Assembly: GCA_027491115.1 (NCBI GenBank)
Contig: JAIXWV010000041.1
Coordinates: forward strand, 7,274 to 71,273
Origin: Pseudomonadota bacterium
Lineage (GTDB): Bacteria > Bdellovibrionota > UBA1018 > CAIMNF01
Length of the DNA: 64,000 nucleotides
Reading direction: 5' to 3'
Shown: positions 1 through 64,000 of the stretch, in pieces
Numbering within the stretch: position 1 is the stretch's first letter
How the letters are laid out: the number at the start of each line of letters is the position of its first letter
Translations under genes and position numbers: made by a program
Notes under the pieces: model-generated
The model's database searches: none
Seen by the model: the letters and a program-made list of their open reading frames with translations, nothing else
Told to the model about the DNA's origin: nothing

Positions 1-930
1 CCCCTGCTCCTTTGAGAAATAGAGCGCCTGGTCAGCATGCTCGAGAACCTCTTCGAAAGTGTGGCCACAAGCCGGAAAAGAAGACACACCAACGCTCACC
101 GTCACTTTTCCAAGGGGCTGGAACTCGCCGAAGGGGAACACGGTTTGCTCGATCCGGGAACGGATCACTTCCGCCTGAAGCTTGGTTTCCTGGATGTCGG
201 AATTGCGACAAAGCACCACAAACTCCTCACCACCGTAACGTGCCGGCAGATCCTGGGAGCGCACACAGTCCTGAAGCGTCCTGGCCACGATCCGGAGAAC
301 ATCGTCACCGGCGGGATGTCCGTTCCGGTCATTGAATTTTTTGAAATGGTCGACATCGATGAAGATCACCCCGTAGTGCCCCTGAAAGGATATCGCTTGA
401 TGGTGAACTGACGCCAGCACCTCCTTGAAGTACCGGTAGTTCTTGAGACGGGTCATTTCATCCGTGGTGGAGAGTGTAGTGAGAACCGCATTCAATTCGA
501 GAAGCTCGCGCTCGGCACGCTTCTCGGCAGTGATGTCGCGTGCGATGAACTGGATCACCTCGATGTAATCGAGGATCTTCAGCTTCTCAGCCGTGACTTC
601 GAAGGTGTATTCATTCCCCTTCTCGTCGTGGTAAACGAGTTCTGTCCCGGGGAAAGCATCCTTGAGTTTGCTGTTCAGAAACTCTTCCGCTTTGAAAACC
701 CTCGGAAGCTCGGTCCCGAGCACCTGGGATTCATTCAGAGCCAGCAACTTCAAGGCAGCCTCGTTGCACTCGAGGACCCGATAAGAATGCCGGTCGATCA
801 AAAAGACAGCTTCAGCCATCCGGTGAAACAGGTCGGAGTAATTGGCGAGCTGAGAGAGCGTTCCCCCGACCATGCGGCCCTCGAAGAGCTCGTGCAACAT
901 GTCTTTTTTTGCCGAAGAAGAATCGCCCAT
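1..930 (-). CDS. PAS-GGDEF diguanylate cyclase, C-terminally truncated by the window edge (ATG near 930; not in the ORF track because it runs off the window)
   Basis: Manual minus-strand translation gives ...YGVIFIDVDHFKKFNDRNGHPAGDDVL...RYGGEEFVVL...VSVGVSSFP...ADQALYFSKEQG, the classic GGDEF motifs. The N-terminal third has PAS-like content. Confidence 0.8.
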   Translation of the reverse strand, partial: MGDSSSAKKDMLHELFEGRMVGGTLSQLANYSDLFHRMAEAVFLIDRHSYRVLECNEAALKLLALNESQVLGTELPRVFKAEEFLNSKLKDAFPGTELVYHDEKGNEYTFEVTAEKLKILDYIEVIQFIARDITAEKRAERELLELNAVLTTLSTTDEMTRLKNYRYFKEVLASVHHQAISFQGHYGVIFIDVDHFKKFNDRNGHPAGDDVLRIVARTLQDCVRSQDLPARYGGEEFVVLCRNSDIQETKLQAEVIRSRIEQTVFPFGEFQPLGKVTVSVGVSSFPACGHTFEEVLEHADQALYFSKEQG

Positions 931-1047
931 ACAGGTCTTATCGGCAATAGCGTCAAAAAATTGAGTTTTTTCCTGAGATCGAACCCCCCTCCTAACAACA
1001 TGAAATGACACCAAAATCCTTCCCGGATCCCTCTTCCATGCTATCCT

Positions 1048-2109
1048 GTGGATGGGATGAAGTTCACGACCCGTCACACCTTGCTGCCTGCGACTCTGCT
1101 GGTCTTATTGATCCAGGGGGGTGCTGTCGTTGTCGGGGCCCCCTCCGCCCGAGCGGAATCTTGCTTCACGCGTTTTTTCTCATCGATTTTTGGAAAGAAA
1201 GAGGCCACTCCCGACCCCATTCTCGGACTCGCTCCAGGATCCCGTGTCGGCTTTTCTTCGAAAGGCGCACGAGTCGAGGGGGAAGTGATCACCCACTCGT
1301 TTGAGGAGATCAAGATCCGGGGAGATGACGGCAAAGAGTACCGCTTCAAATCGAAACGAGCGGGCGAGCTCACCGAATTGACCGCTCCTACGGACCGGGG
1401 TTCAGTGGCCTACCGGTTGTGGGAACTCCGGAAGAAAACACGATTGAGCGAACAGTCGGACCTCTGGCCGGAAATCCGGTCCTCAGTTCAAAACGAGGTG
1501 GAACAGGTCCGTCTCATGAGCAAGGCCGAACGTCAGACCTACCTCGAGCGTGTCGGAGATGAAGTGGTCGGCAAGCTCAAACAGAAATACGGCCACGAGG
1601 AGTTCGGTTTTCACTTCAATCTTCACGGAGGGATCCTCGAGGAGTACGTCGATCGCGGTGGAATCATGATCTCGCGCGGTGACATCGCACTGAACTACGG
1701 CGGCGGAGATCCGAATTACAAAGTTTATTTTTTCCGCTCATCCAATGTCAGTCTTTATCGCTTGCTCAGCGAAGGAAACCCTCAACTCTATGGGGGCGGA
1801 CGCATGGGTCATGTGATCATGGCCTTTCCTTACGACTCCGATTACATCCGGAAAGGGATGAAAGAGAAAGGAATCCTGAGGCCGAGCACGATCTCTCTGG
1901 ATTTCGACGAGGAGTGGGTCCGTAAACAGGAAGTTTCCCGCCACACGGGGAGCGGTGTCGGGATTCCTGCCACCGAGTTCGTGGCTCCCCCGGCACAGGT
2001 TTTCGTGGGACTGAGGGGAAAGGTCGGAATGGGTGGCCTGAGCCGGGATGAGGAAACCCTGGCGACCATGCGTTATCTCGAACACTTCTGGTCTACCTAC
2101 GGTCGCTGA
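1048..2109 (+). CDS. Secreted hypothetical protein (signal peptide; alternative ATG at 1057)
   Basis: The N-terminus (MKFTTRHTLLPATLLVLLIQGGAVVVGAPSARA) has a hydrophobic signal-peptide-like core. No recognisable domain. GC3-rich coding. Confidence 0.55.
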   Translation: MDGMKFTTRHTLLPATLLVLLIQGGAVVVGAPSARAESCFTRFFSSIFGKKEATPDPILGLAPGSRVGFSSKGARVEGEVITHSFEEIKIRGDDGKEYRFKSKRAGELTELTAPTDRGSVAYRLWELRKKTRLSEQSDLWPEIRSSVQNEVEQVRLMSKAERQTYLERVGDEVVGKLKQKYGHEEFGFHFNLHGGILEEYVDRGGIMISRGDIALNYGGGDPNYKVYFFRSSNVSLYRLLSEGNPQLYGGGRMGHVIMAFPYDSDYIRKGMKEKGILRPSTISLDFDEEWVRKQEVSRHTGSGVGIPATEFVAPPAQVFVGLRGKVGMGGLSRDEETLATMRYLEHFWSTYGR

Positions 2110-2129
2110 TATCGACGCTGATATCAGCG
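2104..2129. terminator. Perfect palindrome (gctgatatcagc core within cgctgatatc...gatatcagcg) between convergent genes; possible bidirectional terminator but without a strong T-run
   Basis: The inverted repeat was read directly. It sits between the stop of the 1048..2109 gene and the stop of the motB-like gene. Confidence 0.35.
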
Positions 2130-2717
2130 CATTTCGATATGAATCTCGACTCTCTCCGCACTCGCGGCAACGCCGGCTCCCAGACGGATCTTCAGGCGAC
2201 GGAATCCGGGGAAATTCCTCTCGAGATGGTCGACGAGCCAGGACGCACGCTCCGTGGCCAATCGGTAATCACCCAACTGGGTGAAGACTGAAACCCCTTG
2301 GCTTTCGTCCCGATCCTCTTTGAAGCCTTCGATCCGGACCTGAAGTGAGGGTCCGAGTTCAGGGAGAAGTGTTTCCGCCAAGCCGTCGATCAGCGGCAAC
2401 CAGCCCTCTGAAATGGAAGACGATTGCCCCTCGTACAGTTCATCGCTTTCAATAGAGATCACAATGCGGTGAGCGGTCCGCCAGAGACGAACCCCGTCGA
2501 CTTTTGTCCTGAACCACTCACTCTCCTGTAAATGTTTGTGCAAGACCTGGAGTGCATGCGGGCTTTCAACTTCCACTCGGGGAAGTAGTGTCGCTGAAGG
2601 TGTGGTAGTCACGTCCTTCACCGGGACTTGAAGTCTCGATGCAAAAAGACCGAGCGCGAGGACGGCCAATCCCTGATAAACCGAGACGAGGTTCCCGCGA
2701 CTCAAGCGTCGGCCCAT
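2124..2717 (-). CDS. MotB-like stator subunit (single TM plus degenerate OmpA-like peptidoglycan-binding domain)
   Basis: The C-terminal region (VRIEGFKEDRD...DYRLATERASWLVDHL...RLKIRLGAG) resembles the OmpA/MotB C-domain. The ATG at 2717 overlaps the motA-like stop (ATGGGCCGACGCTTGA), suggesting translational coupling. The TM segment (LVSVYQGLAVLALGLF) lacks the conserved Asp. Confidence 0.6.
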   Translation of the reverse strand: MGRRLSRGNLVSVYQGLAVLALGLFASRLQVPVKDVTTTPSATLLPRVEVESPHALQVLHKHLQESEWFRTKVDGVRLWRTAHRIVISIESDELYEGQSSSISEGWLPLIDGLAETLLPELGPSLQVRIEGFKEDRDESQGVSVFTQLGDYRLATERASWLVDHLERNFPGFRRLKIRLGAGVAASAERVEIHIEMR

Positions 2718-3442
2718 CTCGGATTCACCAAAACCTTCGACCGCAGACGGTCTCCCACCAATTCGACATTCACGCCGTCCTGGATGCATGTCAGCCCTTC
2801 TTCCAGGAGTTCGAAATGGGCCCGGGCTTCTTCACGCAAGGATTCAAATCGACCACCGAAGGCGGCCTCCAGGATCAATTGGACAAACAACATGAGCCCG
2901 AAAGGAATGAAAGCGAGACCGAACCCGGTCGCCTCGTTCGAGGTCCGCATCAAAAGAGATCCGAGCAAAACCAGGGTCGGTACCAAACCCACCAGCGGAA
3001 TCAATCCGACAAAACGACTGAAATAATCACGATTCACTTCGATGATCCGGAAACGCGTCTCGCACTGGGATCGAACCAGAGGAAGCAGTGCGGATTTTTC
3101 ATGCCCGTCCATCACCTTCTTCATGAGGTGTCTGAGAAAAGGATCCTTCAGGTCTTTTCGTCGGGATTCGAGCGCCAGGAGCCCTTCTTGGCGTACGATG
3201 CGAGCCAAAGCCTCAAGCTCCCGGATCATCGCCTCCGGATTGAGACTGTAAGGAGCTCCCATTTGCGACCAAGACTCGGGGCCCCAACCCTCCGGAGCTG
3301 CAAGACAGTAAACCGCCCCGAGCCCGCTGGCCAAGGTCAACACCAATACGACTCCGAAAGACAGTCCGGGACCGAAACTCTCGAGTTGAAACGAAAACCC
3401 CGCATACAGCACCATGAGGAAAACGCCGAGCCCCTTGATCAT
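2702..3442 (-). CDS. MotA/PomA-like proton-channel stator subunit (4 TM: 2 TM, large cytoplasmic loop, 2 TM, with Pro in TM3 and TM4)
   Basis: The topology and the P-containing TM3 (GLIPLVGLVPTLVLL) and TM4 (AFIPFGLMLF) match the MotA/TolQ/ExbB family. Confidence 0.7.
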   Translation of the reverse strand: MIKGLGVFLMVLYAGFSFQLESFGPGLSFGVVLVLTLASGLGAVYCLAAPEGWGPESWSQMGAPYSLNPEAMIRELEALARIVRQEGLLALESRRKDLKDPFLRHLMKKVMDGHEKSALLPLVRSQCETRFRIIEVNRDYFSRFVGLIPLVGLVPTLVLLGSLLMRTSNEATGFGLAFIPFGLMLFVQLILEAAFGGRFESLREEARAHFELLEEGLTCIQDGVNVELVGDRLRSKVLVNPRWADA

Positions 3443-3472
3443 TCTTCCTCCTAGTGTACCCTATCTCTCAGC

Positions 3473-4513
3473 ATGATCATCAAAAAACCCTTGATTTTGG
3501 GCATGGCGCTCACCGGAATGATTGTCGGCACCGTCCTGATGACGGCACGGACACCTTTCGAAAAAGGATTGGCCACCGAGTGGATCGAAAACACCTTCCC
3601 GCAAAATCCCGATGAAGAGAGTCTCTTGCCCTTTGGGTATACGATCGGGATCTGGCCTGCACAATTCGAAGGTGACCCGATCGTCACACGCTTGACATAC
3701 CAAAAAGGACCGCCCACCCAATTCATCAGCAGCCTGGTTCAGATCTGGAAACCGATCGAAGTTGAGCTTACCCTTCACGGACCGAGGACGCTGGTCGCGA
3801 ATCAGACTGCAGAAGCGTGGCGTAGTTGTTTCCAATCGGGCTTCTCGTGCAAAGAACAGAAGGCCAAATTCAAACAGCTCTTATTCCCGGATGAAGCCGA
3901 CCACGGGAAACATCAGAAAGTTGTGACCTGGTTCGACGGTCTGGATCCTTGGAGTGCTAGAGGTGTACACCTGTTTATCCAAACCGAAACCTATCGAATC
4001 GACCGCTATGCGGTGATCACACCGGCCGGGGCTGTTCAGCTCTTTTCCTTGAAGACCGCGTCAAATCCAGTGGGAGACGCCGGCCGGGCCCTGTTTCAGA
4101 AGACCCTGGCCTCCATGAAAGTGAAAGACGATCTCCCGAGCAACCGCGCCTGGATTCAGAATCGGATCAAAACAGTGAACTTGAAGGATGTCCGAGCCCT
4201 TCCCGATCAGAAGACGCGTTTGGAACGCCTCATCCGTGTCCAGAACTGGATTTTTTCCAATCTGTCGGTCGACCCATCACAACTGCCCTCTTTTTTTCAT
4301 TTGGCCGGTACGACGCACCTTCTGGCGATGGAGCTTCTGAAAACCAAGGAGCGAATTTTCGAAAACCAGGAAGCGTGGATCCTGGGAGTCATGCCTCTGA
4401 TGAAATCCCTCATATCTTACGCACAGGATTTCAAGGACAGTGAGCCCGAAGTGAAAAACATGGAGGCGCTCCTGCAAGACATTCTCGTCGAACAGAAGCG
4501 CCTCTCGCGCTGA
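3473..4513 (+). CDS. Membrane-anchored hypothetical protein
   Basis: N-terminal TM (LILGMALTGMIVGTVLM), 346 aa, no recognisable domain. Divergent from motA-like. Confidence 0.5.
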   Translation: MIIKKPLILGMALTGMIVGTVLMTARTPFEKGLATEWIENTFPQNPDEESLLPFGYTIGIWPAQFEGDPIVTRLTYQKGPPTQFISSLVQIWKPIEVELTLHGPRTLVANQTAEAWRSCFQSGFSCKEQKAKFKQLLFPDEADHGKHQKVVTWFDGLDPWSARGVHLFIQTETYRIDRYAVITPAGAVQLFSLKTASNPVGDAGRALFQKTLASMKVKDDLPSNRAWIQNRIKTVNLKDVRALPDQKTRLERLIRVQNWIFSNLSVDPSQLPSFFHLAGTTHLLAMELLKTKERIFENQEAWILGVMPLMKSLISYAQDFKDSEPEVKNMEALLQDILVEQKRLSR

Positions 4514-4534
4514 ACAGTAAAATCCGGAAACGGT

Positions 4535-5467
4535 TCAGAACATCCGGGTGTTCTCGAGAGCGGCAATGCGCTCTTCGAGAGGCGGATGGGAAGCGAACAG
4601 ACGGAGTAATCCGCCCTTGCGGTTCGAGATCTGCATGGCCTGCATGGCCGCTGGAGCGGGCTCGGCGTTGAACGGCTGCTCATAGGCCATCTGAAGTTTT
4701 CTGAGGGCGGCGATCATCTTCTCGCGACCCGCCACCTTGGCACCACCTTGGTCGGCACGGAACTCCCTCCAGCGGGAGAACCAGGCGACCACCATGGATC
4801 CGAGGACGAGGAACACCATCTCGAAGACTTGAATCAACATGAACTCGGCGAATGTCCCGAGACCACCCTTGCCTCTTTCTCGATCGTCCTCACTCCGGGT
4901 AGCCTGAGAAATCGCAAAAGCCAGGATCCGTGCGAGGAACATGGCAAACGCGTTGACCACACCCTGAATCAGAGTCAGAGTCACCATGTCGCCATTGGCC
5001 ACGTGGGCGATCTCGTGACCGATGACCCCTTCGACTTCGGCCTTACTCATACGAGACATCAGCCCAGTCGAGACCGCCACCAAAGAACGGGAGCGTGAGG
5101 GTCCAGTGGCGAATGCGTTTAAATCGGGAGAATCATAAATCCCCACTTCGGGCATCGTAGTGAGGCCGGCAGAACGGGCCGCGGTGTGCACCATGTGAAC
5201 CAGGTTAGCGAGCTCCGGATCGCGGGTGTTGGGATCAATCACCTCAACTCCCATCATGGACTTGGCCATGAACCTCGAAAGGAGCAGGGAAATCAACGAC
5301 CCACCCATACCCCAGACCAAGCACATGACGGCTAATGCCCGATAGTCCAAGCCATACGCAGTTACGTAATGACCAACCCCGAGTAGCTTCATAACGAAAG
5401 TCAGGGTGAACATCACGAGGATGTTGACGAGCAAGAATAAACCGATGCGTTTGAACCAAGTGAACAT
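4535..5467 (-). CDS. htpX: Zinc metalloprotease HtpX (M48 family)
   Basis: HEIAH zincin motif (GHEIAHVANGD) and multiple TM segments. Length 310 aa. Confidence 0.9.
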   Translation of the reverse strand: MFTWFKRIGLFLLVNILVMFTLTFVMKLLGVGHYVTAYGLDYRALAVMCLVWGMGGSLISLLLSRFMAKSMMGVEVIDPNTRDPELANLVHMVHTAARSAGLTTMPEVGIYDSPDLNAFATGPSRSRSLVAVSTGLMSRMSKAEVEGVIGHEIAHVANGDMVTLTLIQGVVNAFAMFLARILAFAISQATRSEDDRERGKGGLGTFAEFMLIQVFEMVFLVLGSMVVAWFSRWREFRADQGGAKVAGREKMIAALRKLQMAYEQPFNAEPAPAAMQAMQISNRKGGLLRLFASHPPLEERIAALENTRMF

Positions 5468-5510
5468 GTGGATGAACCTCCAATCAGTATTTGTACATTA
5501 GAATGGTCTC

Positions 5511-6389
5511 TTATTCGCGGATGTCAAGTGCACCTGACCGCCCGCTCCACAAAGCGACCCAGAAACCGCCTAAACCCGCTCCAGTCAGCTTTACAGCCAG
5601 CGCGCCCTGCTTCAATAGTTCATGCTTTTGACCAATCAAATCGGGGGTCAGCAATCCCCAGGTCTCAAAACAGTTCTGTGCGTCTTGCATCGCGCGGGCG
5701 ATCCGATCCTCTCCTCGGGACGAATCCTTTTGGAACTCAAACAGCCCCTCTTTGGCAAGGCGGGTCGCTTGATCCATTTTTTGATCGAAGCGATCCGCCA
5801 GATGCGGATGAATCTGACGCCAATGCTTCACCTTCTCGACACAGTCCAAGGTCTGACCCCTCAGTCCGGAATCATAAAGCTCAAAACGAGGTAGACGGTC
5901 GAGTCCAACTAATGGTCGGGCTCCTTCGTCCATAGAAAACTCTATCGGACGGCCGTGGGCGATGGCGTGCACATCCATGCCACTGCTCTTCCCATGAAAC
6001 ACATCTTCGAGATGGGTCGAGAGTGGAATCCAGGAAGATTCATCCGTTCCGGTTCTCCAGATCACCAAGCGAGCGATCGCTGTACAGAGAGCTGCTGAGG
6101 ATCCGAGACCGGCGCCGATCGGGATGTGACTCTGTATGTCAACCTCGCCTGAATCGAAGAAGCGAGAATCTTGACCAAGCCACTCGAGCGCTCGACCAAT
6201 CAGACTCCGAACCACCGACTGGAACGGATTCGCCGTGATCGAGAAATCCTTCTTCTTGCGATAGACCAACTTCAAAGAAAACCTGGGATGAGGAAAAGCA
6301 ATGGCCTGCTTACCCCGAAGAACCGCATGCTCTCCGGTCAATACCCACTTGGCTGGTACCTCGATGGTAAAATCAGAAATCCGAGTCAT
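5511..6389 (-). CDS. mvk: Mevalonate kinase (GHMP kinase)
   Basis: N-terminal VPAKWVLTGEHAVLRG and the GHMP ATP motif PIGAGLGSSAA. Overlaps the MVD stop. Confidence 0.75.
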   Translation of the reverse strand: MTRISDFTIEVPAKWVLTGEHAVLRGKQAIAFPHPRFSLKLVYRKKKDFSITANPFQSVVRSLIGRALEWLGQDSRFFDSGEVDIQSHIPIGAGLGSSAALCTAIARLVIWRTGTDESSWIPLSTHLEDVFHGKSSGMDVHAIAHGRPIEFSMDEGARPLVGLDRLPRFELYDSGLRGQTLDCVEKVKHWRQIHPHLADRFDQKMDQATRLAKEGLFEFQKDSSRGEDRIARAMQDAQNCFETWGLLTPDLIGQKHELLKQGALAVKLTGAGLGGFWVALWSGRSGALDIRE

Positions 6390-7401
6390 CGAACCTGGCT
6401 CCTTTCCCGCTCACATCCCTGATTGTCTTCAAACCAGGATGGAGTCTAGAAAAATACTGTTCCCACTGTGGTGCCTCTATCGATGGAACAAACAGATGGG
6501 CATTGGCTCCAGCATCGAAAGTGAGGACAGCATGATCGCTGGGCAATTCGGCATTGCGGTTCCGAATCCGATCGATCCAAGCCTCGCTCTCCGAGTTCCA
6601 ATAACGGAATCCGGGTACGCTCGAATGAAACAAATCATGCATGTCGATCGCCTCATCCAGCACAAGCGTAGAGAGCGCGAATCCATGCGGACCCTTCAGG
6701 AGACGACGGAGTTCGGACAATCTGGTTTTCACCCGTTCCTCACGACCACTGAAGAGAGGCGAGGTCCGGACACGTTCGTGGGCCTCGCTCGATGAAACCG
6801 CTTTTTCTTCCGTCTCGAGCAACAAGATAAAATCCGTGTATTCACCTTCCGGTCTCCACTCAGTGATCCCGGTCTCAGGATCCCACTCGACAAAAGGACC
6901 ACCGAACGAGCGGCAGGAACTTCCGGAACCCTTTGCCGACACGGCGGCAAGTGACTTCCGGAGCGCAGGATCTTTCTCGAAACACTCACGGAATCGACTG
7001 AGCTCCCGACCACACAGCACCCCGGCCCAAGCCAAGGTCAGTGCCGCGAATCCGGAAGCACTGGTGGCGATGCCGGTTCCAGCGGGAACCGTGTTCCGCG
7101 TGAGAATCTCATAAACACCGGGACGGGCGTTCACTTCGAACCCGAAAGGCTCGAGGGCAGAACGGAATGATCCGACATCGGACAGAAATGCCTTGGCCTT
7201 GGCAAGACCCGTGGCAGGCGGAACATAACCCTGGTCGGAAAACCGGAATTCCAACCGGTCCGCATCACCAACCTGTGCGATGCGGGTGTGGGTCCCGGAG
7301 CGGGAAAGGGTCATCGACAGGGAAGAATTTGAGGGCTTCCCGGCGTTCTTACCCATGTACTTGATCCAAGCGATATTCACCGGAGCAAAAACGCTCACCA
7401 T
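6373..7401 (-). CDS. mvaD: Diphosphomevalonate decarboxylase
   Basis: N-terminal APVNIAWIKYMGK...SLSMTL matches the MVD signature. ATG at 7401 lies just after the PMK stop (the track GTG is at 7407). Confidence 0.85.
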   Translation of the reverse strand: MVSVFAPVNIAWIKYMGKNAGKPSNSSLSMTLSRSGTHTRIAQVGDADRLEFRFSDQGYVPPATGLAKAKAFLSDVGSFRSALEPFGFEVNARPGVYEILTRNTVPAGTGIATSASGFAALTLAWAGVLCGRELSRFRECFEKDPALRKSLAAVSAKGSGSSCRSFGGPFVEWDPETGITEWRPEGEYTDFILLLETEEKAVSSSEAHERVRTSPLFSGREERVKTRLSELRRLLKGPHGFALSTLVLDEAIDMHDLFHSSVPGFRYWNSESEAWIDRIRNRNAELPSDHAVLTFDAGANAHLFVPSIEAPQWEQYFSRLHPGLKTIRDVSGKGARFDDSDF

Positions 7402-8261
7402 ACACACTCCGAAAGCCTTCCGCGGACGCGTAGCCCCGTCTGCTGCACCGATGAACTCACGGAAGCCAGACTCACTCCCGGCTTCAGCACCATCAAGAAC
7501 TGGTCATGAAGCCCTGCCCCGCAGCCCTTCACGCCTTCCACTTGATCCAAGGTCTGCAGAGCCTCACGGATCTGGCGGGCATTTTCCGTCTCACGTCCGG
7601 TCAGGGCCAACTCCTCGGCGTACTCTCCCAGCACCCGAAACCCGCCCTCATCCGGATCCAAAAGCTGATTCCGGAAACGCTTCACCAGAGAACTCAAAAC
7701 ATCGAAACGAACGGGCGCACGATCCAGTGCCAGATCTTCATGGGTCGGGCGCTTGGACGGTGTGCTTCGTTCCAACAGGACCATTCTTTCGTAAACGAGG
7801 GGGATACTCTGGGTTCTTGGACGACCGGTCTTTCTGGCCTGAAGGAGCAGATCCGCTCCACTCGCTAAAGGCACATTCCGCCGGTACCACAAATGGATCT
7901 CCTCCGGATCAGGCCACACACCGTGAACCTGTTTCCAAGCCATCAAACACTCTGCGGTCGAACCGCCAAAACCTGGCGGAGCTGAATTCTCGAGCAAACG
8001 GAACCGGGAGACTCGTGCCCCTGCCTCGGCAAGCAGCCGACCCGCCGGAGACTCTGGATGAAGGACTGATCCCTCGATATCGTCACCGAACTCGAAACGA
8101 TAACCGGGACGGATCGCTTCCAGTACAGCATCTCCACCCTCGAGGACCAGGTACTCACCGATCAGGAAGATCTTTGCCGGGATATCAATGATCTCCAAGT
8201 CCGCCTCACCCGACCGAGCCTTCGAGCTTGAGCTCGAGCAGACGGTTCGCCTCAAGCGCAA
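7395..8261 (-). CDS. Phosphomevalonate kinase (ERG8-type GHMP kinase)
   Basis: [16 protein letters not shown] near the N-terminus and the GHMP motif GFGGSTAE. The true start is probably internal to the track ORF. Confidence 0.7.
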
Positions 8262-9630
8262 ACTCCATCGGTAACTGCTTGAACACTTCGTCGCAATACC
8301 CGTTGATAATGAGCTTCACGGCTTCTTCGGCCTCGATGCCCCGGGACTGAAGATAGAAGAGCTGATCCTCGCTCACTTTGGATGCGGTCGCCTCGTGCTC
8401 CACAATGGCGGTCGGATTCCTCACCTCGATGTAGGGGATCGTGTTTGCTGTGCACTTCGCACCGATCAACAGGGAATCACACTGGGTGTGGTTCCTCGCA
8501 CCCTCAGCACTCGGCAGAACGACCACCCCGCCCCTGTAGGTGTTCCGACCCTCTCCGGTCGAAATCCCCTTTGAGAGGATCCGACTCTTGGTGTTCTTCC
8601 CGATGTGGATCATCTTGGTGCCCGTATCGGCCTGCATCTTCTCGTTGGTGATGGCGACCGAATAGAACTCACCCGTTGAACCCTCGCCCTCAAGAACGCA
8701 AGAAGGATACTTCCAGGTTACTGAAGATCCGACCTCAACCTGCGTCCAGGAGATCTTCGAGTTCCGACCCTTACACAAACCCCGCTTGGTCACAAAATTG
8801 TAGATTCCGCCCTTGCCCTCGGCATCACCCGAGTACCAGTTCTGGACCGTGGTGTATTTGATCACGGCTCCCTCGAGGGCCACGAGCTCCACAGTCGCAG
8901 CATGAAGCTGGTTCTCGTCCCGCATGGGTGCCGTACAACCTTCCATGTAGCTCACTTCCGAGCCTTCTTCTGCGACGATGAGGGTACGTTCGAATTGGCC
9001 GGTTCCTTGAGCGTTGATCCTGAAGTAAGTCGAAAGATCGAGCGGACACTTCACACCCTTAGGAATGAAAACAAACGAGCCGTCACTGAACACAGCGGCA
9101 TTGAGAGCGGCATAGTAATTGTCCGTGGCAGGAACCACAGAACCCAGGTACTTCCGCACCAGTTCCGGATGCTCTTTCAAAGCCTCTGAAATGGAGCAAA
9201 AAATGATCCCGTGCTTCTTCAGTTCCTCGCGTTGGGTGGTGACCACCGACACCGAATCGAACACTGCATCGACCGCGACTCCGGCCAACATCTTCTGCTC
9301 GTGAAGGGGAATGCCGAGCTTTTCGTAGGTCTCGAGTAGCTTCGGATCGACCTCGTCAAGGCTGTTCAGTTTCTTCTTCTGTTTGGGGGCTGAATAGTAG
9401 CTGATCGACTGGAAATCGATTTCTGGATAGGTCACGTCCGCCCACTTCGGCTCCTTCATTTTCTGCCAAATGCGGAATGCCTTGAGCCGGTACTCGAGCA
9501 TGAACTCGGGTTCTTCTTTCTTGGCCGAAATGAAGCGTACGGTATCCTCGCTCAGACCCGGAGGGAGGCGGTCCTCCTCGATGTCGGTCACGAATCCGTA
9601 TTTGGAATAATCCTTGTTCTGAAAATCCAT
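8206..9630 (-). CDS. sufB: Fe-S cluster assembly protein SufB
   Basis: Length 474 aa. The conserved SufB family sequence is recognised throughout. Confidence 0.95.
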
Positions 9631-9634
9631 AATT

Positions 9635-9940
9635 TCACCAGATCCCCAAGCGGTCTTTCACTTCGTCAGAAGCCATGGTCTTCGGATCCCACTTCGGCTC
9701 GAACACCAACTTCACTTCCGCTTCCACCATCCCCGGATACTCGAGGAGGCGGTTCTTCACATTCGCCACAAAGGTGTCAGCCACGGGACAGTGCGGGCTG
9801 GTGAGGGTCATCACCACATCCGCACCGGTCTTCTCGGGCCGGAAATTCGCTTCATAGATCAGACCGAGATCGACGATGGACAGGAACATCTCCGGGTCTT
9901 GAACCGGATGCAACCATTCCAGGAGTACGGGGTCACGCAT
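9635..9940 (-). CDS. sufT: DUF59/MIP18-family Fe-S assembly protein (SufT-like)
   Basis: [17 protein letters not shown]...SPHCP...[11 protein letters not shown] is the DUF59 pattern. Start inferred at the internal ATG (9940) overlapping the sufU stop. Confidence 0.7.
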
Positions 9941-10373
9941 GGTGGGTCTCCAATCCTTTTTTGAGTGTGGTCCAAGGAAGCAAAGCGCACTTGATCCGGA
10001 CCGGGAACCGTTTGATGCCGTAAAGAGCCACAATATCTTCGGAAGAGTCGTCTGCTGGAAGGACATCCGGCCGATCCTCACCCTGCATCTTGGCCCGAAA
10101 ACCTTCGATCAATCCTGAAACTTTGGACAGCGGCTGCCCCTGAACCATCTCAGTCATGATACTGGCCGAGGCCATACAAATCGAGCACCCCTCGCCCTCG
10201 AAGGTGCAGCTCTCGAGTTGTCCGTCGCGGAATTTCAAACCGAGGGTGACCTTGTCACCACACAGCGGATTGAACCCATTCTCACGAACTTGTGAGTCCG
10301 ACGCTAACCCCCAGTTTCGGGGCGATTCATGATGGTCCGCCAAAACCTCTCCGAAGACGTCACGGTAGTTCAA
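9933..10373 (-). CDS. sufU: SufU/IscU-like sulfur acceptor
   Basis: Motifs NPLCGD, CSICMASAS, and C-terminal KCALLPW. Confidence 0.8.
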   Translation of the reverse strand: MNYRDVFGEVLADHHESPRNWGLASDSQVRENGFNPLCGDKVTLGLKFRDGQLESCTFEGEGCSICMASASIMTEMVQGQPLSKVSGLIEGFRAKMQGEDRPDVLPADDSSEDIVALYGIKRFPVRIKCALLPWTTLKKGLETHHA

Positions 10374-11608
10374 GCGTTCTTCCTCCTGAAGAATTGAGGG
10401 GCGTTCATCAAGGCTTCGATGAGCTGATCGGCTTCCTCGAGAGTGTTGTAGAAACTGAAGCTCGCACGGCAGGTCGCAGGCAAGCCGAGACGGAGCATGA
10501 GCGGATGGGCACAGTGGTGACCGGCTCGAACCGAAATCCCCCGCATGTCAAGGAAGGTCGCGAGATCGTGAGCATGGACACCGTCGATCGCCACACTGAA
10601 AATCGGCGCGCGATGGTGCGGATCCTTGGGCCCGAGCAACCTCAATCCCGGAATGGCCACAATGCGCTCGAGCACATATGCAGTGATCCGATCCTCATAT
10701 TCCTGGATCCGGGTCCGCCCCTGGGTCTCGATGTAATCGATCGCTGCACCGAGCCCGATCACGCCTGCGATATCGGGGGTGCCGGCTTCGAACTTATGGG
10801 GAAGCTCGTTCCATTCGGAATCTAAATCCCCCACGTGAGTGATCATGTTCCCGCCCACCTGGTACGGGGGCATGCGGGACAGTACCGATTCTCGACCCCA
10901 AAGGACCCCGACCCCGGTCGGTCCACAGAGTTTGTGAGCCGAGAACGCGAGGAAATCGATCGGACCGAGACGCGAGAGTTCGACCTCACCGTGAGCGATT
11001 CCTTGAGCGGCGTCGACCACGATTGTCGTCCCGACCATTTTGAATCGTGAGGCGAGCGAGGCCACGGGATTGGTCACCCCGGTGACATTGCTGAGCAGGG
11101 AAACGGCTAGGATCTTCGGTTTCAATGCGAGAACCCGATCCACTTCCTTGGGATCGAGTCGGAGATCCGAAGTCAATTCAATGATCTCGAAACGGGCGCC
11201 TTTGCGCTTGGCGAGCTGCTGCCAAGGGACGAAATTCGCATGGTGCTCCATCCGGGTCACTGCGATCACATCGGCCGCACCGACATTGCTCTCACCGAAG
11301 GAAGAGGCAATGAGGTTGATCGCCTCAGTGGTCCCTTTGGTGAACACGATCTCTCGCTCGGAAGCGGCACCCAGAAAGCGGACCACCTTGCTCCGGACCG
11401 ATTCGAACGCATCCGTGGCTTCCTGGGAGAGCTTGTAGACCCCTCGGTGAACATTGGCGTTGGTTTCGAGGTAATACCGCACGATCGCATCCACCACTTT
11501 TTTGGGACGCTGGGAGGTCGCCGCGTTGTCGAGGTAGCACAAGGGCTTCCCTTCAACCATTCTTCCGAGAATGGGAAAATCGCGCCGGATCAGCTCGTTC
11601 ATGACCAC
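10370..11608 (-). CDS. sufS: Cysteine desulfurase SufS (class II aminotransferase V)
   Basis: Family similarity across 412 aa. Sits inside the suf operon. Confidence 0.9.
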   Translation of the reverse strand: MVMNELIRRDFPILGRMVEGKPLCYLDNAATSQRPKKVVDAIVRYYLETNANVHRGVYKLSQEATDAFESVRSKVVRFLGAASEREIVFTKGTTEAINLIASSFGESNVGAADVIAVTRMEHHANFVPWQQLAKRKGARFEIIELTSDLRLDPKEVDRVLALKPKILAVSLLSNVTGVTNPVASLASRFKMVGTTIVVDAAQGIAHGEVELSRLGPIDFLAFSAHKLCGPTGVGVLWGRESVLSRMPPYQVGGNMITHVGDLDSEWNELPHKFEAGTPDIAGVIGLGAAIDYIETQGRTRIQEYEDRITAYVLERIVAIPGLRLLGPKDPHHRAPIFSVAIDGVHAHDLATFLDMRGISVRAGHHCAHPLMLRLGLPATCRASFSFYNTLEEADQLIEALMNAPQFFRRKNA

Positions 11609-12402
11609 TCCTCTTCGAGCACACCGAGGCGGGACTCGATCTCACGGCGGATCGAAACATCCGAGATCCACTCGAGCGGTTGACGCAGGAATCCCCTTAA
11701 CATCATCGACTCCGCGGTTTCCCGATCGATACCTCTCGTTTGGAGGTAATACGTTTGCTCCGGCTCGAGCGAACTCGTGCTACTCCCGTGAGCACATTTC
11801 ACTTCGTCGTTCTCGATGAGAAGCTTCGGAAAGGAGTCAACCGTCGCACGCTTCGAAAGCATCAGGTTCCGGTTCTTCTGGAAGGCCTCGGTTCGAGGAG
11901 CCGACTGCTGAATGTGGATCCTGCCATTGAAAACCGTACGGGAATCGTCCCGGGCCGCACACCAGACCTGGAGATCACTGTAAGTATCGGAAACGGAATG
12001 GACGGCGTCAGCACGAATCGAGAATTGCTGATTTGACTTGGCATTCAATAGTCCACGGAGCTCAATACGGGCCCCGCGACCCTCAACTGAGGTGTCGATC
12101 TCGAATGCCGACTTGGCCCCACCGTCGAGGATGACGGTCAGTTGGAGGGTGCTGTTGGCTCCGGCTTTCACTCTGACACGGGAGAGGGACTCGACTTCGG
12201 CAGAAGTGCCCTGCTCGATCACCATCTCGACACGGGCTCCCTCATCGAGGGCGATGTCGATTTCATGCACTCCACCGTTGTTTGGAATCCGGTAGTGCAG
12301 AACGCCGGAGGCTTGACTCCGACCGGCGACAGCTTCCACCACATGGCGACTGCCGGGTCCCGGTATGGCGTCTTTTGATTTGAAGATCTGGTGTTCTTTC
12401 AT
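11599..12402 (-). CDS. sufD: Fe-S assembly protein SufD
   Basis: The beta-helix region is similar to SufB/SufD. Position is between sufC and sufS. Confidence 0.8.
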   Translation of the reverse strand: MKEHQIFKSKDAIPGPGSRHVVEAVAGRSQASGVLHYRIPNNGGVHEIDIALDEGARVEMVIEQGTSAEVESLSRVRVKAGANSTLQLTVILDGGAKSAFEIDTSVEGRGARIELRGLLNAKSNQQFSIRADAVHSVSDTYSDLQVWCAARDDSRTVFNGRIHIQQSAPRTEAFQKNRNLMLSKRATVDSFPKLLIENDEVKCAHGSSTSSLEPEQTYYLQTRGIDRETAESMMLRGFLRQPLEWISDVSIRREIESRLGVLEEEWS

Positions 12403-12408
12403 GACAGA

Positions 12409-13152
12409 TCAGGCGCCTTCCACCCAGTCATAGCCACGCTCTTCGAGCTTCAATGCCAGTTCAGGCCCCCCGCTCTCGAGCACCCGGCCGCTTCCAAACA
12501 CATGGACAACGTCGGGTTTGATGTAATTCAGCATCCGTTGGTAATGCGTGATCACGAGCATCCCGCGGTCCGTGTTCCGGAACGACTGAAGATTCTCAGA
12601 AACGATCCGGAGGGCGTCGATGTCGAGACCGGAGTCGGTCTCGTCGAGAACGGCCATCTTGGGTTGAAGCAATCGAAGTTGGAGAGTCTCAAGGCGCTTC
12701 TTTTCGCCCCCGCTGAATCCCTCGTTCAAGGAACGGGTCATGAAGGCTTCCGGAATGGAGAGGTGCTTCAGTTCTTCCTTGATTAGTGAACGGAACTTGG
12801 ACGGCTCGATCTCGCCGGCACGGACGGACTTCATCGAAGCTCGAAGGAAAGACGCTACGCTGACCCCCGGGATCGCAACCGGATACTGGAACGCGAGGAA
12901 CAGGCGTTTCTTGGCGCGTTCTTCGGGCTTCAAATTCGTGATGTCCTCACCATCGAGTAGGATGCTACCGGAGAGCACCTGGTACTTGGGGTGTCCCATC
13001 AGGGTGTAAGAAAGGGTGGTCTTGCCTGTCCCGTTCCGACCCATGATTGCGTGCACTTCACCCCGACGCACCACGAGGTTAACGCCTTTTAGAACTTCTT
13101 TTCCTTCCACGGCGACGTGGAGGTCCCGGATCTCGAACAATGGTGCACTCAT
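12409..13152 (-). CDS. sufC: Fe-S assembly ATPase SufC
   Basis: Walker A GRNGTGKTTL, ABC signature, 247 aa. Confidence 0.95.
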   Translation of the reverse strand: MSAPLFEIRDLHVAVEGKEVLKGVNLVVRRGEVHAIMGRNGTGKTTLSYTLMGHPKYQVLSGSILLDGEDITNLKPEERAKKRLFLAFQYPVAIPGVSVASFLRASMKSVRAGEIEPSKFRSLIKEELKHLSIPEAFMTRSLNEGFSGGEKKRLETLQLRLLQPKMAVLDETDSGLDIDALRIVSENLQSFRNTDRGMLVITHYQRMLNYIKPDVVHVFGSGRVLESGGPELALKLEERGYDWVEGA

Positions 13153-13643
13153 GATCTCAGCTCCCTGTTTCTCATTTGCCCGACATGATCACTCGCGATC
13201 GAGCTGGTTTTGTCACGGATCTCTTCCTCGGGCCGGATGAGGTCGGCCAAGGTCATCCTCGAGGTGAATTCTTCTACATATCCGGAGAGCAGATCCCAAA
13301 ACGGACGGATCGAACAGGATCCGAAGCGTACGCAGGCCTCTGACTTTCCGGTGAAAGACTTACAAAATTCCGAGCCCGCCTTCTTCCTTCCATTCAGCGC
13401 ATCGAGGACCTCTTTCAATGAGATCTCGGCAGGTTGTCTGGAGAGGGCAAAGCCTCCTTTGATGCCACGAACGGTGCGGACGAGCTCGGCACGCTTCAAC
13501 AACAGCATGAACTTTGAGACGTACTCGATTGAAAGTCCCTCGCGCTCGGCGATATCCGGAGCGGACAAGGTCTTTCCTTCGGGCAAAGAAGCGAGCTGGA
13601 CCGCACAACGCAGTCCGTATTCTTCCAAGGCGGTGACGTTCAT
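13149..13643 (-). CDS. iscR: Rrf2-family transcriptional regulator, IscR/SufR-like with a 3-Cys cluster
   Basis: N-terminal Rrf2 HTH (GLRCAVQLASLP...LSAPDIAEREGLSIEYVSKFM) and a Cys cluster CKSFTGKSEACVRFGSCS. First gene of the suf operon. Confidence 0.8.
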   Translation of the reverse strand: MNVTALEEYGLRCAVQLASLPEGKTLSAPDIAEREGLSIEYVSKFMLLLKRAELVRTVRGIKGGFALSRQPAEISLKEVLDALNGRKKAGSEFCKSFTGKSEACVRFGSCSIRPFWDLLSGYVEEFTSRMTLADLIRPEEEIRDKTSSIASDHVGQMRNRELRS

Positions 13644-13687
13644 GGCCTCGGATCATGCCATGAGAGCCTGATTGAAACAATACTTTT

Positions 13688-13725
13688 TTGTACGGATTTT
13701 AGTCTAATCTATTGAAATCCAACAA
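13688..13725. promoter_or_regulatory. Dyad TAGTCTAA(N22)TTAGACTC in the suf operon promoter region; candidate Rrf2/IscR operator
   Basis: The inverted repeat was read directly in the 89-bp gap between the bamB stop and the iscR start. -35/-10-like elements overlap it. Confidence 0.3.
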
Positions 13726-13732
13726 CTTAGAC

Positions 13733-14863
13733 TCACGGTAGGTAGCGAAATGCGTATAAGTTTCCACCACGACTCATGGCAAAGACCGTGCGGCGCTTCG
13801 AATCGTAAGCCAGATTGCCAGTGAACCCCGACCCATACCCCACCTGAAAGCGGTTCACCAAGGTCCCGGTCTCCCGGTCAAGCGTGTATAAATACTCATT
13901 ACTGGAACTGAAGACCACATGCCGTCCGAGAACGAGCACCCTAGACGGAACCCCTTGATCGAGCTCGAATTTCCAGATCCCCTTCCCGGTCTTGGCATCG
14001 AGTGCATGAACCTCACCCGCTGAGGAGGGCACCAACAAGATGTTGCCAGACAAGGTCACCGCATTCGAGCCCCCGAGATCCTCACGAGCCCAAAGTGTAC
14101 TCCCGGTGCGAGCATTCAGCGCATACAGGGCATTGTCATAAGCCGGCACATATACGATTCCTCCCGACTCAAGGAACTCGGCTCCCAGGCTCGAAAAGCG
14201 CCGATTCGGATTCAATTGTTTTTCCCAAAGCACCTTTCCGTCCTTGCGGGATAAGGCCACCAAGGCACCGTCCGCAAAGCCGACCCAAAGCGTATCGCCC
14301 AACACTAGTGGTTTTGAGCCTCCATGAAGTCCGGGACCCGTTGCATTTCGGCGACGGTAGTGCCACTGCCACTTCCCGGTCTTCGACTCGAGACTGAGCA
14401 AGGCATCGTCACTGGTCACAATATAAAGATCGTCTCCGTCCAATGCGGGACGGGATGCGACCGGATTCCGCAAGGGATAAGTCCAGTTCACTTTGCCCGT
14501 TTCCAGAGAAATCGAGTAAATGTTCCCATCCCCACCAGTAAAGAACGCATTGTCCTTACCCGGTTCAATCTGACTGAGAACCCCGTTCGGAAGCGGTAGC
14601 TTCCAACGTGGCCGAGGAATCCTGGGATACATCGCCGTCAGGCCAAACCGACTGCTACCAAAAATGAGCGTGGTCTCGTGAAAGACCGGACTCGAGTATT
14701 CCATCCCGGGTGTGGACAATGAGCTCGAATCCGGCTCGATTGCATAAGTCCACTGGCGACGGAGCACTTCACGCTCTCCCCGAAAACCCGTTCGCAGGTC
14801 CCGAGAACTACAGGCTGTCAGAAAGAGTAGCCCGAGTGCGAAAACAACGGGAATCCGGATCAT
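13733..14863 (-). CDS. bamB: Outer membrane assembly lipoprotein BamB (PQQ-repeat beta-propeller)
   Basis: Lipobox LLFLTAC and repeated PQQ-like blades (GxxxWxxD.. patterns). Confidence 0.8.
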   Translation of the reverse strand: MIRIPVVFALGLLFLTACSSRDLRTGFRGEREVLRRQWTYAIEPDSSSLSTPGMEYSSPVFHETTLIFGSSRFGLTAMYPRIPRPRWKLPLPNGVLSQIEPGKDNAFFTGGDGNIYSISLETGKVNWTYPLRNPVASRPALDGDDLYIVTSDDALLSLESKTGKWQWHYRRRNATGPGLHGGSKPLVLGDTLWVGFADGALVALSRKDGKVLWEKQLNPNRRFSSLGAEFLESGGIVYVPAYDNALYALNARTGSTLWAREDLGGSNAVTLSGNILLVPSSAGEVHALDAKTGKGIWKFELDQGVPSRVLVLGRHVVFSSSNEYLYTLDRETGTLVNRFQVGYGSGFTGNLAYDSKRRTVFAMSRGGNLYAFRYLP

Positions 14864-15507
14864 GAATTCTCTTTCACCCAGGACTGGGCCATTTCAGCCT
14901 GTTTACTACCTTCCATTTCCTTATTGAGACGCTCACTGAAAACCTTTGCCTTCGAGGCGTCCCCTGCCTGAAGGTTCAGACGAACCAGACCCAGCAAAAG
15001 ATCGGCTTTCAATCCCTCTACATTCTCTCCTAGGCCGGACTGAAACTGGGTAATCGCCGCCTTGGCATCACCGTTTTTTTCCTGACTGAGACCGAGAAAA
15101 TAAAGCGCTGTGGCCTTCTGGAAAGATGATCCGGCGAGGCTCACGGCCTTTTGGAAGGCCGGCTCGGCTTTTTTGAACTGGTTGTGCTCGAAATACAGAT
15201 TCCCCAGCTTGAGTGCCGCCTCGAAGCCGACACGCTTCGGAGTTCCGGAAGCGGCCGAGATCGCATTCAGCTCGGCGACAGTCTTCGGAAAGCTTGCATC
15301 AACATCGAGCGTGACTCCCGGAGTGCGATCTTTCTCTGGCACAGCTGCGTTCTCGTCCAAGAATGACTTCTGGATCCGGTAGAGGGCACTCTTACTGTCC
15401 ATCTCTTTGGTCTCGAGGTAGCGTTGCACTCCGAAGGTGGTGGCACCCCCGAGAACGATGAGGACAATCAGGATGAAGAGGTTTTTCGAAGTCAGTAAGG
15501 ATTCCAT
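14860..15507 (-). CDS. yfgM: YfgM-like membrane-anchored TPR protein
   Basis: N-terminal TM (LFILIVLIVLGG) followed by TPR-like helices. Conserved yfgM-bamB synteny. Start set at the internal ATG to avoid overlap with the divergent OMP gene. Confidence 0.55.
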   Translation of the reverse strand: MESLLTSKNLFILIVLIVLGGATTFGVQRYLETKEMDSKSALYRIQKSFLDENAAVPEKDRTPGVTLDVDASFPKTVAELNAISAASGTPKRVGFEAALKLGNLYFEHNQFKKAEPAFQKAVSLAGSSFQKATALYFLGLSQEKNGDAKAAITQFQSGLGENVEGLKADLLLGLVRLNLQAGDASKAKVFSERLNKEMEGSKQAEMAQSWVKENS

Positions 15508-15573
15508 ACGATAGATGTATGGTTTCAAAGGACTATTGTCAAAGCAAAAGCCTGTGTTACGCTCAGAGACAAG

Positions 15574-16083
15574 ATGATGAAAACCTTGGTCCGGACGGGC
15601 CTCATTCTCGTCGGTTTCTTTCTCTGTACCGGTGAGGTCGGCCAGGCGCGGGAACTCCTGGGTCGCGCCGGGCTCGGATACAATGCCCAATTCAGCAATG
15701 CGGATCGGAACGGTCACACCCCTGCGATGAGTCTCAAGTATGCTTTCGCACCTCGATCGGCACTGGAAGTCGTAGCGGGATTTTATTCGGGTACCGCTGG
15801 TGATGGAGTCGTTGCGTTAAAATATTGCCGGACCATCCGCTCCGAGAATTATGTGAACTTTTACTTCCCTCTCGGACTCGGTTACCTCACGTCCCGGGGA
15901 ACGAGCGGGATAGAGATCCTGGGCGGTCTCGGCGCAGAGTTTTTCATTCCTGGCGTGGATAGCGTAGGGATGAGCTTCGAAGCTGGACTGAGCGGAGAAA
16001 CCATCAGCTCCGGCACGGGATCTTTTGTCTTGAAAACCTTCGGTGCAAGTTTTCTGAATGCGGGGATGCACTATTATTTCTAA
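15574..16083 (+). CDS. Small outer-membrane beta-barrel protein
   Basis: Signal peptide, alternating amphipathic beta strands, C-terminal aromatic (YYF). Confidence 0.6.
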   Translation: MMKTLVRTGLILVGFFLCTGEVGQARELLGRAGLGYNAQFSNADRNGHTPAMSLKYAFAPRSALEVVAGFYSGTAGDGVVALKYCRTIRSENYVNFYFPLGLGYLTSRGTSGIEILGGLGAEFFIPGVDSVGMSFEAGLSGETISSGTGSFVLKTFGASFLNAGMHYYF

Positions 16084-16834
16084 ATCATGGTTTCCTCTCG
16101 TTTTTTCGCTGCTTTTGGCGGGGGCTCCTGAAGCACTTGCTCAACCCCCGGTCGGCGTTGGAGTCGGAGAACCTGCTCCTGGCCCACCTTCGAAGAAAAA
16201 CGAGGATCACGGCCTGTTCGACCAGTCCTCACCCTACCTCGATTACGGCGACTTCAACCTGACTGAAGAAGAGAACGAAGACACGCAGTACTTTCAGAAC
16301 GGGCGCTTTTTCGGATTGAGCTTCGGAGGCGGTTACCAGGCTGCAACGGGGAATCGTGGCAAGCTCTATGAACCTGCCATTCCCCGCTTTGATGTTCGGG
16401 TCCAGTACTGGTTCAATTTCCAATTCGCAGCGGATCTGGGTATCTTTTTTGCCAATCACAACTTCTTAGACGGCAACACCAACTACGAAGTCAAAATGGT
16501 GGGTTACGGGGCCCACCTTAAGTACTATTTTGATGTCCGGGACGCAGCGGCTCCGATCACTTTTGCAAACCCCTATCTCGCTTTTGGATTCGGGGCGGTG
16601 ACCAAGAACCAAATCAGTGCCACCCAATCCACACCGGATACCGACTCCACCCTCAGTGTAGGAGGCGGTGGCGGACTCGAGTTTCCCATTGTCCATAAGC
16701 GGACCTATCTGAACTTGGAACTCATGTTCCACACCCAAAACTTCACCGACACCAATGAAACCCGATACCGGGCAGTCACAGACCTGACTGGAGGATTCTT
16801 CACCCTGCTTGGTCACTTCATGTTCACTTGGTGA
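16058..16834 (+). CDS. Outer-membrane beta-barrel protein
   Basis: Signal peptide (LVFSLLLAGAPEALA), Gly/aromatic-rich beta strands, C-terminal FTW. Confidence 0.55.
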   Translation: MRGCTIISKSWFPLVFSLLLAGAPEALAQPPVGVGVGEPAPGPPSKKNEDHGLFDQSSPYLDYGDFNLTEEENEDTQYFQNGRFFGLSFGGGYQAATGNRGKLYEPAIPRFDVRVQYWFNFQFAADLGIFFANHNFLDGNTNYEVKMVGYGAHLKYYFDVRDAAAPITFANPYLAFGFGAVTKNQISATQSTPDTDSTLSVGGGGGLEFPIVHKRTYLNLELMFHTQNFTDTNETRYRAVTDLTGGFFTLLGHFMFTW

Positions 16835-17512
16835 TCATACATAGGGATTGTGGCGCTTCTCATGTCCGATTGTCGTCGAGGGCCCGTGCCCGGGCCAAGC
16901 GCGGGTGTCGTCATCGAGGACCAGTAAACGGCTCCGGATGCTTTTGACCAGTAAGGCCTCATCTCCACCCCACAAATCAGCACGCCCGATGTCCTCTTTG
17001 AAAAGGGTGTCACCGGTGAAGACCATTTCCGGAACCGCTTTGGCAGTATCGGAATGCAGATGGAAGCAGACTCCTCCTGGGGAGTGCCCCGGTGTATGAA
17101 GAACTGAAAATTTTAGGGAACCGAATTCAAGCGACTGACCATCCTCGAAATACCGATCCACCGGTAAAGGTGCATTCATTCGAAATCCAAATCGAGCAGC
17201 CTGCTGAGGCAACATCGAATAAATGAATTCGTCTTCACGATGAAGAAAAATGGAAGGGGCCTCGATTGCATTTTGTGTCAATGCTTCCTTGACCCCTCTT
17301 GCCGCTCCGATGTGGTCAAAATGAGCGTGTGTGTGGAATAAGGCCCGGACCTTGACCGGAGCACCGAGCTCTTTTTCAATGCGACCAATCTCAGTGAGGA
17401 TGCGTTCTGCCTCGTCCCCCGGATCCACCACAACGGCATCTCGGGTCTCTGGACAGACCAAGATCTGGCAATTGCACATGAGTCGTCCGACGGGCAGTGT
17501 CTTCTGGATCAT
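16835..17512 (-). CDS. Metallo-beta-lactamase-fold hydrolase (GloB-like)
   Basis: HTHAHFDH motif, 225 aa. Confidence 0.8.
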   Translation of the reverse strand: MIQKTLPVGRLMCNCQILVCPETRDAVVVDPGDEAERILTEIGRIEKELGAPVKVRALFHTHAHFDHIGAARGVKEALTQNAIEAPSIFLHREDEFIYSMLPQQAARFGFRMNAPLPVDRYFEDGQSLEFGSLKFSVLHTPGHSPGGVCFHLHSDTAKAVPEMVFTGDTLFKEDIGRADLWGGDEALLVKSIRSRLLVLDDDTRAWPGHGPSTTIGHEKRHNPYV

Positions 17513-18588
17513 CGATCCAAGATTAGCATGGCATCACCATAACTGTAAAACCGGTATCGTTCCCGTACTGCTTCATCATACAAACCCAGAGTAAACCTGA
17601 GGTCCCCGATGAATGAGGCAATCATCATGATTAGAGTGCTTCCCGGCAAATGAAAGTTCGTGATCATGGCATCAGTGAATTTCCACTCGTACCCGGCCCC
17701 AGGATGAATGAACAAGTTCACATCACTCACTCCAGGAACCAGTTCGAAACCCCTCTCTCCGGGAGCGGATCGACCCTCAAGGGCTCGTGTGGTCGTGGTC
17801 CCAACCGCCAAAACGGTACGACCCGCGCGTTTTGACGCATTCATCGACTCGGCCACTTTAGTTGAAATCTCAACCGGTTCTGCATGCATCACATGATCCC
17901 TGACATCGGATGCACTCACTGGCTTGAAAGTACCGATCCCCACATGAAGGGTGAGCTCTTGCCAATCCATCCCACCCGCCTTGAGTCGTGTGATCAACTC
18001 GGGTGTAAAATGACGGCCCGCTGTCGGGGCCGCGACCGAACCAGCCTGTGTCCCAAAAACGGTATTGTAGGTCTCGAGCTCTCCCGGGCCCCATTCCTTT
18101 CTTTTGGCCACAATGTAAGGGGGCAGAGGCACCTCACCGATGTCGGCCTCAACAGGATCCCTCGAGAATTTCGCGGTCAGGATCACACCAGCAGGAGACT
18201 CTTCCCGACGGATCACCTCCGCTCGGACCCAGCCACCTTCCCGATCGGGAATCTTGAATTGAAATCCAGGAACCACTCGAGCTCCAGTTTTCATCAATCC
18301 CTCCCAACAAGCGGAATCCACCCGCCTGAGAATGAAAAACTCCACCTTTCCGCCAGTGCCTTCACGTTCACCCAGCAGGCGAGCGCGGATCACCTTGGTG
18401 TTATTCGCGACGATCACGGTTCCGGGATCCAGAATCTCCGGAATCTCATTGAATCTCCTGTGCTCCCAAGTCCTGGACTTTCTGTTAACGACCAAGAGAC
18501 GGGAATGATCTCGTTGCTCCAGGGGTTTAGCAGCAATCAATTCATCGGGTAAGGTGTATTGATAGTTCCGGATGTCGAAAAGATTCAT
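17509..18588 (-). CDS. queA: S-adenosylmethionine:tRNA ribosyltransferase-isomerase QueA
   Basis: N-terminal MNLFDIRNYQYTLPDELIAAKPLEQRDHSRLLVV. Family-wide similarity across 359 aa. Confidence 0.9.
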   Translation of the reverse strand: MNLFDIRNYQYTLPDELIAAKPLEQRDHSRLLVVNRKSRTWEHRRFNEIPEILDPGTVIVANNTKVIRARLLGEREGTGGKVEFFILRRVDSACWEGLMKTGARVVPGFQFKIPDREGGWVRAEVIRREESPAGVILTAKFSRDPVEADIGEVPLPPYIVAKRKEWGPGELETYNTVFGTQAGSVAAPTAGRHFTPELITRLKAGGMDWQELTLHVGIGTFKPVSASDVRDHVMHAEPVEISTKVAESMNASKRAGRTVLAVGTTTTRALEGRSAPGERGFELVPGVSDVNLFIHPGAGYEWKFTDAMITNFHLPGSTLIMMIASFIGDLRFTLGLYDEAVRERYRFYSYGDAMLILDR

Positions 18589-18603
18589 GGGCCGAACGTT
18601 ACC

Positions 18604-19080
18604 CTAATCTCCCGGTTTTTGCACGAGTCCGGTCAGGTAGCATTCCCCGGATAAATATTCGATCTCGACGATACCGCACTTTTTGATGCCGATGCGGGCT
18701 CCGGTGAGGCGCTCCACTAGAACCGGAATGACATCCCCGTGCGAACAAGCCACGAGCAAGTCCGGACCCCGGTACTTCCATTCGTCGATGAAATCGCCCA
18801 ATCGGGTCGACAACTCTTCCTGTCTTTCGATAGGTCCTGTTTCGGTGAGGCGCTCGTCGATTTCCAAATCAACCCCGTATCGTTCAGCCAAGGGTCCGAG
18901 AGTCTCGCGACACCTTTTCTTGGGTGAGGTGAGAAAGCGGACTTCACCCTCGATTTCCTTCTCAAGATACCGGAGCATCCGCTTCACCTGCTGCTCCCCT
19001 TTCTCACTGAGTCCGTTGTCCCGAGAAGGACATTCAGTATCGCGATGAGCGTGACGGATCAGGATCAGGCGCTTTTCCAT
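18604..19080 (-). CDS. Histidine phosphatase family protein (SixA/PGAM-like)
   Basis: LIRHAHRD catalytic RHG-type motif, 158 aa. Confidence 0.7.
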   Translation of the reverse strand: MEKRLILIRHAHRDTECPSRDNGLSEKGEQQVKRMLRYLEKEIEGEVRFLTSPKKRCRETLGPLAERYGVDLEIDERLTETGPIERQEELSTRLGDFIDEWKYRGPDLLVACSHGDVIPVLVERLTGARIGIKKCGIVEIEYLSGECYLTGLVQKPGD

Positions 19081-19087
19081 CGAAGTC

Positions 19088-19906
19088 TCACTTCACCCGT
19101 TCGAGGGTTCCACATCTTCTCGAAAAAGGGGATTCTGTGGCCGGGGATCGGGAACAGATTTTTCGGGTGAGTTCCAGGTACTCATCAAGCAATGCAAGTG
19201 GATAAGGTTTCTGCGCCATGGCCGAAGTGAAAACCGGAGTTCTGGGGTCAATTCGTTCTTTCCACCATTTTAGCTCGACAGAACCCAGATCAAGACGGGT
19301 CAGACGCTCCAAAAAATCGCGATAGTGCTGCCCGAGGAAATAAAACGACTTCTTCCATTTTTCCCCGTCTGCCATGGCTTTCCAAACCATCCCGCAGCGG
19401 GCACGGACCAAAGCCCGGTCCTCCTCGGAAAGGACAGAGGGCTTCACACTCTCCACCCATTCGCGACCGACCCGACACTCGTAGGAAATAGCCTCGGCTT
19501 CTCCACCCTCTCCTTCGATTCCTCTGACCACGTAATCGCCGGCTCTCAATGTAGGGTGAAAAGGATTCTCTTTTGGCCGGAGTGCGTGCACCAATTCATG
19601 TGCCAGGTCGAGAGCTTGAAAGACAGGGCTCTTCGAGCCTGAGATGATGACTCGAGTCTCGTAATGTACGGTCTCGACCCCATCGTGAACACTCCGGGTA
19701 GCGGTGACCTCAGTTCGAGAGACCTGACCGTGCCCCCAAGGGATTCTCCCTTCGCGTGCCGCATCGAGGACCTGTCGACCGGCGGTAGTGGCCTCGAGCA
19801 ATCGTTCCGCCGGCTCCAGTTCTGACTCGGTCTGGCCTGAAGACGGGGTCGCAGGGGTGATCAGCAGGACTGCGCAAATCAGAATGAGAAATGAGTGGAC
19901 TCTCAC
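19088..19906 (-). CDS. Secreted hypothetical protein with HExxH motif (putative metallopeptidase)
   Basis: Signal peptide (LILICAVLLITPATPSSG) and HELVHAL. Confidence 0.45.
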   Translation of the reverse strand: MRVHSFLILICAVLLITPATPSSGQTESELEPAERLLEATTAGRQVLDAAREGRIPWGHGQVSRTEVTATRSVHDGVETVHYETRVIISGSKSPVFQALDLAHELVHALRPKENPFHPTLRAGDYVVRGIEGEGGEAEAISYECRVGREWVESVKPSVLSEEDRALVRARCGMVWKAMADGEKWKKSFYFLGQHYRDFLERLTRLDLGSVELKWWKERIDPRTPVFTSAMAQKPYPLALLDEYLELTRKICSRSPATESPFSRRCGTLERVK

Positions 19907-20077
19907 ATCCTTCCCTTCGGCCCCACGCCGTCAATTCTTTAGACACCTGTGTGATCCTTTCAGGCACCTCCGCCCTCAGCCGAGGGGATTCTGGTACAAC
20001 ACAAAATCCATTTATTTTATTCATTATTGTTTTCAGCAACTTAAATCGAGGCTTCCGAAGCACCCTCCGCAGACCTT

Positions 20078-21166
20078 TTGGCATCCTTTTTGAAGAGAAG
20101 GGGACTAAGAAAGGCCAGGCACCGCACAGTGAAAACCCTCTCCCTCATCTTTGCATTCCTCCTCCTGACCCTTCCGCTGACCCAAGCGGCGTCCCTGAAA
20201 GTGTTCCAGATTCGGAACTGGGGACTGGAAGACCGCGCCATCAGCGTTGAACGCGCATGGAAACTGACCGAAGGGAGCCGCAACGTAATCGTCGCGGTGA
20301 TCGATACTGGCATCGATGCCTCCCATCCTGACTTGAAACCCAATCTTTGGAAATCGCCAGGAACCAAGAATCGCCCCAACAGCGGAAGTGTTTACGGTTG
20401 GGATTTCGTAACCCAGGGTCCGAACCCGGTTGATTTTCATGGCCATGGAACTCACATCGCTGGAATCATCGGCGCAATCGCCAATCCTCGCACAGGAACC
20501 TCGGGTGTCACCCGGAATGTGCAGATCATGCCGGTCCGTTACTACTCCGAGACTGCTCCGGGCTCGGTCAACCTCGCCAACACCATCAAAGCCTTGCATT
20601 ATGCCATCGACAACGGCGCTCGGATTATCAATTACTCTGGTGGTGGACCTGAGTATTCTGAAGAAGAGTTTCAGGCGATGAAGAAAGCCGAGGAGCGTGG
20701 AGTCCTCATTGTCGCAGCAGCTGGTAATGACCGTCACAACACCGATGTTGAGGAATACCGCTACTACCCAGCTGCTTACGGATTGAAGGGGTTGAAGAAC
20801 ATCATCACCGTGGCCTCGATGGATGCTGAGAACAAAATCCTCCCCTCGTCCAACTGGGGCGTGCGCTCGGTCGACGTGGCCGCTCCAGGAGAAAGCATCC
20901 TGAGCACCATTCCGGGTGGTCGTCACGGACGCATGACCGGGACTTCCCAGGCAACTGCATTTGTTTCAGGAATCGCGGCACTGCTCCTGTCCAAATCTCC
21001 CAACCTGAGCCCTTCCCAGGTGAAGGAACTCATCGTTCGGAACACCACTCCGATCGCGGCTCTCCGGTCCAAAGTGGCCTCCGGCGGCAAAGTCGATGCA
21101 TTTCGCGCCATCTCCGCTCTGGAAGCGGGACGCGGCGCCGACCGCTCCACGGCTTCCAAAAATTAA
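20078..21166 (+). CDS. Secreted subtilisin-like serine protease (S8); probable real start is the GTG near 20129
   Basis: Catalytic triad blocks VAVIDTGID, HGTHIAGII and GTSQATAFVSG. Signal peptide (KTLSLIFAFLLLTLPLTQA). Confidence 0.85.
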   Translation: MASFLKRRGLRKARHRTVKTLSLIFAFLLLTLPLTQAASLKVFQIRNWGLEDRAISVERAWKLTEGSRNVIVAVIDTGIDASHPDLKPNLWKSPGTKNRPNSGSVYGWDFVTQGPNPVDFHGHGTHIAGIIGAIANPRTGTSGVTRNVQIMPVRYYSETAPGSVNLANTIKALHYAIDNGARIINYSGGGPEYSEEEFQAMKKAEERGVLIVAAAGNDRHNTDVEEYRYYPAAYGLKGLKNIITVASMDAENKILPSSNWGVRSVDVAAPGESILSTIPGGRHGRMTGTSQATAFVSGIAALLLSKSPNLSPSQVKELIVRNTTPIAALRSKVASGGKVDAFRAISALEAGRGADRSTASKN

Positions 21167-21204
21167 TGCAGTCCGGTCGAACCCTTTGGTAGACTGGACC
21201 CAAC

Positions 21205-22806
21205 TTGAAGGCTCTCTTTCTTTCTGCAACTCTGAGTGGAATCCTCTACGTGCTGTCATTCGCGCCGTGGGATCTCCATGCTCTGCAGTGGATCGCATTT
21301 GTTCCCCTGCTGGTTACTGTCGACCGGATCCGGGATCGACCGAGGTCGCTGAAATCGACAATCTTTGCCGGAATCTGGATGTCGGTCATCATCTGCCTCG
21401 GTGGCTTTTATTGGATGATTGGAGCGACCATGAGATACGGAGGATTGCCCCTTCCAGTGGCGCTCTTGGTTTTCATGGCGTTCAGTCTGACAGGGCAACT
21501 CCAAGTGCCGCTCTACCTGCTCGTTCGTGACCGGCTCATCCGTCATTCAGCCCCCACCTGGCTGAGCTTGCTCTTACAGCCCCTTTTGCTCGGAGCTATA
21601 TATACCGGTGTCGAATCGCTGTACCCGAAGATCTTTCTCGATACTGCGGGGCACGCGTTCCATTCGGCCTTGCTGGTCCGTCAGGCTGCGGATCTGGGCG
21701 GGGTCTTCTTCCTGACGTCGCTCTCCCTGGCATTCAACGAAGGAATCGCCACTTCGCTCCGACACAGGAGCATTCGTCCAGCGGTCGCATCCATCGTGCT
21801 CTTGAGTTCGGTGCTGATTTACGGGCAATGGCGAGTGGGGCAACACTTGGACTATGAGGCCCTCCCCACAGAGGCATCGCCCCGACTGAGGGCTGCGATG
21901 GTCCAGGCGAACATCGGAGATTTTTTGAAAGTCGCGGCCGAACAAGGGACCCGTGATGCGATGACAGCGGTCCTGGAACAGTACCTCGGTCTCTCCGGAA
22001 GTGCTTTACAAGAACAACCCCGCCCCGATGCCATCATCTGGCCTGAGACCGCCTATCCCTCGATCTTCCGGCAGCCCGAGACTCCGAATGAAGTCCGGAT
22101 GGAGAACCGTTTGAACGGTTTTCTGGAAACCTTTCCCGGGACCCTCATTTTCGGGGGTTATGACCGGGATCGCTCCGGGTTGGAGTACAACTCTCTCTTT
22201 TTCCATCATGCTCCGGTCCAAGCGACCCGAACCTACCACAAGAATGTACTCCTGATGTTCGGTGAGACCCTCCCTTTCGCCGACACTTTCCCATCGATGA
22301 AGACTTGGTTTCCGACGATGGGCTTTTTCGGAAGAGGACCTGGACCGGAAGTGATCGAAGTGAAAAACGCCGAAGGACAATCCTTCAAGCTCGCTCCCTC
22401 AATCTGTTATGAAGGCCTGATCGGTGAGCACTCTGCGCAGGGAGCATTGCTCGGGGCGGACGCACTCGTGAACGTCACCAATGACTCCTGGTTCGGCCCG
22501 GACGGGGAACCCTACCTGCACCTCGCGTTGACCCGCTTCCGCACCGTGGAAACCCGCCTGCCCCTCTTGCGATCAACCAATACCGGGTTCAGCGTCTGGA
22601 TGGACGCGATCGGAGAGACCCGTGCTCGCTCCGGCCTGTTTGAAAGTGCAGTCCTGAGTGCGGAAATCAAAAAACGGACTTGGCCCTTTTCCCCCTATCT
22701 TGAAATCGGAAGGACTCTTGGGGCCAATTGGTTTGCCCGGATCTGTCAAATCGTGACCCTCCTGTTTACGGGGATTTTTCTCACCAAACGCTTCCGATCA
22801 ACTTGA
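21205..22806 (+). CDS. lnt: Apolipoprotein N-acyltransferase
   Basis: Multi-TM N-terminal region plus a CN-hydrolase domain with ICYEGL, 533 aa. Confidence 0.85.
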   Translation: MKALFLSATLSGILYVLSFAPWDLHALQWIAFVPLLVTVDRIRDRPRSLKSTIFAGIWMSVIICLGGFYWMIGATMRYGGLPLPVALLVFMAFSLTGQLQVPLYLLVRDRLIRHSAPTWLSLLLQPLLLGAIYTGVESLYPKIFLDTAGHAFHSALLVRQAADLGGVFFLTSLSLAFNEGIATSLRHRSIRPAVASIVLLSSVLIYGQWRVGQHLDYEALPTEASPRLRAAMVQANIGDFLKVAAEQGTRDAMTAVLEQYLGLSGSALQEQPRPDAIIWPETAYPSIFRQPETPNEVRMENRLNGFLETFPGTLIFGGYDRDRSGLEYNSLFFHHAPVQATRTYHKNVLLMFGETLPFADTFPSMKTWFPTMGFFGRGPGPEVIEVKNAEGQSFKLAPSICYEGLIGEHSAQGALLGADALVNVTNDSWFGPDGEPYLHLALTRFRTVETRLPLLRSTNTGFSVWMDAIGETRARSGLFESAVLSAEIKKRTWPFSPYLEIGRTLGANWFARICQIVTLLFTGIFLTKRFRST

Positions 22807-22939
22807 ATCGTTGAGTGTCACCAGGCGATCAGGCGTCCAAACTCTTTACACCGGGCGCGCTCCCAAGGCCCCTTACCGAAGATTTCAGGTTGGCACTCCC
22901 GTTGCATTCACTCAAGGTGTAGGGATTGAGAGGGAGAAT

Positions 22940-23470
22940 ATGAAAATCATTAAAAATCTGTCTTTGGGACTCATTCTGGCCTGCCTTGCTTCAGCCTGTG
23001 GCGCACGCCCCCAGTTCGCAGACCGCTTTGACGGATACTCCAACTCCTGGGGTCCTTCAAATTCCGGACAGTACATGTCGGCCGACCTCCAGTGCTCCGA
23101 AACCCCGAATATCATCAGCTCGACCGGTCAAGCTTCCCAGGAATACCGCGCCTGCAGGAATGAGTCGTCATCGACCTCGATCCGTCTTTTCCCCGCCGAC
23201 GGCGCCCTTCGTACGGTTTGCGTCTACCCTACCCTCGGAGGTCGTGGAATCGTGGCAAATCCCTACGGGACGATCTATACCCGTTACGCAGTCCAATGCA
23301 TGAACGTCAATTCCGACGGTGCACAAATCAATTTCGGATCGCTCCAATTCGACGGCATCCAGGTCGTCCGAGCGGCAGACGCACCGGTCATGTCCTATTG
23401 CCTGGCCTACGGCAATGTCTCGACCTGTGCATCCCAGTCATCGCTCCAGTACGCGAACGGCAGCCTTTAA
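22940..23470 (+). CDS. Cys-rich lipoprotein, hypothetical
   Basis: Strong RBS GAGAGGGAG before the ATG at 22940, lipobox ILACLASAC. The upstream part of the track ORF has no RBS. Confidence 0.55.
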   Translation: MKIIKNLSLGLILACLASACGARPQFADRFDGYSNSWGPSNSGQYMSADLQCSETPNIISSTGQASQEYRACRNESSSTSIRLFPADGALRTVCVYPTLGGRGIVANPYGTIYTRYAVQCMNVNSDGAQINFGSLQFDGIQVVRAADAPVMSYCLAYGNVSTCASQSSLQYANGSL

Positions 23471-24429
23471 TGGATGTTCCTTCGGACCTTCTCGGGCAGG
23501 AGGTTTTCTCCCTCTTCAGCACGACTTTCCGAACCTGAGCTTCCGAGGACTTCCTTTTTCCCGTGTCGGCACATCCCGACAAGTTCAGGATCCCGGGTTG
23601 GGAACACATCGATGATCTCGATCTGCGTCTCGTCCGCGGTGTCTTTGGCGATTACGACATACCAATACGGCTCGTCGTGGTCGTAATGCTTGATGAAGTG
23701 GTAAACTCGCTTGGCCGACTTCGGCTGATAGCTCCAGAGCTCATTCGGCTTTTGCAAGGTTTCCTCGAGACACTTCTGGTAAAAGCCGAAATCCTCGGGG
23801 GGTATGTCTTGGACCTTACGGGACCGGACAATCATGGCTCGAACCGAGTCCGCCTCAGTCCAGGGTTCTGCGAGCCGATCGGAGCCCTGCTGCTCATCCC
23901 GCGCAAGCTCGGTCACGCCTTCTTCTTCAGGAGCTTCGATTCGCGATCCTTCCTTCACAACCTTCATCTGGTCGCCTCGACGGAAAACATCCACGAGATT
24001 GCGATCAGAACTTACGAATGCGAGAAAAAGAAAACTCGGCTCACCTCTCAACATCAAACAGACCGCCACAGCCCAGACCTTCTTACTCTCCGGCATGTAT
24101 TCCGCGATCAGGGTGTAACGGCGATCTCCCCTTGGGAGCGTTTCCATCCAGACTTCTTCGGGATTCTCGAGCGCCATCCATCTGAAATGCGCATATCGCT
24201 CGCGTTCCTCAGCACTCAGATCCTGGGGGGCCACATGCTTTCCATACTCCCTTTCGAGTTTCTCGATCTCGGGAGTGAAGTGACTGACAATGCAACCTTC
24301 ATCGCAAAAGTACCGACCGACTTCTTCCTCGACAAAAAGAGCCTGATCCCTTTGGGAAATGACTTTTTTGCATTCTTCACAATGTACTTTTGCCGATTTT
24401 TTAGCCGAACCGCGCGGTTTTGAACTCAT
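23467..24429 (-). CDS. Hypothetical protein with N-terminal zinc-ribbon (CxxC...CxxxC) and an internal duplicated module of about 60 aa
   Basis: CEECKK...CDEGC near the N-terminus. Two similar modules: EEVWMETLP..RRYTLIAEY...WAVAVC...LVDVFRRG and NELWSYQPK..RVYHFIKHY...WYVVIA...LVGMCRHG. The plus-strand ORF 23563..24423 is F/L-rich antisense junk. Confidence 0.5.
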   Translation of the reverse strand: MSSKPRGSAKKSAKVHCEECKKVISQRDQALFVEEEVGRYFCDEGCIVSHFTPEIEKLEREYGKHVAPQDLSAEERERYAHFRWMALENPEEVWMETLPRGDRRYTLIAEYMPESKKVWAVAVCLMLRGEPSFLFLAFVSSDRNLVDVFRRGDQMKVVKEGSRIEAPEEEGVTELARDEQQGSDRLAEPWTEADSVRAMIVRSRKVQDIPPEDFGFYQKCLEETLQKPNELWSYQPKSAKRVYHFIKHYDHDEPYWYVVIAKDTADETQIEIIDVFPTRDPELVGMCRHGKKEVLGSSGSESRAEEGENLLPEKVRRNIH

Positions 24430-24673
24430 CCTAAGTCCCCCGGGAGTTGCTCTCCGAATGCCGATCCCATCCTGGGATCCACTGTTTTCAGTCTGAGCCC
24501 TACCCGAACCCCCGTCAATGACAGCTTTCAGACGCCCCGGAAGGTACCAAAATGATGCGTGGGAATTTTGTCGTTGCGCTTTTTTCCTGACTCCGGAAAA
24601 CTAGGGATAGGGGCAGGAAGCTCCGGTTGAACTTGTCCTTTCACCCACAAATCACCCATGGAGGGGTACGGGG

Positions 24674-24982
24674 ATGATCACGGTTTCTCGAGAACAACTC
24701 ACCACAGTAGAATACCTCATCAAGCAATCTACCCAAGGGAATCACATCCTTTTCGATATCGATGTGGTCCGTAAGGTGTTTTCCAATCAGACCCAACCGA
24801 TGAGCGAAGCCGAAGCTCGTGAAATCGAGAAGCACATCGAGAAATTGATCACTCTCGAGGGGTATGACCGTCAGAAGGCTTATCTGTCTCGACTCCCAGA
24901 GACCGTTCTCTACCGGGTCGTGAAGATCTATTTCAATATTGTGGAGAACAACCTGTTTGAAACCAACCGGATCCGTCATTGA
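24674..24982 (+). CDS. Small hypothetical protein (102 aa)
   Basis: RBS GGAGGGG 8 nt upstream of the ATG. Immediately followed by the coiled-coil/ACD gene, so likely co-transcribed. Confidence 0.45.
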   Translation: MITVSREQLTTVEYLIKQSTQGNHILFDIDVVRKVFSNQTQPMSEAEAREIEKHIEKLITLEGYDRQKAYLSRLPETVLYRVVKIYFNIVENNLFETNRIRH

Positions 24983-25000
24983 TCCAGGAAGGAGTCACCC

Positions 25001-26143
25001 GTGAGCCGAGTTGAAAACGGTTATTCTGCGAGCCAGGAACTGGCGGAGCAGTACCGCCTCCAACGGGAGCAAAAACAGTCCCTTCAGGATTCCCACGAAG
25101 CTGAAATCCAGAACTTGAAGAAATCCCATGCTGCCGAAACGGCTGACCTCCAGGACCGTTTTGAAACCTCCTCTCAGGCACAGCGCCTCTCCCACTACGA
25201 GCATCTCCGGAACCAGAAGAACCAGATCAACCGGGAAGAACGCGATCTCCAGACCCGGGGCCGGGAGTCCATAGCTGAATCCAAGCGGGAACTGGAGACC
25301 GAAGCATTCAAGACCGAGCAGGAAGGCAGGACCCGCGTCGAGGAGAGCAGAAAGCGTTTTGTCGCACTCGAACAGTACGAACGGCAACGCGAACGAGCGA
25401 CGCAAGACGATCTTCACAGGAATCACATCCGGAATACAGAAATGATCGTCAAGAACACCGAGAAAGCGACGAGTGACCTGCGCGAGCAGAAAGAAGCCTA
25501 CCTCGAGGTCCAGAAAGAGAACCATCGTGCCTCGCTCGAGGGAATCCGCGAACACTACCAAAAGATCCGGGACGAGAAACACCAAAACTACCTGGACGAG
25601 CTGAGGGAAGTGGAGCACCGAACCACTGCCTCGTTGAATGAACGCAAGCTTGCCTCAGCCGAGAAAATCAAGGCCCATGACACACGTATTCATGATCCTT
25701 TTTACCAAATCAAACGTTTCGAATCGGCTATGGAAGATCAGGGAGAATCCATCGTTCTTCGTGTAAAAGTTCCCGAGCACGAACGCAAGGGCATTCGTGT
25801 ACAAGTCAGCGGCAAGGATCTGGAACTGATCGGAACGCGGGTGGCTGATGAGCGCGCCATGGTCGCACCTGGTCGTGTGATCTCATCAAGATCCCATCAG
25901 ATCCTTTCCGAAAGGTTCTCACTCCCCGTTCCAGTCGATCCGAAATCAGTCTCCATGCAGGAAGATGGGGATTGGCTCGAGTACCGGATGGTGAAATTCG
26001 GCGCCCACCATCCCGTCTCAGGTCCCGCCGCCCACGAGATCGACCAGGAACTGAGTCCGATCGCCAGGGAACTCCGATTTGTCGAGAACCTCCCCCGCCC
26101 TTCAGTGATGAACCAGAACAGTGGCAAGGGGACCCTGACCTGA
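25001..26143 (+). CDS. Coiled-coil protein with C-terminal alpha-crystallin (Hsp20-like) domain
   Basis: GTG start with RBS GGAAGGAG. About 240 aa of E/R/K/Q-rich heptad-like sequence. Then VLRVKVPEHERKGIRVQVSGKDLELIG...ILSERFSLPVPVDPKSVSMQEDGDWLEYRM, an ACD-like pattern. Confidence 0.6.
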   Translation: MSRVENGYSASQELAEQYRLQREQKQSLQDSHEAEIQNLKKSHAAETADLQDRFETSSQAQRLSHYEHLRNQKNQINREERDLQTRGRESIAESKRELETEAFKTEQEGRTRVEESRKRFVALEQYERQRERATQDDLHRNHIRNTEMIVKNTEKATSDLREQKEAYLEVQKENHRASLEGIREHYQKIRDEKHQNYLDELREVEHRTTASLNERKLASAEKIKAHDTRIHDPFYQIKRFESAMEDQGESIVLRVKVPEHERKGIRVQVSGKDLELIGTRVADERAMVAPGRVISSRSHQILSERFSLPVPVDPKSVSMQEDGDWLEYRMVKFGAHHPVSGPAAHEIDQELSPIARELRFVENLPRPSVMNQNSGKGTLT

Positions 26144-26334
26144 ACAAGGTTTAGACACCCTCCGCGGATCACTGACACCAACGGAATCCGTTTATCTTGA
26201 AAATCCCTTGTTGTTTCAATGCCGTTTCCTCGGATTGAACATCAATGGACTTGGCATCACCGTTGCATTTATTCAAGTCACAAGCAGCAGCGTAAGCGAA
26301 GCAAACCGTGACAGCGAGTAAAGGAAACAACAAG

Positions 26335-26658
26335 ATGTCGGCAGCAAAAGACCCCTCCCAGAACAGCCTCTTCATCTACTCCAACTTCTATCACCTGTAT
26401 CTCAAGGGCAAGTCGGTCACTAAGCCTGAAGCTGCCAAAGGCGTGGTTCTCAAAACCGCACGCGCCGAAGAATTCCCCGCACCGGCCGAAGTTCGGGTCG
26501 TTTCTCCGGCCGAATCCGAATCCTTCAGCGGCTGGACCTCTGGAGAAGCAGGTCCTGCCCGCAACGAGATCGCCCAACAACTTCTGACTCTCCGCCAGGC
26601 CCGCAAGCGCCTGTCATTCATGATGCAAGAGATCGATGAAATTTTGAAGCGCGCCTGA
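26335..26658 (+). CDS. Small hypothetical soluble protein (107 aa)
   Basis: RBS AAAGGAAACAACAAG-ATG, GC3-rich codons, and a rho-independent terminator downstream. Confidence 0.5.
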   Translation: MSAAKDPSQNSLFIYSNFYHLYLKGKSVTKPEAAKGVVLKTARAEEFPAPAEVRVVSPAESESFSGWTSGEAGPARNEIAQQLLTLRQARKRLSFMMQEIDEILKRA

Positions 26659-26705
26659 TCCGCGCCCCCAACTGTCCCCCTCAACCCCTCAACCCTACCC
26701 TCGAG

Positions 26706-26743
26706 CCGGGGACGGAGTCAGACTCCGTCTCCGGTTTTTTCTT
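26706..26743 (+). terminator. Rho-independent terminator (ccggggacggagtc-a-gactccgtctccgg followed by TTTTTT)
   Basis: Hairpin plus T-run read directly. It overlaps the last codons of the convergent gene 26718..27044. Confidence 0.6.
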
Positions 26744-27044
26744 TCACCTTGATCCGGATCTCGAGCGTGACATCGTTCTTGCGGAAAAAATCTGAGATGA
26801 GCACGGTTGGGTCGATCTTGTCCTGGACCTTAGCCAGCATCTCGGTCACCACATTCTCCATGAACTCCTTGCGGACGTTCTTCGCTCCATCCAGGATCCC
26901 GCCCACGATCTCTTTCGGGAGCTTGAACTCAGAGACCAAGGTCTTCAGCGCATCTTCAGTCAGAAAAAAAGTCCCGACCCCGACTGTCAGCAGTTTCTTG
27001 GCCCAACCCAGGGATCCGGATCCGTCATCTTTTTCGTCTGACAT
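26718..27044 (-). CDS. Phasin-family (PHA-granule-associated-like) small protein
   Basis: WAKKLLTVGVGTFFLTEDALKTLVSEF resembles the phasin LL.aGvGa..LtqdkaeklV pattern. This is family-level only. Confidence 0.4.
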   Translation of the reverse strand: MSDEKDDGSGSLGWAKKLLTVGVGTFFLTEDALKTLVSEFKLPKEIVGGILDGAKNVRKEFMENVVTEMLAKVQDKIDPTVLISDFFRKNDVTLEIRIKVKEKTGDGV

Positions 27045-27047
27045 CGC

Positions 27048-27479
27048 TCAAAGCCCTTTCGCGCGCTGATAAAAGGATTCCATCATTGAAGGAAGCGTGC
27101 TTTTCACAATCCCCTTCAAGATGAAGCCCGGAACAGAAAAGTTGAACTCCACTTCGAGAGAGTACTTTACGCGGCAACTGTTCGGCCCGGTGGATTGGAT
27201 CTTCCATGAACCGTTATTCACCTTAAAAAACTCACTTTTCAACAAACTCCAATCCACCTCACCCGCAGAAGGATTTTCGCGGATCTTCAGGACATAACTC
27301 ATGTCCTTGGACATCATGGAGAGGTCATAATGGGCGGTGACGCTTCCGTCTTGGGCGCGCTCGACACGCACTTTCTTCATTCCCTCGACGAACTCCGGAT
27401 ACTTCTCATAGTCCGCCACTGCCTTGAAATACTTCTCGGCACTGATTTCAAAACTCTTCTCATGTTCTGCCTGGGCCAT
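27048..27479 (-). CDS. SRPBCC (polyketide-cyclase/START-like) family protein
   Basis: 143 aa. Fold-family resemblance only. Confidence 0.5.
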   Translation of the reverse strand: MAQAEHEKSFEISAEKYFKAVADYEKYPEFVEGMKKVRVERAQDGSVTAHYDLSMMSKDMSYVLKIRENPSAGEVDWSLLKSEFFKVNNGSWKIQSTGPNSCRVKYSLEVEFNFSVPGFILKGIVKSTLPSMMESFYQRAKGL

Positions 27480-27518
27480 GATCGATCTCCTCAGCGATAA
27501 AAATTCAGCGACTAAAAT

Positions 27519-28460
27519 TCAACGGTTGAAATGGTGTTGGGTGTGGATGTACCGGATGGTTCCGGTCTCCGAGCGCATCACCACCGAATGGCTCTCGGCC
27601 CCACCTTTGAAAAAGCGGATCCCGTTCAAAAAAGTCCCCTGGGTCACGCCTGTTGCGCAGAACATGACATTTCCTTTGGCCAGGTCGTGAATCCCGTAAA
27701 CCTTACGCAAATCATCAATACCCATCCGCGTGGCCCTAGCCCGTTCGGCATCATCTTTGAACACCAATCGACCGATGAAATCCCCACCCCGGCACCGAAG
27801 TGCGGCTGCAGCGATCACTCCTTCAGGGGCCCCACCGGTTCCGAACAAAACATCGACACCACTGGTTGGTTCTGTGGTGGCGATGGCGGCCGAGACATCC
27901 CCGTCACCGATGAGCCAGATCCTGGCACCAGCCATACGGACTTCCTTGATGAGCTCCTCGTGACGAGGACGATCGAGAATGATGGCCGTCAGATCCGACA
28001 CCGAACATTTCTTGGCACGGGCAATTTCTTTCAGATTTTCGGTGGGCGTCCGGTTGAGGTCAATCGCACCCTTTGCCTCGGGCCCAACAGCGATCTTCTC
28101 CATGTAACAATCGGGGGCATGAAGAAAATTCCCCTCCTCGGCGATGGCAATGACCGAAATTGAATTATTGAGCCCCTTGGCACAAATGGTGGTGCCCTCG
28201 AGGGGATCCAGAGCCAAATCCAACCGGACCGATCCGCCCTTGCCGACCTTCTCGCCGATATAGAGCATGGGTGCTTCGTCCCGTTCGCCCTCGCCGATGA
28301 CAACACGTCCGTCGAACTCGACCGAGTTGAGCGCATTCCTCATGGCATCTACAGCAGCCTGATCGGCGAGCTTCTCGTCTCCGCGCCCCATCAAACGCGC
28401 ACTCGAAAGTGCGGCCGCTTCAGTCACTCGAACAAATTCCAAAGCGAAGTTACGATTCAT
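27519..28460 (-). CDS. glpX: Fructose-1,6-bisphosphatase class II
   Basis: Whole-length GlpX similarity (…LYIGEKVGKGG…LIGDGDVSAAI…). Confidence 0.9.
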   Translation of the reverse strand: MNRNFALEFVRVTEAAALSSARLMGRGDEKLADQAAVDAMRNALNSVEFDGRVVIGEGERDEAPMLYIGEKVGKGGSVRLDLALDPLEGTTICAKGLNNSISVIAIAEEGNFLHAPDCYMEKIAVGPEAKGAIDLNRTPTENLKEIARAKKCSVSDLTAIILDRPRHEELIKEVRMAGARIWLIGDGDVSAAIATTEPTSGVDVLFGTGGAPEGVIAAAALRCRGGDFIGRLVFKDDAERARATRMGIDDLRKVYGIHDLAKGNVMFCATGVTQGTFLNGIRFFKGGAESHSVVMRSETGTIRYIHTQHHFNR

Positions 28461-29155
28461 TAAAGGGATCCTCCTACCAAATGGGAAAGCATCCGCTGAC
28501 GATGGGCCTCATCCGCAAACGGGGCGCTCTCGACTAACCCGATGGCCGTTTCGATCAAGGTCCTGTCCTCGACAGGGTGATACTCGATGAGACGGGTTTC
28601 GAGACGGACGATTCCATGCGCGTAACCTCCGTCATCTTCGGCGACGGCTTGTCCGGTCCGGATCCCGTCGTCACTTTCCCACTGTACGAAACTGTGATGG
28701 ACGTACAGAGTCCAGCGATTGAGCGTCCGACCCTGGTCCTCCCCGTCACGGAAATAAAGCAACAGATCCACTCCCACCGGATTGTGATACCAATCCGTTC
28801 CGGCAAAATCAGGGAGCTCGTACTTCCTGAGACTTTCGCCGAGCTTGACCGGATGGGAAATCGCCTCCAAGTGGGCTCGCAACTCGGGGCTGAGATCGAT
28901 CCACTCTCCTCCGACCAAGGTCCCCCGGATGTATTTCACTTCAAACCGGCAAGAAAGCTTCCGCCCCTCCACCTTCACCGTTCCAGGTTGTTGACTGGCT
29001 ACCGTGAAATGGGCGAGGTCTTCTTTTTCACTCAGGCGGATGGCCAAACCTCCGAGAGAAATGTCCTGGACCGGGTAGTTCCGGGACCGGGAATCAGAAT
29101 GAAACTGGCAAGGCGAGATGTGGAAACGGGGAAGCTTGCGCTTTTCGTGACTCAT
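28460..29155 (-). CDS. PilZ-domain protein (putative c-di-GMP receptor)
   Basis: RKLPRF (RxxxR) and DISLGGLAI (DxSxxG) motifs near the N-terminus. Start set at the internal ATG to avoid overlap with the divergent pgsA. Confidence 0.55.
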   Translation of the reverse strand: MSHEKRKLPRFHISPCQFHSDSRSRNYPVQDISLGGLAIRLSEKEDLAHFTVASQQPGTVKVEGRKLSCRFEVKYIRGTLVGGEWIDLSPELRAHLEAISHPVKLGESLRKYELPDFAGTDWYHNPVGVDLLLYFRDGEDQGRTLNRWTLYVHHSFVQWESDDGIRTGQAVAEDDGGYAHGIVRLETRLIEYHPVEDRTLIETAIGLVESAPFADEAHRQRMLSHLVGGSL

Positions 29156-29243
29156 AGGTTTGAGCAGAAGAATAACCTGAAAATTCAGTGGATTGCAAAT
29201 AAGGCTTTTACAAAGAACGGGGTGCGTTGCACACTCGGAAGGC

Positions 29244-29903
29244 ATGGAAAACCGGCACGAGCCCTTCGATCAGATGACCTTCCATACCACACCGAACTAC
29301 CTGACCCTGCTCCGAGTCCTGTTTGTTCCGGCGGTCATCATTTCGCTGTATCAGGGCACCCCGCTTTGGGACTTTCTCGGAGCAGTTTTCTTTGGTCTTG
29401 CCGGCATCACGGACTACTTTGACGGGTACCTCGCCCGGAAACACAAAATCGAGACCGTTTACGGAAAACTCCTCGATCCCTTGGCTGACAAGTTCCTGGT
29501 CATTTGCTCCTTCATCATGCTCCAGCATCTCGGAAGAATGAGCCCAATCGTGGTGATGTTGCTGGTTTGTCGCGAACTCACGATCACAGGGCTCCGTGCC
29601 CTAGCAAGCGCTGAAGGGGTGATCGTCGCGGCATCTCAAGGAGGCAAGTGGAAAACGGCGACGCAGATGTCGGCCATCCCGTGCCTCATGCTCGACCATG
29701 CGCTCGGATTCCCTTTTCTTACCATCGGGATGTGGCTGACCTACCTCTCGCTCGGACTGTCTCTCTGGAGCGCAAAGGACTACATCGTCGAATTTTTCAG
29801 GGGACTCAAGCGGGCAACCGAGCTCAGGAAACAAAAACGCCTAGAAAGGCGAGCCGCCAAAATCAGGAAAAAAGAAGCAAAAAGAACCCGCAACCCGTCC
29901 TGA
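29244..29903 (+). CDS. pgsA: CDP-diacylglycerol--glycerol-3-phosphate 3-phosphatidyltransferase
   Basis: CDP-alcohol phosphatidyltransferase motif DGYLARKHK...GKLLDPLADK. RBS GGAAGG before the ATG. Confidence 0.8.
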   Translation: MENRHEPFDQMTFHTTPNYLTLLRVLFVPAVIISLYQGTPLWDFLGAVFFGLAGITDYFDGYLARKHKIETVYGKLLDPLADKFLVICSFIMLQHLGRMSPIVVMLLVCRELTITGLRALASAEGVIVAASQGGKWKTATQMSAIPCLMLDHALGFPFLTIGMWLTYLSLGLSLWSAKDYIVEFFRGLKRATELRKQKRLERRAAKIRKKEAKRTRNPS

Positions 29904-30458
29904 TCAAGCCTTCGGAGGAAGCCACTTTGACTCAGGGTGTACGGAAGCCTGATTCACCGCACGCGCCATCACAAAGAGGCAATCACTGAGGCGGTTCAGG
30001 TAACGAACGGATTCTGGCCGGATGGGTTCGCTGTGGGAAAGATCCACGCATTCCCGCTCAGCTCTCCGGATGATGGTCCGGGCGAGGTGGAGCGCGGAGC
30101 CTGCCTGTCCGCCACCCGGTAGGATGAAATTCCGAAGCGGATCGAGACCTGACTCCATCTGATCGATCTCGGCTTCCAGGCGTTGAACCTCGGTCTCAGC
30201 TAGAACCGCGCAACTGTTCTTGGAACCATGCGGGGTGGCCAACTCCGAACCGAGCTGAAACAACTCGCCCTGGATCCGGGTCAGAGGCTCCCGGAAATGG
30301 TCGGTCGGACCCGACAGGAAAGAAATCGCAAGTCCGATCATGGAATTCGCCTCATCCAGGGTTCCGTAGGCGTTCACCCGGGGGTGGGATTTCATCACTC
30401 TCCCCCCGCCGAACAAGGAGGTTTCACCCAAGTCTCCGGATTTCGTATAAATTTTCAT
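29904..30458 (-). CDS. Cob(I)alamin adenosyltransferase, PduO-type
   Basis: N-terminal MKIYTKSGDLGETSL is characteristic. Confidence 0.85.
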   Translation of the reverse strand: MKIYTKSGDLGETSLFGGGRVMKSHPRVNAYGTLDEANSMIGLAISFLSGPTDHFREPLTRIQGELFQLGSELATPHGSKNSCAVLAETEVQRLEAEIDQMESGLDPLRNFILPGGGQAGSALHLARTIIRRAERECVDLSHSEPIRPESVRYLNRLSDCLFVMARAVNQASVHPESKWLPPKA

Positions 30459-30501
30459 ACTTTGAGACTATGCGATCCAGAAATTGCCCGCCAATAAATT
30501 C

Positions 30502-30530
30502 TTGACCCCGTCATCGTTTCGGGCTATTCA
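30502..30530 (+). promoter_or_regulatory. Possible sigma70-like promoter for tRNA-Gly (TTGACC, 17 nt spacer, TATTCA)
   Basis: Hexamers read directly about 35 nt upstream of the tRNA 5-prime end. Confidence 0.25.
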
Positions 30531-30562
30531 GAAAACCTAGCTGTTCATTCAGGCTGTTCCAA

Positions 30563-30639
30563 GCGGGAGTAGCTCAGTTGGCTAGAGCGCCACGTTGCCA
30601 ACGTGGAGGTCGAGGGTTCGAGCCCCTTTTCCCGCTCCA
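30563..30639 (+). tRNA. tRNA-Gly (anticodon GCC)
   Basis: Cloverleaf folded by hand: acceptor GCGGGAG/TTCCCGC, D-arm GCTC..GAGC, anticodon stem CCACG/CGTGG with loop TTGCCAA, T-arm GAGGG TTCGAGC CCCTT, then CCA. Confidence 0.9.
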
Positions 30640-30647
30640 TTTTTCTC

Positions 30648-31259
30648 ATGAACTTCACACCAGACTTCAAGGATCAGTTTTATAGGCTCTTGCAAGCCCG
30701 TCGTTCGGTGAGGAAGTTCAAACCTGAAATGCCTCCCCGGGAGATCCTGGAGCGGGTTCTTCAAGCTGCAATCGAAGCACCTTCCGGAAAGAATCGTCAG
30801 AACTGGAGGTTCTTTGTGTTGTCCGGTGAAAAGCGGGACGCATACCTGAGCCTTTCCCAAAAATCCTGGCTCGGTATCAAAGACATTCTCGAGAAACGAC
30901 TGAAGCCCTCTCTGTATCAATTCACGGAGCGGTTCTTCTACACCCTGGGCGATGCTCCGGTGGTCATCTTGTGCTATTCGGCGAATGACAGTGACGAAAA
31001 ACACCTCACCAGTGTCGGCTCGGTGTATATGGCCGTTGAGAACCTGAACCTGGCCGCAGTAGCAGAAGGTCTTGGATGCTGCACCATGGGCGCACCCTTG
31101 GAAATCAAAGCCGAGGTGGACTCATTCCTCGGCATTGAAACACTCCGTGAACCCGGAGTGGAAAACATGGAACTGCTCTGTGCGGTGGTCCTCGGTTATC
31201 CGGACCACACGCCACCTCGGGCTCCTCGCCAGCTCGAAAATCGAGTCCGCTGGCTTTAA
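30648..31259 (+). CDS. Nitroreductase family protein
   Basis: LLQARRSVRKFKPEMPP...APSGKNRQNWRFFVL. The ATG lies right after the tRNA; the track ORF begins inside the tRNA. Confidence 0.8.
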   Translation: MNFTPDFKDQFYRLLQARRSVRKFKPEMPPREILERVLQAAIEAPSGKNRQNWRFFVLSGEKRDAYLSLSQKSWLGIKDILEKRLKPSLYQFTERFFYTLGDAPVVILCYSANDSDEKHLTSVGSVYMAVENLNLAAVAEGLGCCTMGAPLEIKAEVDSFLGIETLREPGVENMELLCAVVLGYPDHTPPRAPRQLENRVRWL

Positions 31260-31275
31260 TTCATCCTCACCACTC

Positions 31276-31560
31276 TCAGTGGTGAGCTTCTTCTTTCTTC
31301 TCTTCTTTGTGCTCTTCGGATTTTCCGTGCTTGGTTTCGCAATTCTTACAGCCCTTCTTAGTCTTGGCCTTCTTTTTCATCTTGCAGTTCTCACCACTGC
31401 AGTCCTTATCGCAACCGCCATCGCAGTCGTCTTTCTTCTGCTCGGCAGCCGGAGCTTCCTGTTTGGCAGGAGCAGCGGTATCTTCCGCGCGAACAACCGG
31501 TGAAAGAAACAACGAGAATGCAACCACTGGAACCAATGCGAATTTCTGAATTGAGGTCAT
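31276..31560 (-). CDS. Small secreted Cys/His/Lys-rich protein (putative periplasmic metal-binding)
   Basis: Perfect RBS TAAGGAG before the ATG at 31560. Signal peptide (FALVPVVAFSLFLSPVVRA). Mature part CDGGCDKDCSGENCK...GCKNCETKHG...EEHKEEKKEEAHH. Confidence 0.55.
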   Translation of the reverse strand: MTSIQKFALVPVVAFSLFLSPVVRAEDTAAPAKQEAPAAEQKKDDCDGGCDKDCSGENCKMKKKAKTKKGCKNCETKHGKSEEHKEEKKEEAHH

Positions 31561-31607
31561 GAGTTTCTCCTTACTCCCCATTCTAAACATTCCCTGTGAA
31601 CTCAGGT

Positions 31608-31644
31608 CACAATTTTTTCCATGAAAACCTGAGTTGAATATTTA
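31608..31644. promoter_or_regulatory. Perfect 9-bp dyad AACTCAGGT(N19)ACCTGAGTT in the divergent promoter region; candidate operator
   Basis: Read directly in the AT-rich gap between the Cys-rich gene and the 31680 gene. Confidence 0.3.
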
Positions 31645-31679
31645 AACTCCGGGAATAGAAGAAAGCAGGAATTAAAAAA

Positions 31680-32894
31680 GTGCTTAAATTACTTGCCCTT
31701 GGAATATTAATGACGACACAGGCCTTCGGATCGACCCCCACTCCAGAAGCTTTTTGTCGTGATTACTTAGCCCTGCGTCAAGAACAGTCCAATTCCCGCC
31801 CAAGACCAGATCAAACACTCACCCTCCTGTTCCGGCCTCGCAGCCTGATTCAAGCCAGACAATGGGATCGCCCCGTGCCAGCTCGAAAAGTGAGGGATTC
31901 GTCTGCAAGAACCAAGAAGGTGATTTACGTCCTTCTGAGCTCACCGGAATCGGATGAGTCCGTGATCCGCTCGGTCCGCGCCACCCAAGAGCGCATCCGC
32001 CGTCTCCCTCTGCTCAGGGATCTTGCACGGGCTCCATCCTTGGAAGGGTGTATCGAAGCGGTCCAGCAGGATTCCTTCGGTTATGCGCGGATGAGCGAGT
32101 ACCTCGATCAATATAAGACTGCCCGTCCCCACCTGGATGCCAAACGGCAAAGTGACCTGAGGGCCCTGGTTGAAAAGAAATTGATCGCCTTCGAACACAA
32201 GGGCTGGGAAGTCCGCTTTCCGAAAACCTACTCTGATTTCATGATCGAGCTCGAACGTGATCCCGGAATCCGTGAGGCCATGATCATCGCCCACGCCGAC
32301 CCTGAGGGAAAACTTTACGATTCGACTGGAACGGCGATTCCAGCAGGGGTCCTGTTGAACCTGCCCGAGAGTCTCCAAAAGCTGATTCTATTCAGTTGCC
32401 ATTCCCGTGCGGTTCTCGATCGCTATGAAGCGAAGCGGGCATCCTCATCCATGGATATTCACTACCCCGAACTCGAGGATCAGCATGAGAACCTTTATCG
32501 GACTTCCATCCCGGTCGTGGCACTTCGAGGAATGTTGAATGCAGCAGACGCAGGCCTTTCCGGCGGTTCCGCCCCCGATCGCTCATGCCGGATCGATGTC
32601 GTCCTCCCGGAAGCCTCCGGTCGGTACGAGATTCTGCTTCAGAACCGATTGATCGGGATCCTCGATCGAACAGCCGGGAAATCGATCTCTTTCGACTGTT
32701 CCCTTCTCGGAACCGGAAAAACCATTTTCAAGCTCCATCACGCTGAAGGCGAAGCAAGAACACCCCCAAGGGTGTCCGAGATGCGCCTCACAACTCCCGG
32801 ATCAGGAATGGTCCTGCTCCGGGTGAAGGAGTTTCTTTCGTCAGACGGCATCAGCCACATCCAAACCATCGGTACCACAGGAGGTCACCCATGA
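31680..32894 (+). CDS. Secreted hypothetical protein; possible clan-CD-like cysteine peptidase (His/Cys dyad on hydrophobic strands)
   Basis: Signal peptide (LALGILMTTQAFG). Motifs AMIIAHADPEG and KLILFSCHS are arranged like caspase/gingipain His and Cys strands. This is weak and inferred. Confidence 0.45.
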   Translation: MLKLLALGILMTTQAFGSTPTPEAFCRDYLALRQEQSNSRPRPDQTLTLLFRPRSLIQARQWDRPVPARKVRDSSARTKKVIYVLLSSPESDESVIRSVRATQERIRRLPLLRDLARAPSLEGCIEAVQQDSFGYARMSEYLDQYKTARPHLDAKRQSDLRALVEKKLIAFEHKGWEVRFPKTYSDFMIELERDPGIREAMIIAHADPEGKLYDSTGTAIPAGVLLNLPESLQKLILFSCHSRAVLDRYEAKRASSSMDIHYPELEDQHENLYRTSIPVVALRGMLNAADAGLSGGSAPDRSCRIDVVLPEASGRYEILLQNRLIGILDRTAGKSISFDCSLLGTGKTIFKLHHAEGEARTPPRVSEMRLTTPGSGMVLLRVKEFLSSDGISHIQTIGTTGGHP

Positions 32895-33397
32895 AATCCA
32901 TGAAACAGCGGATCAGCGCCCTGGTCCTTTCCACCACTCTCACAGTCGGAGCCATCAGTGCCCCCACCCAGCGGGCCGAAGCAGGGGTGATCGTCGCCGC
33001 AGCTTCTTCCCTGTATGTGACCATCCCGGCACTTGCGATCGCAGGAATGCTCGGAGGATTCGGTACAGCGGTCGGATCCATCTATTATGCCATTGATCAT
33101 CGCGACAAAGCTTGGTGGGCCTACGCCTTCTTCATGCTCGACGCCGAACTTCAGAACGGAAACCTGCAACAAACCATCGAGCAGCGTTACCCGGGCATCG
33201 ACTCGACCGTTGCAGCCGAGATCGCACGGATCGTTACCGAGAAAGCCAAGGAAACCGCTTTCGATGACAAAGGGCTGAAAGAAATCATTCTCAGCGAAAC
33301 CGACCTGGCACCGGTGACGGACTTGCTCGCCGAGACCGATCCTGCTCTCGGACAAAAGCTCAAAAACGAACTCACCCACTCGACGCTGGTGAAGTGA
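32891..33397 (+). CDS. Secreted or membrane small protein, paralog A (signal peptide plus Gly-zipper hydrophobic segment plus about 90-aa domain)
   Basis: Clear paralog of the next gene: ...QRYPGIDSTVAAE...KGLKEIILSETDLAPV...LTHSTL versus ...QRYPGLDSAVALE...QGLKEVVLTEAEIAPI...LTRSSL. Confidence 0.55.
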   Translation: MKSMKQRISALVLSTTLTVGAISAPTQRAEAGVIVAAASSLYVTIPALAIAGMLGGFGTAVGSIYYAIDHRDKAWWAYAFFMLDAELQNGNLQQTIEQRYPGIDSTVAAEIARIVTEKAKETAFDDKGLKEIILSETDLAPVTDLLAETDPALGQKLKNELTHSTLVK

Positions 33398-33422
33398 ACC
33401 CGAACCCGAAACGGAGAAAACC

Positions 33423-33899
33423 ATGAAATACGTGAAAAATTTAAAAGCCAAACTCGCTCTTCTCGCCTGCCTCACCGCCGCAACGGTGGCCCCCACCTCG
33501 GATGCCAAAGCCGGTATCATCATCGGGGTCGCCATCCCGGGGATCGGATCTGCCTTGGTGGGCCTGACCATCACCTCAGCGGGATTCTTCTGGGGCATCC
33601 AAAGTGATGACCTGAACTACTGGGCTGCGGCTCTCTTTGTTTTGGATCAGGATGCGACTCCTGAAGGTCTCCGGTCCGCTCTAGAACAACGCTATCCGGG
33701 CCTAGACTCCGCAGTGGCTCTCGAGCTCGGTCAATTGATTTCGAATAAGGCCTCCCAACTCGAGAGAAACGGCCAAGGACTCAAGGAAGTGGTACTGACC
33801 GAAGCTGAGATCGCGCCCATCCTGCAGATCCTTGAGGAAACCGGCTCCGATCTTGGGGAACGCTTGAGCCAGGATTTGACCCGCAGCAGCTTGAAATGA
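33423..33899 (+). CDS. Secreted or membrane small protein, paralog B
   Basis: Tandem duplicate of 32891..33397. Signal peptide LALLACLTAATVA, Gly-zipper GVAIPGIGSALVGLTITSAG. Confidence 0.55.
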   Translation: MKYVKNLKAKLALLACLTAATVAPTSDAKAGIIIGVAIPGIGSALVGLTITSAGFFWGIQSDDLNYWAAALFVLDQDATPEGLRSALEQRYPGLDSAVALELGQLISNKASQLERNGQGLKEVVLTEAEIAPILQILEETGSDLGERLSQDLTRSSLK

Positions 33900-33981
33900 T
33901 TCGAGTCCGGCCCGGTCAGCACCCGATGGGTTTTGGCCGGGCCCCCTCAAGCCCGGGGCAATTCCTGCCGATCAGGAGTCT

Positions 33982-34452
33982 ATGCTCAAAATGCTCACCG
34001 GCTTGACCCTGTGGCTCCTCCTGTTCGCTCTCTATCCACTCTCCACACGCGCTCAGGTTCACGGGAGCGGAGGAGGACCGGATCGACCCAGCAATCAGGA
34101 AGCGATGTGCACCGAGCTTCGCGACCGGTCTCGTGACCTGGAAAAAGATTACCTAGATTCGAGAAAAATCCGCTACGAAAACGACCAAAGTTTCTTTGAC
34201 GAAATAAAACGTCTCGCAGCAAAAAGTATATTCAAAGCGATCAGTAAACCATCCTGGGCGCAAACTTCCTGTGGGAGTGCGCCGGTTCCCGTTCACACCC
34301 CGGATCAAATCAAGCTCCTTCATCGGATTGAGCAACTTTGGGTACAAGGGGTCGAATCACCACAATACTGCCTAGGACGTTTCAAGTCCCGTGCCAGAAA
34401 CATTGATGCTCTAAAATGTGTGATCCAATCGCTGTCTCATGAGTCAAAATGA
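33982..34452 (+). CDS. Small secreted hypothetical protein
   Basis: Signal peptide LTLWLLLFALYPLSTRA, 4 Cys. Confidence 0.45.
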   Translation: MLKMLTGLTLWLLLFALYPLSTRAQVHGSGGGPDRPSNQEAMCTELRDRSRDLEKDYLDSRKIRYENDQSFFDEIKRLAAKSIFKAISKPSWAQTSCGSAPVPVHTPDQIKLLHRIEQLWVQGVESPQYCLGRFKSRARNIDALKCVIQSLSHESK

Positions 34453-35638
34453 GGAACGCCACGTCTATTTTCTGGAGACTTTCAAGCTCCTGAGATCGGA
34501 CAAACGCAAATTCCTGTATCGCCTCGAGCATCACACCTTTTCTTTGGCAGAAGGCCGATTGCTCCGTGCGTATCTCGAGTTCCACAGGAACTCGAAGGCG
34601 GGAGCCTTGAAAGAGCTCCGGGTCAGTCCTTTTCATGAAGCATTCTATGAAGGGGTCAGGCTCTACCTCATCGGTCTCGTTTACAACCAGCACAGCCATT
34701 TCAGGTACGCAGTCGAGAATCTCGAACGCTCCGTCCAGACCTTCCAAACCGTGCCTCACTATGGGTTCGTCCTGAATCCGCTCTACTTGCTGATCCTCGC
34801 CCTGGGTAACAGAAGAGAAGTGGCCCGAATGGGCCAACTTTTACTGGAACTCGAATCCATCCCGGTGACCACCGCTCTCGAGAAACTCCAAGTCCTCCAT
34901 TGTCGGATCCTGTATGCCTTGCTCTCAGGTGATACTCAAAACTGCCTTGAGCTTGTTGAACATGCATTCCGTCACAAAAAGCAGGATTTGAAGAGCTTTG
35001 AACCGCATCTACTGATCATCCGAATCTCAGCTTTGATCCAAGAAATGCGTTACGATGACGCGATCTCTCTTCTGGATCGATACAAGAAAACGGCTTCAAA
35101 TGCGATCGTCCGTGCAAACTATGCCTATATCAAGACACTGCTCACCCACCTGCACCAGGGGGCTCCCTTGTACATCTACGCATCGAAGTTCAAGGATTTC
35201 CCGGAGCTACACTGGCAACTGGAAACGGTGAAACGTCTCTCCATCGGGGATTTGGATGGGGCCAGGAAATTTTGGAACCAACTCCGGAAGCACAATACGG
35301 GGCTTTACGGTGTGGACTTCGAGTACAAGGGTGACCCCTCGCTGTTCTCGCAATGCCTAGATCGATACCGGTCTCACACCACTGGAGAGGACTGGGATGA
35401 ATCTGAACTCGCCGGAATCAAATCCAAACGGGATCGACTGCATTTCTTGCTGACCCGGAGTTCAGGTCCGATCCTTGCTGACAGGCTGGTGGACCTGATT
35501 TGGGGAGAAGAAGCCGATGAGCGTACCCTGGCCCGACTCAGGAAACTGATTTCAAACTACTGCAAGGAGCTGGGTGTGAAGGTGGTTTCTCGCCACAACA
35601 GTTACCGTTTGGACCTGCAGACCGGTGAGACCAGGTAA
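34439..35638 (+). CDS. Transcriptional regulator with C-terminal OmpR/PhoB-type winged-helix domain and N-terminal helical (TPR-like) domain
   Basis: C-terminal LHFLLTRSSGPILADRLVDLIWGEEADERTLARLRKLISNYCKELGVKVVSRHNSYRLD fits the trans_reg_C pattern. There is no receiver domain. Confidence 0.55.
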   Translation: MSQNEERHVYFLETFKLLRSDKRKFLYRLEHHTFSLAEGRLLRAYLEFHRNSKAGALKELRVSPFHEAFYEGVRLYLIGLVYNQHSHFRYAVENLERSVQTFQTVPHYGFVLNPLYLLILALGNRREVARMGQLLLELESIPVTTALEKLQVLHCRILYALLSGDTQNCLELVEHAFRHKKQDLKSFEPHLLIIRISALIQEMRYDDAISLLDRYKKTASNAIVRANYAYIKTLLTHLHQGAPLYIYASKFKDFPELHWQLETVKRLSIGDLDGARKFWNQLRKHNTGLYGVDFEYKGDPSLFSQCLDRYRSHTTGEDWDESELAGIKSKRDRLHFLLTRSSGPILADRLVDLIWGEEADERTLARLRKLISNYCKELGVKVVSRHNSYRLDLQTGETR

Positions 35639-36447
35639 TCAGCGAATTCCAAACGATTGAGGGCCTCACAAGCTCCGGGATCGACGGGACAGGTCAATCC
35701 GAGGTGGTGTAACTCCAGATCGACCCGTTTGCGGATCCCGACATGCATTTCGGAACAATTCAAGGCCTCGTCCCAAGCGGGGTTCACGTACTCCGCCCAC
35801 GTGAAGCTCGCATCACGTTCCCATTCCCCCTCCTCGTTGCACCTAAAATACGGACGGGATCCTTCCACTAGGCGGGACCAGAAACGGTACCCTTGGTAAT
35901 CCGCCGCGATGTCTGCCCAGGACTTCACACCCGAAGTCCCAAGACCCCAAAGACCGTCCTCACCATGTTCCGTATCCAAAACCTTCTCGATCGGGGTGCC
36001 TTGACGAACCTGATCGTAGAAATCGAGACCCTGCATGAAAAAGTGCCCGATTTTGTCGGTTCCGATCACCTGGCCCGACAGCTTGAAACTCCGACCGATC
36101 CCGAACACCCTCATGATGGGTGACTCAAAAAAAGAAACCTCCCGATAGACACTGTTTCGGACTCCCACCGGAGTCCTCTCAATCGAATCCGTGAACTCGA
36201 GCCATAGCTCGAGGATCCCGGTCGGATCCGGCCGGATCCACCGAAGGATCTCTTGCCGAAGGACGGCAAAGCTGCAGAATCCGGGGCTCTCGAGACGGGA
36301 GTCGCGAGCCGCACGGTCCAGGATGCTGTTCACCTTCTGGTCCAGGACCGGAATCGAGTCCCGCACCAATGCAGAACGCCCCGTGAAATTATCCACTTCG
36401 TAGGCCAATACCGGCTGAAGGAGCAATAATACGAAGCTCAAGACCAT
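35602..36447 (-). CDS. Secreted hypothetical protein
   Basis: Signal peptide MVLSFVLLLLQPVLA. No recognised domain. Confidence 0.5.
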   Translation of the reverse strand: MVLSFVLLLLQPVLAYEVDNFTGRSALVRDSIPVLDQKVNSILDRAARDSRLESPGFCSFAVLRQEILRWIRPDPTGILELWLEFTDSIERTPVGVRNSVYREVSFFESPIMRVFGIGRSFKLSGQVIGTDKIGHFFMQGLDFYDQVRQGTPIEKVLDTEHGEDGLWGLGTSGVKSWADIAADYQGYRFWSRLVEGSRPYFRCNEEGEWERDASFTWAEYVNPAWDEALNCSEMHVGIRKRVDLELHHLGLTCPVDPGACEALNRLEFADYLVSPVCRSKR

Positions 36448-36503
36448 TTAGTGTTCATAGCACCTGGAAGGAGGTCTTTACAAATCCACTCTGAACAGCT
36501 ATT

Positions 36504-38651
36504 ATGCGCCGCATGAAACTCTCCACCCTTCACTCCATCCCCTCGTTTTTGTTCCTTTTGGCGCCCCAAGTGTTTGCACAGAGCGTGAGTTACTCGGGCT
36601 ACTACAACGGCCCGCGAGTGGACGTGAACTTCATTCAATACCCACCCGCCCAGTACCAGGAGTGCCGTGAAAAATACATCAACTCCACCGCCCGGATCTA
36701 TAGTGCTTGCAGCTTCGGGGTGGATGAAGCCCGTCGGATGGCGGAGCGTTTCGGCGGGGGCAAGGGCCGAATCGAAGGCTACCTGAGAGGGTTCTCCTGG
36801 GGCCTTTATTCTTCAGTACAATCGAATCGCTCGAACGACGACGCGATGGCGATCGGTGCCGCCCTCAATGCCGATCTTTTGGGACGGATTGAACGGGCGA
36901 GCCTCGAGGGTGCCTCACGTGGCAAGTCCGCAGGTGAGGCGCGTGGAGCTTCGGAAGCGAGAAAGCGCTTCACATCGGCTTTGGACAGCGGCATGAGCCC
37001 CATTGCGGAGATCGGGGCCACTCCTCCTTCGGCATTCTCCTCACGCTACCAGGACCCATATAGCAGCCTGATCGGAAAGCCACAGACGCTCGAGGACATG
37101 CTGAAGCAACCGGTCGAAGACTTGAGTCAGATCCGCGTCTACGACAGCTATGACCGTGTTTTCTTGGGAGACGTCCCTCGCTTCAATCTGTTCGATTACT
37201 ACTTCAGTGACGGAACCTACCAGTTTGAGATGGCCCGCTGGGTAGAGCCCCAGGCCGCCATCCGTCAGTGGCTGAACCGTCCGATCGACACCAAGCCTCG
37301 ATACGAAGCTCTCGAAACCGATACCATTCAAGTGGCTGTGCAAAACCCCAAACCGGGTGAGCCCGCAACCCGGACCGAAACCGTTGAATTGAAGGAGATC
37401 TTCCGCAAGTCCTTCGTCAATGCCTACGGCTGGTATGTGAACTACTACTTCTCACAGAACTTCTATACCCAGCTCGATCTGGGACAAAGAGTGGGCGAAT
37501 CCATCGGGAAGCAGGTGGGAATGCGATACGCTCGGTCATCAGGGGAAGTGAAAGGCTTCAACCAGAAGTTCCAACGTGATGAACGTGCCGCCTACGATTC
37601 TGTGTTCGAAAACGCCTATCGAAACGGCTTCACCGCCACGTTCAACGATTATTCCAACAACCCGAAGCCGGAGGTGGACGGGTTTGAAATCATCGGAGAA
37701 GTGGATGACGGAATCCTTCAGCCAGGCGAACGAGTCGCGGTCTCTTTCCGAATCAAGAACTACGGAAAGGTCGCCACCCAGGGCAACGCTTATCTGGAAG
37801 GGGTCCAAAACGGGGTGTCCAGCCAAGAGATCGTGATGCCTGCCCTCCGATCCACTCCGGTTCGTACCGACTTCCTGGGGTCGATCTCCAGTTCGGTTCA
37901 AAACACAGCGAATCTGAATATCGGCCTGACCCTCACCGGGAAGGGATTCGGAGCCTTCACCGTGCTCCAGAGCGCACGGGTCATGAGACAGGTCACTCCA
38001 CTCGGAATCGAAGTGAAAACCCTCGCACCGACCGGGCAGGCAATCGTGAGCTACAGCGTGAAGAATAACTCACGCCTCAATTCCTCGGCTAGCGTCCGGG
38101 TCATCCTACGCGATTCGACCGGTCGAGTAGTGGAGGAGAATCTTGGCATCATCGCAGGCAACCAAACTGCAACGGCCCAATTCCAACTCGACGGGTACTC
38201 CCCTCTCGAGCTGATTCGTGGGCCCGGCATCACGGTGCGTGGCCAGATGTTCCTCGGTGAGCTCGTGATCGGAGAACTCGGTGGCACCGTTCTGTCACAG
38301 AACCCCGTAGCCGATCTCGCCCGGGCATTTGCCGAGCAGGCCCGGGACGCCTCCCGCTCTGAACTGGTTCGCGCCCTTCAGACCGAGCTGGTCGAGCGAA
38401 TTACCGGAGAAACCGCCAACATCGAACGTCGGGGTTACGAGCGCCAGGGAGACGCCACCTACCTCCAACAAACCCTGAACGCCTACCGGGGTAAATCCCT
38501 AAATGCAGTGGCCCGTGAAGCCTACTCGTCCTTGGCTCGCGCACTGTGGCCGGCCCGAAAGGCATTCACTAACTTCATCGGAATCAAATCCTGCAACCGC
38601 AAGTTCTTCGAGTCAGCGGTTAAGGAACTGAACGCCGGTAAAAAGATTTGA
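36504..38651 (+). CDS. Large secreted hypothetical protein (715 aa)
   Basis: Signal peptide IPSFLFLLAPQVFAQS. No recognised domain. Overlaps the next gene start by 4 nt. Confidence 0.55.
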   Translation: MRRMKLSTLHSIPSFLFLLAPQVFAQSVSYSGYYNGPRVDVNFIQYPPAQYQECREKYINSTARIYSACSFGVDEARRMAERFGGGKGRIEGYLRGFSWGLYSSVQSNRSNDDAMAIGAALNADLLGRIERASLEGASRGKSAGEARGASEARKRFTSALDSGMSPIAEIGATPPSAFSSRYQDPYSSLIGKPQTLEDMLKQPVEDLSQIRVYDSYDRVFLGDVPRFNLFDYYFSDGTYQFEMARWVEPQAAIRQWLNRPIDTKPRYEALETDTIQVAVQNPKPGEPATRTETVELKEIFRKSFVNAYGWYVNYYFSQNFYTQLDLGQRVGESIGKQVGMRYARSSGEVKGFNQKFQRDERAAYDSVFENAYRNGFTATFNDYSNNPKPEVDGFEIIGEVDDGILQPGERVAVSFRIKNYGKVATQGNAYLEGVQNGVSSQEIVMPALRSTPVRTDFLGSISSSVQNTANLNIGLTLTGKGFGAFTVLQSARVMRQVTPLGIEVKTLAPTGQAIVSYSVKNNSRLNSSASVRVILRDSTGRVVEENLGIIAGNQTATAQFQLDGYSPLELIRGPGITVRGQMFLGELVIGELGGTVLSQNPVADLARAFAEQARDASRSELVRALQTELVERITGETANIERRGYERQGDATYLQQTLNAYRGKSLNAVAREAYSSLARALWPARKAFTNFIGIKSCNRKFFESAVKELNAGKKI

Positions 38652-39244
38652 GCCTCTTCGTTTCGACCTTCACACTGATCTTCCTGGCCGAACTGCCGGA
38701 TAAGACCGCACTCGCCACCTTGCTGCTTGCCAGCAAAGGTGGCAAGTTCCCGGTGTTTTCGGGAGTGGCCGTCGCCTTTCTGATCCAATGCTTGATTGCG
38801 GTGGGGGTGGGAAGCTGGGTCGGGAAGCTTTCTCCGATCTGGGTCAAGGCTGCCACCGGAGTCCTGTTTCTGGTGTTTGCCGTCATGTCCTTCAGGAAAA
38901 TTTCTGGAGAAGAATCTGAAGAGGCTTCAAGCCCGAACGGTGTGGGAGCGGGATTCACAACCCAAGCCTCAAAAGCCTTTGTAGTCGTTTTCCTGGCTGA
39001 GTGGGGAGATCTGACCCAACTCAGCACGGCGTCCCTTGCCGCCCGGAACCCTGACGGACTCATGGCGGTATTTTCGGCCTCGCTCCTGGCTCTATGGAGT
39101 GTGACCGCGATCGCAGTGGTACTCGGACAACGACTGGGACAATGGGTGTCACCCAAACGCCTGCTCGCCGGTTCCGCCACACTCTTTGGATTAATGGGTG
39201 CCTGGTTTTTGATCGAAGCGGCTCTTCAGATCCGGATCCGGTAA
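38648..39244 (+). CDS. UPF0016/GDT1-family cation (Mn2+/Ca2+) transporter
   Basis: Two E-x-G-D-(K/L)-T motifs (ELPDKT, EWGDLT) and 6 TM. Confidence 0.8.
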   Translation: MSLFVSTFTLIFLAELPDKTALATLLLASKGGKFPVFSGVAVAFLIQCLIAVGVGSWVGKLSPIWVKAATGVLFLVFAVMSFRKISGEESEEASSPNGVGAGFTTQASKAFVVVFLAEWGDLTQLSTASLAARNPDGLMAVFSASLLALWSVTAIAVVLGQRLGQWVSPKRLLAGSATLFGLMGAWFLIEAALQIRIR

Positions 39245-39897
39245 CCCTCACCCCGGACCGTTTCGATTCTCGACCCCTCGGGCCCTAGCTTCTTCCGGAG
39301 TGAAAAAACATGGGTATCGATGGCTCGATCGATCACGGAAATTCCGGGTCCCTGGACTTGCCGGATGAGCTCGTCCCGGGAGAGGACGCCACCCCTGGCA
39401 ACGAGGAGAGCCTCGAGCAGTTTGAACTCGTTCGGCGTCAGATGAACGCGTTCACCCATCAGGAAAACATCATAGGATCTCGGATCGACCAACAATCCCC
39501 CCACTCCGAGCTTACCCGTAACCGTCGGGCTGTTTCCGGTGAGAGTCCTGATCCGCTCACGGAAGTGCATCCGTTCGATCGGCTTCGGAATCACCTCGTC
39601 CTGACCCGCCCGGACTCCCGGAATGGATTGGGGGTGCGCCCCGGGCCCTGCGATCACGAGCACCCTGAACCCGGATCGAGCCACCGAATGGAGCTGGCCG
39701 AGAAACTCCTCAAGAGGCAGCTCAGGGATCTTGGCATCGGTCACCACCAGGTCCGAAGGACTGGTGGAAAACTCACGAAGAAGAGCAGCCGGGTCCCCGA
39801 ATGCCATCACCTCGAGACCTGCTTCTCTGATCTCTTCGGAAAGGAGTATTCGGAATTCCTCATCTTCTTCGAGGATCAGGGCCTTCTTTTGAATCAT
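39226..39897 (-). CDS. OmpR-family response regulator (PhoB/PhoP-like), no adjacent histidine kinase
   Basis: Receiver-like N-terminus (LILEEDEEF...DLVVTDAKIPE) and C-terminal wHTH (LTPNEFKLLEALLVARGGVLSRDELI...VDRAIDTHV..LRKKL). Confidence 0.75.
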   Translation of the reverse strand: MIQKKALILEEDEEFRILLSEEIREAGLEVMAFGDPAALLREFSTSPSDLVVTDAKIPELPLEEFLGQLHSVARSGFRVLVIAGPGAHPQSIPGVRAGQDEVIPKPIERMHFRERIRTLTGNSPTVTGKLGVGGLLVDPRSYDVFLMGERVHLTPNEFKLLEALLVARGGVLSRDELIRQVQGPGISVIDRAIDTHVFSLRKKLGPEGSRIETVRGEGYRIRI

Positions 39898-40568
39898 GGT
39901 TTTTGACCGGAATGAAAACCGCCGTGACGGATGTCCTTACCCGTAGAGGCGAAAATGACATCTTCCGCAATATTGGTCGCGTGGTCACCAAGCCTCTCAA
40001 GGTTCCGCGATACCAGCATCAGATCCACCGCTCCCTCGACCTGTGTTCCGTCCTTCTTCATCACCTCGATCAAACGTTTGAAGGTCGTCCGTTTCGCTTC
40101 GTCGACGACATCATCCTGAAGTAGAACCTGTTCAGACAAAGTCAGATCCGCTTTGACGAAAGCTTCCATCGCGTCCCTGACCATCTTCCGGACCGTGTGA
40201 GCCATGCTGGCGATGGTGGCGGCCTCAGGAAGCGGTTCTTTGCTGAGGTAATCCCGTACGTTCAAGGAGATGTTCATCGCCTGGTCTCCCATCCGCTCCA
40301 GATCGGCATTGATCTTGATAATCGCAAGAATCATACGCAAGTCCGCAGCGAGCGGAGACTGTTGGGCGATCAATTTCAAGCAGAGCTCGTCCACCTCTAG
40401 GTGGTAGGCATTGATTCTGTCTTCGTACTCCCGGACTTTCTTGAGTCTCTCGGGATCCCTCTCAATCAATCCCTCTGTCGCCTCTTCAACGGCAGCTTCC
40501 ACCGCTTGCCCCATGGAAAGGATCACGGCCCTCAGTTTGTTCAATTCATGATCGATCTGTCTCTGCAT
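39894..40568 (-). CDS. phoU: Phosphate transport regulator PhoU
   Basis: Two PhoU repeats. Strong RBS GGGGAGGGAAG before the ATG at 40568. Confidence 0.9.
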   Translation of the reverse strand: MQRQIDHELNKLRAVILSMGQAVEAAVEEATEGLIERDPERLKKVREYEDRINAYHLEVDELCLKLIAQQSPLAADLRMILAIIKINADLERMGDQAMNISLNVRDYLSKEPLPEAATIASMAHTVRKMVRDAMEAFVKADLTLSEQVLLQDDVVDEAKRTTFKRLIEVMKKDGTQVEGAVDLMLVSRNLERLGDHATNIAEDVIFASTGKDIRHGGFHSGQKP

Positions 40569-40587
40569 CTTCCCTCCCCGATCCGGC

Positions 40588-41358
40588 TCAGCCGAACCTT
40601 CCTGTGATGTACTCTTCAGTCCGGCGATCGGACGGCGTGGTGAACACTTTTGTGGTCGGACCGTATTCGACCAGGTCGCCATAAAGGAAAAACGCGGTCC
40701 GGTCTGAAATCCTGGCGGCCTGCTGCATGTTGTGGGTGACCATTAGAATGGTGGTCTCCTTCTTGAGTTGAATCACCAGCTCTTCGATCTTGGCGGTCGA
40801 CACCGGATCGAGGGCACTGGTCGGTTCGTCCATCAGGAGCACCGGCGGCTTCACTGCTAAGGCACGGGCGATGCAAAGACGCTGTTGCTGCCCGCCTGAC
40901 AAAGACATTCCGGAGGCGTCGAGCTTGTCCTTGACCTCGTTCCAGAGTGCCGCCTCACGAAGCGCGGCTTCCACACGGGCTTCCAGTTCAACTCCCTTGG
41001 CAATCCGATTCAACCTCAACCCGGAAGCCACATTCTCGAAAATACTCATGGAAGGAAAAGGATTGGGTTTCTGGAACACCATCCCGATCCTCCGGCGGAT
41101 CTGAACCGGATCGGTACCTGAAGCGTATAGGTCCTGTCCTTCAAGAGTGACCCGACCCTCAGCACGCCCACCGGGGGTTTCCTCGTGCAGACGATTCAGG
41201 CACCTGAGGAAAGTCGATTTACCGCAGCCTGACGGCCCGATGAATGCGACCACTTCTTGCCTCGACACCCCGAGGTCGATCCCATGAAGGATCTCGGTCG
41301 ATTCAACGAAAGCTTTGAGGCCATTGACTTCGAGCAATACTGGGGAGGGAGTCATCAT
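40588..41358 (-). CDS. pstB: Phosphate ABC transporter ATPase PstB
   Basis: Walker [10 protein letters not shown] and ABC signature [12 protein letters not shown] overlaps the pstA stop. Confidence 0.95.
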
Positions 41359-42236
41359 CCGTCCTTTCTCCTGGGTAAGAAAATCCTGATCAACAAATTC
41401 AAACCGAGAACCATGAGAATCAGAATCAGGGCGCCGCCCCAGGCTTTGGCATGCCAATCCTCGTACGGACTCACGGCATAGGTGTAGATCTGGACCGGTA
41501 TCGATGCAAGCGGCTCGGAGAGGCCCTGGAACCAATGTTGTGAGGCAAAGGCGGTGAACAACAAGGGCGCCGTCTCGCCCGCGATTCGAGCTACCGCAAG
41601 GATCACTCCCACCGTGAGAGATCGCAGACTGCCTTTCAGGACAATGCTCACGATCACCCGCGCCTTGGGAAGCCCGAGTGCAAGTCCGGCTTCACGAACC
41701 GACCGGGGCACAAGCTTCAGCATCTCCTCGGTGGTGCGCGCCACCAGCGGAATCATGATCATCGACAGCGCGATCGCACCGGCATGGGCGGAAAATCCCT
41801 TGAATGGTCGCACGACGAGTGCATAGGCGAACAAGCCGACCACAATGGAGGGAATACTCGACAGGAGCTCCACCACCACACCCAAAACCCGCGACACGGG
41901 TTTTTGCGAGTACTCAGAGAGCAAAATCCCCATTCCGAGTCCGAGTGGAATTGAAATCAGGGAACACATTGAAATGAGAACCACCGAGCCGAGGATGGCA
42001 TGTCCGATCCCCCCGCCGATCTCCCCCACCGGCGCCGGGAGGCTTGAGAAAAACTCCAACGACAGTGAAGAAGCTCCGTGGGAGATCACATAGAACAGCA
42101 CACTGAACAGGGGCACCAACGCGATCATTGCCAGTAAACATATGCCGGAAATGAACAAACGATTGAGCCAGTGCCGTGCAATCATTTGGAGTACCCTCCT
42201 TTTCTGAGTGACCACCGCAGGAACAAGAACAGGCAA
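41355..42236 (-). CDS. pstA: Phosphate ABC transporter permease PstA
   Basis: Family similarity and operon position. Confidence 0.9.
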
Positions 42237-43102
42237 CCGGAGATCAATAGCAGGACCAGGCCGACCACTCCCAAGGCCGACAAGTGCACACCGGTGGCCT
42301 CTGCCACTTCGGAGGCCACGGCACTCGCCATCGTCTGATGCGGAGCGAAGAGTGAAGCCGAGATTTCGGCGGTGTTCCCGATCACCATGGTGACCGCCAT
42401 GGTTTCACCCAGAGCACGGGACAGACCGAGAATCATTCCCCCGAGAATCCCCGATCGGGAACTCGATACCACACCGATCCAGAGCATCTCGGATCGGGTG
42501 GACCCCAGCGCGAGAACGCCCTCTTTCAGTGGACGGGGAACCGCACTGAACACTTCTTTGCAAATGGCAGTGATCGTGGGTGTAATCATGATCGCCAGGA
42601 TCAATCCGGCCGCGAGCATTCCGACTCCGTAGATCGGACCCGAAAAGAGTGGAATGAAACCGAGACTCTTCCGGAGAAAAGGCTCAACCGAGGTCCGGAG
42701 CCAGGGAATCACCACAAACAGTCCCCAAAGCCCATAAACCACACTCGGGATTGCAGCCAGCATCTCAACCAAGAAGCCGAACACCGAACCGATCCGGCGA
42801 GGTGCGATTTCGGTCAGAAACAATGCGGCAGCTACACTGATGGGAGTGGAAAACGCAAGTGCCAGGAGAGAACTGACTAGCGTTCCGTAAATGAACGGAA
42901 GGATCCCGAACGACTTCAAGGGGGGATTCCACTCCAAGGACATCAGGTTACCGAAACCGACTTCCCTGAACGCCGGGAGTCCGAGGTCGATCAAGAACGC
43001 GAACATGCCCCCGAGAAGCAGAAAAGCCAGAACAGCAAACCCATAAAGAGTCCGACGGAAGAACAAATCGACCAGGTTTTTCTCAAGCGGGATGTCTTTC
43101 AT
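42182..43102 (-). CDS. pstC: Phosphate ABC transporter permease PstC
   Basis: Family similarity and operon position. Confidence 0.9.
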   Translation of the reverse strand: MKDIPLEKNLVDLFFRRTLYGFAVLAFLLLGGMFAFLIDLGLPAFREVGFGNLMSLEWNPPLKSFGILPFIYGTLVSSLLALAFSTPISVAAALFLTEIAPRRIGSVFGFLVEMLAAIPSVVYGLWGLFVVIPWLRTSVEPFLRKSLGFIPLFSGPIYGVGMLAAGLILAIMITPTITAICKEVFSAVPRPLKEGVLALGSTRSEMLWIGVVSSSRSGILGGMILGLSRALGETMAVTMVIGNTAEISASLFAPHQTMASAVASEVAEATGVHLSALGVVGLVLLLISGCLFLFLRWSLRKGGYSK

Positions 43103-44205
43103 GGGCGAAAACTCTCCTGCTCACTCCTGGCCAGTCGATCCATCACCCGCTTGACCAAAGGGGGGGGCAAAGAAGCATAGTTCAAGCCTGGGCTCATCTC
43201 CTGTCCCTGTCTCAAGGCCCAATCGAGAAATCCATACAGAGCCGACCTTCCGGGCCCCTTCGGCATCCGGTCATAAACCAGGATGTACGTGAATGAACTG
43301 ATCGGGTAGGCACCTGTGGCCGGAACGAGGGTGATCGAGGCCCGGAAGTCGTCAGGAATGTCAGACAGCGCTCCCTCCGCGGCGAGGGTCACGCTCCGGG
43401 GAGACGGCTCGATGAATTCACCTTTGGCGTTCTTAACGGAGGCAACCGGAAGCTTCAAGGTCTTTGCAAACACCAACTCCACGTAACCGATCGAACCAGG
43501 AATTTGCTTGATGAAACTCGTGACTCCCTCGTTCCCCTTACCGCCGATCCCGACAGGCCAACGCAGGGCCGAACCTTTTCCGACTCTCTTCTTCCACTCT
43601 TCGGACGATTTCGAGAGGTACTCCGAGAAGATCGAGGTCGTACCACTCCCGTCAGCACGGTGAACGACCAGGATATCCGGATCATTCGGGGACTGCAGCA
43701 CAGCTTTCTCTTCAGGATTCAGCTCGACGATCCTCGGATCTGCCCAACGGTTGATCTTTCCAAGAAAAATGTCTGCAATGACCTCACCGGAAAGTTTCAG
43801 CGGACCTCTCAATCCCGGCTTCTGGTAACTGAGGACGACCGCCCCCATCGTCGCCGGAACGTGCAAAATCGGTGACTTGGCCTTTTTCAATTGCTCATCC
43901 GACATCGGCGCATCCGAGGCTCCGAAGTCGACCGTCTGGTCCAGGAGTTGACGGATCCCCCCGCCGCTTCCGATGGACTGGTAGTTGAAGGCCAGCGTGG
44001 GATGCTTCTTTTCGTAAGCGGCGAACCAACGGGAATAAAGCGGGTAAGGGAAAGTTGCCCCGGCTCCGTTCACCATGAGCTTTCGCTCGAGCCAACCGGC
44101 CCGGACTTCTCCCGACTGCAGCAACGCCGGAAGCAGCAAAAACCCCAGAAGGATTCCACGCATGGACATGGCCTGAGCTTGCGTTTTCAGAGGGCTTTTT
44201 GTCAA
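43099..44205 (-). CDS. pstS: Phosphate-binding protein PstS
   Basis: Signal peptide then NGAGATFPYPLYSRW...SIGSGGGIRQ. Confidence 0.9.
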   Translation of the reverse strand: MTKSPLKTQAQAMSMRGILLGFLLLPALLQSGEVRAGWLERKLMVNGAGATFPYPLYSRWFAAYEKKHPTLAFNYQSIGSGGGIRQLLDQTVDFGASDAPMSDEQLKKAKSPILHVPATMGAVVLSYQKPGLRGPLKLSGEVIADIFLGKINRWADPRIVELNPEEKAVLQSPNDPDILVVHRADGSGTTSIFSEYLSKSSEEWKKRVGKGSALRWPVGIGGKGNEGVTSFIKQIPGSIGYVELVFAKTLKLPVASVKNAKGEFIEPSPRSVTLAAEGALSDIPDDFRASITLVPATGAYPISSFTYILVYDRMPKGPGRSALYGFLDWALRQGQEMSPGLNYASLPPPLVKRVMDRLARSEQESFRP

Positions 44206-44239
44206 TGCAGAAGCGCTGAACTTGGATTAAGATCAGGCC

Positions 44240-45553
44240 ATGCGCACCCCGATCTATTCCGAGCTCCAATCCCGTGGAATTCTCTACCAAGTCACTGACG
44301 AATCCCTGAAAGGCCACCTGGATAAAGGTCCAGTGACTTTGTATTGCGGCTTCGACCCCACCAGCGATTCCCTGCATGTCGGGAGCTTGTTTCCTCTTTT
44401 GACTCTGCGTCGTTTTCAAATGGCCGGGCACCGACCCATTATTGTCCTGGGTGGCGCGACGGGCATGGTGGGTGACCCGAGTGGAAAGTCCCAAGAACGG
44501 AATCTCCAGACCCCCGAGCAGGTGGCCCGCAATCTGGCCGGCATCAGGAAGGTTGCCGAAACCTTTCTCGATTTCTCTCCCGCTGCGCCGAATGCCGCGA
44601 TGATAGTGGACAACAGTGATTTTTACAGGGAGATGAACGTGCTCACATTTCTCCGTGAAGTGGGCAAACACTTCACCGTGAATCACATGACCCAGAAAGA
44701 TTCGGTGCGCTCCAGGATGGAAGACCGGGATCACGGGATCTCCTATACCGAGTTCTCCTACATGCTCCTCCAGGCCTATGATTTCTTCTGCTTGCACGAG
44801 CGTCTCGGTTGCACCCTCCAGATTGGGGCTTCGGACCAATGGGGCAACATCACAGCCGGAACCGAACTGATTCGAAAAAAATTGGCGCACGGTGAAGGCA
44901 CATCTCCGGACGCACCGCTCCCGGCTTTCGGGCTCACCCATCCGCTGATCACGCGTCCGGACGGGGTCAAATTCGGCAAAACGGAAAAAGGCGCCGTATG
45001 GCTCTCGCCCGAAAAAACCTCCCCCTACCAGTTCTATCAGTTTTTCATCCAGTCCCCTGACAGTGTGGTGATCACTTGGCTCAATTACCTCACCTTCCTG
45101 CCGTCTGAGAAGATCGAAGAATTGAAGCAGCACATGGAGCGGGAACCGGAAAGGAAAGCGGCTCAAACCGCACTCGCACAAGAACTGACCCGCTTGGTCC
45201 ACGGTGAAGAAGCCTTGCAGAGAGCTGAAGCCGCCACCCGTGCCCTGTTCGGTGCCGAACTGAAGGAACTCGACCTAGTCACCCTCGGGGAGCTCTTCGC
45301 CGACGCTCCTTCGACCGAACTCTCCAAGGACCGGCTCGGCTCGGGTCTTCCATTGGTGGATCTGCTGGCTGAATCCGGCTTGTTCCAGTCCAAGGGAGCG
45401 GCTCGTAAGGAAATCCCGGCTGGTGGAGTATACCTAAATAACGAGAGGATCACCGACGTCGCCTTGAGTGTGCAGGAATCCCATCTGATCGGCGGATCGG
45501 CGCTGGTGCTCCGCAAGGGCAAAAAGAACTACCACCTCGTCAAATTCATTTGA
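44240..45553 (+). CDS. tyrS: Tyrosyl-tRNA synthetase
   Basis: Class I HVGS and KFGKT motifs. C-terminal S4-like domain. Confidence 0.95.
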   Translation: MRTPIYSELQSRGILYQVTDESLKGHLDKGPVTLYCGFDPTSDSLHVGSLFPLLTLRRFQMAGHRPIIVLGGATGMVGDPSGKSQERNLQTPEQVARNLAGIRKVAETFLDFSPAAPNAAMIVDNSDFYREMNVLTFLREVGKHFTVNHMTQKDSVRSRMEDRDHGISYTEFSYMLLQAYDFFCLHERLGCTLQIGASDQWGNITAGTELIRKKLAHGEGTSPDAPLPAFGLTHPLITRPDGVKFGKTEKGAVWLSPEKTSPYQFYQFFIQSPDSVVITWLNYLTFLPSEKIEELKQHMEREPERKAAQTALAQELTRLVHGEEALQRAEAATRALFGAELKELDLVTLGELFADAPSTELSKDRLGSGLPLVDLLAESGLFQSKGAARKEIPAGGVYLNNERITDVALSVQESHLIGGSALVLRKGKKNYHLVKFI

Positions 45554-46658
45554 GCAAACGGGGGGCAGCGGTGGGTTCGTTCTTTCGACCCCCGTCGAAC
45601 TCGTTCCGTCGCGACTGGATGCGGGTCCACCCGAATCCCTCGTTCATCCGGTCTCCGCTCAACGCGTGGGTCAAAACCTTGGAGATCACCATCGGACGTT
45701 CTATCTGGGGAATGTGTCCGGTCTTCTTAAGGAGGTAGGCGTCGAGATACTCCCCGTAGGACTCGATCCAATTCCTCACCCAATGAGTGGGGACAAAGCG
45801 ATCCGAATCACCCCATATCACGGTGATCTTTCGAGCCATGAACGGCAGAGCCCCGTCAATGAAGTGATCATCCCTCACCGAGTCCACGAAATTCTTGATG
45901 GACGGCCTTTCGTAAAACTCTTTGAAATCCCGATTGAGGAGAGGTCCGAACTTCTTGGGATCGTAGACAATCATCTCGAGGAGCTCCTCGAGCGTAAGGC
46001 CTTGATTCTTGACGATGAAGTCCCCGAAGATCTTGCGCTCCTCCGCGGGAATCAGCCCGGAAGGAGCGATTGCGATGAATTGCCCGATCACCTGTTGGAA
46101 CTGTTGGGCGGCTTTCCCGGCCAACCAGGCTCCGAGCGAATGCCCCATCAGGACCTCGGGTGGATAACGGTCACAGACCATCCTGACGACACCGAGAAGG
46201 ATGTCCATCGAAGACACCATCTCGTGATGAGACAGGAACCCCATGTAACCGGGGAAGTCGATCACCAACACCTCGTCAAAACGACGGGTGAGCTCGGCCT
46301 TGCTGAGAGTGAAAAACGGAAGCCAGGAACCGGGCGAATCTCCGAGCCCGGGAACGAACACCAGACGACGGACTTTCTGTCCGGAAGGAACTTCACGGAG
46401 CGTCTTCCGGATCACGTAAAAAACCGCATCTCCCTGCTTCAACTCTTCGAACCGGAAATCCGCCCGTTCAAAGGCCTGCCGGAGGGCAAAATGCAACACC
46501 TGGTTCTTGTTCGGAATCCTGGCCTTCACGGCCTCGATCCACCGCTCACGGTGCAGGGTCTGTCGAACCCGGTACCGGACGGTTTCTTTCAGTCCCTCGA
46601 GCATCCACTCCGCGAACTCATTCGGATCAAAGGGCGGAGTCTGCTTTTGCTGACTCAT
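45546..46658 (-). CDS. Alpha/beta-hydrolase fold protein
   Basis: Nucleophile elbow GHSLG. Confidence 0.7.
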   Translation of the reverse strand: MSQQKQTPPFDPNEFAEWMLEGLKETVRYRVRQTLHRERWIEAVKARIPNKNQVLHFALRQAFERADFRFEELKQGDAVFYVIRKTLREVPSGQKVRRLVFVPGLGDSPGSWLPFFTLSKAELTRRFDEVLVIDFPGYMGFLSHHEMVSSMDILLGVVRMVCDRYPPEVLMGHSLGAWLAGKAAQQFQQVIGQFIAIAPSGLIPAEERKIFGDFIVKNQGLTLEELLEMIVYDPKKFGPLLNRDFKEFYERPSIKNFVDSVRDDHFIDGALPFMARKITVIWGDSDRFVPTHWVRNWIESYGEYLDAYLLKKTGHIPQIERPMVISKVLTHALSGDRMNEGFGWTRIQSRRNEFDGGRKNEPTAAPRLLK

Positions 46659-47608
46659 GAATTCTTCGGAGCATCGAAGAGCGACTTGGCGTTCAGAGCC
46701 ATCAGATCGCGCAGGTTCTTGCTCATCCCGTCGACCGATCCGTCGAAGAAGAGGATGTTCCCGGTCGAATTCTCACTGATGTTCTTCAAGGCCTCGGTCC
46801 ACATGGAGAAGAGGATGAAAGAAGCGTCGAGATTGCTTTTTTGCATCTCACCCGCCGCTGCGCTCATCCCACGGGCCACTTCCTCACGGAAGCGTGCGAC
46901 AGCTTGACCCCTCAGCATGGCCGCGTTCATTTCGGCCTCGGCTTGGATCCGGATCGCATTCCCTTCGGCTTCGGCAGCCTTGGTCTTGGTGATCAAGAGA
47001 GCCTGGCCTTCATTCTCGGCGGCCGCCTTCATGTTGTTCGCTGCAACCACCTTGCTCATGGAGCGCATGACTTCTTCGTCGAAGGTCACGTCGTTCACCT
47101 GCAGATCGATCAGGTGGTAACCCCACTCCTCGAGATGTTGATCCATGTTGTCCTTGACTGCGAGAGTGATCTCGGTCCGGAGCGAAAGGATCTCGGATTG
47201 GCGCTTGGTCGCCACGAAGGAACGGATGCTCCCCTCGACCGAACGGGAAAGGGTTTGCATGAAGCTCCGGTAGTCCATGAACTTGAACGCGACACTCTTG
47301 ACCGTCTCCTCGTCCGAATCCTTGACCGAATACAGGAGCATGGCTTTGAAGTTTACATTCGCCTGGTCCTGGGTCACCGCCTGGAACTGGAGCTCGATCG
47401 ATTGGTTTTGTAGAGAAATTTTGGAAAAAACTTGCTCGATCACCGGAATCTTGAAGTTCAACCCGGCGCGGAGGGTCCGCGAATACTTTCCGAAGAGTGT
47501 CAGAACCGTCACGGTGCCTTGCTGCACGGTCACAATCCCGGACACGAGAATCACGAACAGAACAATACCCAGAATCAACATTGCAGGAATCTCCATCAAT
47601 ATTTCCAT
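46655..47608 (-). CDS. SPFH/band-7 (stomatin/HflK/C-like) membrane protein
   Basis: N-terminal TM then an SPFH core (VQQGTVTVLTLFGKYSRTLRAGLNFKIPVIEQV...). Confidence 0.8.
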   Translation of the reverse strand: MEILMEIPAMLILGIVLFVILVSGIVTVQQGTVTVLTLFGKYSRTLRAGLNFKIPVIEQVFSKISLQNQSIELQFQAVTQDQANVNFKAMLLYSVKDSDEETVKSVAFKFMDYRSFMQTLSRSVEGSIRSFVATKRQSEILSLRTEITLAVKDNMDQHLEEWGYHLIDLQVNDVTFDEEVMRSMSKVVAANNMKAAAENEGQALLITKTKAAEAEGNAIRIQAEAEMNAAMLRGQAVARFREEVARGMSAAAGEMQKSNLDASFILFSMWTEALKNISENSTGNILFFDGSVDGMSKNLRDLMALNAKSLFDAPKNS

Positions 47609-47639
47609 AAATGCTCAGCCGAGAGCTTAATCCAAACAC

Positions 47640-48725
47640 CTACTTGCGCAAAACATAATCCGACCGGGCTCCATCGGGAGCCTTCCGGATGAACAAGCGC
47701 TGTTTCGCACCGATTCCAAATAAAACCTGTCTGACATCGGTGAGCACGGGACGCGATGCGTAATACCCATGACCGAGCCCGGTGAATCCGGGATCGTCGA
47801 CCTCGGACACATTCACGACATCGACCCCTTCCTGTCTGAGACAGGACCCGAGACGCTCCTGATGATTCACCTTTTTCGAGGCGGTCATTGCATGATCCTT
47901 GTCCGAGCAATACAAGGTGATGCGACCGGCAATCCACTTGAGTGATGGCAGAATCCGCCGAAACTCCTCCGGATCGAAATCAGGCGCATTCAACACCAGT
48001 TCTTGCACCACCACACGCCCGGGTTCGGAAGCCATACGGGACAAGGCGGGCAAAATCACTTCATGGCCCATCGAGTGAACCATGACCTGCACAGGAACCC
48101 AGAGTGAAGCCAACTCACGGAGTACCTGAATGGCGGGCTCGACACTTTGCAGGGCGTGCTTTCGATTCAGCTCGTAGGTCCGGTTGATCAAGGTTTGGGC
48201 CAGGAAACCACCGTTACCGCCGGCAGGCCACGAAAGCAAAAGCACTTTGCCCTGGAACTTTAAATCAAAGGCCAATTGGGCCGCCCTTTGCAGAGCCTCC
48301 TCGAAACGCACATTGAATCCGTGGGTAAAGACCAAGACTCCCCACTCCGAAGCTCCACCTAGCTGGAGTTTCCATTCCTCTAGGGTAAGCGGAACCCGAT
48401 CACCCACCCGAGTGGGCAACATTCCGACACCCCTCTCATCGGGCACCTGAACCCGGGTTTTCCCGAAGCTCAATGAACCCGATGGAAAAATCCCCTCTTG
48501 TTCGCGATTGGAGGCAAACCAAATCTCGACATCTCGCGAGCTCGTCCACTCTTCTAAAAAAGTCTTCGACTCTTCCTGGCCCATCAAGGCCCGGATGCGA
48601 CGAAGAGCACCGTCGGGAAGAGACGGTGGAGGGGGTGGAGGTGAAGAGCAGGAAGCAATCAGACTGAACAGACCGACCAGACCAATCGGTGCGAACTGGC
48701 CCGAGCAGAAAATCCGGATGAGCAT
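47640..48725 (-). CDS. Lipoprotein, alpha/beta hydrolase (DUF900-like esterase)
   Basis: Lipobox LIASCSS followed by a poly-Pro linker. HSMG nucleophile elbow. Confidence 0.6.
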   Translation of the reverse strand: MLIRIFCSGQFAPIGLVGLFSLIASCSSPPPPPPSLPDGALRRIRALMGQEESKTFLEEWTSSRDVEIWFASNREQEGIFPSGSLSFGKTRVQVPDERGVGMLPTRVGDRVPLTLEEWKLQLGGASEWGVLVFTHGFNVRFEEALQRAAQLAFDLKFQGKVLLLSWPAGGNGGFLAQTLINRTYELNRKHALQSVEPAIQVLRELASLWVPVQVMVHSMGHEVILPALSRMASEPGRVVVQELVLNAPDFDPEEFRRILPSLKWIAGRITLYCSDKDHAMTASKKVNHQERLGSCLRQEGVDVVNVSEVDDPGFTGLGHGYYASRPVLTDVRQVLFGIGAKQRLFIRKAPDGARSDYVLRK

Positions 48726-48750
48726 GATGATGAAACTCTAAATGTTGGGT

Positions 48751-48839
48751 TGGTGCCGAGGACCGGAATCGAACCGGTACGTCTGTTGCCAAACCCAGGA
48801 TTTTAAGTCCTGTGCGTCTACCAATTTCGCCACCCCGGC
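48751..48839 (-). tRNA. tRNA-Leu (anticodon TAA)
   Basis: The reverse complement folds as GCCGGGG...CTTAAAA anticodon loop with a long variable arm, GGTTCGATTCC T-arm and CCA end. Confidence 0.9.
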
Positions 48840-48895
48840 AATGAGGAACGGATGTCCACCAGTTTGCCCATGACCCGGAGCGTTTGCAAGACTCC

Positions 48896-50266
48896 TTATC
48901 CCTTGGTCTTCAAAAAATGCATCCGGACAGGGGTCCCAAGGTAGCCGTAATGCTCCCGGATCGCGCGAACCAGGTGCCGACTTAGACTGAAATGGATCTT
49001 TCGCGGGTCACTCACATGCGCCACAAAAGTCGGCGGGTTCCGCCCGGACTGATGGACGAAATAAAACTTTGCATTGTTCGGATTGTGGATCTCGGCCGCG
49101 TTCCTCAGGAACTCGGTAAGCTCCTTGGTCTGGATCTTGAGAGAACGCTGTTCGATCACGGCCTGGGCCACGCGGAAAAGACGGTCAAGACCGATCGAGT
49201 CCTTGGCGGTCGTGAAAACCAGCGGAGCGTAACCGAGGAAACGGATCTTCTTCCGGATCTCCTCCTCGGCGAGCTTCTGGGAAAACTCCTTGTTTCCGAC
49301 CTGGGTGTCCCACTTGTTGAGCACCAGGATCACACTGCAACCCATCTCTTCGATCAGTCCCGCGATCTTCTCGTCCTGCTCGTAGACCCCCTGCTCGCCA
49401 TCCATCACGAGGAATGCGAGATCGGCACGCTCGAGAGTTTTACGGGTTTGCACCACCGACAACACTTCGATCCCCTGCTCGGTCTTGTTCTTGCGTCGGA
49501 TCCCCGCGGTGTCGATCACGGTGAAGTCCTTGCCGTTCCAATTGATGTCGAGATCGATCGCATCAACCGTGGTTCCCGCGATGGGACTCACAATCGTACG
49601 CTTTTCGCCGCAAATCGCGTTCAAGAGCGTGCTTTTCCCGACATTGGGCTGTCCAACGATGGCAATCCGGGGAGTCCGCGGGACATAGACTTCCTCTTTC
49701 TCCGACTCGGTCTCATCATCGATTTCCTCCTCGGGCACCCCGGGCAGTGCTTCGGGATTCAGCAAATCGACCACCATTTCCTTCAACTCGTCGATCTGCA
49801 AGGCATGCTCCGCAGAAACCGGTAGCAAGCGGCCCACTCCAAGAGAGTAGAACTCAGCAAATCGTTCCTCGGCCAGATCGGAGTCCGCCTTGTTCAACAC
49901 CAGGATCACAGGGATCTTCTCACTGACTCCGGAGCGACGAAGCTCGGAAAAGACCTCTTCATCCGCATGGGTGAGGCCGACCTTAATGTCGACCACGAAA
50001 AGCACCACCGAAGCTTCCTTGAGTGCGGTATCGACCTGGAGGCGGATCTCCTCCTTGAACTGTCCCTCTCCGAGACCTCCGGTGTCGATGAGATTCACCG
50101 GATACTCCTTGGCACGAACCCAGAAACTGGCTGGTTCGACGATTCGGTCACGGGTCACACCCGGCGTATCGAGGACCAAAGCCCGCTTTCGACCCAGGAG
50201 ACGGTTGAACAGACTGCTTTTTCCGACATTGGGTCGCCCCACAATCACCACATTGATGGACATCAT
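48896..50266 (-). CDS. der: GTPase Der (EngA), two G-domains plus KH-like
   Basis: Two G1 motifs (GRPNVGKSS and GQPNVGKST). Confidence 0.95.
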   Translation of the reverse strand: MMSINVVIVGRPNVGKSSLFNRLLGRKRALVLDTPGVTRDRIVEPASFWVRAKEYPVNLIDTGGLGEGQFKEEIRLQVDTALKEASVVLFVVDIKVGLTHADEEVFSELRRSGVSEKIPVILVLNKADSDLAEERFAEFYSLGVGRLLPVSAEHALQIDELKEMVVDLLNPEALPGVPEEEIDDETESEKEEVYVPRTPRIAIVGQPNVGKSTLLNAICGEKRTIVSPIAGTTVDAIDLDINWNGKDFTVIDTAGIRRKNKTEQGIEVLSVVQTRKTLERADLAFLVMDGEQGVYEQDEKIAGLIEEMGCSVILVLNKWDTQVGNKEFSQKLAEEEIRKKIRFLGYAPLVFTTAKDSIGLDRLFRVAQAVIEQRSLKIQTKELTEFLRNAAEIHNPNNAKFYFVHQSGRNPPTFVAHVSDPRKIHFSLSRHLVRAIREHYGYLGTPVRMHFLKTKG

Positions 50267-51210
50267 CGTCTTTCCTTACCGGCCCGGGTCCCCTTGCCAT
50301 CGAACTCGTAACCCAACTGTTTCATCTTCCTGGACTCGGAGGTCCAACCTTCGAGCACTTTCACCCGGAGTTCGAGGAACACGCGTTCCCCGAGCAGTTC
50401 TTCGATCTCTTTCCGGGCGGCAGTACCGATCTCCTTGATCTTCTTGCCGCCGGCACCGATCACCATCCCCTTTTGACTCTCGCGTTCCACATAAATCAGT
50501 GCGGCAATTGCAACCGGCTTGAAATCCTCGCGATAGCTCTCAATCTCGACCGCGCAACTGTAGGGAAGCTCGTCTCCGAGTTTCATGAAGAGCTGCTTCC
50601 GGATCATCTCGGCGACCACGAAGCGGGAACTCCGGTCGGTCAGTGCATCAGGATCCTCGTACAGAGGAGGCCCGTCCGGAAGACGATCAAAAAGACCGGT
50701 GACCAGCTCGGGCACCCCCGTCTTTTTCTCGGCTGAAATCTGGATGGGAGAAAGGACTTCGACACCGGCACCGGTCAAAACAGTCCGGCACTCCTCGAAA
50801 TAGGTGGCCACCCACTCAAAACGCTCCGGCTCACGCTTGGTCAGGTCACACTTGTTCAAGACCGGTAGCACCGGGGCCTCCGACAAACGCAGGACCTCCA
50901 GCACCAACCTCTCGGCCTCGGGCTTGCTGAAAGGGTCGACCAAATAGAGTACCAAATCCGGACCCTCGAGTGCGCGCTTCACCTCTTGCATCATGAAAGC
51001 GTTGATTCCCCCTTCGCGTGCCCGATGGATCCCCGGGGTATCCACGAATACGATCTGCCCGCGCTCGTCCGACAGGATTCCGCGAATCTGATCCCGGGTG
51101 GTCTGGGCTTTGGGTGTGACGATCGAAATCGATTCACCCAAGACCGCATTCAAAAACGTGCTCTTCCCGGTATTCGGCCTTCCTACCAAAGCAATCACAC
51201 CCGACTTCAT
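50263..51210 (-). CDS. era: GTPase Era
   Basis: GRPNTGKST, DTPGIH and a C-terminal KH domain. ATG (51210) overlaps the rnc stop as ATGA. Confidence 0.9.
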   Translation of the reverse strand: MKSGVIALVGRPNTGKSTFLNAVLGESISIVTPKAQTTRDQIRGILSDERGQIVFVDTPGIHRAREGGINAFMMQEVKRALEGPDLVLYLVDPFSKPEAERLVLEVLRLSEAPVLPVLNKCDLTKREPERFEWVATYFEECRTVLTGAGVEVLSPIQISAEKKTGVPELVTGLFDRLPDGPPLYEDPDALTDRSSRFVVAEMIRKQLFMKLGDELPYSCAVEIESYREDFKPVAIAALIYVERESQKGMVIGAGGKKIKEIGTAARKEIEELLGERVFLELRVKVLEGWTSESRKMKQLGYEFDGKGTRAGKERR

Positions 51211-51941
51211 TTTTCGAATCCTCCGTCCAACTCCGGAAGCACCCGGAGGGCCTCGCAGGCCGCGTTCTGTTCCGCATTCTTCTTCGACGATCCCTCGCTC
51301 GAAGCCAGCACACGATCCTTGACCCGAACTTCCACCGTGAAAACCTTGGCATGATCCGGACCGTTCGATGCGATCAGGTGGTAAGTGGGGGTAAGTCGAT
51401 AACGACTCTGGATCAATTCCTGGAGACGCGTTTTGTGATCCTGGAATGAAATTGTGCAATTTTCGGCCCTGAACAAGGGAGCGAAGAGGTAGCGGACCAC
51501 GGGGTATACGGCATTGAATCCTCCATCGATGTAGATGGCGGCGATCAGCGCCTCGAACGCGCTCGACAGGATCGAGGCCTTCTCGTGACCGCCCGTCCGG
51601 GTCTCCCCTTTTCCAAGAAGCATGAGTCCACTCAGTCGAAGGCTCTTCGAGATCTCGCTCAGGGTCTTTTCGTTCACAACCGCAGCACGCATCTTCGAGA
51701 GCTGCCCCTCACTCGCTTCCGGGAACGCCTCCAAAAGAAGATCTGAAATCACCAATCCCAGAACCGAATCGCCGAGAAATTCTAGACGTTCATTGTTCCG
51801 TTGGACCGGCAACCGCTCCTGGTGATTCTCCTGACCGTAAGACACATGGGTCATCGCGAGGATCAACAGCCTCGGATCTCCGAACGGGTAACGGATCTGG
51901 TCCTGAAGTCCCTGAAGGGTCTGGGGTCTCTGATCAGGCAT
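51207..51941 (-). CDS. rnc: Ribonuclease III
   Basis: Signature ERLEFLGDSVLG and a C-terminal dsRBD. Confidence 0.9.
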   Translation of the reverse strand: MPDQRPQTLQGLQDQIRYPFGDPRLLILAMTHVSYGQENHQERLPVQRNNERLEFLGDSVLGLVISDLLLEAFPEASEGQLSKMRAAVVNEKTLSEISKSLRLSGLMLLGKGETRTGGHEKASILSSAFEALIAAIYIDGGFNAVYPVVRYLFAPLFRAENCTISFQDHKTRLQELIQSRYRLTPTYHLIASNGPDHAKVFTVEVRVKDRVLASSEGSSKKNAEQNAACEALRVLPELDGGFEK

Positions 51942-53358
51942 GGCACTCTCCAATCCAAGAAACCTCGCCTGAAGCGCGATCGACAAACCAACGGCCGATC
52001 CTCACCGGTACAATCCGGTTCCGGGTCAATCCGGGGGAAGACTCGCCCTCCGGAAAAAGCACTCTCTGATAGTCCGGAGAATAGCCTGCAAGCCAGGTTC
52101 TCGTTCCATCCGGTCCCTTCACGCGCCCTTCCACGAGGACGCCTTCGATTCGCTCCAAGCCACCAGCACGGATTTCAGAAAAACGACGGGTCATTCGATC
52201 GAGACTGAGTGACAGCAGGCGCCGGGCACGGAATTTTCTCACTGAAAAATCAACAGGGTCCGGAAGGCGTGTTGCCGGTGTCCCGGAGCGTTCGCTGTAG
52301 GGAAACACGTGGAGCCGCGACCAGTACCATCGACCGAGACGCTCTTCCATGGCCGAGAACTCCTCCTCGGATTCCCCCGGAAAGCCGGTGATCAGGTCCA
52401 TCCCGACGAAGGGTCTTCTCTTCATCGAACCCAGGCGTTCGAGGCAATCCTCCACTTCGGCCAAAGTGTACTTCCGCTTCATGAGCTTCAAAATTCGCGA
52501 CTCGGTGTGCTGGAGAGACACATGAAAATGGGGGCAGAAAGCATCATGCTCTTCCATCATGGAAATCATCCTTCCGGAGATTTCCGTCGGATCGAGGGAC
52601 CCGACCCTCAAACGCTCGATTCCCGAATGGATCAGAATGGACTCGATCAAATCATCGACCCGGGGCTGATCCGACCAATCGATCCCGTAATCCCCAATAT
52701 TGGTGCCGGTCAGGATGACTTCCCGGATGCCTTCGTCTTTCAAGCGTTTCACTTTTTCGACGATCTCGTCGATCCGGAGACTCCGGGCGGGGCCACGGCC
52801 ATAAGGAATCACACAATAGGTGCAAAAGGCGTTACACCCTTCTTGAACCTTGATGAACGCCCGGGTCCGGAAAGTGGATGCTCTGGGGTCGAGGCTCAGA
52901 ATCTCGTCGGCACCGGTGGAAGGCATGGCCCACTCACGGTCCATGGGATGGCGGGAGCGGAATTCCTGATATCCGCTCACCGTTCCGAGAATCTCAGGGT
53001 GAGAGGGCGCGGACTCGAGATGTTGCACGATCCGGTCCGCAGCGCGGTCCTTGTCTTGATTCCCGATCACCGCACTGACTCCGGGAATCTTCAATGCCGA
53101 TTCAGGATCGACTTCTGCGCCACAGCCGGTATAGATCACACGGACCGACGGATTCTTACGGGCCAGATCCCGGACGAGCTTTCTCGATTGCCGATCGGCT
53201 TCATCGGTCACTGTGCACGAGTTGACCACGATGACATCGGCGTCAGCGTCACTCACCGCCGGACTCCACCCGTGCTTCAGCAATCCGGCTTCGATCTGCT
53301 GACCGTCCGAGGAGTTCGCCTTGCATCCGAGAGTTTTGACAAGAAATTTCTGTTTCAT
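51934..53358 (-). CDS. MiaB-family radical-SAM methylthiotransferase (MiaB/MtaB-like; exact subtype unresolved)
   Basis: MTTase N-domain (LGCKAN), radical SAM CNAFCTYC, C-terminal TRAM. Start at the internal ATG overlapping the upstream gene stop. Confidence 0.8.
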   Translation of the reverse strand: MKQKFLVKTLGCKANSSDGQQIEAGLLKHGWSPAVSDADADVIVVNSCTVTDEADRQSRKLVRDLARKNPSVRVIYTGCGAEVDPESALKIPGVSAVIGNQDKDRAADRIVQHLESAPSHPEILGTVSGYQEFRSRHPMDREWAMPSTGADEILSLDPRASTFRTRAFIKVQEGCNAFCTYCVIPYGRGPARSLRIDEIVEKVKRLKDEGIREVILTGTNIGDYGIDWSDQPRVDDLIESILIHSGIERLRVGSLDPTEISGRMISMMEEHDAFCPHFHVSLQHTESRILKLMKRKYTLAEVEDCLERLGSMKRRPFVGMDLITGFPGESEEEFSAMEERLGRWYWSRLHVFPYSERSGTPATRLPDPVDFSVRKFRARRLLSLSLDRMTRRFSEIRAGGLERIEGVLVEGRVKGPDGTRTWLAGYSPDYQRVLFPEGESSPGLTRNRIVPVRIGRWFVDRASGEVSWIGECHA

Positions 53359-54392
53359 TTCATCACCAGAATCCTTGCACCACCGAGAATTTCCTGGTTT
53401 TCCACCCAAACCACACCCTGCCCTTTTTCGAGTGAGATTCCGGAAACCTTCACTGGCTCCTCGAAAGCCACCTTCAAACGACTGCCTTCATACTGGATCA
53501 ACCTCACCGGCAAGGGACGTTCCGCTCCTTGAAACAGAAGACCCGTCCGGACCTCCCTCATTCCCGGATCCGGTCTGACAAACCAGTAGGCCTCTTCCAA
53601 GTGCAACTCCTGATAGGCGGCAGCCGGATCCTCGACCACCTCCACCACCGACTCGGCCCGAAACAAGGCCTTGATCCGATAAGTCCGCTCCGGATGCAGG
53701 GGATGCTTCCAGACACCACCGGTTTCGAACAAATGCACTGGAGATTCCCCGAGAAGTTCCCGCGTATCGGACATGACTTTATAGAGACCACGACTCCGGC
53801 TGGACGGGATGAGCTCAGGATCGTTCGCCATCCTGTTCCAATCGATTTCAAATTCCCGGGTGATCTCCTCCGGAGCGACCTCTTGCGCCAGCTTCTCTAG
53901 CATGCTTGCCGGAATCGAACCGACAGGCAGCATCATCTTGGAGAGTTGACTCTGCCCGAACCCGGCTAAAAGCAATATCGCGTCCAGGTCGGATCCGGCA
54001 CCTTGAACCACACGGGTCAATCCAGCAGAGGGATCCTCTTGCAAGGTCACGGCATAGCCCCCGGCAATCCGGTCACTCTTAAACTGTTGTGCGGCCTCAA
54101 GCAGATGAGGGAGCAACACACGGTGGTGAAAAACAGCTTTCGGAGAAAATCGGGCACCTTTCGTATCCGCGACCTCGACCTCGAGCTTGCCAATCCTGAG
54201 CCATTCATCCCTGGAGGGGACCCGTTGGATCTGGAGTCCGAGTTTTCGTTCCAGTTCGAGCAATTTCTCGGCGTTTTTTTCGGATCCGCTCAGATCGAAA
54301 TGAATTCCACGGACCTGGAATCCTTGTTTCTTCAGGAGCCAGGCTGTGACCAGACTTTTCGGACCACCGCTGATCGCCACCAGGATCTTCAT
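53355..54392 (-). CDS. MnmA (tRNA 2-thiouridylase) homolog lacking all cysteines and the PP-loop Asp
   Basis: KILVAISGGPKSLVTAWLLKKQGFQVRG aligns to MnmA [28 protein letters not shown]. Later blocks (MLPVGSIP..LEKLAQEV; LGGARIL) also align. The protein contains zero Cys. Confidence 0.6.
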   Translation of the reverse strand: MKILVAISGGPKSLVTAWLLKKQGFQVRGIHFDLSGSEKNAEKLLELERKLGLQIQRVPSRDEWLRIGKLEVEVADTKGARFSPKAVFHHRVLLPHLLEAAQQFKSDRIAGGYAVTLQEDPSAGLTRVVQGAGSDLDAILLLAGFGQSQLSKMMLPVGSIPASMLEKLAQEVAPEEITREFEIDWNRMANDPELIPSSRSRGLYKVMSDTRELLGESPVHLFETGGVWKHPLHPERTYRIKALFRAESVVEVVEDPAAAYQELHLEEAYWFVRPDPGMREVRTGLLFQGAERPLPVRLIQYEGSRLKVAFEEPVKVSGISLEKGQGVVWVENQEILGGARILVMK

Positions 54393-55558
54393 GAGGCACG
54401 GCCTTTCTGCTCAAGGATCCCTGACAGGGCTTTCAGAAAACCTTCCACCTCTTCAGCATGGTTCGAGGGGCCGAATGAAACACGAATCGAGTTGAGCGCC
54501 GCTTCACGGTTCGCTCCCATGGACAGGAGCACTCTCGAAGGCTCGATGACTCTCGCCTTGCAAGCACTCCCGTGACTTACGGCGAATCCCCTCAAGTCGA
54601 GGAGCTCGATCCAATTTTCGTAAGACTGGAATTGTTTGAAGCTAAAGCGGGTGGTGTTCGAAATGCGCCGTTCCTGCCATCCCCAGATCTGAATGGTGGG
54701 ATCAATCCGGATGAGGCCCTCTTCAAGTCGGCGCTGCAAAAAACCGGTCCTCTGCTGAAAACCGGCAGGGTCGAGATCTTCGCATGCAAAACGTGTCGCC
54801 ATCATTCCGAGTAGATTCTCGGTCCCTCCGCGGAGCCCGCTATTCTGGGATCCTGTCAGCAATGGGGCGAGACCCGAACCCGGACGCTTCCAAATCAAAC
54901 CGGTTCCGGCAGGTGCACCGATTTTGTGTGCAGAAAAAGTGACATAATCCGCAGGTGTCCCCGGGACATCCAAAAGGATCTTTCCCCAGACCTGGGCTCC
55001 GTCGAGGTGCAAGCGCACCTCGATACCGGAATCGCGGATGATCCGGGACAATGGTGCCAGCGGAGTCAGTACGCCGGTTTCATTGTTCGCCCAGAACAGA
55101 CTGAGTCCGATCGATCGAAGTCCTCGGTCACGAGCTTCTTTCAACATCTCCGACAGGCGGGCCAAGTCGTAGGAACCCTCAGGAAGCAAGGGCAACTCGG
55201 CCTTGAATGAAACACCCAGTCCCTCGAGAAGATCGTGGCTGGCGGAATGCTCACCTGCACCGATGATCATTCCTTCCACGGTCCGCTCCAAGCTCCGGAT
55301 CACCGTCTGGTTCGCTTCCGTTCCGGAAGAAACCCAGACCAAGTCGTCGGGTGAAACCGCCTCCCCCAAGGTACGGGCCACCACCAGGGAGGCCTCGTAC
55401 ATGAGGTGCTGCATTTTCTGTCCCGGTCGATGCCGGCTGGATGGATTCGCCAGGAACAATTCCTCGTTCTCTAAGAACGAGATGAGACGATCCCTGACCG
55501 AATGACTGACGCCTGCGGAAGCGTTGTAATCAAGATAGTGGACGTTCTTTTGCCACAT
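54389..55558 (-). CDS. Cysteine desulfurase (NifS/IscS-like)
   Basis: PLP-lysine motif SFSAHKIGAP and active-site loop SHGSACKARVIEPSRVL. Confidence 0.85.
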   Translation of the reverse strand: MWQKNVHYLDYNASAGVSHSVRDRLISFLENEELFLANPSSRHRPGQKMQHLMYEASLVVARTLGEAVSPDDLVWVSSGTEANQTVIRSLERTVEGMIIGAGEHSASHDLLEGLGVSFKAELPLLPEGSYDLARLSEMLKEARDRGLRSIGLSLFWANNETGVLTPLAPLSRIIRDSGIEVRLHLDGAQVWGKILLDVPGTPADYVTFSAHKIGAPAGTGLIWKRPGSGLAPLLTGSQNSGLRGGTENLLGMMATRFACEDLDPAGFQQRTGFLQRRLEEGLIRIDPTIQIWGWQERRISNTTRFSFKQFQSYENWIELLDLRGFAVSHGSACKARVIEPSRVLLSMGANREAALNSIRVSFGPSNHAEEVEGFLKALSGILEQKGRAS

Positions 55559-56048
55559 CCGGCGTCACGCTTCCCGCTCCGGAAGAGCTGCCCCGGTTCA
55601 GCAACTGGGTTCCCGACTTGGGAAGCTCCTGTTGCCCGCGTGCCTTACGGATCAAGTCTCCCACACTGGTGGTGGTCAGATAATCCTGCATGATGGTTCC
55701 CAGGTTCTCGAAGTAAGACTTAGTGAGCACAAACTCAACCGTGTCGCTCTTCAGGTCGCCGCTTCCGATCAGGTCTTTAGCTGGGTTGATGTTTTCACCA
55801 ACCGAAGTCAGAACCTCTCGGACAGAAATCTCGTCCATGGTCCGGGACAGAACATATCCGCCCCCCGGTCCACGAACTGACTTCACCACAGCACCTTTAC
55901 GAAGTCTGCGGAACAGTTGCTCCAAATAATGGAGCGAAATGTTTTGACGCTCGGAAATCTCCTGCAAGCGAACAGGCTTCCCGTTCGAATGGAACGACAG
56001 ATCAAGAATGGCACGGACAGCATAACGGCCTTTGGATGTTAAACGCAT
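55530..56048 (-). CDS. Rrf2-family regulator without Cys cluster (CymR-like)
   Basis: MRLTSKGRYAVRAILDLS...ISLHYLEQLFRRLRKGAVVKSVRGPGGGY. RBS GGAGGT before the ATG at 56048. Confidence 0.75.
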   Translation of the reverse strand: MRLTSKGRYAVRAILDLSFHSNGKPVRLQEISERQNISLHYLEQLFRRLRKGAVVKSVRGPGGGYVLSRTMDEISVREVLTSVGENINPAKDLIGSGDLKSDTVEFVLTKSYFENLGTIMQDYLTTTSVGDLIRKARGQQELPKSGTQLLNRGSSSGAGSVTPDVAKERPLS

Positions 56049-56292
56049 CTGACTACCTCCTACGCGTTTTGGGGCATAATCTGAACTTCCGCTCGAATGA
56101 CACACCCGAGCGCAAAGGGGTTTTACCATTATTTGCTCACTCAAGTCAACTATATTGTCTCTATTGAATAAATTAAAATAAGCTCATTAATTCAGTTACT
56201 TATCTAAACAAAAACAGAAACCGTCAACTTCGTAACGTTTTGCTCTACAGAAATTCCTGATCCATCCGATCAGATCTCGAGGGATTTTTGAC

Positions 56293-56898
56293 ATGGGCGA
56301 CGCGAAAAAGAAGGATCAAGAAACCATCTCCATTGTGGTGGATGAGTTCAACTCAGCCGTGCCGGGGGTGACCATGTTGCTGAATCCGAAGGTGATTTTG
56401 GAGCGTGAAGCCTCACGGATGAAACTGGAACCATCAGGTTCCGGCACTCCGGAAGCTCCCCTCCAAACTGAAGATCCCCCCAAATCGCCTTTAGCCGAAC
56501 TCGGTGTGACCCTTGAGCTTCACTTTGAGGAAAACGGGACGGGCTTCAAATTCCTGAAAGCCGTACCTCATTCTCAGGAGAAGATGGAAGACTGGCAGAA
56601 TGAAGTCTACCGTGGGATGAAACTCGAACTCGATGTATTCGGGATCAACATTTCCTTCCAGGAATTTTCTGGGAAGAAAGATCCCTTCAAAGCGGATGCT
56701 TTATGTGTCCCGGAGGACTCCTGGATCCAGACCGTTCGATCGAGAGAACATTCCACTCGATTGTATGTATTGATTACCCGGCGCTCCTTGTTGATGGAGA
56801 AAGAACGAGTCTATACCTTGCTCGAAGGATCTGGTGAAAAAGACTCCAACGATGACAGTGATGACAGTGGCGGAATCGAAATCGATTTCGCCTCTTAA
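56293..56898 (+). CDS. Hypothetical protein with acidic C-terminus
   Basis: 201 aa. Divergent from the Rrf2 operon across an AT-rich 245-bp region. Confidence 0.45.
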   Translation: MGDAKKKDQETISIVVDEFNSAVPGVTMLLNPKVILEREASRMKLEPSGSGTPEAPLQTEDPPKSPLAELGVTLELHFEENGTGFKFLKAVPHSQEKMEDWQNEVYRGMKLELDVFGINISFQEFSGKKDPFKADALCVPEDSWIQTVRSREHSTRLYVLITRRSLLMEKERVYTLLEGSGEKDSNDDSDDSGGIEIDFAS

Positions 56899-57368
56899 CC
56901 GCTGATCCGGTAGGTCCTGCACGCCCCTCCATTGGAATCGATCTGGATTTGAAGGGATCTTTTACCGATTTTTTCGGGATGATCCCTGTAAATGCGCAAA
57001 TCCTGCTCAAAAAGCGAACCCCACTCCACAAGCACCAGACACCCTCTCTCTTCGAACTGTTCAAGTATCCCCGAGTCCTCCAACTCTGAAGGATCCCGGA
57101 GACGGTAGAGGTCAATGTGGTAAACTGACATGCCTGAAGGCGTCCTGTAGGTCTGCACGAGCGGAAAGGTGGGACTGCCATGAGAAATGGCTCCCGGACA
57201 AAGAAACTCAATCACGAACCGCGCAAGCGTCGACTTCCCGGCACCCATTTCACCCTCCAAAAAAACGAGAGTGTCGGGACCGAAACCATCTCCGAGAATC
57301 CCGGCCAGCCGGTCACGGAGCTCAGGCTCAGAGCAATCGAGCCATTCGAGGTTCTTCTTCTTCGCCAT
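56895..57368 (-). CDS. tsaE: tRNA threonylcarbamoyladenosine biosynthesis protein TsaE
   Basis: P-loop LEGEMGAGKSTL, about 158 aa from the internal ATG. Confidence 0.8.
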   Translation of the reverse strand: MAKKKNLEWLDCSEPELRDRLAGILGDGFGPDTLVFLEGEMGAGKSTLARFVIEFLCPGAISHGSPTFPLVQTYRTPSGMSVYHIDLYRLRDPSELEDSGILEQFEERGCLVLVEWGSLFEQDLRIYRDHPEKIGKRSLQIQIDSNGGACRTYRISG

Positions 57369-58917
57369 ATCTTTTCTGGAGCTCCTGGTAAGCACCGGGG
57401 ATCGAACGGATGATATCACCGGCCATCATTCCGCGAGGACTCACTTTACGTGCCGCCCGAGCACCCGCAAGTGAATGAAGGTACACTCCGACCTGGGTCG
57501 CATCGAATCCGGGAATCCCTTGCGCGAGCAAGCCCCCGATCATACCGGCCAAGACGTCCCCCGAGCCAGCGGTAGCCATACCGGCATTGGGAAAGTGATT
57601 GAGATACATCGTCTCTTCTGGAGAAAGCATCAGAGTCGCCGCACCCTTGAGCAAGACGACGGAATGAGTGAGATCCACTGAGCGCTTCAGAGCACCGATC
57701 GGATCGTTCACGACTTGTTCTTTCTTCCATCCCACCAATCGGGCCATCTCCCCGGGATGAGGAGTCAGGACAGTGGGTGCCTTCCTTCTCTGGCAAAGGG
57801 AGTGCATGCCGTGTTCGGAAATCAGATTCAATGCATCGGCATCGAGGACGACCGGACCAGGAAAATAGCCTAGGACGTTCTCCAAAAGGCGTCTCGCTTC
57901 TGGACGATTCCCCATTCCGGGTCCCATCACGAGAGCAGAAAACTGGGACAGCTGTTCAGAATGTTTCTCGTACCCTCGCTCGCTCTCGGGGATCGACCAA
58001 GTCATGGCTTCCTCGGGCACCTGCGAAACCAAATCACGGATCGAATCTCCCCAAGTGGCCGCGGTCGCAAGCCCCGCCCCAGTCCGGAGTGCCGCATGAG
58101 TCGCCATGGCGATGGCCCCGGTCCTTCCCGGAGATCCTCCAATGAGGAGCACATGACCAAAGGTGTTCTTGTGTGCGTAACGGTCCCTACGGAGGATCTT
58201 CCTCGCCACCGTCTTGGCCTGGAGCAAGAACTTGTCTCCTTCGACCGAAAAACGATGAGGAAGCGAAATGTCCACATTCACCAACTTCCCGCGGGTGTTG
58301 GCTCCGGGGGGGAGAAAATGTCCGAGGCGTGGAAATCCGAATGAAATGGTGAGAGAGGCCTCAATCGCGATCCCTTTCACCTGACCGGAGTCGCCACTCA
58401 CTCCGGTTGGAATATCCAGACTGACGATCTCGTTGAAGTGGCGGTTCATGATCTCGACCACATCGTAAAAATGACCCTCGAGATCACCCTTCAGGCCAGT
58501 TCCGATGATCCCGTCGATGGCCAAATCGAAGCCCCCTGCCTGGGCCAAAAAGGCCTCGATCTCCTGGGCCTCAACAATGTGGGTCAGCTTGGCCTTCATT
58601 TTCTGGAGAATCTTAAAGTTCTCGGAGGTCGCACCTTTGTAGTCGGACCCCTTGACCAAATGAAAAATCCTGACTTTTCGACCGAGTCCGAGCAATTGGC
58701 GGGCCACCACGAAGGCATCTCCCGCATTGTTCCCCTTACCGGCGAAAACCAAGATTTCCTGATCCAACCCGGCACGCGGATACTCGCGTACGATGATCTC
58801 ACTCGCAGCGCGCCCAGCATTCTCCATCAGCAACACTGGTCCGATCCCCATTTCGGTCTCGGCAGTGCGATCGAGCGTCCTCATTTCCTCATTGGTGCAG
58901 ATTCTCAGCTGATACAT
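57328..58917 (-). CDS. nnr: Bifunctional NAD(P)H-hydrate repair enzyme Nnr (YjeF-N epimerase plus carbohydrate-kinase-like dehydratase)
   Basis: Both domains recognised. RBS AGAGGGAG before the ATG at 58917. Confidence 0.85.
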   Translation of the reverse strand: MYQLRICTNEEMRTLDRTAETEMGIGPVLLMENAGRAASEIIVREYPRAGLDQEILVFAGKGNNAGDAFVVARQLLGLGRKVRIFHLVKGSDYKGATSENFKILQKMKAKLTHIVEAQEIEAFLAQAGGFDLAIDGIIGTGLKGDLEGHFYDVVEIMNRHFNEIVSLDIPTGVSGDSGQVKGIAIEASLTISFGFPRLGHFLPPGANTRGKLVNVDISLPHRFSVEGDKFLLQAKTVARKILRRDRYAHKNTFGHVLLIGGSPGRTGAIAMATHAALRTGAGLATAATWGDSIRDLVSQVPEEAMTWSIPESERGYEKHSEQLSQFSALVMGPGMGNRPEARRLLENVLGYFPGPVVLDADALNLISEHGMHSLCQRRKAPTVLTPHPGEMARLVGWKKEQVVNDPIGALKRSVDLTHSVVLLKGAATLMLSPEETMYLNHFPNAGMATAGSGDVLAGMIGGLLAQGIPGFDATQVGVYLHSLAGARAARKVSPRGMMAGDIIRSIPGAYQELQKRYGEEEEPRMARLL

Positions 58918-58931
58918 GGACTCCCTCTCTT

Positions 58932-59693
58932 TTATGGAGCGTGAATGGCGGAAATCATCTCTCGGACCGCTTGCTCGAGACCGACGAGTGCGGCACGACA
59001 AACAATGGCATGGCCGATATTGAACTCTTCGATCACATCGAGCGCCGCGATTTTCCTGACGTTCCGAAAGTCGAAACCGTGCCCTGCATGCAGGTGGATT
59101 CCCACCTCGCGCCCGGCCCGAATGGCGCTCTCCAGCCTACGAAACTCTTCCTTCTCGATCTTCGCACTGTTTTTGCCATAGAACTTCTGGGTCGCGTTGC
59201 AATACTTGCCGGTATGAATTTCAACCGCATCGGCCCCGAGTTCTTTCGACAATCTCACCACAGCAGCATCCGGCTCGATGAACAAGGAAACCCGAATGCC
59301 TTTCTTCTTGAAGTCGGCGATCGCCTTTTTGATCCGGGCACGGTACTTCTTCACATCAAGACCACCCTCGGTCGTCACTTCCTGTCTGCGCTCGGGAACG
59401 AGACAAACCCAGTCCGGCTTCACTTTCAAGGCGATCTTGAGCATGGAAGGCGCAAGCGCACATTCGAGATTGAGCGGCAGACCGCCCTTCTTCCTGAGCG
59501 CAATGACGTCTGCATCCTGGATGTGTCGACGGTCTTCACGCAAATGGATGGTGATCTGGTGTGCTCCGGCTTTTTTCACCAAAGCCGCGGCCTCAAGCAG
59601 ATCAGGATAAGGGGTTCCACGGAGTTGTCTCAGGGTTGCGATGTGATCGATGTTGACGCCTAGTCGGGGGATGAGCCAAGGTGTAGTGTTCAT
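58932..59693 (-). CDS. pdxJ: Pyridoxine 5-prime-phosphate synthase
   Basis: LGVNIDHIATLRQLRG...HLREDRRHI. Confidence 0.9.
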   Translation of the reverse strand: MNTTPWLIPRLGVNIDHIATLRQLRGTPYPDLLEAAALVKKAGAHQITIHLREDRRHIQDADVIALRKKGGLPLNLECALAPSMLKIALKVKPDWVCLVPERRQEVTTEGGLDVKKYRARIKKAIADFKKKGIRVSLFIEPDAAVVRLSKELGADAVEIHTGKYCNATQKFYGKNSAKIEKEEFRRLESAIRAGREVGIHLHAGHGFDFRNVRKIAALDVIEEFNIGHAIVCRAALVGLEQAVREMISAIHAP

Positions 59694-61102
59694 TGTCCGA
59701 GATCCTCGATGAGTGCTTCTTTCAGTTGATTGGCAATGCGTTCATTGGTGACGGAACTCTCGCTCTCCACCAGAATCCGCAGTTTGGGCTCGGTGCCCGA
59801 ATAGCGCACGAAAATACGCCCTTTCTTCAAACCGTCCCGACACTTCTTGAGCGCCTTCTGGTAAGAATCGAGTTCTTCGAGATCCTTGCGTTCGCGGACC
59901 TTCAAGTTCAGGAGAGTTTGCGGGAACAGACGTATTCCTTGCTTGAGCTCCGAAAGGGGCTTGCCGGTCTTCTGCATGATCTCGAGCACCTTCAGTGCAG
60001 CCAACGCTCCGTCTCCGGTGGTTGATGAATCCAGGAAGATAATGTGTCCAGACTGTTCCCCGCCGAGATTGATACCTTCCGAGCGCATTTTCTCAACCAC
60101 GAACCGGTCTCCCACATTCGCCCGGTGCATGGTGATCCCCTTCTCCTTGAGCGCGATCTCAAGACCGATATTCGACATCGGAGTGGTTACGATCGCGTCC
60201 TGCTTCAATTCTCCACGTTCTTTCATGGCCAAAGCGCAGAGACCGATCACAACGTCCCCATCGAGTATTTCACCGTTCTCATCTGATAGAATGACCCGAT
60301 CTGCATCCCCGTCGAGTGCGATTCCGATGTGAGCCCCCGATCTTCGTGTCAAATCAGCGATTTTTTCTGGATAAAGGGCACCGATTTCGTGATTGATATT
60401 CGTGCCGTTCGGACCGACACCGATCGTCGTCAGAACAGCTCCGAGTTCTTCGAAGGCCATCGGTGCGGCCTTGTAGGCGGCACCGTTTGCACAGTCGAGT
60501 GCGATTCGGAAACTGGACAGATCGGCATTGTCGGGGAACTTTGACTTCAGGAAAACGATGTATCGACCGTGGGCCTCTTCGATCCGGTAGGCTCGTCCGA
60601 TGTCGGCCCCACGAGGCAGCTCGGCGTCCATCCGGATCGGATCCGCCACCAATTCCTCAATCACCGCCTCCACCGCATCCGGCGCCTTGAATCCGTCGGG
60701 ACCGAAGATCTTGATCCCGTTATCGTGGAACGGATTGTGGGATGCAGAAATCATCACTCCCGCATCAGCCCTCATGCTCTGGGCGACGAAGGCGACTCCG
60801 GGAGTGGGAAGCGGTCCAAGCAGGATCGCTTCTCCTCCCATGGCGCAAACACCCGAAGCGAGCGCCTGCTCGATCATGTAGCCGGACCGGCGGGTGTCTT
60901 TACCGATCACAATCCTGATCTTCGAGGCGTTGGCCTTCTTGCGGAACGGATCACCGAAACCGGTCTTCCACGCCTCGCGCTCCCGCAGTAAGGAATACAC
61001 CAGCGCACGCCCCACCCGCATGGCGACCTCTCCGGTCATCGGATAAACATTGGCCTCTGCACGGATTCCGTCTGTACCGAACAATCGACGCTTCATCATG
61101 GC
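59690..61102 (-). CDS. glmM: Phosphoglucosamine mutase
   Basis: LFGTDGIRA and active-site SASHNP. Confidence 0.9.
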   Translation of the reverse strand, partial: AMMKRRLFGTDGIRAEANVYPMTGEVAMRVGRALVYSLLREREAWKTGFGDPFRKKANASKIRIVIGKDTRRSGYMIEQALASGVCAMGGEAILLGPLPTPGVAFVAQSMRADAGVMISASHNPFHDNGIKIFGPDGFKAPDAVEAVIEELVADPIRMDAELPRGADIGRAYRIEEAHGRYIVFLKSKFPDNADLSSFRIALDCANGAAYKAAPMAFEELGAVLTTIGVGPNGTNINHEIGALYPEKIADLTRRSGAHIGIALDGDADRVILSDENGEILDGDVVIGLCALAMKERGELKQDAIVTTPMSNIGLEIALKEKGITMHRANVGDRFVVEKMRSEGINLGGEQSGHIIFLDSSTTGDGALAALKVLEIMQKTGKPLSELKQGIRLFPQTLLNLKVRERKDLEELDSYQKALKKCRDGLKKGRIFVRYSGTEPKLRILVESESSVTNERIANQLKEALIEDLGQ

Positions 61103-62034
61103 TTCTTCACCACCACCCGGGTCAACGGAGGAATCACCCGGACTAAATGTACTTTTTCTGGGAGCTGGACCCGAATCCACTTCAAGTAATCGCCCTCAGG
61201 AACATCCCGAACATCCACGAGAGCGGTAATCTGATCGCCCTCGATCTTGACGTTATCTCCGGGCTCAGTCCGGATGATGACAGTGACTTCGTCGTCCGTG
61301 ACTTTCGCCATGCCCGACGGCTTCACCTTAACCGGAACATGTCTCACCCGGAACGCCTGACCCCGTCCTTGGACTTCAACGTACAACTCCGGCAAAACTC
61401 CGTCGACATCCACCCCGAGGGACTTGAAATCAAAAGCAAGCGGAAGAACCGAAGTCTCATGAAGACCGGAAAGATCCACGGGCACCGTGAGGACTTCTTC
61501 CAAGTCTCCCATCCGGCTTTTCGGACCCTTCACCTTGACCACAGGAGGATTGACCTCGATCCGGCTCGATTTCAAACCATCCGGCAATTCGCCGGTGAAA
61601 GTCACTTTGACCGGAATCTGCTTTCGCTTGAGTTCTTCGTAGCGCAACTGAACCGCATTAGGTGTGATGGTCAGTACCTTCACACCAAGTGGAAGTTTGA
61701 TCGCATCACTGAAAATTCGATGGGTCTGTACCCCAGCCTTGGCACCCTTGACCGTCGCACGGATCGGTTCCTCCATCCGGTTCTGGATGGAGCGCAAAAA
61801 AGCTTTAGGACCGGAAAGCTTGAAAGTGATCTTTTCCGGAACAGGGTCGACCAGAATCTGGTCTTCGGGCATGATCGCCTCGAAAGGGATCTCTTTCGTG
61901 ATCTCGATGGTCTGGGATCCGAACACCAACACCCAAACTGTAAGCGCGATCAAAATGGACGCGAGCTTCATGAGCCATTGATAACGAAGCATGCTCCAAA
62001 ACAAATGAAATGGACCGAGTACCCAGCGCCTCAT
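61096..62034 (-). CDS. cdaR: YbbR-domain protein CdaR (regulator of CdaA)
   Basis: N-terminal TM plus repeated YbbR-like beta-rich modules. Conserved cdaA-cdaR-glmM synteny. Confidence 0.75.
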   Translation of the reverse strand: MRRWVLGPFHLFWSMLRYQWLMKLASILIALTVWVLVFGSQTIEITKEIPFEAIMPEDQILVDPVPEKITFKLSGPKAFLRSIQNRMEEPIRATVKGAKAGVQTHRIFSDAIKLPLGVKVLTITPNAVQLRYEELKRKQIPVKVTFTGELPDGLKSSRIEVNPPVVKVKGPKSRMGDLEEVLTVPVDLSGLHETSVLPLAFDFKSLGVDVDGVLPELYVEVQGRGQAFRVRHVPVKVKPSGMAKVTDDEVTVIIRTEPGDNVKIEGDQITALVDVRDVPEGDYLKWIRVQLPEKVHLVRVIPPLTRVVVKKP

Positions 62035-62873
62035 CGATCGCCCTCCCCTTTACCGCGGACGGTCTGAATGAAATTCCGGATCCGGTTCGGAAGCGGCTGC
62101 TCGGGAGAGTTCAGATTCAACAACTGGGCAAGAGTGTCACGAATCTGGCCTTCGGTCAGGTTGCGGATCATCTCCCCGCTCTGGACCAAATGGGCCTGAC
62201 CGGCTTCCTCGCTCACCAGGACCACAATGGCATCAGTCTCTTCGGTCAGACCGAAAGCCGCACGGTGACGGGTGCCTAAACCGCGGTCGATCTCCGTGTT
62301 CTTGGAAAGGGGAAGAAAACATCCAGCAGCGGCGAGACGATCTCCGGTGATGATCACGGCTCCATCATGAATCGGTGATTGAGGAAGGAAAACCGAATAC
62401 AGTAATTCAGCGCGAACGCGAGCATCCACCTTGGATCCCGTGTCCATGAAATTCTTGAGACCATTCTCCCGTTCGATCACAATCAATGCACCGATGCGGT
62501 CCCGGGCCAACTGGATGGCCGCTCGAGCGATCTCGTCCACCATCTCTAGCTGATTCTCGCTCTCTGCGGAGTACAAGAACGGATTCCTTCCCATCCGGGT
62601 GAGTGCTCGACGTAAATCATCTTGAAACAGGACAATGATGATAAAGACAAAGTAGTCGAAGAAATTGCTCAGCAACCAGTGTGTTGCATAGAACTCGAAC
62701 TGGCTCGAAAGGACGAAGCCCGCTGTCAGGACTCCGAGACCGATCAGCATCTGTACTGCCCGCGTCCCTCGGATCAGATTCAGGAGGCGGTACACGATGA
62801 ACGCGACGATGGCGATATCGAGCAAGTCCTCCTGTCTGAAACTCGAATGCAGGTTCGCGAGCAACTCCCGCAT
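62031..62873 (-). CDS. cdaA: Diadenylate cyclase CdaA (c-di-AMP synthase)
   Basis: 3 N-terminal TM. DAC domain motifs DGAVII and GTRHRAA. Confidence 0.85.
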   Translation of the reverse strand: MRELLANLHSSFRQEDLLDIAIVAFIVYRLLNLIRGTRAVQMLIGLGVLTAGFVLSSQFEFYATHWLLSNFFDYFVFIIIVLFQDDLRRALTRMGRNPFLYSAESENQLEMVDEIARAAIQLARDRIGALIVIERENGLKNFMDTGSKVDARVRAELLYSVFLPQSPIHDGAVIITGDRLAAAGCFLPLSKNTEIDRGLGTRHRAAFGLTEETDAIVVLVSEEAGQAHLVQSGEMIRNLTEGQIRDTLAQLLNLNSPEQPLPNRIRNFIQTVRGKGEGDR

Positions 62874-64000
62874 CAGGCCATCACGGGCGCGGGCGCGGCG
62901 CCTCCCCCTTCAGGCTTGGGGTCTGTTCCAACTTTTTTGGGTGCCCGCTCGATCTTCTCACCGCGAATCAAACGATCCACTTCCTCGCCGTCGATGGTCT
63001 CATACTCGAGCAAGGCTTCGGCGATCCGGTGAAGTGCGGCGATGTTTTCGGCCACGAGCTGGCGCGCCCGCTGGTAGTTCCGCTCCACAATATCCCTGAC
63101 TTCGCGGTCGATGGTCTGGGCAGTCTGTTCGCTATAATCCCGATGCTGAGAAATCTCCCGTCCGAGGAAAATCGCCTCTTCTTTTTTACCGAAAGTGAGC
63201 GGCCCGAGAATGTCACTCATCCCCCACTCGCACACCATCCGGCGGGCGACTTCCGTGGCCCGTTCGATATCATTTCCGGCCCCGGTGGTCTTTTGATTGA
63301 AAACCGCTTCCTCGGCAACACGACCGCCCATCAAGAATGCGATCATGTTCTCGGCCTTCACCTTGTCCATGCTCACCCGGTCTTCGCGAGGCAGGGTCTG
63401 GGTCACTCCGAGAGCCATTCCGCGAGGAATGATGGTCACTTTGTGGATCGGGTCCGTACCGGGAAGGGAGCGTCCCACCAGGGTGTGTCCTGCTTCGTGG
63501 AAAGCGGTGGTCTTCCGCTCTTGCTCGGAAAGCACCAGGCTCTTCCGCTCAGAGCCCATCAGGACCTTGTCCTTAGCATCTTCCAGATCATGGAGCTCCA
63601 CGAACTTCTTGTCGTTGCGTGCGGCGATCAGGGCCGCCTCGTTCACGAGGTTCTCGAGATCGGCACCGGAGAAACCAGGAGTTCCGCGGGCGATGATGCT
63701 CAAATCCACCTTGGGATCGAGTGGAACCTTGCGGGTGTGTACCTTGAGGATCTCTTCACGCCCCTTCAAATCGGGATTCGAAACGACCACCCGGCGGTCG
63801 AACCGTCCGGGACGGAGCAAGGCCGGATCGAGCACGTCGGGACGGTTCGTAGCGGCAACCAGGATCACGCCCTCGTTTCCTTCGAATCCGTCCATCTCCA
63901 CCAGCAATTGGTTCAAAGTCTGTTCGCGCTCGTCATGACCACCCCCGAGACCTGCGCCTCGATGACGTCCGACAGCATCGATTTCGTCGATGAAGATGAT
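62873..64000 (-). CDS. ftsH: ATP-dependent zinc metalloprotease FtsH, C-terminal part (gene continues past the window end)
   Basis: [39 protein letters not shown]... and the HEAGHTLVG zinc motif. The frame stays open to the window edge. Confidence 0.9.

Follow-up and report, generated by a model that had tools for sequence, protein, structure and literature searches.

In a Bdellovibrio-related bacterium, a pair of overlapping genes appears to encode a flagellar-type stator in which the membrane helix of the B subunit carries Gly at the position where MotB carries its ion-binding Asp. To our knowledge, all characterized motors of the MotAB/ExbBD/TolQR/GldLM class rely on a protonatable acid within the membrane, and the transmembrane (TM) Asp of MotB-type subunits is treated as universal. 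We propose tentatively, with slightly less than even confidence, that this pair (A-B) is a lineage-restricted, highly diverged pseudo-stator of flagellar type, which would be anchored to the cell wall, would be non-conducting, and would have no canonical ion-coupled cycle. A preliminary description of the locus had recognized a MotA/MotB-type pair, with a B subunit devoid of the Asp, and had offered two options, a stator-like module repurposed for a non-flagellar function or a non-conducting variant. The type of the pair is supported by NCBIfam and PDB profile matches for A and by the fold of B, and the second option is the one favored, since the loss of the Asp is family-wide and is kept under selection.

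Both open reading frames (ORFs) were confirmed on the minus strand of the window, i.e., the whole 64-kb stretch of DNA (64,000 nucleotides) that was analyzed. The A gene (positions 2702..3442, minus strand; 246 aa), assigned as diverged MotA/PomA-type from its ORF, NCBIfam and PDB profile matches, and hydropathy, precedes the B gene (2124..2717, minus strand; 197 aa plus a stop codon), which has start-codon support, a structure model, and fold matches. As read from the sequence, the stop codon of A (TGA, 2704-2702) and the start codon of B (ATG, 2717-2715) are so placed that the two genes overlap by 16 nt (2702..2717, minus strand); a 4-nt ATGA overlap is present in more distant relatives. The overlap represents translational coupling within a two-gene operon, in line with the preliminary description. 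An AGGAGG sequence is located 5 nt upstream of the ATG of A, and a promoter and terminator scan of positions 1900-3900 gave no usable signal. Rfam found two tRNAs only over the window, and neither a second motAB pair nor any flagellar gene was found within its 64 kb.

The longest ORF of B runs from 2789 to 2124, and the start used in public gene calls is the ATG at 2717, which gives the 197-aa protein. This start is upheld. The upstream ATG at 2789 was considered and rejected, as the extension is broken by in-frame stops at one locus (L002) and has no ATG at two others (L001 and L003). Even if used, a start at 2789 would add cytoplasmic residues only.

Four hydrophobic segments are predicted by hydropathy in A (residues ~2-20, 28-49, 147-165, and 173-191), i.e., 2+2 TM helices, with the second and third joined by a cytoplasmic loop of ~95 residues, and these segments agree with the MotA topology assigned earlier (two TM helices, a loop, and two TM helices). 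The E values of A against the NCBIfam MotA/PomA/MotP models range from ~1e-10 to 3e-7, the best match (MotA; E 9.6e-11) reaching 41 bits where the curated threshold is 340. Pfam MotA_ExbB (PF01618) matches residues 96-165 at 13.2 bits, under its cut-off of 22.9, with the match ending after TM3, and seven of 10 A relatives also match this family weakly (best E 0.0047). When a profile of the A family was compared with the PDB, MotA and PomA chains were retrieved with E values of 2e-16 to 8e-12, aligned over residues 25-234; no further family reached significance, and chains of ExbB, TolQ, GldL, and ZorA were absent at E <= 1. Judged by these sequence comparisons, the homology of A to MotA/PomA is clear, although its sequence has diverged very far.

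The cytoplasmic motif R84-x2-G-x-L-x2-E92 of A (3167..3193, minus strand) aligns with R90/E98 of Escherichia coli MotA and R88/E96 of PomA, and both R84 and E92 are invariant in all 15 family sequences. By alignment to the MotA residues that touch FliG, the Arg/Glu pair comprises putative rotor-contact residues; it could also have a structural rather than a partner-binding role. In the TM3-TM4 region, delimited from alignments (residues 143-196; 2855..3016, minus strand), the same 15 sequences share an invariant P149 in TM3, which aligns with E. coli P173 and PomA P151, an invariant G152, and two family-specific invariant residues in TM4, P180 and Q188. The preliminary description had noted a Pro in both TM3 and TM4. 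P149 of TM3 is indeed canonical, whereas P180 of TM4 lies off the canonical Pro position (E. coli P222/PomA P199), a column at which no conserved Pro was found in the A family alignment. P180 aligns with T185/T186 of PomA, and the Na+-site threonines of PomA are replaced in A by Pro-Phe. A conserved membrane carboxylate was not found in the 15 A sequences, where all columns with at least 80% Asp or Glu are cytoplasmic; E192, which is within TM4, is confined to the clade of the window, and the other clades have Q, N, T, or H in its place.

After a short tail in the cytoplasm, B has a single TM helix, which a disordered linker joins to a C-terminal domain of OmpA-like type. Hydropathy gives B one hydrophobic segment (residues 8-26), and the TM helix (residues 8-27; 2637..2696, minus strand) follows the motif [VI]-[YF]-x-G-L-[FA] and reads V-Y14-Q15-G16-L17, as was first noticed in the preliminary description (YQGL). 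The G16 codon (2670-2672) stands at the place of the MotB Asp, and G16 is invariant in 34 of 34 B relatives. Because the first acidic residue of B is D35, the helix cannot contain Asp or Glu under any alignment; likewise, none of ~45 relatives has an acidic residue in its cytoplasmic half. Since hhalign aligned the B family with E. coli MotB over the C-domain and not over the TM segment, the match between Y-A-D-F and Y-x-G-L is one of helix position and not of a scored alignment. Conservation within the family peaks at the helix, where the mean entropy is 1.5 bits; the OmpA domain has 2.35 bits and the linker 3.12. Tyr14 is a Phe in six of 34 relatives, and a Glu directly follows the helix in 14 of 35. 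Within a limited collection of papers, a literature search found no Asp-less MotB with a MotA partner.

Conservation of the helix also bears on whether B is a membrane subunit or a secreted, periplasmic OmpA-like protein, the N-terminal stretch of which would be a cleaved signal peptide and not a TM partner of A. The stretch is short (17-19 residues, KD 1.55), has a basic n-region, an h-region of ~16 residues, and L-[YF]-A followed by a polar residue, and ends in small residues (FAS/YAA/YAN) that resemble a signal-peptidase site. We regard a secreted B as very unlikely, however, because this stretch, unlike signal peptides, is better conserved than any other part of the family (G16 and L24 are near-invariant at ~29% mean identity), and because translational coupling of B to the gene of a MotA homologue is seen at all loci.

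Characterized MotAB-like motors all depend on a TM acidic residue (PMC8986121, PMC9389320). In GldLM, this essential acid is located on the A-type subunit, GldL, as a strictly conserved Glu (E49), rather than on the B-type subunit (PMC8986121). Two forms of compensation were considered for A-B and rejected: a GldL-like acid in A, of which none is conserved, and a pairing of E192 of A with the post-TM Glu of B, as the pairs at two loci (L013 and L015) have neither residue.

An ion-driven 5:2 rotary motor might still operate through a non-canonical coupling site, either a water or ion site to which the Gly16 backbone, Gln188, Thr/Ser156, and Tyr14 contribute, or acids specific to single clades, e.g., E192. 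The location of the acid in GldLM, the E192 of the window's clade, and the post-helix Glu of many distant B relatives all speak for such a motor. Moreover, the TM helices, with the low entropy of the B helix and the invariance of G16 in B and of P149, G152, P180, and Q188 in A, are the best-conserved membrane parts, and this degree of conservation is also expected of a working channel with an unusual chemistry. Nonetheless, no ionizable TM residue is kept family-wide in either subunit: E192 is replaced outside its clade, the L013 and L015 pairs do without both acids, and Tyr14 can be a Phe. The threonines of the PomA Na+ site have given way to Pro-Phe, and the plug that gates the channel is absent. 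We consider such a motor unlikely. That a stator-type 5:2 complex still rotates or transduces energy via a new ion-coupling site around Gly16 of B and Pro180/Gln188 of A, without any membrane carboxylate, seems decidedly improbable.

A conserved plug is absent from B. Residues 28-54, which follow the helix, have a pLDDT of <50 and no helix in the structure model, and this linker is the most variable segment of the family and differs in length among its members. Residues 55-197 (2127..2555, minus strand), on the contrary, are modeled for the most part with a pLDDT of ~90 or higher. A Foldseek comparison of the B model with the PDB retrieved the TssL anchor (4b62) at 6e-9, PomB-C (3wpw) at 4e-8, and MotB-C and MotS at ~1e-7, these PDB matches spanning 6e-9 to 1e-6; the peptidoglycan (PG) domain of SiiA (6qvp) was also among the matches. 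In the hhalign alignment, G131-F-K-E134 of B falls on G-H-T-D of E. coli MotB, and LATER157A on LSADRA. Both the OmpA-like C-domain and the degenerate GHTD motif (GFKED) reported earlier are therefore confirmed, the Asp of the motif being changed to Glu134. Column 134 is Glu in the window's clade and Asp or Glu in 24 of 35 sequences overall, and R157 of the L-[SA]-x-x-R-A motif is invariant in 35 of 35. Pfam OmpA matches 13 of 35 members of the B family, and the B of the window is itself without a Pfam match. On the strength of the model and these alignments, the C-domain is OmpA-like and putatively peptidoglycan-binding.

Only 42 relatives were retrieved when 1.84 billion proteins were searched exhaustively with an HMM, and each one inspected lacks the Asp. 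The neighborhood is conserved as well, with identical chromosomal synteny and both ORFs intact at every locus examined. The pair belongs to a housekeeping block that is long and collinear (suf, mevalonate genes, HtpX ... GGDEF, def), and for that reason the synteny of A-B tells us little about function. The dN/dS ratios are 0.055-0.11 for A and 0.05-0.10 for B, with dS values of up to ~2 or more, and these low ratios indicate that both genes are functional and under strong purifying selection. The loss of ion-coupling/catalytic residues, together with scores below the curated MotA and Pfam cut-offs, might suggest a decaying, functionless remnant of a stator operon. Such a remnant is scarcely credible given these dN/dS ratios at such dS values, the intact ORFs, and the conservation of the pair down to ~20-25% identity, with family-specific invariant residues; a pseudogene is ruled out by the dN/dS ratios and intact ORFs.

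Both genes that flank A-B are on the opposite strand, and neither product matched a Pfam or NCBIfam family. One of them, the divergent gene at 3473..4513 (plus strand), was characterized from its adjacency in the loci, a structure model, and fold matches, and encodes a 346-aa protein with a TM anchor, a PsbP/DUF1795/DcrB-like beta domain, and a helical repeat (model pLDDT 88). A fold search with this model gave weak, generic PsbP/DUF1795/DcrB-like and TPR-like matches and no functional lead. The gene adjoins A-B divergently, with a gap of 28-119 bp, at every locus with enough sequence; at one locus, three genes are located between it and HtpX, yet its adjacency to A-B is kept. The 346-aa protein is also more conserved than A or B, with dN/dS ratios of 0.02-0.04 and 42-64% identity across the lineage. 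From these comparisons, it is a candidate member of the A-B system, and only a candidate.

This constant adjacency (even beside inserted genes), the stronger conservation of the neighbor, and a 64-kb window without flagellar genes are consistent with a repurposed, non-flagellar envelope module, which would work with the 346-aa protein and engage, through its cytoplasmic face, a partner distinct from FliG. We take this to be a possibility on the unlikely side. The whole block is collinear, and the adjacency may thus be plain vertical synteny; the 346-aa gene and A-B are on opposite strands, and the fold matches of the former are weak and generic. Nor does a non-flagellar function follow from non-flagellar neighbors, as the preliminary description had suggested, because in complete genomes of Bdellovibrio and like organisms, motAB genes are normally stand-alone pairs outside the flagellar clusters (PMC11323537). 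Furthermore, the equivalents of the MotA rotor-contact residues R90/E98 are invariant in A.

If A-B is a pseudo-stator, a ring of A would surround a B dimer tied to peptidoglycan, and the complex, having no protonatable site, would undergo no ion-driven rotation cycle and act as a non-conducting unit. It may serve for static anchoring, as a placeholder, or in regulation, showing its MotA-like cytoplasmic face to a partner, for which the flagellar rotor would be the most obvious candidate. Stator genes of Bdellovibrio affect lifestyle switching and c-di-GMP levels (PMC11323537), so that a regulatory role would be plausible for a non-torque stator paralogue in its relatives. The family is a natural, selected one of flagellar ancestry, which has discarded the Asp and the plug while keeping the putative A-B helix interface, the wall anchor, and the rotor-facing charges. 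If inert, it would mean that stator units can become 'pseudo-stators' (anchors, placeholders, or brakes), much as enzymes give rise to pseudoenzymes; if active, it would represent a new coupling chemistry.

Among known systems, GldLM/PorLM, the motor of gliding and type IX secretion, likewise have a B-type subunit without a TM Asp. However, they have no sequence relation to A-B, the TM Glu of GldL has no conserved counterpart in the 15 A sequences, and GldM has a long periplasmic shaft, whereas B has 197 aa and an OmpA-like domain. ZorAB of the anti-phage system Zorya and SiiAB of Salmonella resemble A-B in that they lie away from flagellar clusters and their MotB-like B subunit has a PG-binding domain. 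Yet ZorB and SiiA keep the essential Asp, and A has no long tail and is encoded in core-genome synteny, not in a defense or pathogenicity island. Zorya or another defense system was rejected, as PADLOC matched neither A, B, nor either neighbor and the synteny is of a housekeeping kind. ExbBD, TolQR, and AglRQS, which are generic ion transporters, are two-gene A/B membrane pairs as well, but the Asp is retained in their B subunits and an OmpA-like domain is lacking there (PMC9389320, PMC12505986); an ExbBD/TolQR identity was discarded, as no ExbB or TolQ chain of the PDB matched at E <= 1 and B is OmpA-like and Asp-less. Unlike MotAB/PomAB, A-B has Gly for Asp in the B helix (D32 in E. coli), no conserved plug, a B cytoplasmic tail of 3-12 residues only, invariant P180 and Q188 in place of the canonical TM4 Pro and Thr pair, and, in the window's clade, Glu for the Asp of GHTD; moreover, A scores far under the curated family cut-offs. 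Nonetheless, it is with MotAB/PomAB that A-B shares an A subunit of four TM helices whose cytoplasmic domain aligns to PomA without long gaps, the R..G.L..E, DG, and IQDG-type motifs and the Pro-x2-Gly of TM3, a B subunit with a single N-terminal TM helix and an OmpA-like domain that includes the Arg of LSxxRA, and overlapping genes with A before B. The closest match class is that of the PomA-like, short-loop 'TGI4' flagellar ion transporters of Puente-Lelievre et al. 2025 (PMC12505986).

The two subunits are encoded on the minus strand, A (the 246-aa MotA/PomA-like protein) at 3442-2702 with AGGAGG preceding its start, and B (its 197-aa MotB/PomB-like partner) at 2717-2124. The longest open reading frame of B starts at 2789, and the ATG at 2717 is the start used in public gene calls. 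The upstream start was rejected, as the 24-codon extension carries in-frame stops in one related locus (L002) and lacks the ATG in two others (L001 and L003); the start codon that defines the N-terminus of B thus stands. In the window, the ATG of B and the TGA of A lie in a 16-nt overlap, which in more distant relatives is of the classic 4-nt ATGA type, in keeping with the translational coupling put forward in the preliminary description. Because the genes on either side lie on the opposite strand, A and B form a self-contained two-gene operon.

The Pfam model MotA_ExbB scored A at 13.2 bits, below its threshold of 22.9 and over residues 96-165 only, and the NCBIfam MotA/PomA/MotP models gave E values of 1e-10 to 3e-7, with scores far under the trusted cut-offs. 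A profile built from ten relatives returned MotA/PomA chains as its only significant matches in the PDB (E 2e-16 to 8e-12), and no ExbB, TolQ, GldL or ZorA chain. A has four hydrophobic segments arranged as 2+2, the pairs being separated by a loop of ~95 residues, and its cytoplasmic domain can be aligned with that of PomA without long gaps; the MotA-type topology is thereby upheld. Fifteen family-spanning A sequences were aligned with E. coli MotA (NC_000913) and with a PomA sequence whose numbering was checked and is consistent. Invariant in all 15 are R84, G87, L89, E92, R95, K96, D100, K108, G113, P149, G152, L157, P180, Q188, G216 and G223, and every column that is at least 80% acidic is cytoplasmic. 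R84/E92 correspond to R90/E98 of E. coli and R88/E96 of PomA, and P149 to P173 and P151, respectively; P180 falls on T185/T186 of PomA, and A lacks the canonical TM4 proline (E. coli P222, PomA P199) in this alignment. Judged from these residues, the best-preserved part of A is therefore the cytoplasmic, rotor-facing one, and the channel-lining part has been rebuilt.

The sequence of B reads MGRRLSRGNLVSVYQGLAVLALGLFASRL..., with D35 as the first acidic residue, so that no alignment can place a carboxylate in the helix. From helix position rather than a scored alignment, Y14-Q-G16-L would correspond to Y30-A-D32-F of MotB. When 1.84 billion representative proteins were searched exhaustively with a profile (E <= 1e-3), only 42 relatives were found, almost all of 170-215 aa, apart from a few fragments and one 2,235-aa protein. 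They share the helix motif [VI]-[YF]-x-G-L-[FA]...L-[YF]-A, in which G16 is invariant (34/34), and on the cytoplasmic side of its midpoint the helix has no D or E in any of them. The reported lack of the membrane Asp is accordingly confirmed, with no Asp or Glu elsewhere in the helix. Compensation by an acid of A was rejected: A has no conserved membrane acidic column in the 15 sequences, and E192 in TM4 is confined to the window's own clade, with Q, N, T or H in others. Many distant B proteins carry a Glu directly past the helix, and the pairs at loci such as L013 and L015 have neither this Glu nor E192. No part of B is more conserved than the helix, with an entropy of 1.5 bits (OmpA domain 2.35, linker 3.12); this speaks for a specific interface between helices and against a disposable signal peptide. 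Variability is highest, and disorder is predicted, in the segment that follows the helix, at the place of the MotB plug.

The B protein of the window itself gave no Pfam match, weak NCBIfam matches to TssL-type OmpA models (4e-4) and only non-significant matches in a PDB sequence search. The AlphaFold model is confident over residues 55-197 (pLDDT mostly >90) and unstructured over residues 1-51. Foldseek groups the C-terminal domain with OmpA-like peptidoglycan anchors, namely TssL (4b62, 6e-9) and PomB-C (3wpw, 4e-8), followed by PA0833, MotB-C of Helicobacter and Salmonella, MotS and SiiA. Pfam OmpA is matched directly by 13 of 35 family members (best 1.8e-9). With hhalign, G131-F-K-E134 falls on G-H-T-D of E. 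coli MotB and L-A-T-E-R157-A on L-S-A-D-R-A. R157 is the sole invariant column (35/35); the Asp column of G-H-T-D holds D or E in 24/35 sequences, and Glu in the window's clade. Both the OmpA-like assignment and the altered GHTD motif, as first described, agree with these results.

Carriers of the pair are Bdellovibrionota MAGs labeled Bdellovibrio sp., Bdellovibrionales or Oligoflexia. The gene order is identical at every locus examined, even where B is only ~20% identical: suf genes, mevalonate genes, HtpX, a 345-378-aa hypothetical protein (opposite strand), A, B, a hypothetical or Metallophos protein (opposite strand), PAS-GGDEF and def. Among four loci, that of the window and three related ones from MAGs, the dN/dS values of A are 0.055-0.11 and those of B 0.05-0.10, with dS up to ~2 or more. 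From the shared gene order, the pair seems to be a core locus present in single copy and inherited vertically; a defense island was rejected, as PADLOC gave no match.

Adjoining A across a 30-bp gap is a divergent, lineage-specific 346-aa gene (3473-4513, plus strand), and promoters must therefore lie within coding sequence. Its product (dN/dS 0.02-0.04, conserved more than A or B) comprises a TM anchor, a beta domain like PsbP, DUF1795 and DcrB, and a TPR-like helical repeat; DUF1795 denotes SciW/Eag chaperones, which hold TM helices. Convergent with B across 14 bp lies a 353-aa gene (1048-2109, plus strand), whose product has an N-terminal hydrophobic segment, no family match, and homologues in the window's wider clade only; in deeper clades, a 596-702-aa Metallophos/5'-nucleotidase-like protein takes its place. 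The PAS-GGDEF diguanylate cyclase gene (1-1011, minus strand, cut by the window edge, identified by synteny with the related locus L005) is two genes from the pair, an arrangement conserved in all related loci. Also on the minus strand are a PilZ-domain gene (28460-29245), three mevalonate-pathway genes (5511-8261; mevalonate kinase, diphosphomevalonate decarboxylase and a third GHMP-like ORF) and, directly adjoining these, a suf Fe-S cluster operon that is complete and has an Rrf2 regulator (8206-13643). In some relatives (L013, L014 and L017), the decarboxylase forms part of a fused protein of 589-645 aa. Among housekeeping genes lies one (23467-24429, minus strand) whose 320-aa product has a PBECR2 domain (phage Barnase/EndoU/colicin E5-D/RelE-like nuclease) and may be a toxin module. 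Large ORFs in a run, of 404 aa (31680-32894, plus), 399 aa (34439-35638, plus), 281 aa (35602-36447, minus) and 715 aa (36504-38651, plus) had no Pfam match at E <= 1e-3.

Neither flagellar genes nor a second motAB occur in the 64-kb window, the remainder of which is housekeeping, and the neighbors are non-flagellar as first described. Bdellovibrio-and-like genomes, however, have 1-4 motAB pairs each as stand-alone units (PMC11323537), so that absent flagellar neighbors are uninformative. Of the two readings proposed earlier, a non-conducting variant is favored, and a non-flagellar function cannot be drawn from the neighborhood. All characterized MotAB-like motors need a TM acidic residue, Asp in MotB, ExbD, TolR and AglQ/S and Glu49 in GldL, according to reviews and experiments (PMC9389320; PMC8986121). 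The main alternative, less likely but compatible with the sequence, is an unconventional coupling site that would dispense with such an acid and be formed by conserved residues of polar or helix-breaking type (G16 of B and P149, P180 and Q188 of A, all invariant in the sequences compared). In the literature searched, no Asp-less MotB with MotA as its partner is described. Given this dependence on an acid, and flagellar-type traits without plug or Asp, we read the pair as a flagellar-lineage stator paralogue whose ion coupling was probably lost in the family ancestor. Since then, it would have been retained as a non-conducting complex anchored to peptidoglycan, presumably a 5:2 assembly of A and B, in which the MotA-like face of A may bind FliG, serving as brake, placeholder or sensor, or may bind a different partner. 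Within the scheme that separates flagellar from generic ion transporters (PMC12505986), A-B resembles the flagellar ones in its MotA/PomA-like cytoplasmic domain and OmpA-like B domain, but differs from them in having neither plug nor Asp.

What the first reader, a model, noticed from the sequence alone, without database searches (positions are those of the whole stretch)
30563..38651. tRNA-Gly-proximal block of secreted hypothetical proteins with tandem paralogs, possible clan-CD-like protease and orphan winged-helix regulator
Immediately downstream of tRNA-Gly(GCC) lies about 8 kb of genes that are almost all signal-peptide proteins without recognisable domains. They are a nitroreductase, a Cys/His-rich mini-protein, a 404-aa secreted protein, two tandem paralogs, a 156-aa secreted protein, an OmpR-type wHTH regulator lacking a receiver domain, a 281-aa secreted protein and a 715-aa secreted protein. 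tRNA genes are classic integration sites, yet no integrase is present. The block could be a degraded island or a lineage-specific secretome module controlled by the orphan regulator.
Basis: partly seen in the sequence, partly recalled or inferred. Interest (0 to 1): 0.5.

Follow-up and report, generated by a model that had tools for sequence, protein, structure and literature searches.

The report
Conserved five-gene secreted protease–regulator module
The block next to tRNA-Gly is native chromosome of an uncultured predatory bacterium (Bdellovibrionota), not a degraded island, and its middle five genes form an undescribed conserved module: a secreted caspase-like protease, two membrane-anchored paralogs, and a small secreted protein coupled to a cytoplasmic regulator whose sensor domain most resembles Gram-positive peptide quorum-sensing receptors.

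Summary
tRNA-Gly(GCC) is followed by a nitroreductase and eight hypothetical genes. Seven of these have signal-peptide-like N-termini and none has a significant Pfam hit. The tRNA-island reading fails. GC and codon use are native, there is no integrase or tRNA-end repeat, and tRNA-Gly abuts the nitroreductase in five related contigs. The whole 8.4 kb is colinear (87% nt) in genus-level MAGs.

The real unit is five + strand genes (31680-35638). A relative with conserved flanks lacks them here. The same five families recur together in three gene orders and different contexts.
- p404 models confidently (pLDDT 92). Its best PDB match is a CHAT domain, with other caspase-fold peptidases close behind. 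Cys240 is invariant and His205 near-invariant, each at a strand end.
- p168 and p158 are 37% identical paralogs that accompany every p404 homolog seen with flanks.
- p156 overlaps p399 and sits directly upstream of it in six of seven contexts.

Function is inferred: a regulated secreted-protease module, possibly peptide-signalling. p156 is too long and looks folded, so this is not a bona fide RRNPP system.

The parts
30563..30639 (+). tRNA-Gly(GCC). It is a conserved neighbour of the nitroreductase, not an integration scar.
   Evidence: ARAGORN. The same tRNA lies directly upstream of the nitroreductase in L003, L007, L008, L010 and L033. No repeat of its 3' end is found in the block.
30648..31259 (+). 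Nitroreductase-family flavoenzyme. It is cytoplasmic and belongs to the conserved flank.
   Evidence: PF00881, E 6.9e-34. It is 77-92% identical in relatives at the same position.
31276..31590 (-). 104-aa secreted Cys/His/Lys-rich mini-protein, convergent with the nitroreductase. It is conserved at this site and is not part of the five-gene module.
   Evidence: Translation. Signal-peptide heuristic gives VRA|ED. Homologs sit at the same position in L003, L007, L008, L010 and L033. Low GC reflects its Lys-rich composition.
31680..32894 (+). p404: secreted caspase-hemoglobinase-fold (CHAT-like) putative cysteine peptidase with a C-terminal beta-sandwich. First gene of the module.
32891..33397 (+). 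p168: membrane-anchored paralog 1. It has a signal peptide, a Gly-rich hydrophobic segment and a roughly 90-aa soluble domain. Its start overlaps the p404 stop.
   Evidence: Paralogy with p158: 37% identity, E 6e-33. Hydrophobic segment at 31-49. At least two such genes flank every p404 homolog fetched with enough flank: L033, L034, L035, L037, L038.
33423..33899 (+). p158: membrane-anchored paralog 2.
33982..34452 (+). p156: small secreted protein with an invariant A-Q-V/T-x-GGG(P)(D) motif just after the predicted signal-peptide cleavage site. Its last 14 nt overlap the p399 start.
   Evidence: Alignment A9. Predicted cleavage TRA|QV. A p156-family gene lies directly upstream of, and overlapping or nearly abutting, the p399 homolog in the window type, L003, L032, L034, L037 and L042. 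It is the fastest-diverging gene of the block and has the lowest GC3.
34439..35638 (+). p399: cytoplasmic regulator with an N-terminal TPR array (about residues 1-285) and a C-terminal winged helix-turn-helix (about 330-391). It has no receiver domain.
35602..36447 (-). p281: secreted Cys-containing protein of unknown fold, divergent from p715. Its 3' end overlaps the p399 3' end by 37 nt. It belongs to the older conserved core of the site.
   Evidence: Translation. Predicted cleavage VLA|YE. Homologs sit next to p715 in L003 and L009, which lack the module. No Pfam or PDB sequence match.
36504..38651 (+). p715: secreted protein of a family seen only in Bdellovibrionota assemblies. It has a conserved Cys-containing N-terminal motif (FGVDEARRMAERFGGG) and beta-sandwich-like repeats. 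Function unknown.
   Evidence: 29 homologs down to 28% identity, all about 700-750 aa. 24 GTDB loci, all Bdellovibrionota MAGs. Alignment A1. Weak DUF7932 hits in 11 of 25 members. In distant members the gene sits in unrelated contexts.
38648..39244 (+). GDT1-family cation transporter. It is the right-hand conserved flank and its start overlaps the p715 stop.
   Evidence: PF01169, E 1.5e-37. Conserved next to p715 in L003 and L007-L010.

Best explanation
The 8-kb block is native chromosome of a freshwater Bdellovibrionota MAG and has two layers.

Layer 1 is a locally conserved set of secreted proteins of unknown function (mini-protein, p281, p715). It lies between tRNA-Gly/nitroreductase and the GDT1/Pho-Pst genes.

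Layer 2 is nested between the mini-protein and p281. It is a five-gene, same-strand, tightly packed module made of two sub-units that travel together.
- Sub-unit A is p404 plus the two paralogs p168 and p158. p404 is an exported caspase-fold (CHAT-like) Cys-His peptidase. The paralogs are membrane-anchored and are probably its partners, anchors or substrates.
- Sub-unit B is p156 plus p399. p156 is a small Sec-exported protein, translationally coupled to p399. p399 is a cytoplasmic TPR plus winged-helix transcription factor.

Most likely operation (inferred, not shown): p399 binds DNA through its C-terminal winged helix and switches the module, and possibly other genes, in response to a ligand held in its TPR groove. 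The exported p156 is the best candidate source of that ligand. It may first be cut by p404 at or near the invariant GGG motif. On this reading the module couples an extracytoplasmic proteolytic event to transcription.

Shown: gene content, paralogy, native composition, synteny, recurrence of the five families in three arrangements, and high-confidence fold predictions with their best structural matches. Inferred: catalysis, substrate, DNA binding, ligand.
For: Native, not an island:
- Flat GC and native codon use.
- No tRNA-end repeat.
- tRNA-nitroreductase adjacency is conserved.
- Full colinearity with L007, L008 and L010, with housekeeping flanks.

The module is a unit:
- L003 keeps the flanks, mini-protein, p281 and p715. 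At this site it has a tRNA-Arg and one 123-aa ORF instead of the five genes.
- L033 has p404-p168-p158 at the same site.
- L034 has p156-p399-p404-p168-p158 between MotAB and DUF900 genes.
- L037 has three p168-like genes and a long p404, convergent with p399 and p156.
- L035 and L038 have p404 with two paralogs.
- L003, L032 and L042 have the p156-p399 pair alone.
- Within the window the genes are packed: p404/p168 overlap by 4 nt, p156/p399 overlap by 14 nt, the other gaps are 25 and 82 nt, and no terminator excess is seen.

p404:
- C240 is invariant and H205 is present in at least 90% of 40 diverse members. Two conserved Cys pairs fit an exported protein.
- AF2 pLDDT 92.

p399:
- AF2 pLDDT 90.6 with wHTH topology.
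- Four independent weak sequence matches to OmpR/SARP-type winged helices fall on the same 60-70 residues. hhalign against PhoB places them in the canonical register.
Against: - No biochemical or expression data exist. All relatives are metagenomic.
- No sequence-level link to any clan-CD family was found. The His is followed by Ala or Ser rather than the usual Gly.
- The wHTH assignment never reaches a curated threshold. The best Pfam E-value is 0.011, seen in 4 of 19 members, and hhalign probability is 2.9%.
- p156 is 129-183 aa with partly conserved cysteines, so it looks like a folded protein rather than a pro-peptide.
- Sub-units A and B also occur apart (L003, L032, L042; L031 has p399 without p156). 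Their coupling is therefore frequent but not obligatory.
- The neighbourhood sample is small, about ten independent contexts.
Confidence: 0.45

Rival explanations
1. Degraded genomic island integrated at tRNA-Gly. The 8 kb would have arrived by site-specific integration and later lost its integrase.
For: It lies next to a tRNA gene. Most genes are orphans without Pfam families. p156 has a deviant GC3. The inner five genes are missing in L003.
Against: Composition and codon use are native. There is no att-like repeat of the tRNA end. The nitroreductase starts 9 nt after the tRNA, and this junction is conserved in all five relatives checked. The variable segment begins 1 kb away from the tRNA, after two conserved genes. 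No homologs are found on plasmids, phages or viral contigs.
Confidence: 0.03
2. An ordinary predation or secretome cluster. p404 and the other secreted proteins would be prey-directed or envelope-remodelling hydrolases and accessory proteins. p399 would be a conventional SARP/HilA-like pathway activator that senses a small molecule or a protein partner. p156 would be just another co-regulated secreted protein with no signalling role.
For: Bdellovibrionota affiliation. Many exported proteins. The best sequence match of the p399 C-terminus is the SARP AfsR winged helix. p156 looks folded and is long. TPR similarity is generic.
Confidence: 0.3
3. Chance neighbourhood. The nine genes would be unrelated lineage-specific orphans that happen to accumulate in a permissive intergenic hotspot, with no functional coupling.
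For: The site is variable between relatives. L003 has a tRNA-Arg and a different small ORF there. The mini-protein, p281 and p715 show no linkage to the module elsewhere.
Against: The five inner families recur together in three different gene orders and in unrelated flanking contexts. Start and stop codons overlap.
Confidence: 0.07
4. A sorting or transpeptidase system. Like PorU, GPI8 or legumain-type ligases, p404 would be a clan-CD transpeptidase. It would process p156 or the paralogs, or attach them covalently to an envelope component, with the oligo-Gly motif as recognition or nucleophile site. p399 would only regulate expression.
Against: This is purely analogical. The GGG is 5-6 residues in from the predicted N-terminus. 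No sorting signal was recognised in any partner, and no data distinguish hydrolysis from ligation.
Confidence: 0.1
5. An anti-phage defence module using a CHAT protease and a TPR sensor, as in type III-E Craspase or SAVED-CHAT.
For: The top structural match of p404 is SAVED-CHAT, and TPR-CHAT Csx29 is also hit. A TPR protein is encoded in the same module.
Against: p404 has a signal peptide and conserved Cys pairs, so it is extracytoplasmic. There are no PADLOC hits. No CRISPR, cyclase or SAVED component is nearby. TPR and the CHAT-like domain sit in different compartments.
Confidence: 0.02

Closest known systems
RRNPP(A) peptide quorum-sensing pairs of Bacillota (NprR-NprX, Rap-Phr, PlcR-PapR, AimR-AimP)
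   Same: The receptor is cytoplasmic, 399 aa long, and made mostly of TPR-like helix pairs. Its best structural matches by two methods are NprR and Rap proteins in complex with their peptides. A Sec-exported product is encoded by the directly adjacent, overlapping gene, and this adjacency is conserved over deep divergence. An extracellular protease is needed for maturation in the known systems, and here a protease-like gene is often in the same module.
   Different: The host is a diderm Bdellovibrionota, whereas RRNPP(A) is described only for Bacillota and their mobile elements (PMC10075063, PMC12700828). The DNA-binding domain is a C-terminal winged helix instead of an N-terminal XRE-type HTH, so TPR comes first; that architecture was explicitly filtered out in PMC10075063. 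The adjacent product is 129-183 aa with conserved cysteines, not a 10-100 aa pro-peptide. Its conserved element is N-terminal rather than C-terminal. No sequence homology to any RRNPP receptor was detected.
Clan CD cysteine peptidases, especially CHAT-domain proteases (SAVED-CHAT, Csx29), caspases, metacaspases, legumain and GPI8
   Different: No Pfam or PDB sequence-level match exists. The motifs are H-A/S...G and S-C-H rather than H-G and Q/A-C-x-G. The protein is exported with disulfide-type Cys pairs, carries a long helical insertion (residues about 93-173) and has a C-terminal beta-sandwich. Catalysis is untested.
Receiver-less OmpR/PhoB-type winged-helix activators with helical repeat domains (SARPs such as AfsR, and HilA)
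   Same: The winged helix is of OmpR/SARP type. The closest sequence match is the AfsR DNA-binding domain. It is combined with a TPR-like domain and has no receiver domain.
tRNA-linked genomic islands
   Same: The block lies next to a tRNA gene, is rich in orphan genes, and is partly absent in one relative.
   Different: It has no integrase, no direct repeats and no compositional signal. The tRNA-proximal genes are the conserved ones.

Membership tests
tRNA-integrated genomic island | Integrase or recombinase gene at one end | tested here: not met
   No such ORF or Pfam hit lies between 30.5 and 39.3 kb.
tRNA-integrated genomic island | Direct repeat of the tRNA 3' end at the distal boundary | tested here: not met
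   The 24-nt tRNA end has no second copy with up to 3 mismatches. The 15-nt end with up to 2 mismatches matches only at 7.3 and 45.1 kb on the opposite strand. The repeat scan of 30-40 kb shows nothing relevant.
tRNA-integrated genomic island | Deviant base composition or codon usage | tested here: not met
   GC is 0.51-0.58 throughout. Gene-wise GC3 and codon log-likelihood lie within about 1.5 sd, except for p156 and the mini-protein. Tetranucleotide z is at most 2.1.
tRNA-integrated genomic island | Empty site, with the tRNA directly joined to the distal flank, in relatives | tested here: not met
   All relatives keep tRNA-Gly, nitroreductase and mini-protein in order. Only 31.7-35.6 kb is missing in L003, and that segment is not bounded by tRNA-Gly.
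Clan CD (caspase-hemoglobinase fold) cysteine peptidase / CHAT | Caspase-hemoglobinase alpha/beta fold | tested here: met
Clan CD (caspase-hemoglobinase fold) cysteine peptidase / CHAT | Conserved catalytic His then Cys, each at the C-terminal end of a hydrophobic beta-strand | tested here: inconclusive
   H205 is in at least 90% of members and ends strand 197-206. C240 is invariant and follows strand 234-238.
Clan CD (caspase-hemoglobinase fold) cysteine peptidase / CHAT | Significant match to a clan-CD sequence family (CHAT, Peptidase_C13/C14/C25 and others) | tested here: not met
   No such Pfam hit in 40 family members at E <= 0.1; there is only one weak DUF4347 hit. A profile search of PDB sequences gives nothing relevant.
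Clan CD (caspase-hemoglobinase fold) cysteine peptidase / CHAT | Proteolytic activity dependent on the Cys | not testable with these tools
   Needs biochemistry.
RRNPP(A) quorum-sensing pair (criteria of PMC10075063) | Receptor 250-500 aa | tested here: met
   p399 is 399 aa and its homologs are 388-412 aa.
RRNPP(A) quorum-sensing pair (criteria of PMC10075063) | Receptor carries peptide-binding TPRs detectable by TPR HMMs (E < 1e-5) | tested here: inconclusive
RRNPP(A) quorum-sensing pair (criteria of PMC10075063) | Adjacent gene encodes a small (10-100 aa) pro-peptide | tested here: not met
   p156 is 156 aa and family members are 129-183 aa, with partly conserved cysteines.
RRNPP(A) quorum-sensing pair (criteria of PMC10075063) | Pro-peptide exported by Sec | tested here: met
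   It has an N-terminal basic and hydrophobic region and an AxA-like site TRA|QV by heuristic only, because SignalP was not available.
RRNPP(A) quorum-sensing pair (criteria of PMC10075063) | Receptor and pro-peptide genes directly adjacent (-60 to 400 bp) | tested here: met
   The overlap is 14 nt in the window. The genes are adjacent in 6 of 7 independent contexts.
RRNPP(A) quorum-sensing pair (criteria of PMC10075063) | N-terminal effector or HTH domain followed by C-terminal TPRs; Bacillota host or their mobile elements | tested here: not met
   TPRs are N-terminal and the winged helix is C-terminal. The host is Bdellovibrionota. There are no plasmid or phage homologs.
OmpR/PhoB-type winged helix (Pfam Trans_reg_C) | Score above the Pfam gathering threshold | tested here: not met
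   The window protein has no hit. Four of 19 homologs hit at a best E of 0.011. NCBIfam SARP AfsR gives E 8.6e-4 over residues 325-384, far below its cutoff.
OmpR/PhoB-type winged helix (Pfam Trans_reg_C) | alpha1-alpha2-alpha3 followed by a beta-hairpin wing, with the W/G and RLR(K)K motif register | tested here: met
   DSSP on the AF2 model gives H330-340, H347-355, H361-378, E382-385 and E388-391. hhalign against a PhoB profile aligns LIWGEE...RLRKLIS with the canonical positions, but at low probability (E 0.016, Prob 2.9%). PDB profile hits to YycF and ToxR DNA-binding domains fall on the same residues at E about 0.9.
OmpR/PhoB-type winged helix (Pfam Trans_reg_C) | Sequence-specific DNA binding | not testable with these tools
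   Needs EMSA or DAP-seq.
SARP (wHTH + BTAD) | N-terminal wHTH followed by a BTAD domain | tested here: not met

The most novel reading that the evidence does not exclude
The p156-p399 pair, with p404 as a dedicated maturation protease, is a peptide- or protein-fragment-based cell-cell or envelope-to-cytoplasm signalling system of the RRNPP type in a Gram-negative predatory lineage. It would be built with a winged-helix output domain. It could be either a remote outgroup of the Bacillota RRNPPA receptors or an independent convergence on the same logic.
Probability: 0.2. Interest if true: 0.85.

Novelty: new variant of a known kind. Interest (0 to 1): 0.55.

Why it matters
All five module families lack Pfam, NCBIfam or PADLOC assignments, and I found no literature on them. 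Even so, they form a recurrent, rearranging gene set across uncultured Bdellovibrionota.

If p404 is an active exported caspase-fold protease, it adds a secreted, disulfide-stabilised branch to a clan best known for intracellular signalling proteases.

If the p156-p399 pair signals as RRNPP systems do, cytoplasmic TPR peptide receptors would extend beyond Bacillota. That would also supply the remote structural outgroup that PMC12700828 says is needed to root the RRNPPA family.

For annotation, the result removes a false 'island' call. It also gives testable names to roughly 125 p404 representatives, the retrieved p399 and p156 homologs, and the p168/p158 copies seen in fetched loci.

Tried and rejected
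- **Direct repeats of the tRNA end and general repeat scan:** nothing relevant.
- **Family and sequence searches:** Pfam, NCBIfam and PADLOC on all block proteins gave only the nitroreductase and GDT1. PDB sequence searches with single sequences and profiles for p404, p281 and p715 gave nothing usable. Pfam on ten long-form p404 homologs, to learn from their N-terminal extensions, gave no domains.
- **Metagenome scans:** The scan with the paralog alignment returned only 3 loci.
- **AFDB Foldseek library:** unavailable.
- **L031 downstream gene:** I tested whether the 713-aa gene after a p399 homolog is a long p404 or a p715 relative. It is neither.
- **Mobile elements:** plasmid, phage and viral-contig searches for p399 and a plasmid search for p404 found no match.
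- **tRNA-Arg remnant:** I looked in the window for a remnant of the tRNA-Arg that L003 carries at the module site. None was found.
- **Defence-system reading (CHAT plus TPR):** rejected on compartment and PADLOC grounds.
- **Literature:** a search for Bdellovibrio with CHAT found nothing, and a search for DUF4347 returned four papers, none informative.

Full report
**1. What is in the sequence**

ARAGORN confirms tRNA-Gly(GCC) at 30563-30639 on the + strand. ORF listing and translation give the following genes:
- a nitroreductase, 30648-31259 + (PF00881, E 7e-34)
- a 104-aa Cys/His/Lys-rich protein, 31276-31590, minus strand
- p404, 31680-32894 +
- p168, 32891-33397 +
- p158, 33423-33899 +
- p156, 33982-34452 +
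- p399, 34439-35638 +
- p281, 35602-36447, minus strand
- p715, 36504-38651 +
- a GDT1 transporter, 38648-39244 +

p168 and p158 are true paralogs (37% identity, E 6e-33). A hydrophobicity and AxA-site heuristic finds signal-peptide-like N-termini in the mini-protein, p404, p168, p158, p156, p281 and p715. It finds none in p399 or the nitroreductase. Apart from the nitroreductase and GDT1, nothing reaches significance in Pfam, NCBIfam or PADLOC.

**2. Not a tRNA-linked island**

- GC is flat across the window.
- Gene-wise GC3, synonymous-codon likelihood and tetranucleotide distance are within the window's spread. The exceptions are the short p156 gene and the Lys-rich mini-protein.
- No copy of the tRNA 3' end lies in or near the block, and no integrase is present.
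- The exact sequence occurs on metagenomic contigs whose flanks are housekeeping genes: FBPase, CDP-alcohol phosphatidyltransferase, cob(I)alamin adenosyltransferase, PhoB/PhoU/PstBACS and TyrRS. Farther out are Der, Era, MiaB, MnmA, IscS and Lnt.
- A genome-collection scan with the p715 family places the lineage in Bdellovibrionota MAGs.
- Three genus-level relatives (L007, L008, L010) carry the whole block colinearly. L007 aligns over all 8.4 kb at 87% nt identity.
- tRNA-Gly immediately precedes the nitroreductase in L003, L007, L008, L010 and L033.

**3. The block has two layers**

L003 is a more distant relative (p715 59% identical). It keeps every flank gene, the mini-protein, p281, p715 and GDT1. 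Between the mini-protein and p281 it has only a tRNA-Arg and an unrelated 123-aa secreted ORF. The variable unit is therefore 31680-35638, five same-strand genes. These are tightly packed: p404/p168 overlap by 4 nt, p156/p399 overlap by 14 nt, the other gaps are 25 and 82 nt, and there is no excess of terminator-like sites.

p715 belongs to a family seen only in Bdellovibrionota assemblies, in which distant members sit in unrelated contexts. It is not linked to the five genes.

**4. The five genes are a recurrent module**

| Locus | Arrangement |
|---|---|
| L033 (p404 46% id) | same site: nitroreductase / mini-protein / p404 / p168 / p158 |
| L034 (p404 29% id) | between MotAB and DUF900 genes: p156-like, p399-like, p404-like, p168-like, p158-like |
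| L037 | three p168-like genes and a long-form p404, convergent with p399-like and an overlapping p156-like gene |
| L035, L038 | p404 with two paralogs |
| L003, L032, L042 | p156-p399 pair alone; the L042 copy was not used to build the HMM and scores E 6e-18 |
| L031 | p399 homolog without p156 |
| L040 (marine, p404 about 22% id) | a p168-like gene and, 5 kb away, an analogous TPR plus C-terminal winged-helix-like protein |

The two sub-units are therefore p404 plus paralogs, and p156 plus p399. Each is internally very stable, and they are frequently but not always joined. No homologs of p399 or p404 were found on plasmids, and none of p399 on phages or viral contigs.

**5. p404**

An exhaustive HMMER search finds 123 representatives. 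In a 40-sequence alignment C26, C124, D214, P221, C240 and P278 are invariant. H205, G210, C303 and C340 are nearly invariant. The core motif is hhhhH(A/S)xxxGxLxD...P..FF...hhhYSCH.

AlphaFold2 with this alignment gives pLDDT 92 and pTM 0.88. The model has an alpha/beta domain whose strands end in H205 (strand 197-206) and just before C240 (strand 234-238). It also has a long helical insertion and a C-terminal beta-sandwich.

No sequence-level connection to clan CD was found. I rate 'exported caspase-fold Cys-His peptidase' as probable but unproven. I could not superpose the dyad.

**6. p399 and p156**

p399 homologs align over their full length, with many invariant polar residues in the helical part.

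Several weak hits converge on residues 320-393 as an OmpR/SARP-type winged helix:
- NCBIfam AfsR, E 8.6e-4
- PDB AfsR, E 0.07
- profile hits to YycF and ToxR DNA-binding domains, E about 0.9
- Pfam Trans_reg_C in 4 of 19 members, best E 0.011
- hhalign against a PhoB profile in the canonical register, but with a probability of only 2.9%

The AF2 model (pLDDT 90.6) shows about eight helix pairs followed by helix-helix-helix-beta-hairpin.

p156 homologs share little beyond a signal peptide and an invariant A-Q-V/T-x-GGG(P)(D) at the predicted mature N-terminus. They also have partly conserved cysteines.

Measured against the RRNPP signature of PMC10075063:
- Met: receptor length, adjacency and Sec export.
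- Inconclusive: TPR content, which is met structurally but not by HMM threshold.
- Failed: pro-peptide size, domain order and taxon.

This is therefore not a member of the RRNPP family, although it may work in a similar way.

**7. Mechanism**

My best-supported reading is a regulated secreted-protease module. p399 would be a ligand-responsive transcription factor. p404 would be an exported protease that works with its two membrane-anchored paralogs. p156, co-translated with p399 and exported, is the best candidate for linking the two compartments, perhaps after cleavage near its GGG motif.

What is shown is gene content, conservation and predicted folds. Every functional step is inferred. The rivals, with the evidence for and against each, are given separately. 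They are an ordinary predation cluster with a SARP-like activator, a clan-CD transpeptidase or sorting system, a chance neighbourhood, a defence system, and a tRNA island.

**8. Novelty and verdict**

None of the five families is in Pfam, NCBIfam or PADLOC, and I found no literature on them. RRNPP(A) systems are described only for Bacillota and their mobile elements (PMC10075063, PMC12700828). The latter paper explicitly calls for remote structural homologs to serve as an outgroup.

The finding as written (island or secretome block) is largely ordinary. The five-gene module inside it is a credible new variant of protease-plus-TPR-regulator signalling and deserves follow-up. Interest 0.55.

Noticed in passing
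L003:8442-8903 (the site equivalent to window 31591-35640): Where the window has the five-gene module, the relative L003 carries a tRNA-Arg(TCG) followed by an unrelated 123-aa secreted ORF. The site between the mini-protein and p281 is therefore a hotspot of gene turnover. No remnant of this tRNA is found in the window.
   Followed up: partly
window 30639-30648: The nitroreductase ATG lies only 9 nt after the 3' end of tRNA-Gly. This tight junction is conserved in five relatives, which suggests co-transcription of a tRNA and an mRNA.
   Followed up: partly
L003:20522-22087: L003 lacks the module at the tRNA-Gly site. It does carry a stand-alone p156-like/p399-like pair between the abhydrolase and DUF900 genes, at the place where the window has a Band_7/SPFH gene (46655-47608).
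   Followed up: partly
window 36504-38651 and alignment A1: The p715 family is seen only in Bdellovibrionota assemblies (24 GTDB loci). It has an almost invariant N-terminal motif C...C.FGxDEARRMAERFGGGxGRxxGYLRGFSWG, a G-x3-G-x3-G-x3-G stretch and two DDGIxQPGE beta-sandwich-like units. Function is unknown, and one source mislabels a member as FliH.
   Followed up: partly
window 38648-38651: The p715 stop codon overlaps the TTG start of the GDT1-family cation transporter, which suggests translational coupling. In L003 the two genes are 95 nt apart.
   Followed up: no
window 31276-31590 (-): The secreted mini-protein is rich in Cys, His, Lys and Glu (CDGGCDKDCSGENC...HGKSEEHKEEKKEEAHH). It is conserved next to the nitroreductase in L003 and L033 and looks like a periplasmic metal-binding peptide. 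It has only a weak, sub-threshold NCBIfam similarity to the acid-shock protein Asr.
   Followed up: no
window 56001-57000 (ORF 56293-56898 +): This is the only marked GC dip of the window (0.47). It coincides with a 201-aa ORF without Pfam hits, lying between an Rrf2 regulator and TsaE.
   Followed up: partly
window 23467-24429 (-); also L003:259-1209: A 320-aa protein carries a PBECR2 (phage-barnase/EndoU/colicin-like nuclease) domain within otherwise housekeeping context. It is conserved in L003.
   Followed up: no
L040:8001-15310: A marine (TARA) contig has a p404 homolog at about 22% identity next to CsrA/FliW and flagellin genes. It also carries a weak p168-like gene and, 5 kb downstream, a 369-aa TPR protein with a C-terminal LYG...LNKLRVLIHRLKKK winged-helix-like tail that the p399 HMM does not detect.
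   Followed up: partly
window 35602-35638: The convergent genes p399 (+) and p281 (-) overlap by 37 nt at their 3' ends, leaving no room for a terminator between them.
   Followed up: no

Follow-up and report, generated by a model that had tools for sequence, protein, structure and literature searches.

In bacteria, the 2-thiouridine wobble modification of tRNA (s2U34) and the enzyme that makes it, MnmA, are regarded as nearly universal and in many cases essential; the enzyme has also been put forward as a target for antibiotics. A 64-kb stretch of DNA (hereafter the window) encodes an MnmA homologue, here called mnmA*, whose 345-residue product contains no cysteine and carries SGGPKS in place of the SGGxDS of the PP-loop. 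Both features had been noted in an earlier, sequence-only reading and are the same in our translation. The gene prompts us to ask whether bacteria of some lineage can do without the s2U34 made by MnmA, or whether they obtain it in a different way. The literature that we searched contains no account of a cysteine-less MnmA.

Gene context

The gene lies in a minus-strand rrf2-nifS-mnmA*-mtaB operon (Table 1) with ATGA overlaps at both of its junctions, the nifS stop overlapping the mnmA* start and the mtaB ATG overlapping the mnmA* stop. The Rrf2 regulator is without the three Fe-S cysteine ligands of IscR, and the desulfurase retains its PLP lysine (SAHKIGAP) and catalytic cysteine (GSAC), motifs present as SxHKIGAP and GSAC in all relatives. 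The sequence-only reading had described both proteins in these terms and had recognized a CymR/Rrf2-desulfurase-MnmA arrangement, which we find on one strand and conserved in at least 11 genomes. This arrangement resembles the Bacillus subtilis cymR-yrvO(nifZ)-mnmA cluster in gene order and components (an Rrf2 protein without Fe-S ligands, a class V desulfurase, and an MnmA homologue), and, as in the abbreviated s2U pathway of that organism, no Tus relay genes are close to mnmA*. Unlike the Bacillus cluster, the operon runs directly into mtaB-rnc-era, and unlike in the Bacillus pathway, the acceptor protein has no cysteine to take a persulfide.

Table 1. Features of the mnmA* operon, in positions of the window
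Feature	Positions	Strand	Basis and remarks
Rrf2-family regulator (IscR/CymR-like)	55530..56048	-	Start taken at MRLTSKGRY; 79-99% identity across the clade
NifS/IscS-type class V cysteine desulfurase	54389..55558	-	PF00266, E 4e-36; TIGR03402, 207 bits
mnmA* (putative pseudo-MnmA; Cys-less, PP-loop-degenerate MnmA orthologue)	53355..54392	-	345 aa; open reading frame and translation
Degenerate PP-loop SGGPKS (canonical SGGxDS), residues 8-13	54354..54371	-	Sequence and alignments
K85-A-V-F88 at the D/C99-x-x-C102 catalytic/Fe-S-ligand positions	54129..54140	-	MnmA alignments
MtaB (ms2t6A37 methylthiotransferase, radical SAM)	51934..53358	-	TIGR01579, 365 bits (cutoff 357)

Family assignment and predicted fold

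The Pfam HUP domain of MnmA (PF03054) matches the product with an E value of 4e-10 (40 bits against a threshold of 20.6), and both NCBIfam MnmA equivalog models fail, at 66.6 bits (NF001138, cutoff 284) and 48.8 bits (TIGR00420, cutoff 236.95). The Pfam search gave no match to PF20259 or PF20258, and the Pfam and NCBIfam searches together returned no family beyond MnmA-type PP-loop proteins. The label “tRNA 2-thiouridine synthase MnmA/TrmU” that automated JGI annotation gives these proteins overstates their function.

An AlphaFold (AF2) model of the protein (pLDDT, 88.3; pTM, 0.84) has MnmA structures 2hma, 2der, 2deu, and 2det as its top Foldseek matches in the PDB, at full length (TM 0.73 to 0.78, about 360 to 374 columns). 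As modeled, mnmA* keeps all three domains (a HUP domain with the PP-loop at the N terminus, a central domain, and a beta-barrel at the C terminus) that are common to C-type MnmA, such as that of Thermus thermophilus, and the D-type MnmA of Escherichia coli. With fold and nearest sequence relatives both pointing to MnmA over three domains, membership in a different PP-loop family, which the earlier reading had left possible, fails as an explanation. Canonical motifs that persist are the alpha-1 helix S.VTAWLLKKQG, ATGH, LFPxG, and the C-terminal LGGxxI.

Loss of catalytic residues

Compared with canonical MnmA, the kept positions are core or structural, and the losses are concentrated in the active site and in the H.G...GQ motif of the central domain. 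Asp99 and Cys102 of the E. coli enzyme align with Lys85 and Phe88, the loop that carries Cys199 is missing, and the KDQSYFL motif, Y129, and K107 are also gone. In all 32 family sequences compared, the PP-loop Asp and DQS are missing, as are D/C99, C102, and the C199 loop. At the Asp position, family members have K, E, H, R, A, G, N, Q, or S and never Asp; the Cys102 position is invariantly Phe88, and the D/C99 position is Lys or Arg. Other members contain zero to five cysteines each, at nonconserved places.

In model enzymes, the PP-loop Asp, called strictly conserved, is required for adenylation, and the D13A substitution abolishes the activity of T. thermophilus MnmA (PMC7025502); in E. coli MnmA, the D99A substitution and mutations of C102 or C199 each leave an inactive enzyme (PMC11784392). 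With every element of the two-step reaction lost, mnmA* would be expected not to thiolate U34 by either a persulfide or an Fe-S mechanism, and the earlier view of a noncatalytic MnmA homologue is almost certainly correct for known chemistry.

Could the protein nevertheless remain a U34 thiolase, with the Cys-persulfide loop of the desulfurase entering its pocket and a noncanonical nucleotide site activating U34? The adjacent desulfurase is intact and translationally coupled, B. subtilis YrvO gives sulfur to MnmA directly, with no carriers (PMC11784392), and the P-loop backbone elements G9, S13, and alpha-1 are invariant in the family. The Asp itself may be dispensable in this lineage, because many related MnmAs with CxxC-C intact are also without it. 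However, the residue at its position is unconstrained, the acid/base position is basic and C102 is Phe, the Cys199 lid loop is deleted together with DQS, Y129, and K107, and single mutations at such sites kill activity in both model enzymes (PMC7025502, PMC11784392). We consider such a thiolase very unlikely. The suggestion of a different sulfur-relay chemistry in the sequence-only reading is likewise improbable, since the ATP-activating Asp, DQS, and the mobile Cys199 loop are lost in addition to the cysteines.

Conservation and selection

We found 30 full-length homologues of mnmA* at 30 to 85% identity, and more than 30 independent assemblies (Bdellovibrionota/Oligoflexia MAGs and metagenomes) carry intact family open reading frames of 323 to 367 aa; the clade comprises about 19 clusters at 50% identity. 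The hosts belong to a freshwater group of predatory-type bacteria. The gene is under strong purifying selection, with dN/dS values of 0.078, 0.055, and 0.062 against three relatives (similar to the neighboring nifS, at about 0.09); the comparison with L001 (dS 0.51, dN/dS 0.078) is the most reliable because dS is saturated (>1.4) against L002 and L003. Among family sequences of only 30% identity, 34 columns are invariant. Family-invariant residues include D33, E48, Q56, F88, E171, E262, W270, D275, Q300, and E302, and the best-conserved stretch is residues 1 to 30 (P-loop/alpha-1/beta-2). Conservation is lowest in the central domain. Family pI values of 5 to 8 overlap those of canonical MnmAs, which makes charge and pI uninformative as proxies for RNA binding.

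Among the annotated genes of the cluster, mnmA* evolves fastest (30 to 91% identity, versus 79 to 99% for Rrf2), which could be taken as a sign of faulty sequencing or assembly, or of a pseudogene drifting after loss of function. That reading, which has virtually no probability left, is refuted by the intact frames in so many assemblies, the dN/dS values, the confident structure prediction, and the invariant columns; the sequencing problem raised by the earlier reading falls with it.

Derivation in place

Synteny around mnmA* is identical in 11 species genomes, in the order GlmM-PdxJ-Nnr-TsaE-orf-Rrf2-NifS-[MnmA]-MtaB-RNaseIII-Era-Der. At the same locus, GCA_900143125.1 carries a canonical MnmA (SGGVDS, NPCTQCN, DQS), an Oligoflexia MAG carries a CxxC-C MnmA with SGGAES, and other relatives carry Cys-less intermediates that still have DQS. 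One intermediate form, P0225, is from an Oligoflexia bacterium. Because relatives have a canonical C-type MnmA in the slot beside the cysteine desulfurase, mnmA* is not a paralogue, as had been suggested, but the positional orthologue of C-type (CxxC...C, Fe-S) mnmA, derived in place. The distance-based neighbor-joining tree has a star-like backbone, and its count of three or more independent Cys losses, with at least two further Cys-less lineages beside the mnmA* clade, is provisional.

Orthology bears on another possibility, that mnmA* is an accessory subunit adding tRNA binding or dimer architecture to a competent U34 thiolase encoded elsewhere. Selection does maintain a catalytically dead protein here, and there is a precedent in Ctu2/Ncs2, a homologue of Ctu1 that is without the Fe-S cysteines and is still required for thiolation (PMC10067955). 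Like Ctu2, mnmA* is a PP-loop thiolase homologue that has lost these cysteines and retained the fold (predicted for mnmA*). Ctu2, however, is a paralogue paired with an active subunit (Ctu1/Ncs6) and belongs to the Ncs6/TtuA subfamily, whereas mnmA* is the orthologue of an active enzyme and the sole copy seen. ADAT3 with ADAT2 and Trm6 with Trm61 are further cases of inactive homologous subunits kept for substrate binding; these too differ, as heteromers with an active paralogue, none of which involves MnmA. Searching with four canonical MnmAs (tblastn), we recovered only the known gene, and no second MnmA-like one, from the window and from the loci (21 kb each) of 11 relatives; no [SG]GG.D[ST] motif occurs in the six frames of the window, and among the top 120 matches of one query no canonical MnmA lies on a contig equal in length to a family-bearing contig, a weak test. 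An accessory subunit is in our view quite unlikely.

Proposed role of the protein

The loss of catalytic elements, together with the retained three-domain fold and purifying selection, suggests that mnmA* works as a pseudo-enzyme; it is probably a conserved one, derived from MnmA in place and acting noncatalytically by binding. In this scheme, the protein, having lost the PP-loop Asp, would be unable to adenylate U34; KDQSYFL, the D/CxxC pair, and the third Cys with its mobile loop are gone as well, and the MnmA scaffold would most likely serve to bind partners. These could be the anticodon arm of tRNA-Lys/Glu/Gln and/or the two proteins co-translated with mnmA*, the NifS-type desulfurase encoded upstream and MtaB encoded downstream, which themselves act on that anticodon loop or on sulfur supply. 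Sulfur from the desulfurase would then go to MtaB and to Fe-S needs rather than to MnmA. In canonical MnmA, the central and C-terminal domains take part in tRNA recognition (PMC7025502), so the poor conservation of the central domain and its loss of H.G...GQ weaken the tRNA-binding version of this idea.

Two features could speak against a pseudo-enzyme. The old nucleotide/phosphate site could retain ligand binding and sustain some chemistry, because residues 1 to 30 are the best conserved, and the family-specific invariant residues could form a new active site. In the latter case, mnmA* would be a neofunctionalized enzyme that catalyzes a different reaction, its substrate being tRNA or something else. 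Strong purifying selection would fit, as would FD32-33, F88-H89, LQED117-120, E262, W270, D275, and Q300xE302, which are family invariant and absent from canonical MnmA, and PP-loop relatives have taken on other chemistry, as YcfA has in the synthesis of thioguanine (PMC6225789). However, mnmA* has no recognizable cofactor-binding or catalytic motif, the profile matches are confined to MnmA-type families, several of the invariants vary in a distant subclade (LQED becoming SLSYEP or NVHFEP), and the neighboring genes are those of the canonical locus, with no new partner among them. We regard a new enzymatic function as unlikely.

Implications

A conserved, catalytically stripped orthologue calls for a noncatalytic role of the MnmA scaffold. 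Tentatively, and with some doubt, we suggest that a free-living Bdellovibrionota/Oligoflexia clade may have dropped MnmA-dependent s2U34 and turned the enzyme into a selected, noncatalytic factor of the anticodon loop or of the sulfur pathway. If so, the clade would decode the Lys/Glu/Gln split boxes without s2U or by an undescribed s2U route, and the related C-type MnmAs that have the Fe-S cysteines and are without the PP-loop Asp would stand at an earlier stage of this transition. The single locus offers a natural graded series, from the canonical enzyme through loss of the PP-loop Asp and then of the cysteines to loss of everything, that could be used to separate the catalytic from the binding parts of MnmA and may be relevant to the ongoing debate between persulfide and Fe-S mechanisms.

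Results

Translation of the MnmA-like open reading frame (ORF) gives a protein with zero cysteines and a PP-loop that reads SGGPKS, as a sequence-only reading of this DNA had reported. It hits Pfam's MnmA HUP domain (PF03054) with 40 bits, and with the NCBIfam MnmA equivalog (cut-off 284 bits) it reaches just 66.6. In a phmmer search of PDB sequences it matched E. coli MnmA (2der; E 3.7e-12), and the alignment places Lys85 at the Asp99 position and Phe88 at the Cys102 position.

The gene belongs to four closely packed minus-strand genes (Rrf2, nifS, the mnmA homologue, and mtaB), with those for RNase III and Era next downstream. The nifS stop overlaps its start in the sequence ATGA, and its own stop overlaps the mtaB start in the same way; such overlaps at both junctions are the usual signature of translational coupling inside one operon. 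The desulfurase retains both its PLP lysine (SAHKIGAP) and its catalytic cysteine loop (GSAC), and the Rrf2 protein has none of the three IscR cluster cysteines. The earlier description of a cysteine-free homologue beside an intact-looking desulfurase and a regulator without Fe-S cysteines is thus correct in all particulars. Its comparison with B. subtilis cymR-yrvO-mnmA also holds, except that the acceptor here has no cysteine.

Features of the locus and its surroundings in the window
Feature	Position	Strand	Remarks
tRNA-Gly(GCC)	30563-30639	+
tRNA-Leu(UAA)	48751-48839	-
Era	50263-51459	-	Longest ORF, 398 aa from TTG
RNase III	51207-51986	-	Longest ORF
MtaB	51934-53358	-
MnmA-like ORF	53355-54392	-	345 aa
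Class-V aminotransferase, NifS/IscS type	54389-55558	-
Rrf2 regulator	55530-56048	-	Start taken at MRLTSKGRY, in agreement with the end coordinate of the sequence-only reading
Unannotated ORF	56293-56898	+	201 aa, divergent orientation
CdaA (diadenylate cyclase), YbbR/CdaR, GlmM-type phosphoglucosamine mutase	59690-62873	-	Trio

A conserved gene under selection. Among 5.8 billion proteins searched we obtained 30 homologues, all of 323-354 aa and 30-85% identical to the window protein. Profile searching across 1.84 billion cluster representatives delimited a family proper of ~19 clusters at 50% identity, each scoring at least 250 bits. Scanning one genome per species, we found the gene in 11 species, all of them metagenome-assembled genomes (MAGs) labelled Bdellovibrionales, Oligoflexia, or Bdellovibrio and mostly from freshwater lakes; the closest relative, 91% identical, is carried on a 744-kb contig. 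The order Nnr-TsaE-orf-Rrf2-NifS-MnmA-MtaB-RNaseIII-Era is identical in 11/11. Against three close relatives, dN/dS is 0.078 (the most reliable value, since dS is unsaturated), 0.055, and 0.062, compared with ~0.09 in nifS and 0.01-0.04 in the remaining neighbours. No other annotated member of the cluster evolves as fast, yet the protein is clearly under purifying selection. This selection, the homologue family, and the 11 syntenic loci refute both the sequencing problem that the sequence-only reading had considered and a drifting pseudogene.

MnmA by fold. An AlphaFold2 model built from a 20-sequence family alignment reached a pLDDT of 88.3 and a pTM of 0.84. The best Foldseek match in the PDB was S. 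pneumoniae MnmA/TrmU (2hma; TM 0.78), three E. coli MnmA-tRNA complexes followed at TM 0.73-0.75, and MnmA structures ranked far above all other PP-loop proteins. The alignments (~360-374 columns) cover all three domains. Membership in a different PP-loop family, in which the cysteines would not be expected, is excluded by these matches.

Residues kept and lost. For positions with at least 80% conservation among 80 canonical sequences, we asked what 17 family members carry. The family keeps the core glycines, leucines, alanines, and prolines, the alpha-1 helix that follows the P-loop (SLVTAWLLKKQG, a canonical MnmA motif too), ATGH for the most part, the P-x-G turn, and, towards the C-terminus, GQ...LGG. 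Missing from it are Asp17, the P-N-P-C-x-x-C-N...K segment, Tyr129, Gln151-Ser152-Tyr153, Lys175, Cys199-Phe200, and the central-domain residues His232, Gly234, and Gln242, as well as Tyr349. According to published work, both MnmA types strictly conserve the PP-loop Asp, the D13A change abolishes T. thermophilus MnmA activity, and the CxxC-C cysteines are ligands of an essential Fe-S cluster (PMC7025502); in E. coli MnmA, D99A, C102, and C199 variants show no activity either in vitro or in vivo (PMC11784392). Judged from its residues, the window protein is predicted to have both the persulfide and the Fe-S mechanisms closed to it. Residual thiolation, by a desulfurase persulfide acting in trans, is very improbable: nothing remains of the activating Asp, the acid/base residue, the lid loop, or the DQS motif. 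A switch to another chemistry (neofunctionalisation) would fit the presence of family-specific invariant residues, but neither a new motif nor a new gene partner is seen, and we consider it unlikely.

An orthologue series at one locus. We followed the neighbouring desulfurase out to ever more distant relatives; on their contigs the locus recurs each time as GlmM-PdxJ-Nnr-TsaE-orf-Rrf2-NifS-X-MtaB-RNaseIII-Era-Der. X is a fully canonical C-type (CxxC...C) MnmA in GCA_900143125.1 (SGGVDS, NPCTQCN, DQS); it keeps CxxC...C and DQS with an SGGAES PP-loop in the Oligoflexia MAG GCA_023700925.1; it has lost the cysteines and kept DQS in GCA_027486675.1, GCA_027482725.1, and two metagenome contigs; and in the window's family the PP-loop Asp, the cysteines, and DQS are all lost. 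Since canonical C-type MnmA occupies the same syntenic slot in relatives, the window protein is an orthologue of canonical MnmA and not a paralogue, one of the options that the sequence-only reading had considered.

That series comes from direct motif and locus inspection; a neighbor-joining tree, rough and indicative only, places the window family and the DQS-retaining, cysteine-free cluster representatives P0164, P0167, P0182, and P0204 in a single clade nested within the C-type MnmA radiation. Separate cysteine-free lineages, P0170/P0178 and P0186/P0195, fall outside this clade, which suggests that the catalytic cysteines may have been lost repeatedly and independently. Both have the same Rrf2-NifS-MnmA-MtaB context (P0186/P0195 at L037:821-1876, a related locus).

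Of the 150 MnmA representatives nearest to the family, ~39 retain the CxxC...C Fe-S ligands and DQS with the PP-loop Asp replaced by A, S, H, Y, Q, E, G, N, or K, among them P0168, P0171, P0174, P0179-P0181, P0184, P0185, P0188, P0190, and the SGGAES protein at L029:7188-8339. K107, Y129, Y153, and K175 are likewise eroded in this group. This lineage may be able to do without the PP-loop Asp, or else the proteins may bind Fe-S without adenylating.

Discussion

The firm part of our explanation is that, by its residues and predicted fold, the window protein appears to be a pseudo-enzyme: a structurally intact, selected, catalytically stripped MnmA orthologue. In place of thiolation, we infer, it may serve as a non-catalytic factor that binds tRNA and/or NifS and MtaB. 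The scaffold kept would be the tRNA-anticodon-arm-binding architecture, and its operon partners would act on the same anticodon loop or on sulfur supply, NifS as sulfur donor and MtaB as the ms2t6A37 maker, with TsaE, encoded upstream, acting in t6A37 synthesis. B. subtilis MtaB acts on tRNA-Lys(UUU). The desulfurase would be retained to supply MtaB and general Fe-S needs. This preferred binding model is tempered because the central domain, which in canonical MnmA contributes with the C-terminal domain to recognising tRNA (PMC7025502), is the family's least conserved part, and because conservation is highest in the old nucleotide-binding core (residues 1-30, 46-56, 106-120, and 151-165). Conservation of that core would also fit a site that still binds a phosphate-bearing ligand or that serves as a protein interface.

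Conceptually, the closest precedent is eukaryotic Ctu2/Ncs2, a thiolase homologue without Fe-S cysteines that is still required for thiolation (PMC10067955). Ctu2/Ncs2, however, is a paralogue that works beside an active partner and comes from another PP-loop subfamily, whereas the window protein is itself the MnmA orthologue. We consider a comparable accessory role, in support of an active thiolase from elsewhere in the genome, unlikely; within the 64-kb window and the 21-kb loci of 11 related genomes no second MnmA copy occurs. Full-text literature searches (MnmA as pseudoenzyme, catalytically inactive, or in Bdellovibrio) found no description of a cysteine-free MnmA, the importance of which hinges on whether these bacteria still make s2U34.

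Other features of the locus

The window has just two tRNA genes, for tRNA-Gly and tRNA-Leu, and none for the MnmA substrates (Lys, Glu, Gln). The Rrf2 regulator is extraordinarily conserved (79-99% identity across relatives, versus 30-91% for the MnmA homologue). Its three IscR cluster cysteines are missing both in the degenerate clade and at the CxxC-C locus L029, which points to a CymR-like or apo-type regulator whatever the MnmA state. The slot between TsaE and Rrf2, which in the window holds an ORF with no Pfam match, contains in every related locus, canonical-MnmA loci included, an unannotated ORF of 199-337 aa that evolves very fast (28-83% identity). Directly upstream of PdxJ-Nnr-TsaE, in a position kept in related loci, lies the CdaA-YbbR/CdaR-GlmM trio; CdaA-CdaR-GlmM is a c-di-AMP module best known from Firmicutes. 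The longest Era and RNase III ORFs overlap by ~250 nt; Era homology begins near MKSGVIALVGRPNTGKS, so the listed TTG probably lies ~80 codons upstream of the true Era start. Finally, a contig labelled Nitrosovibrio sp. Nv4, a betaproteobacterium (CALPVV020000049.1), carries the Rrf2-NifS-MnmA-MtaB-RNaseIII-Era portion of the Bdellovibrionota-type synteny, with the neighbours of its degenerate MnmA 57-79% identical, and is probably mis-binned or mislabelled.
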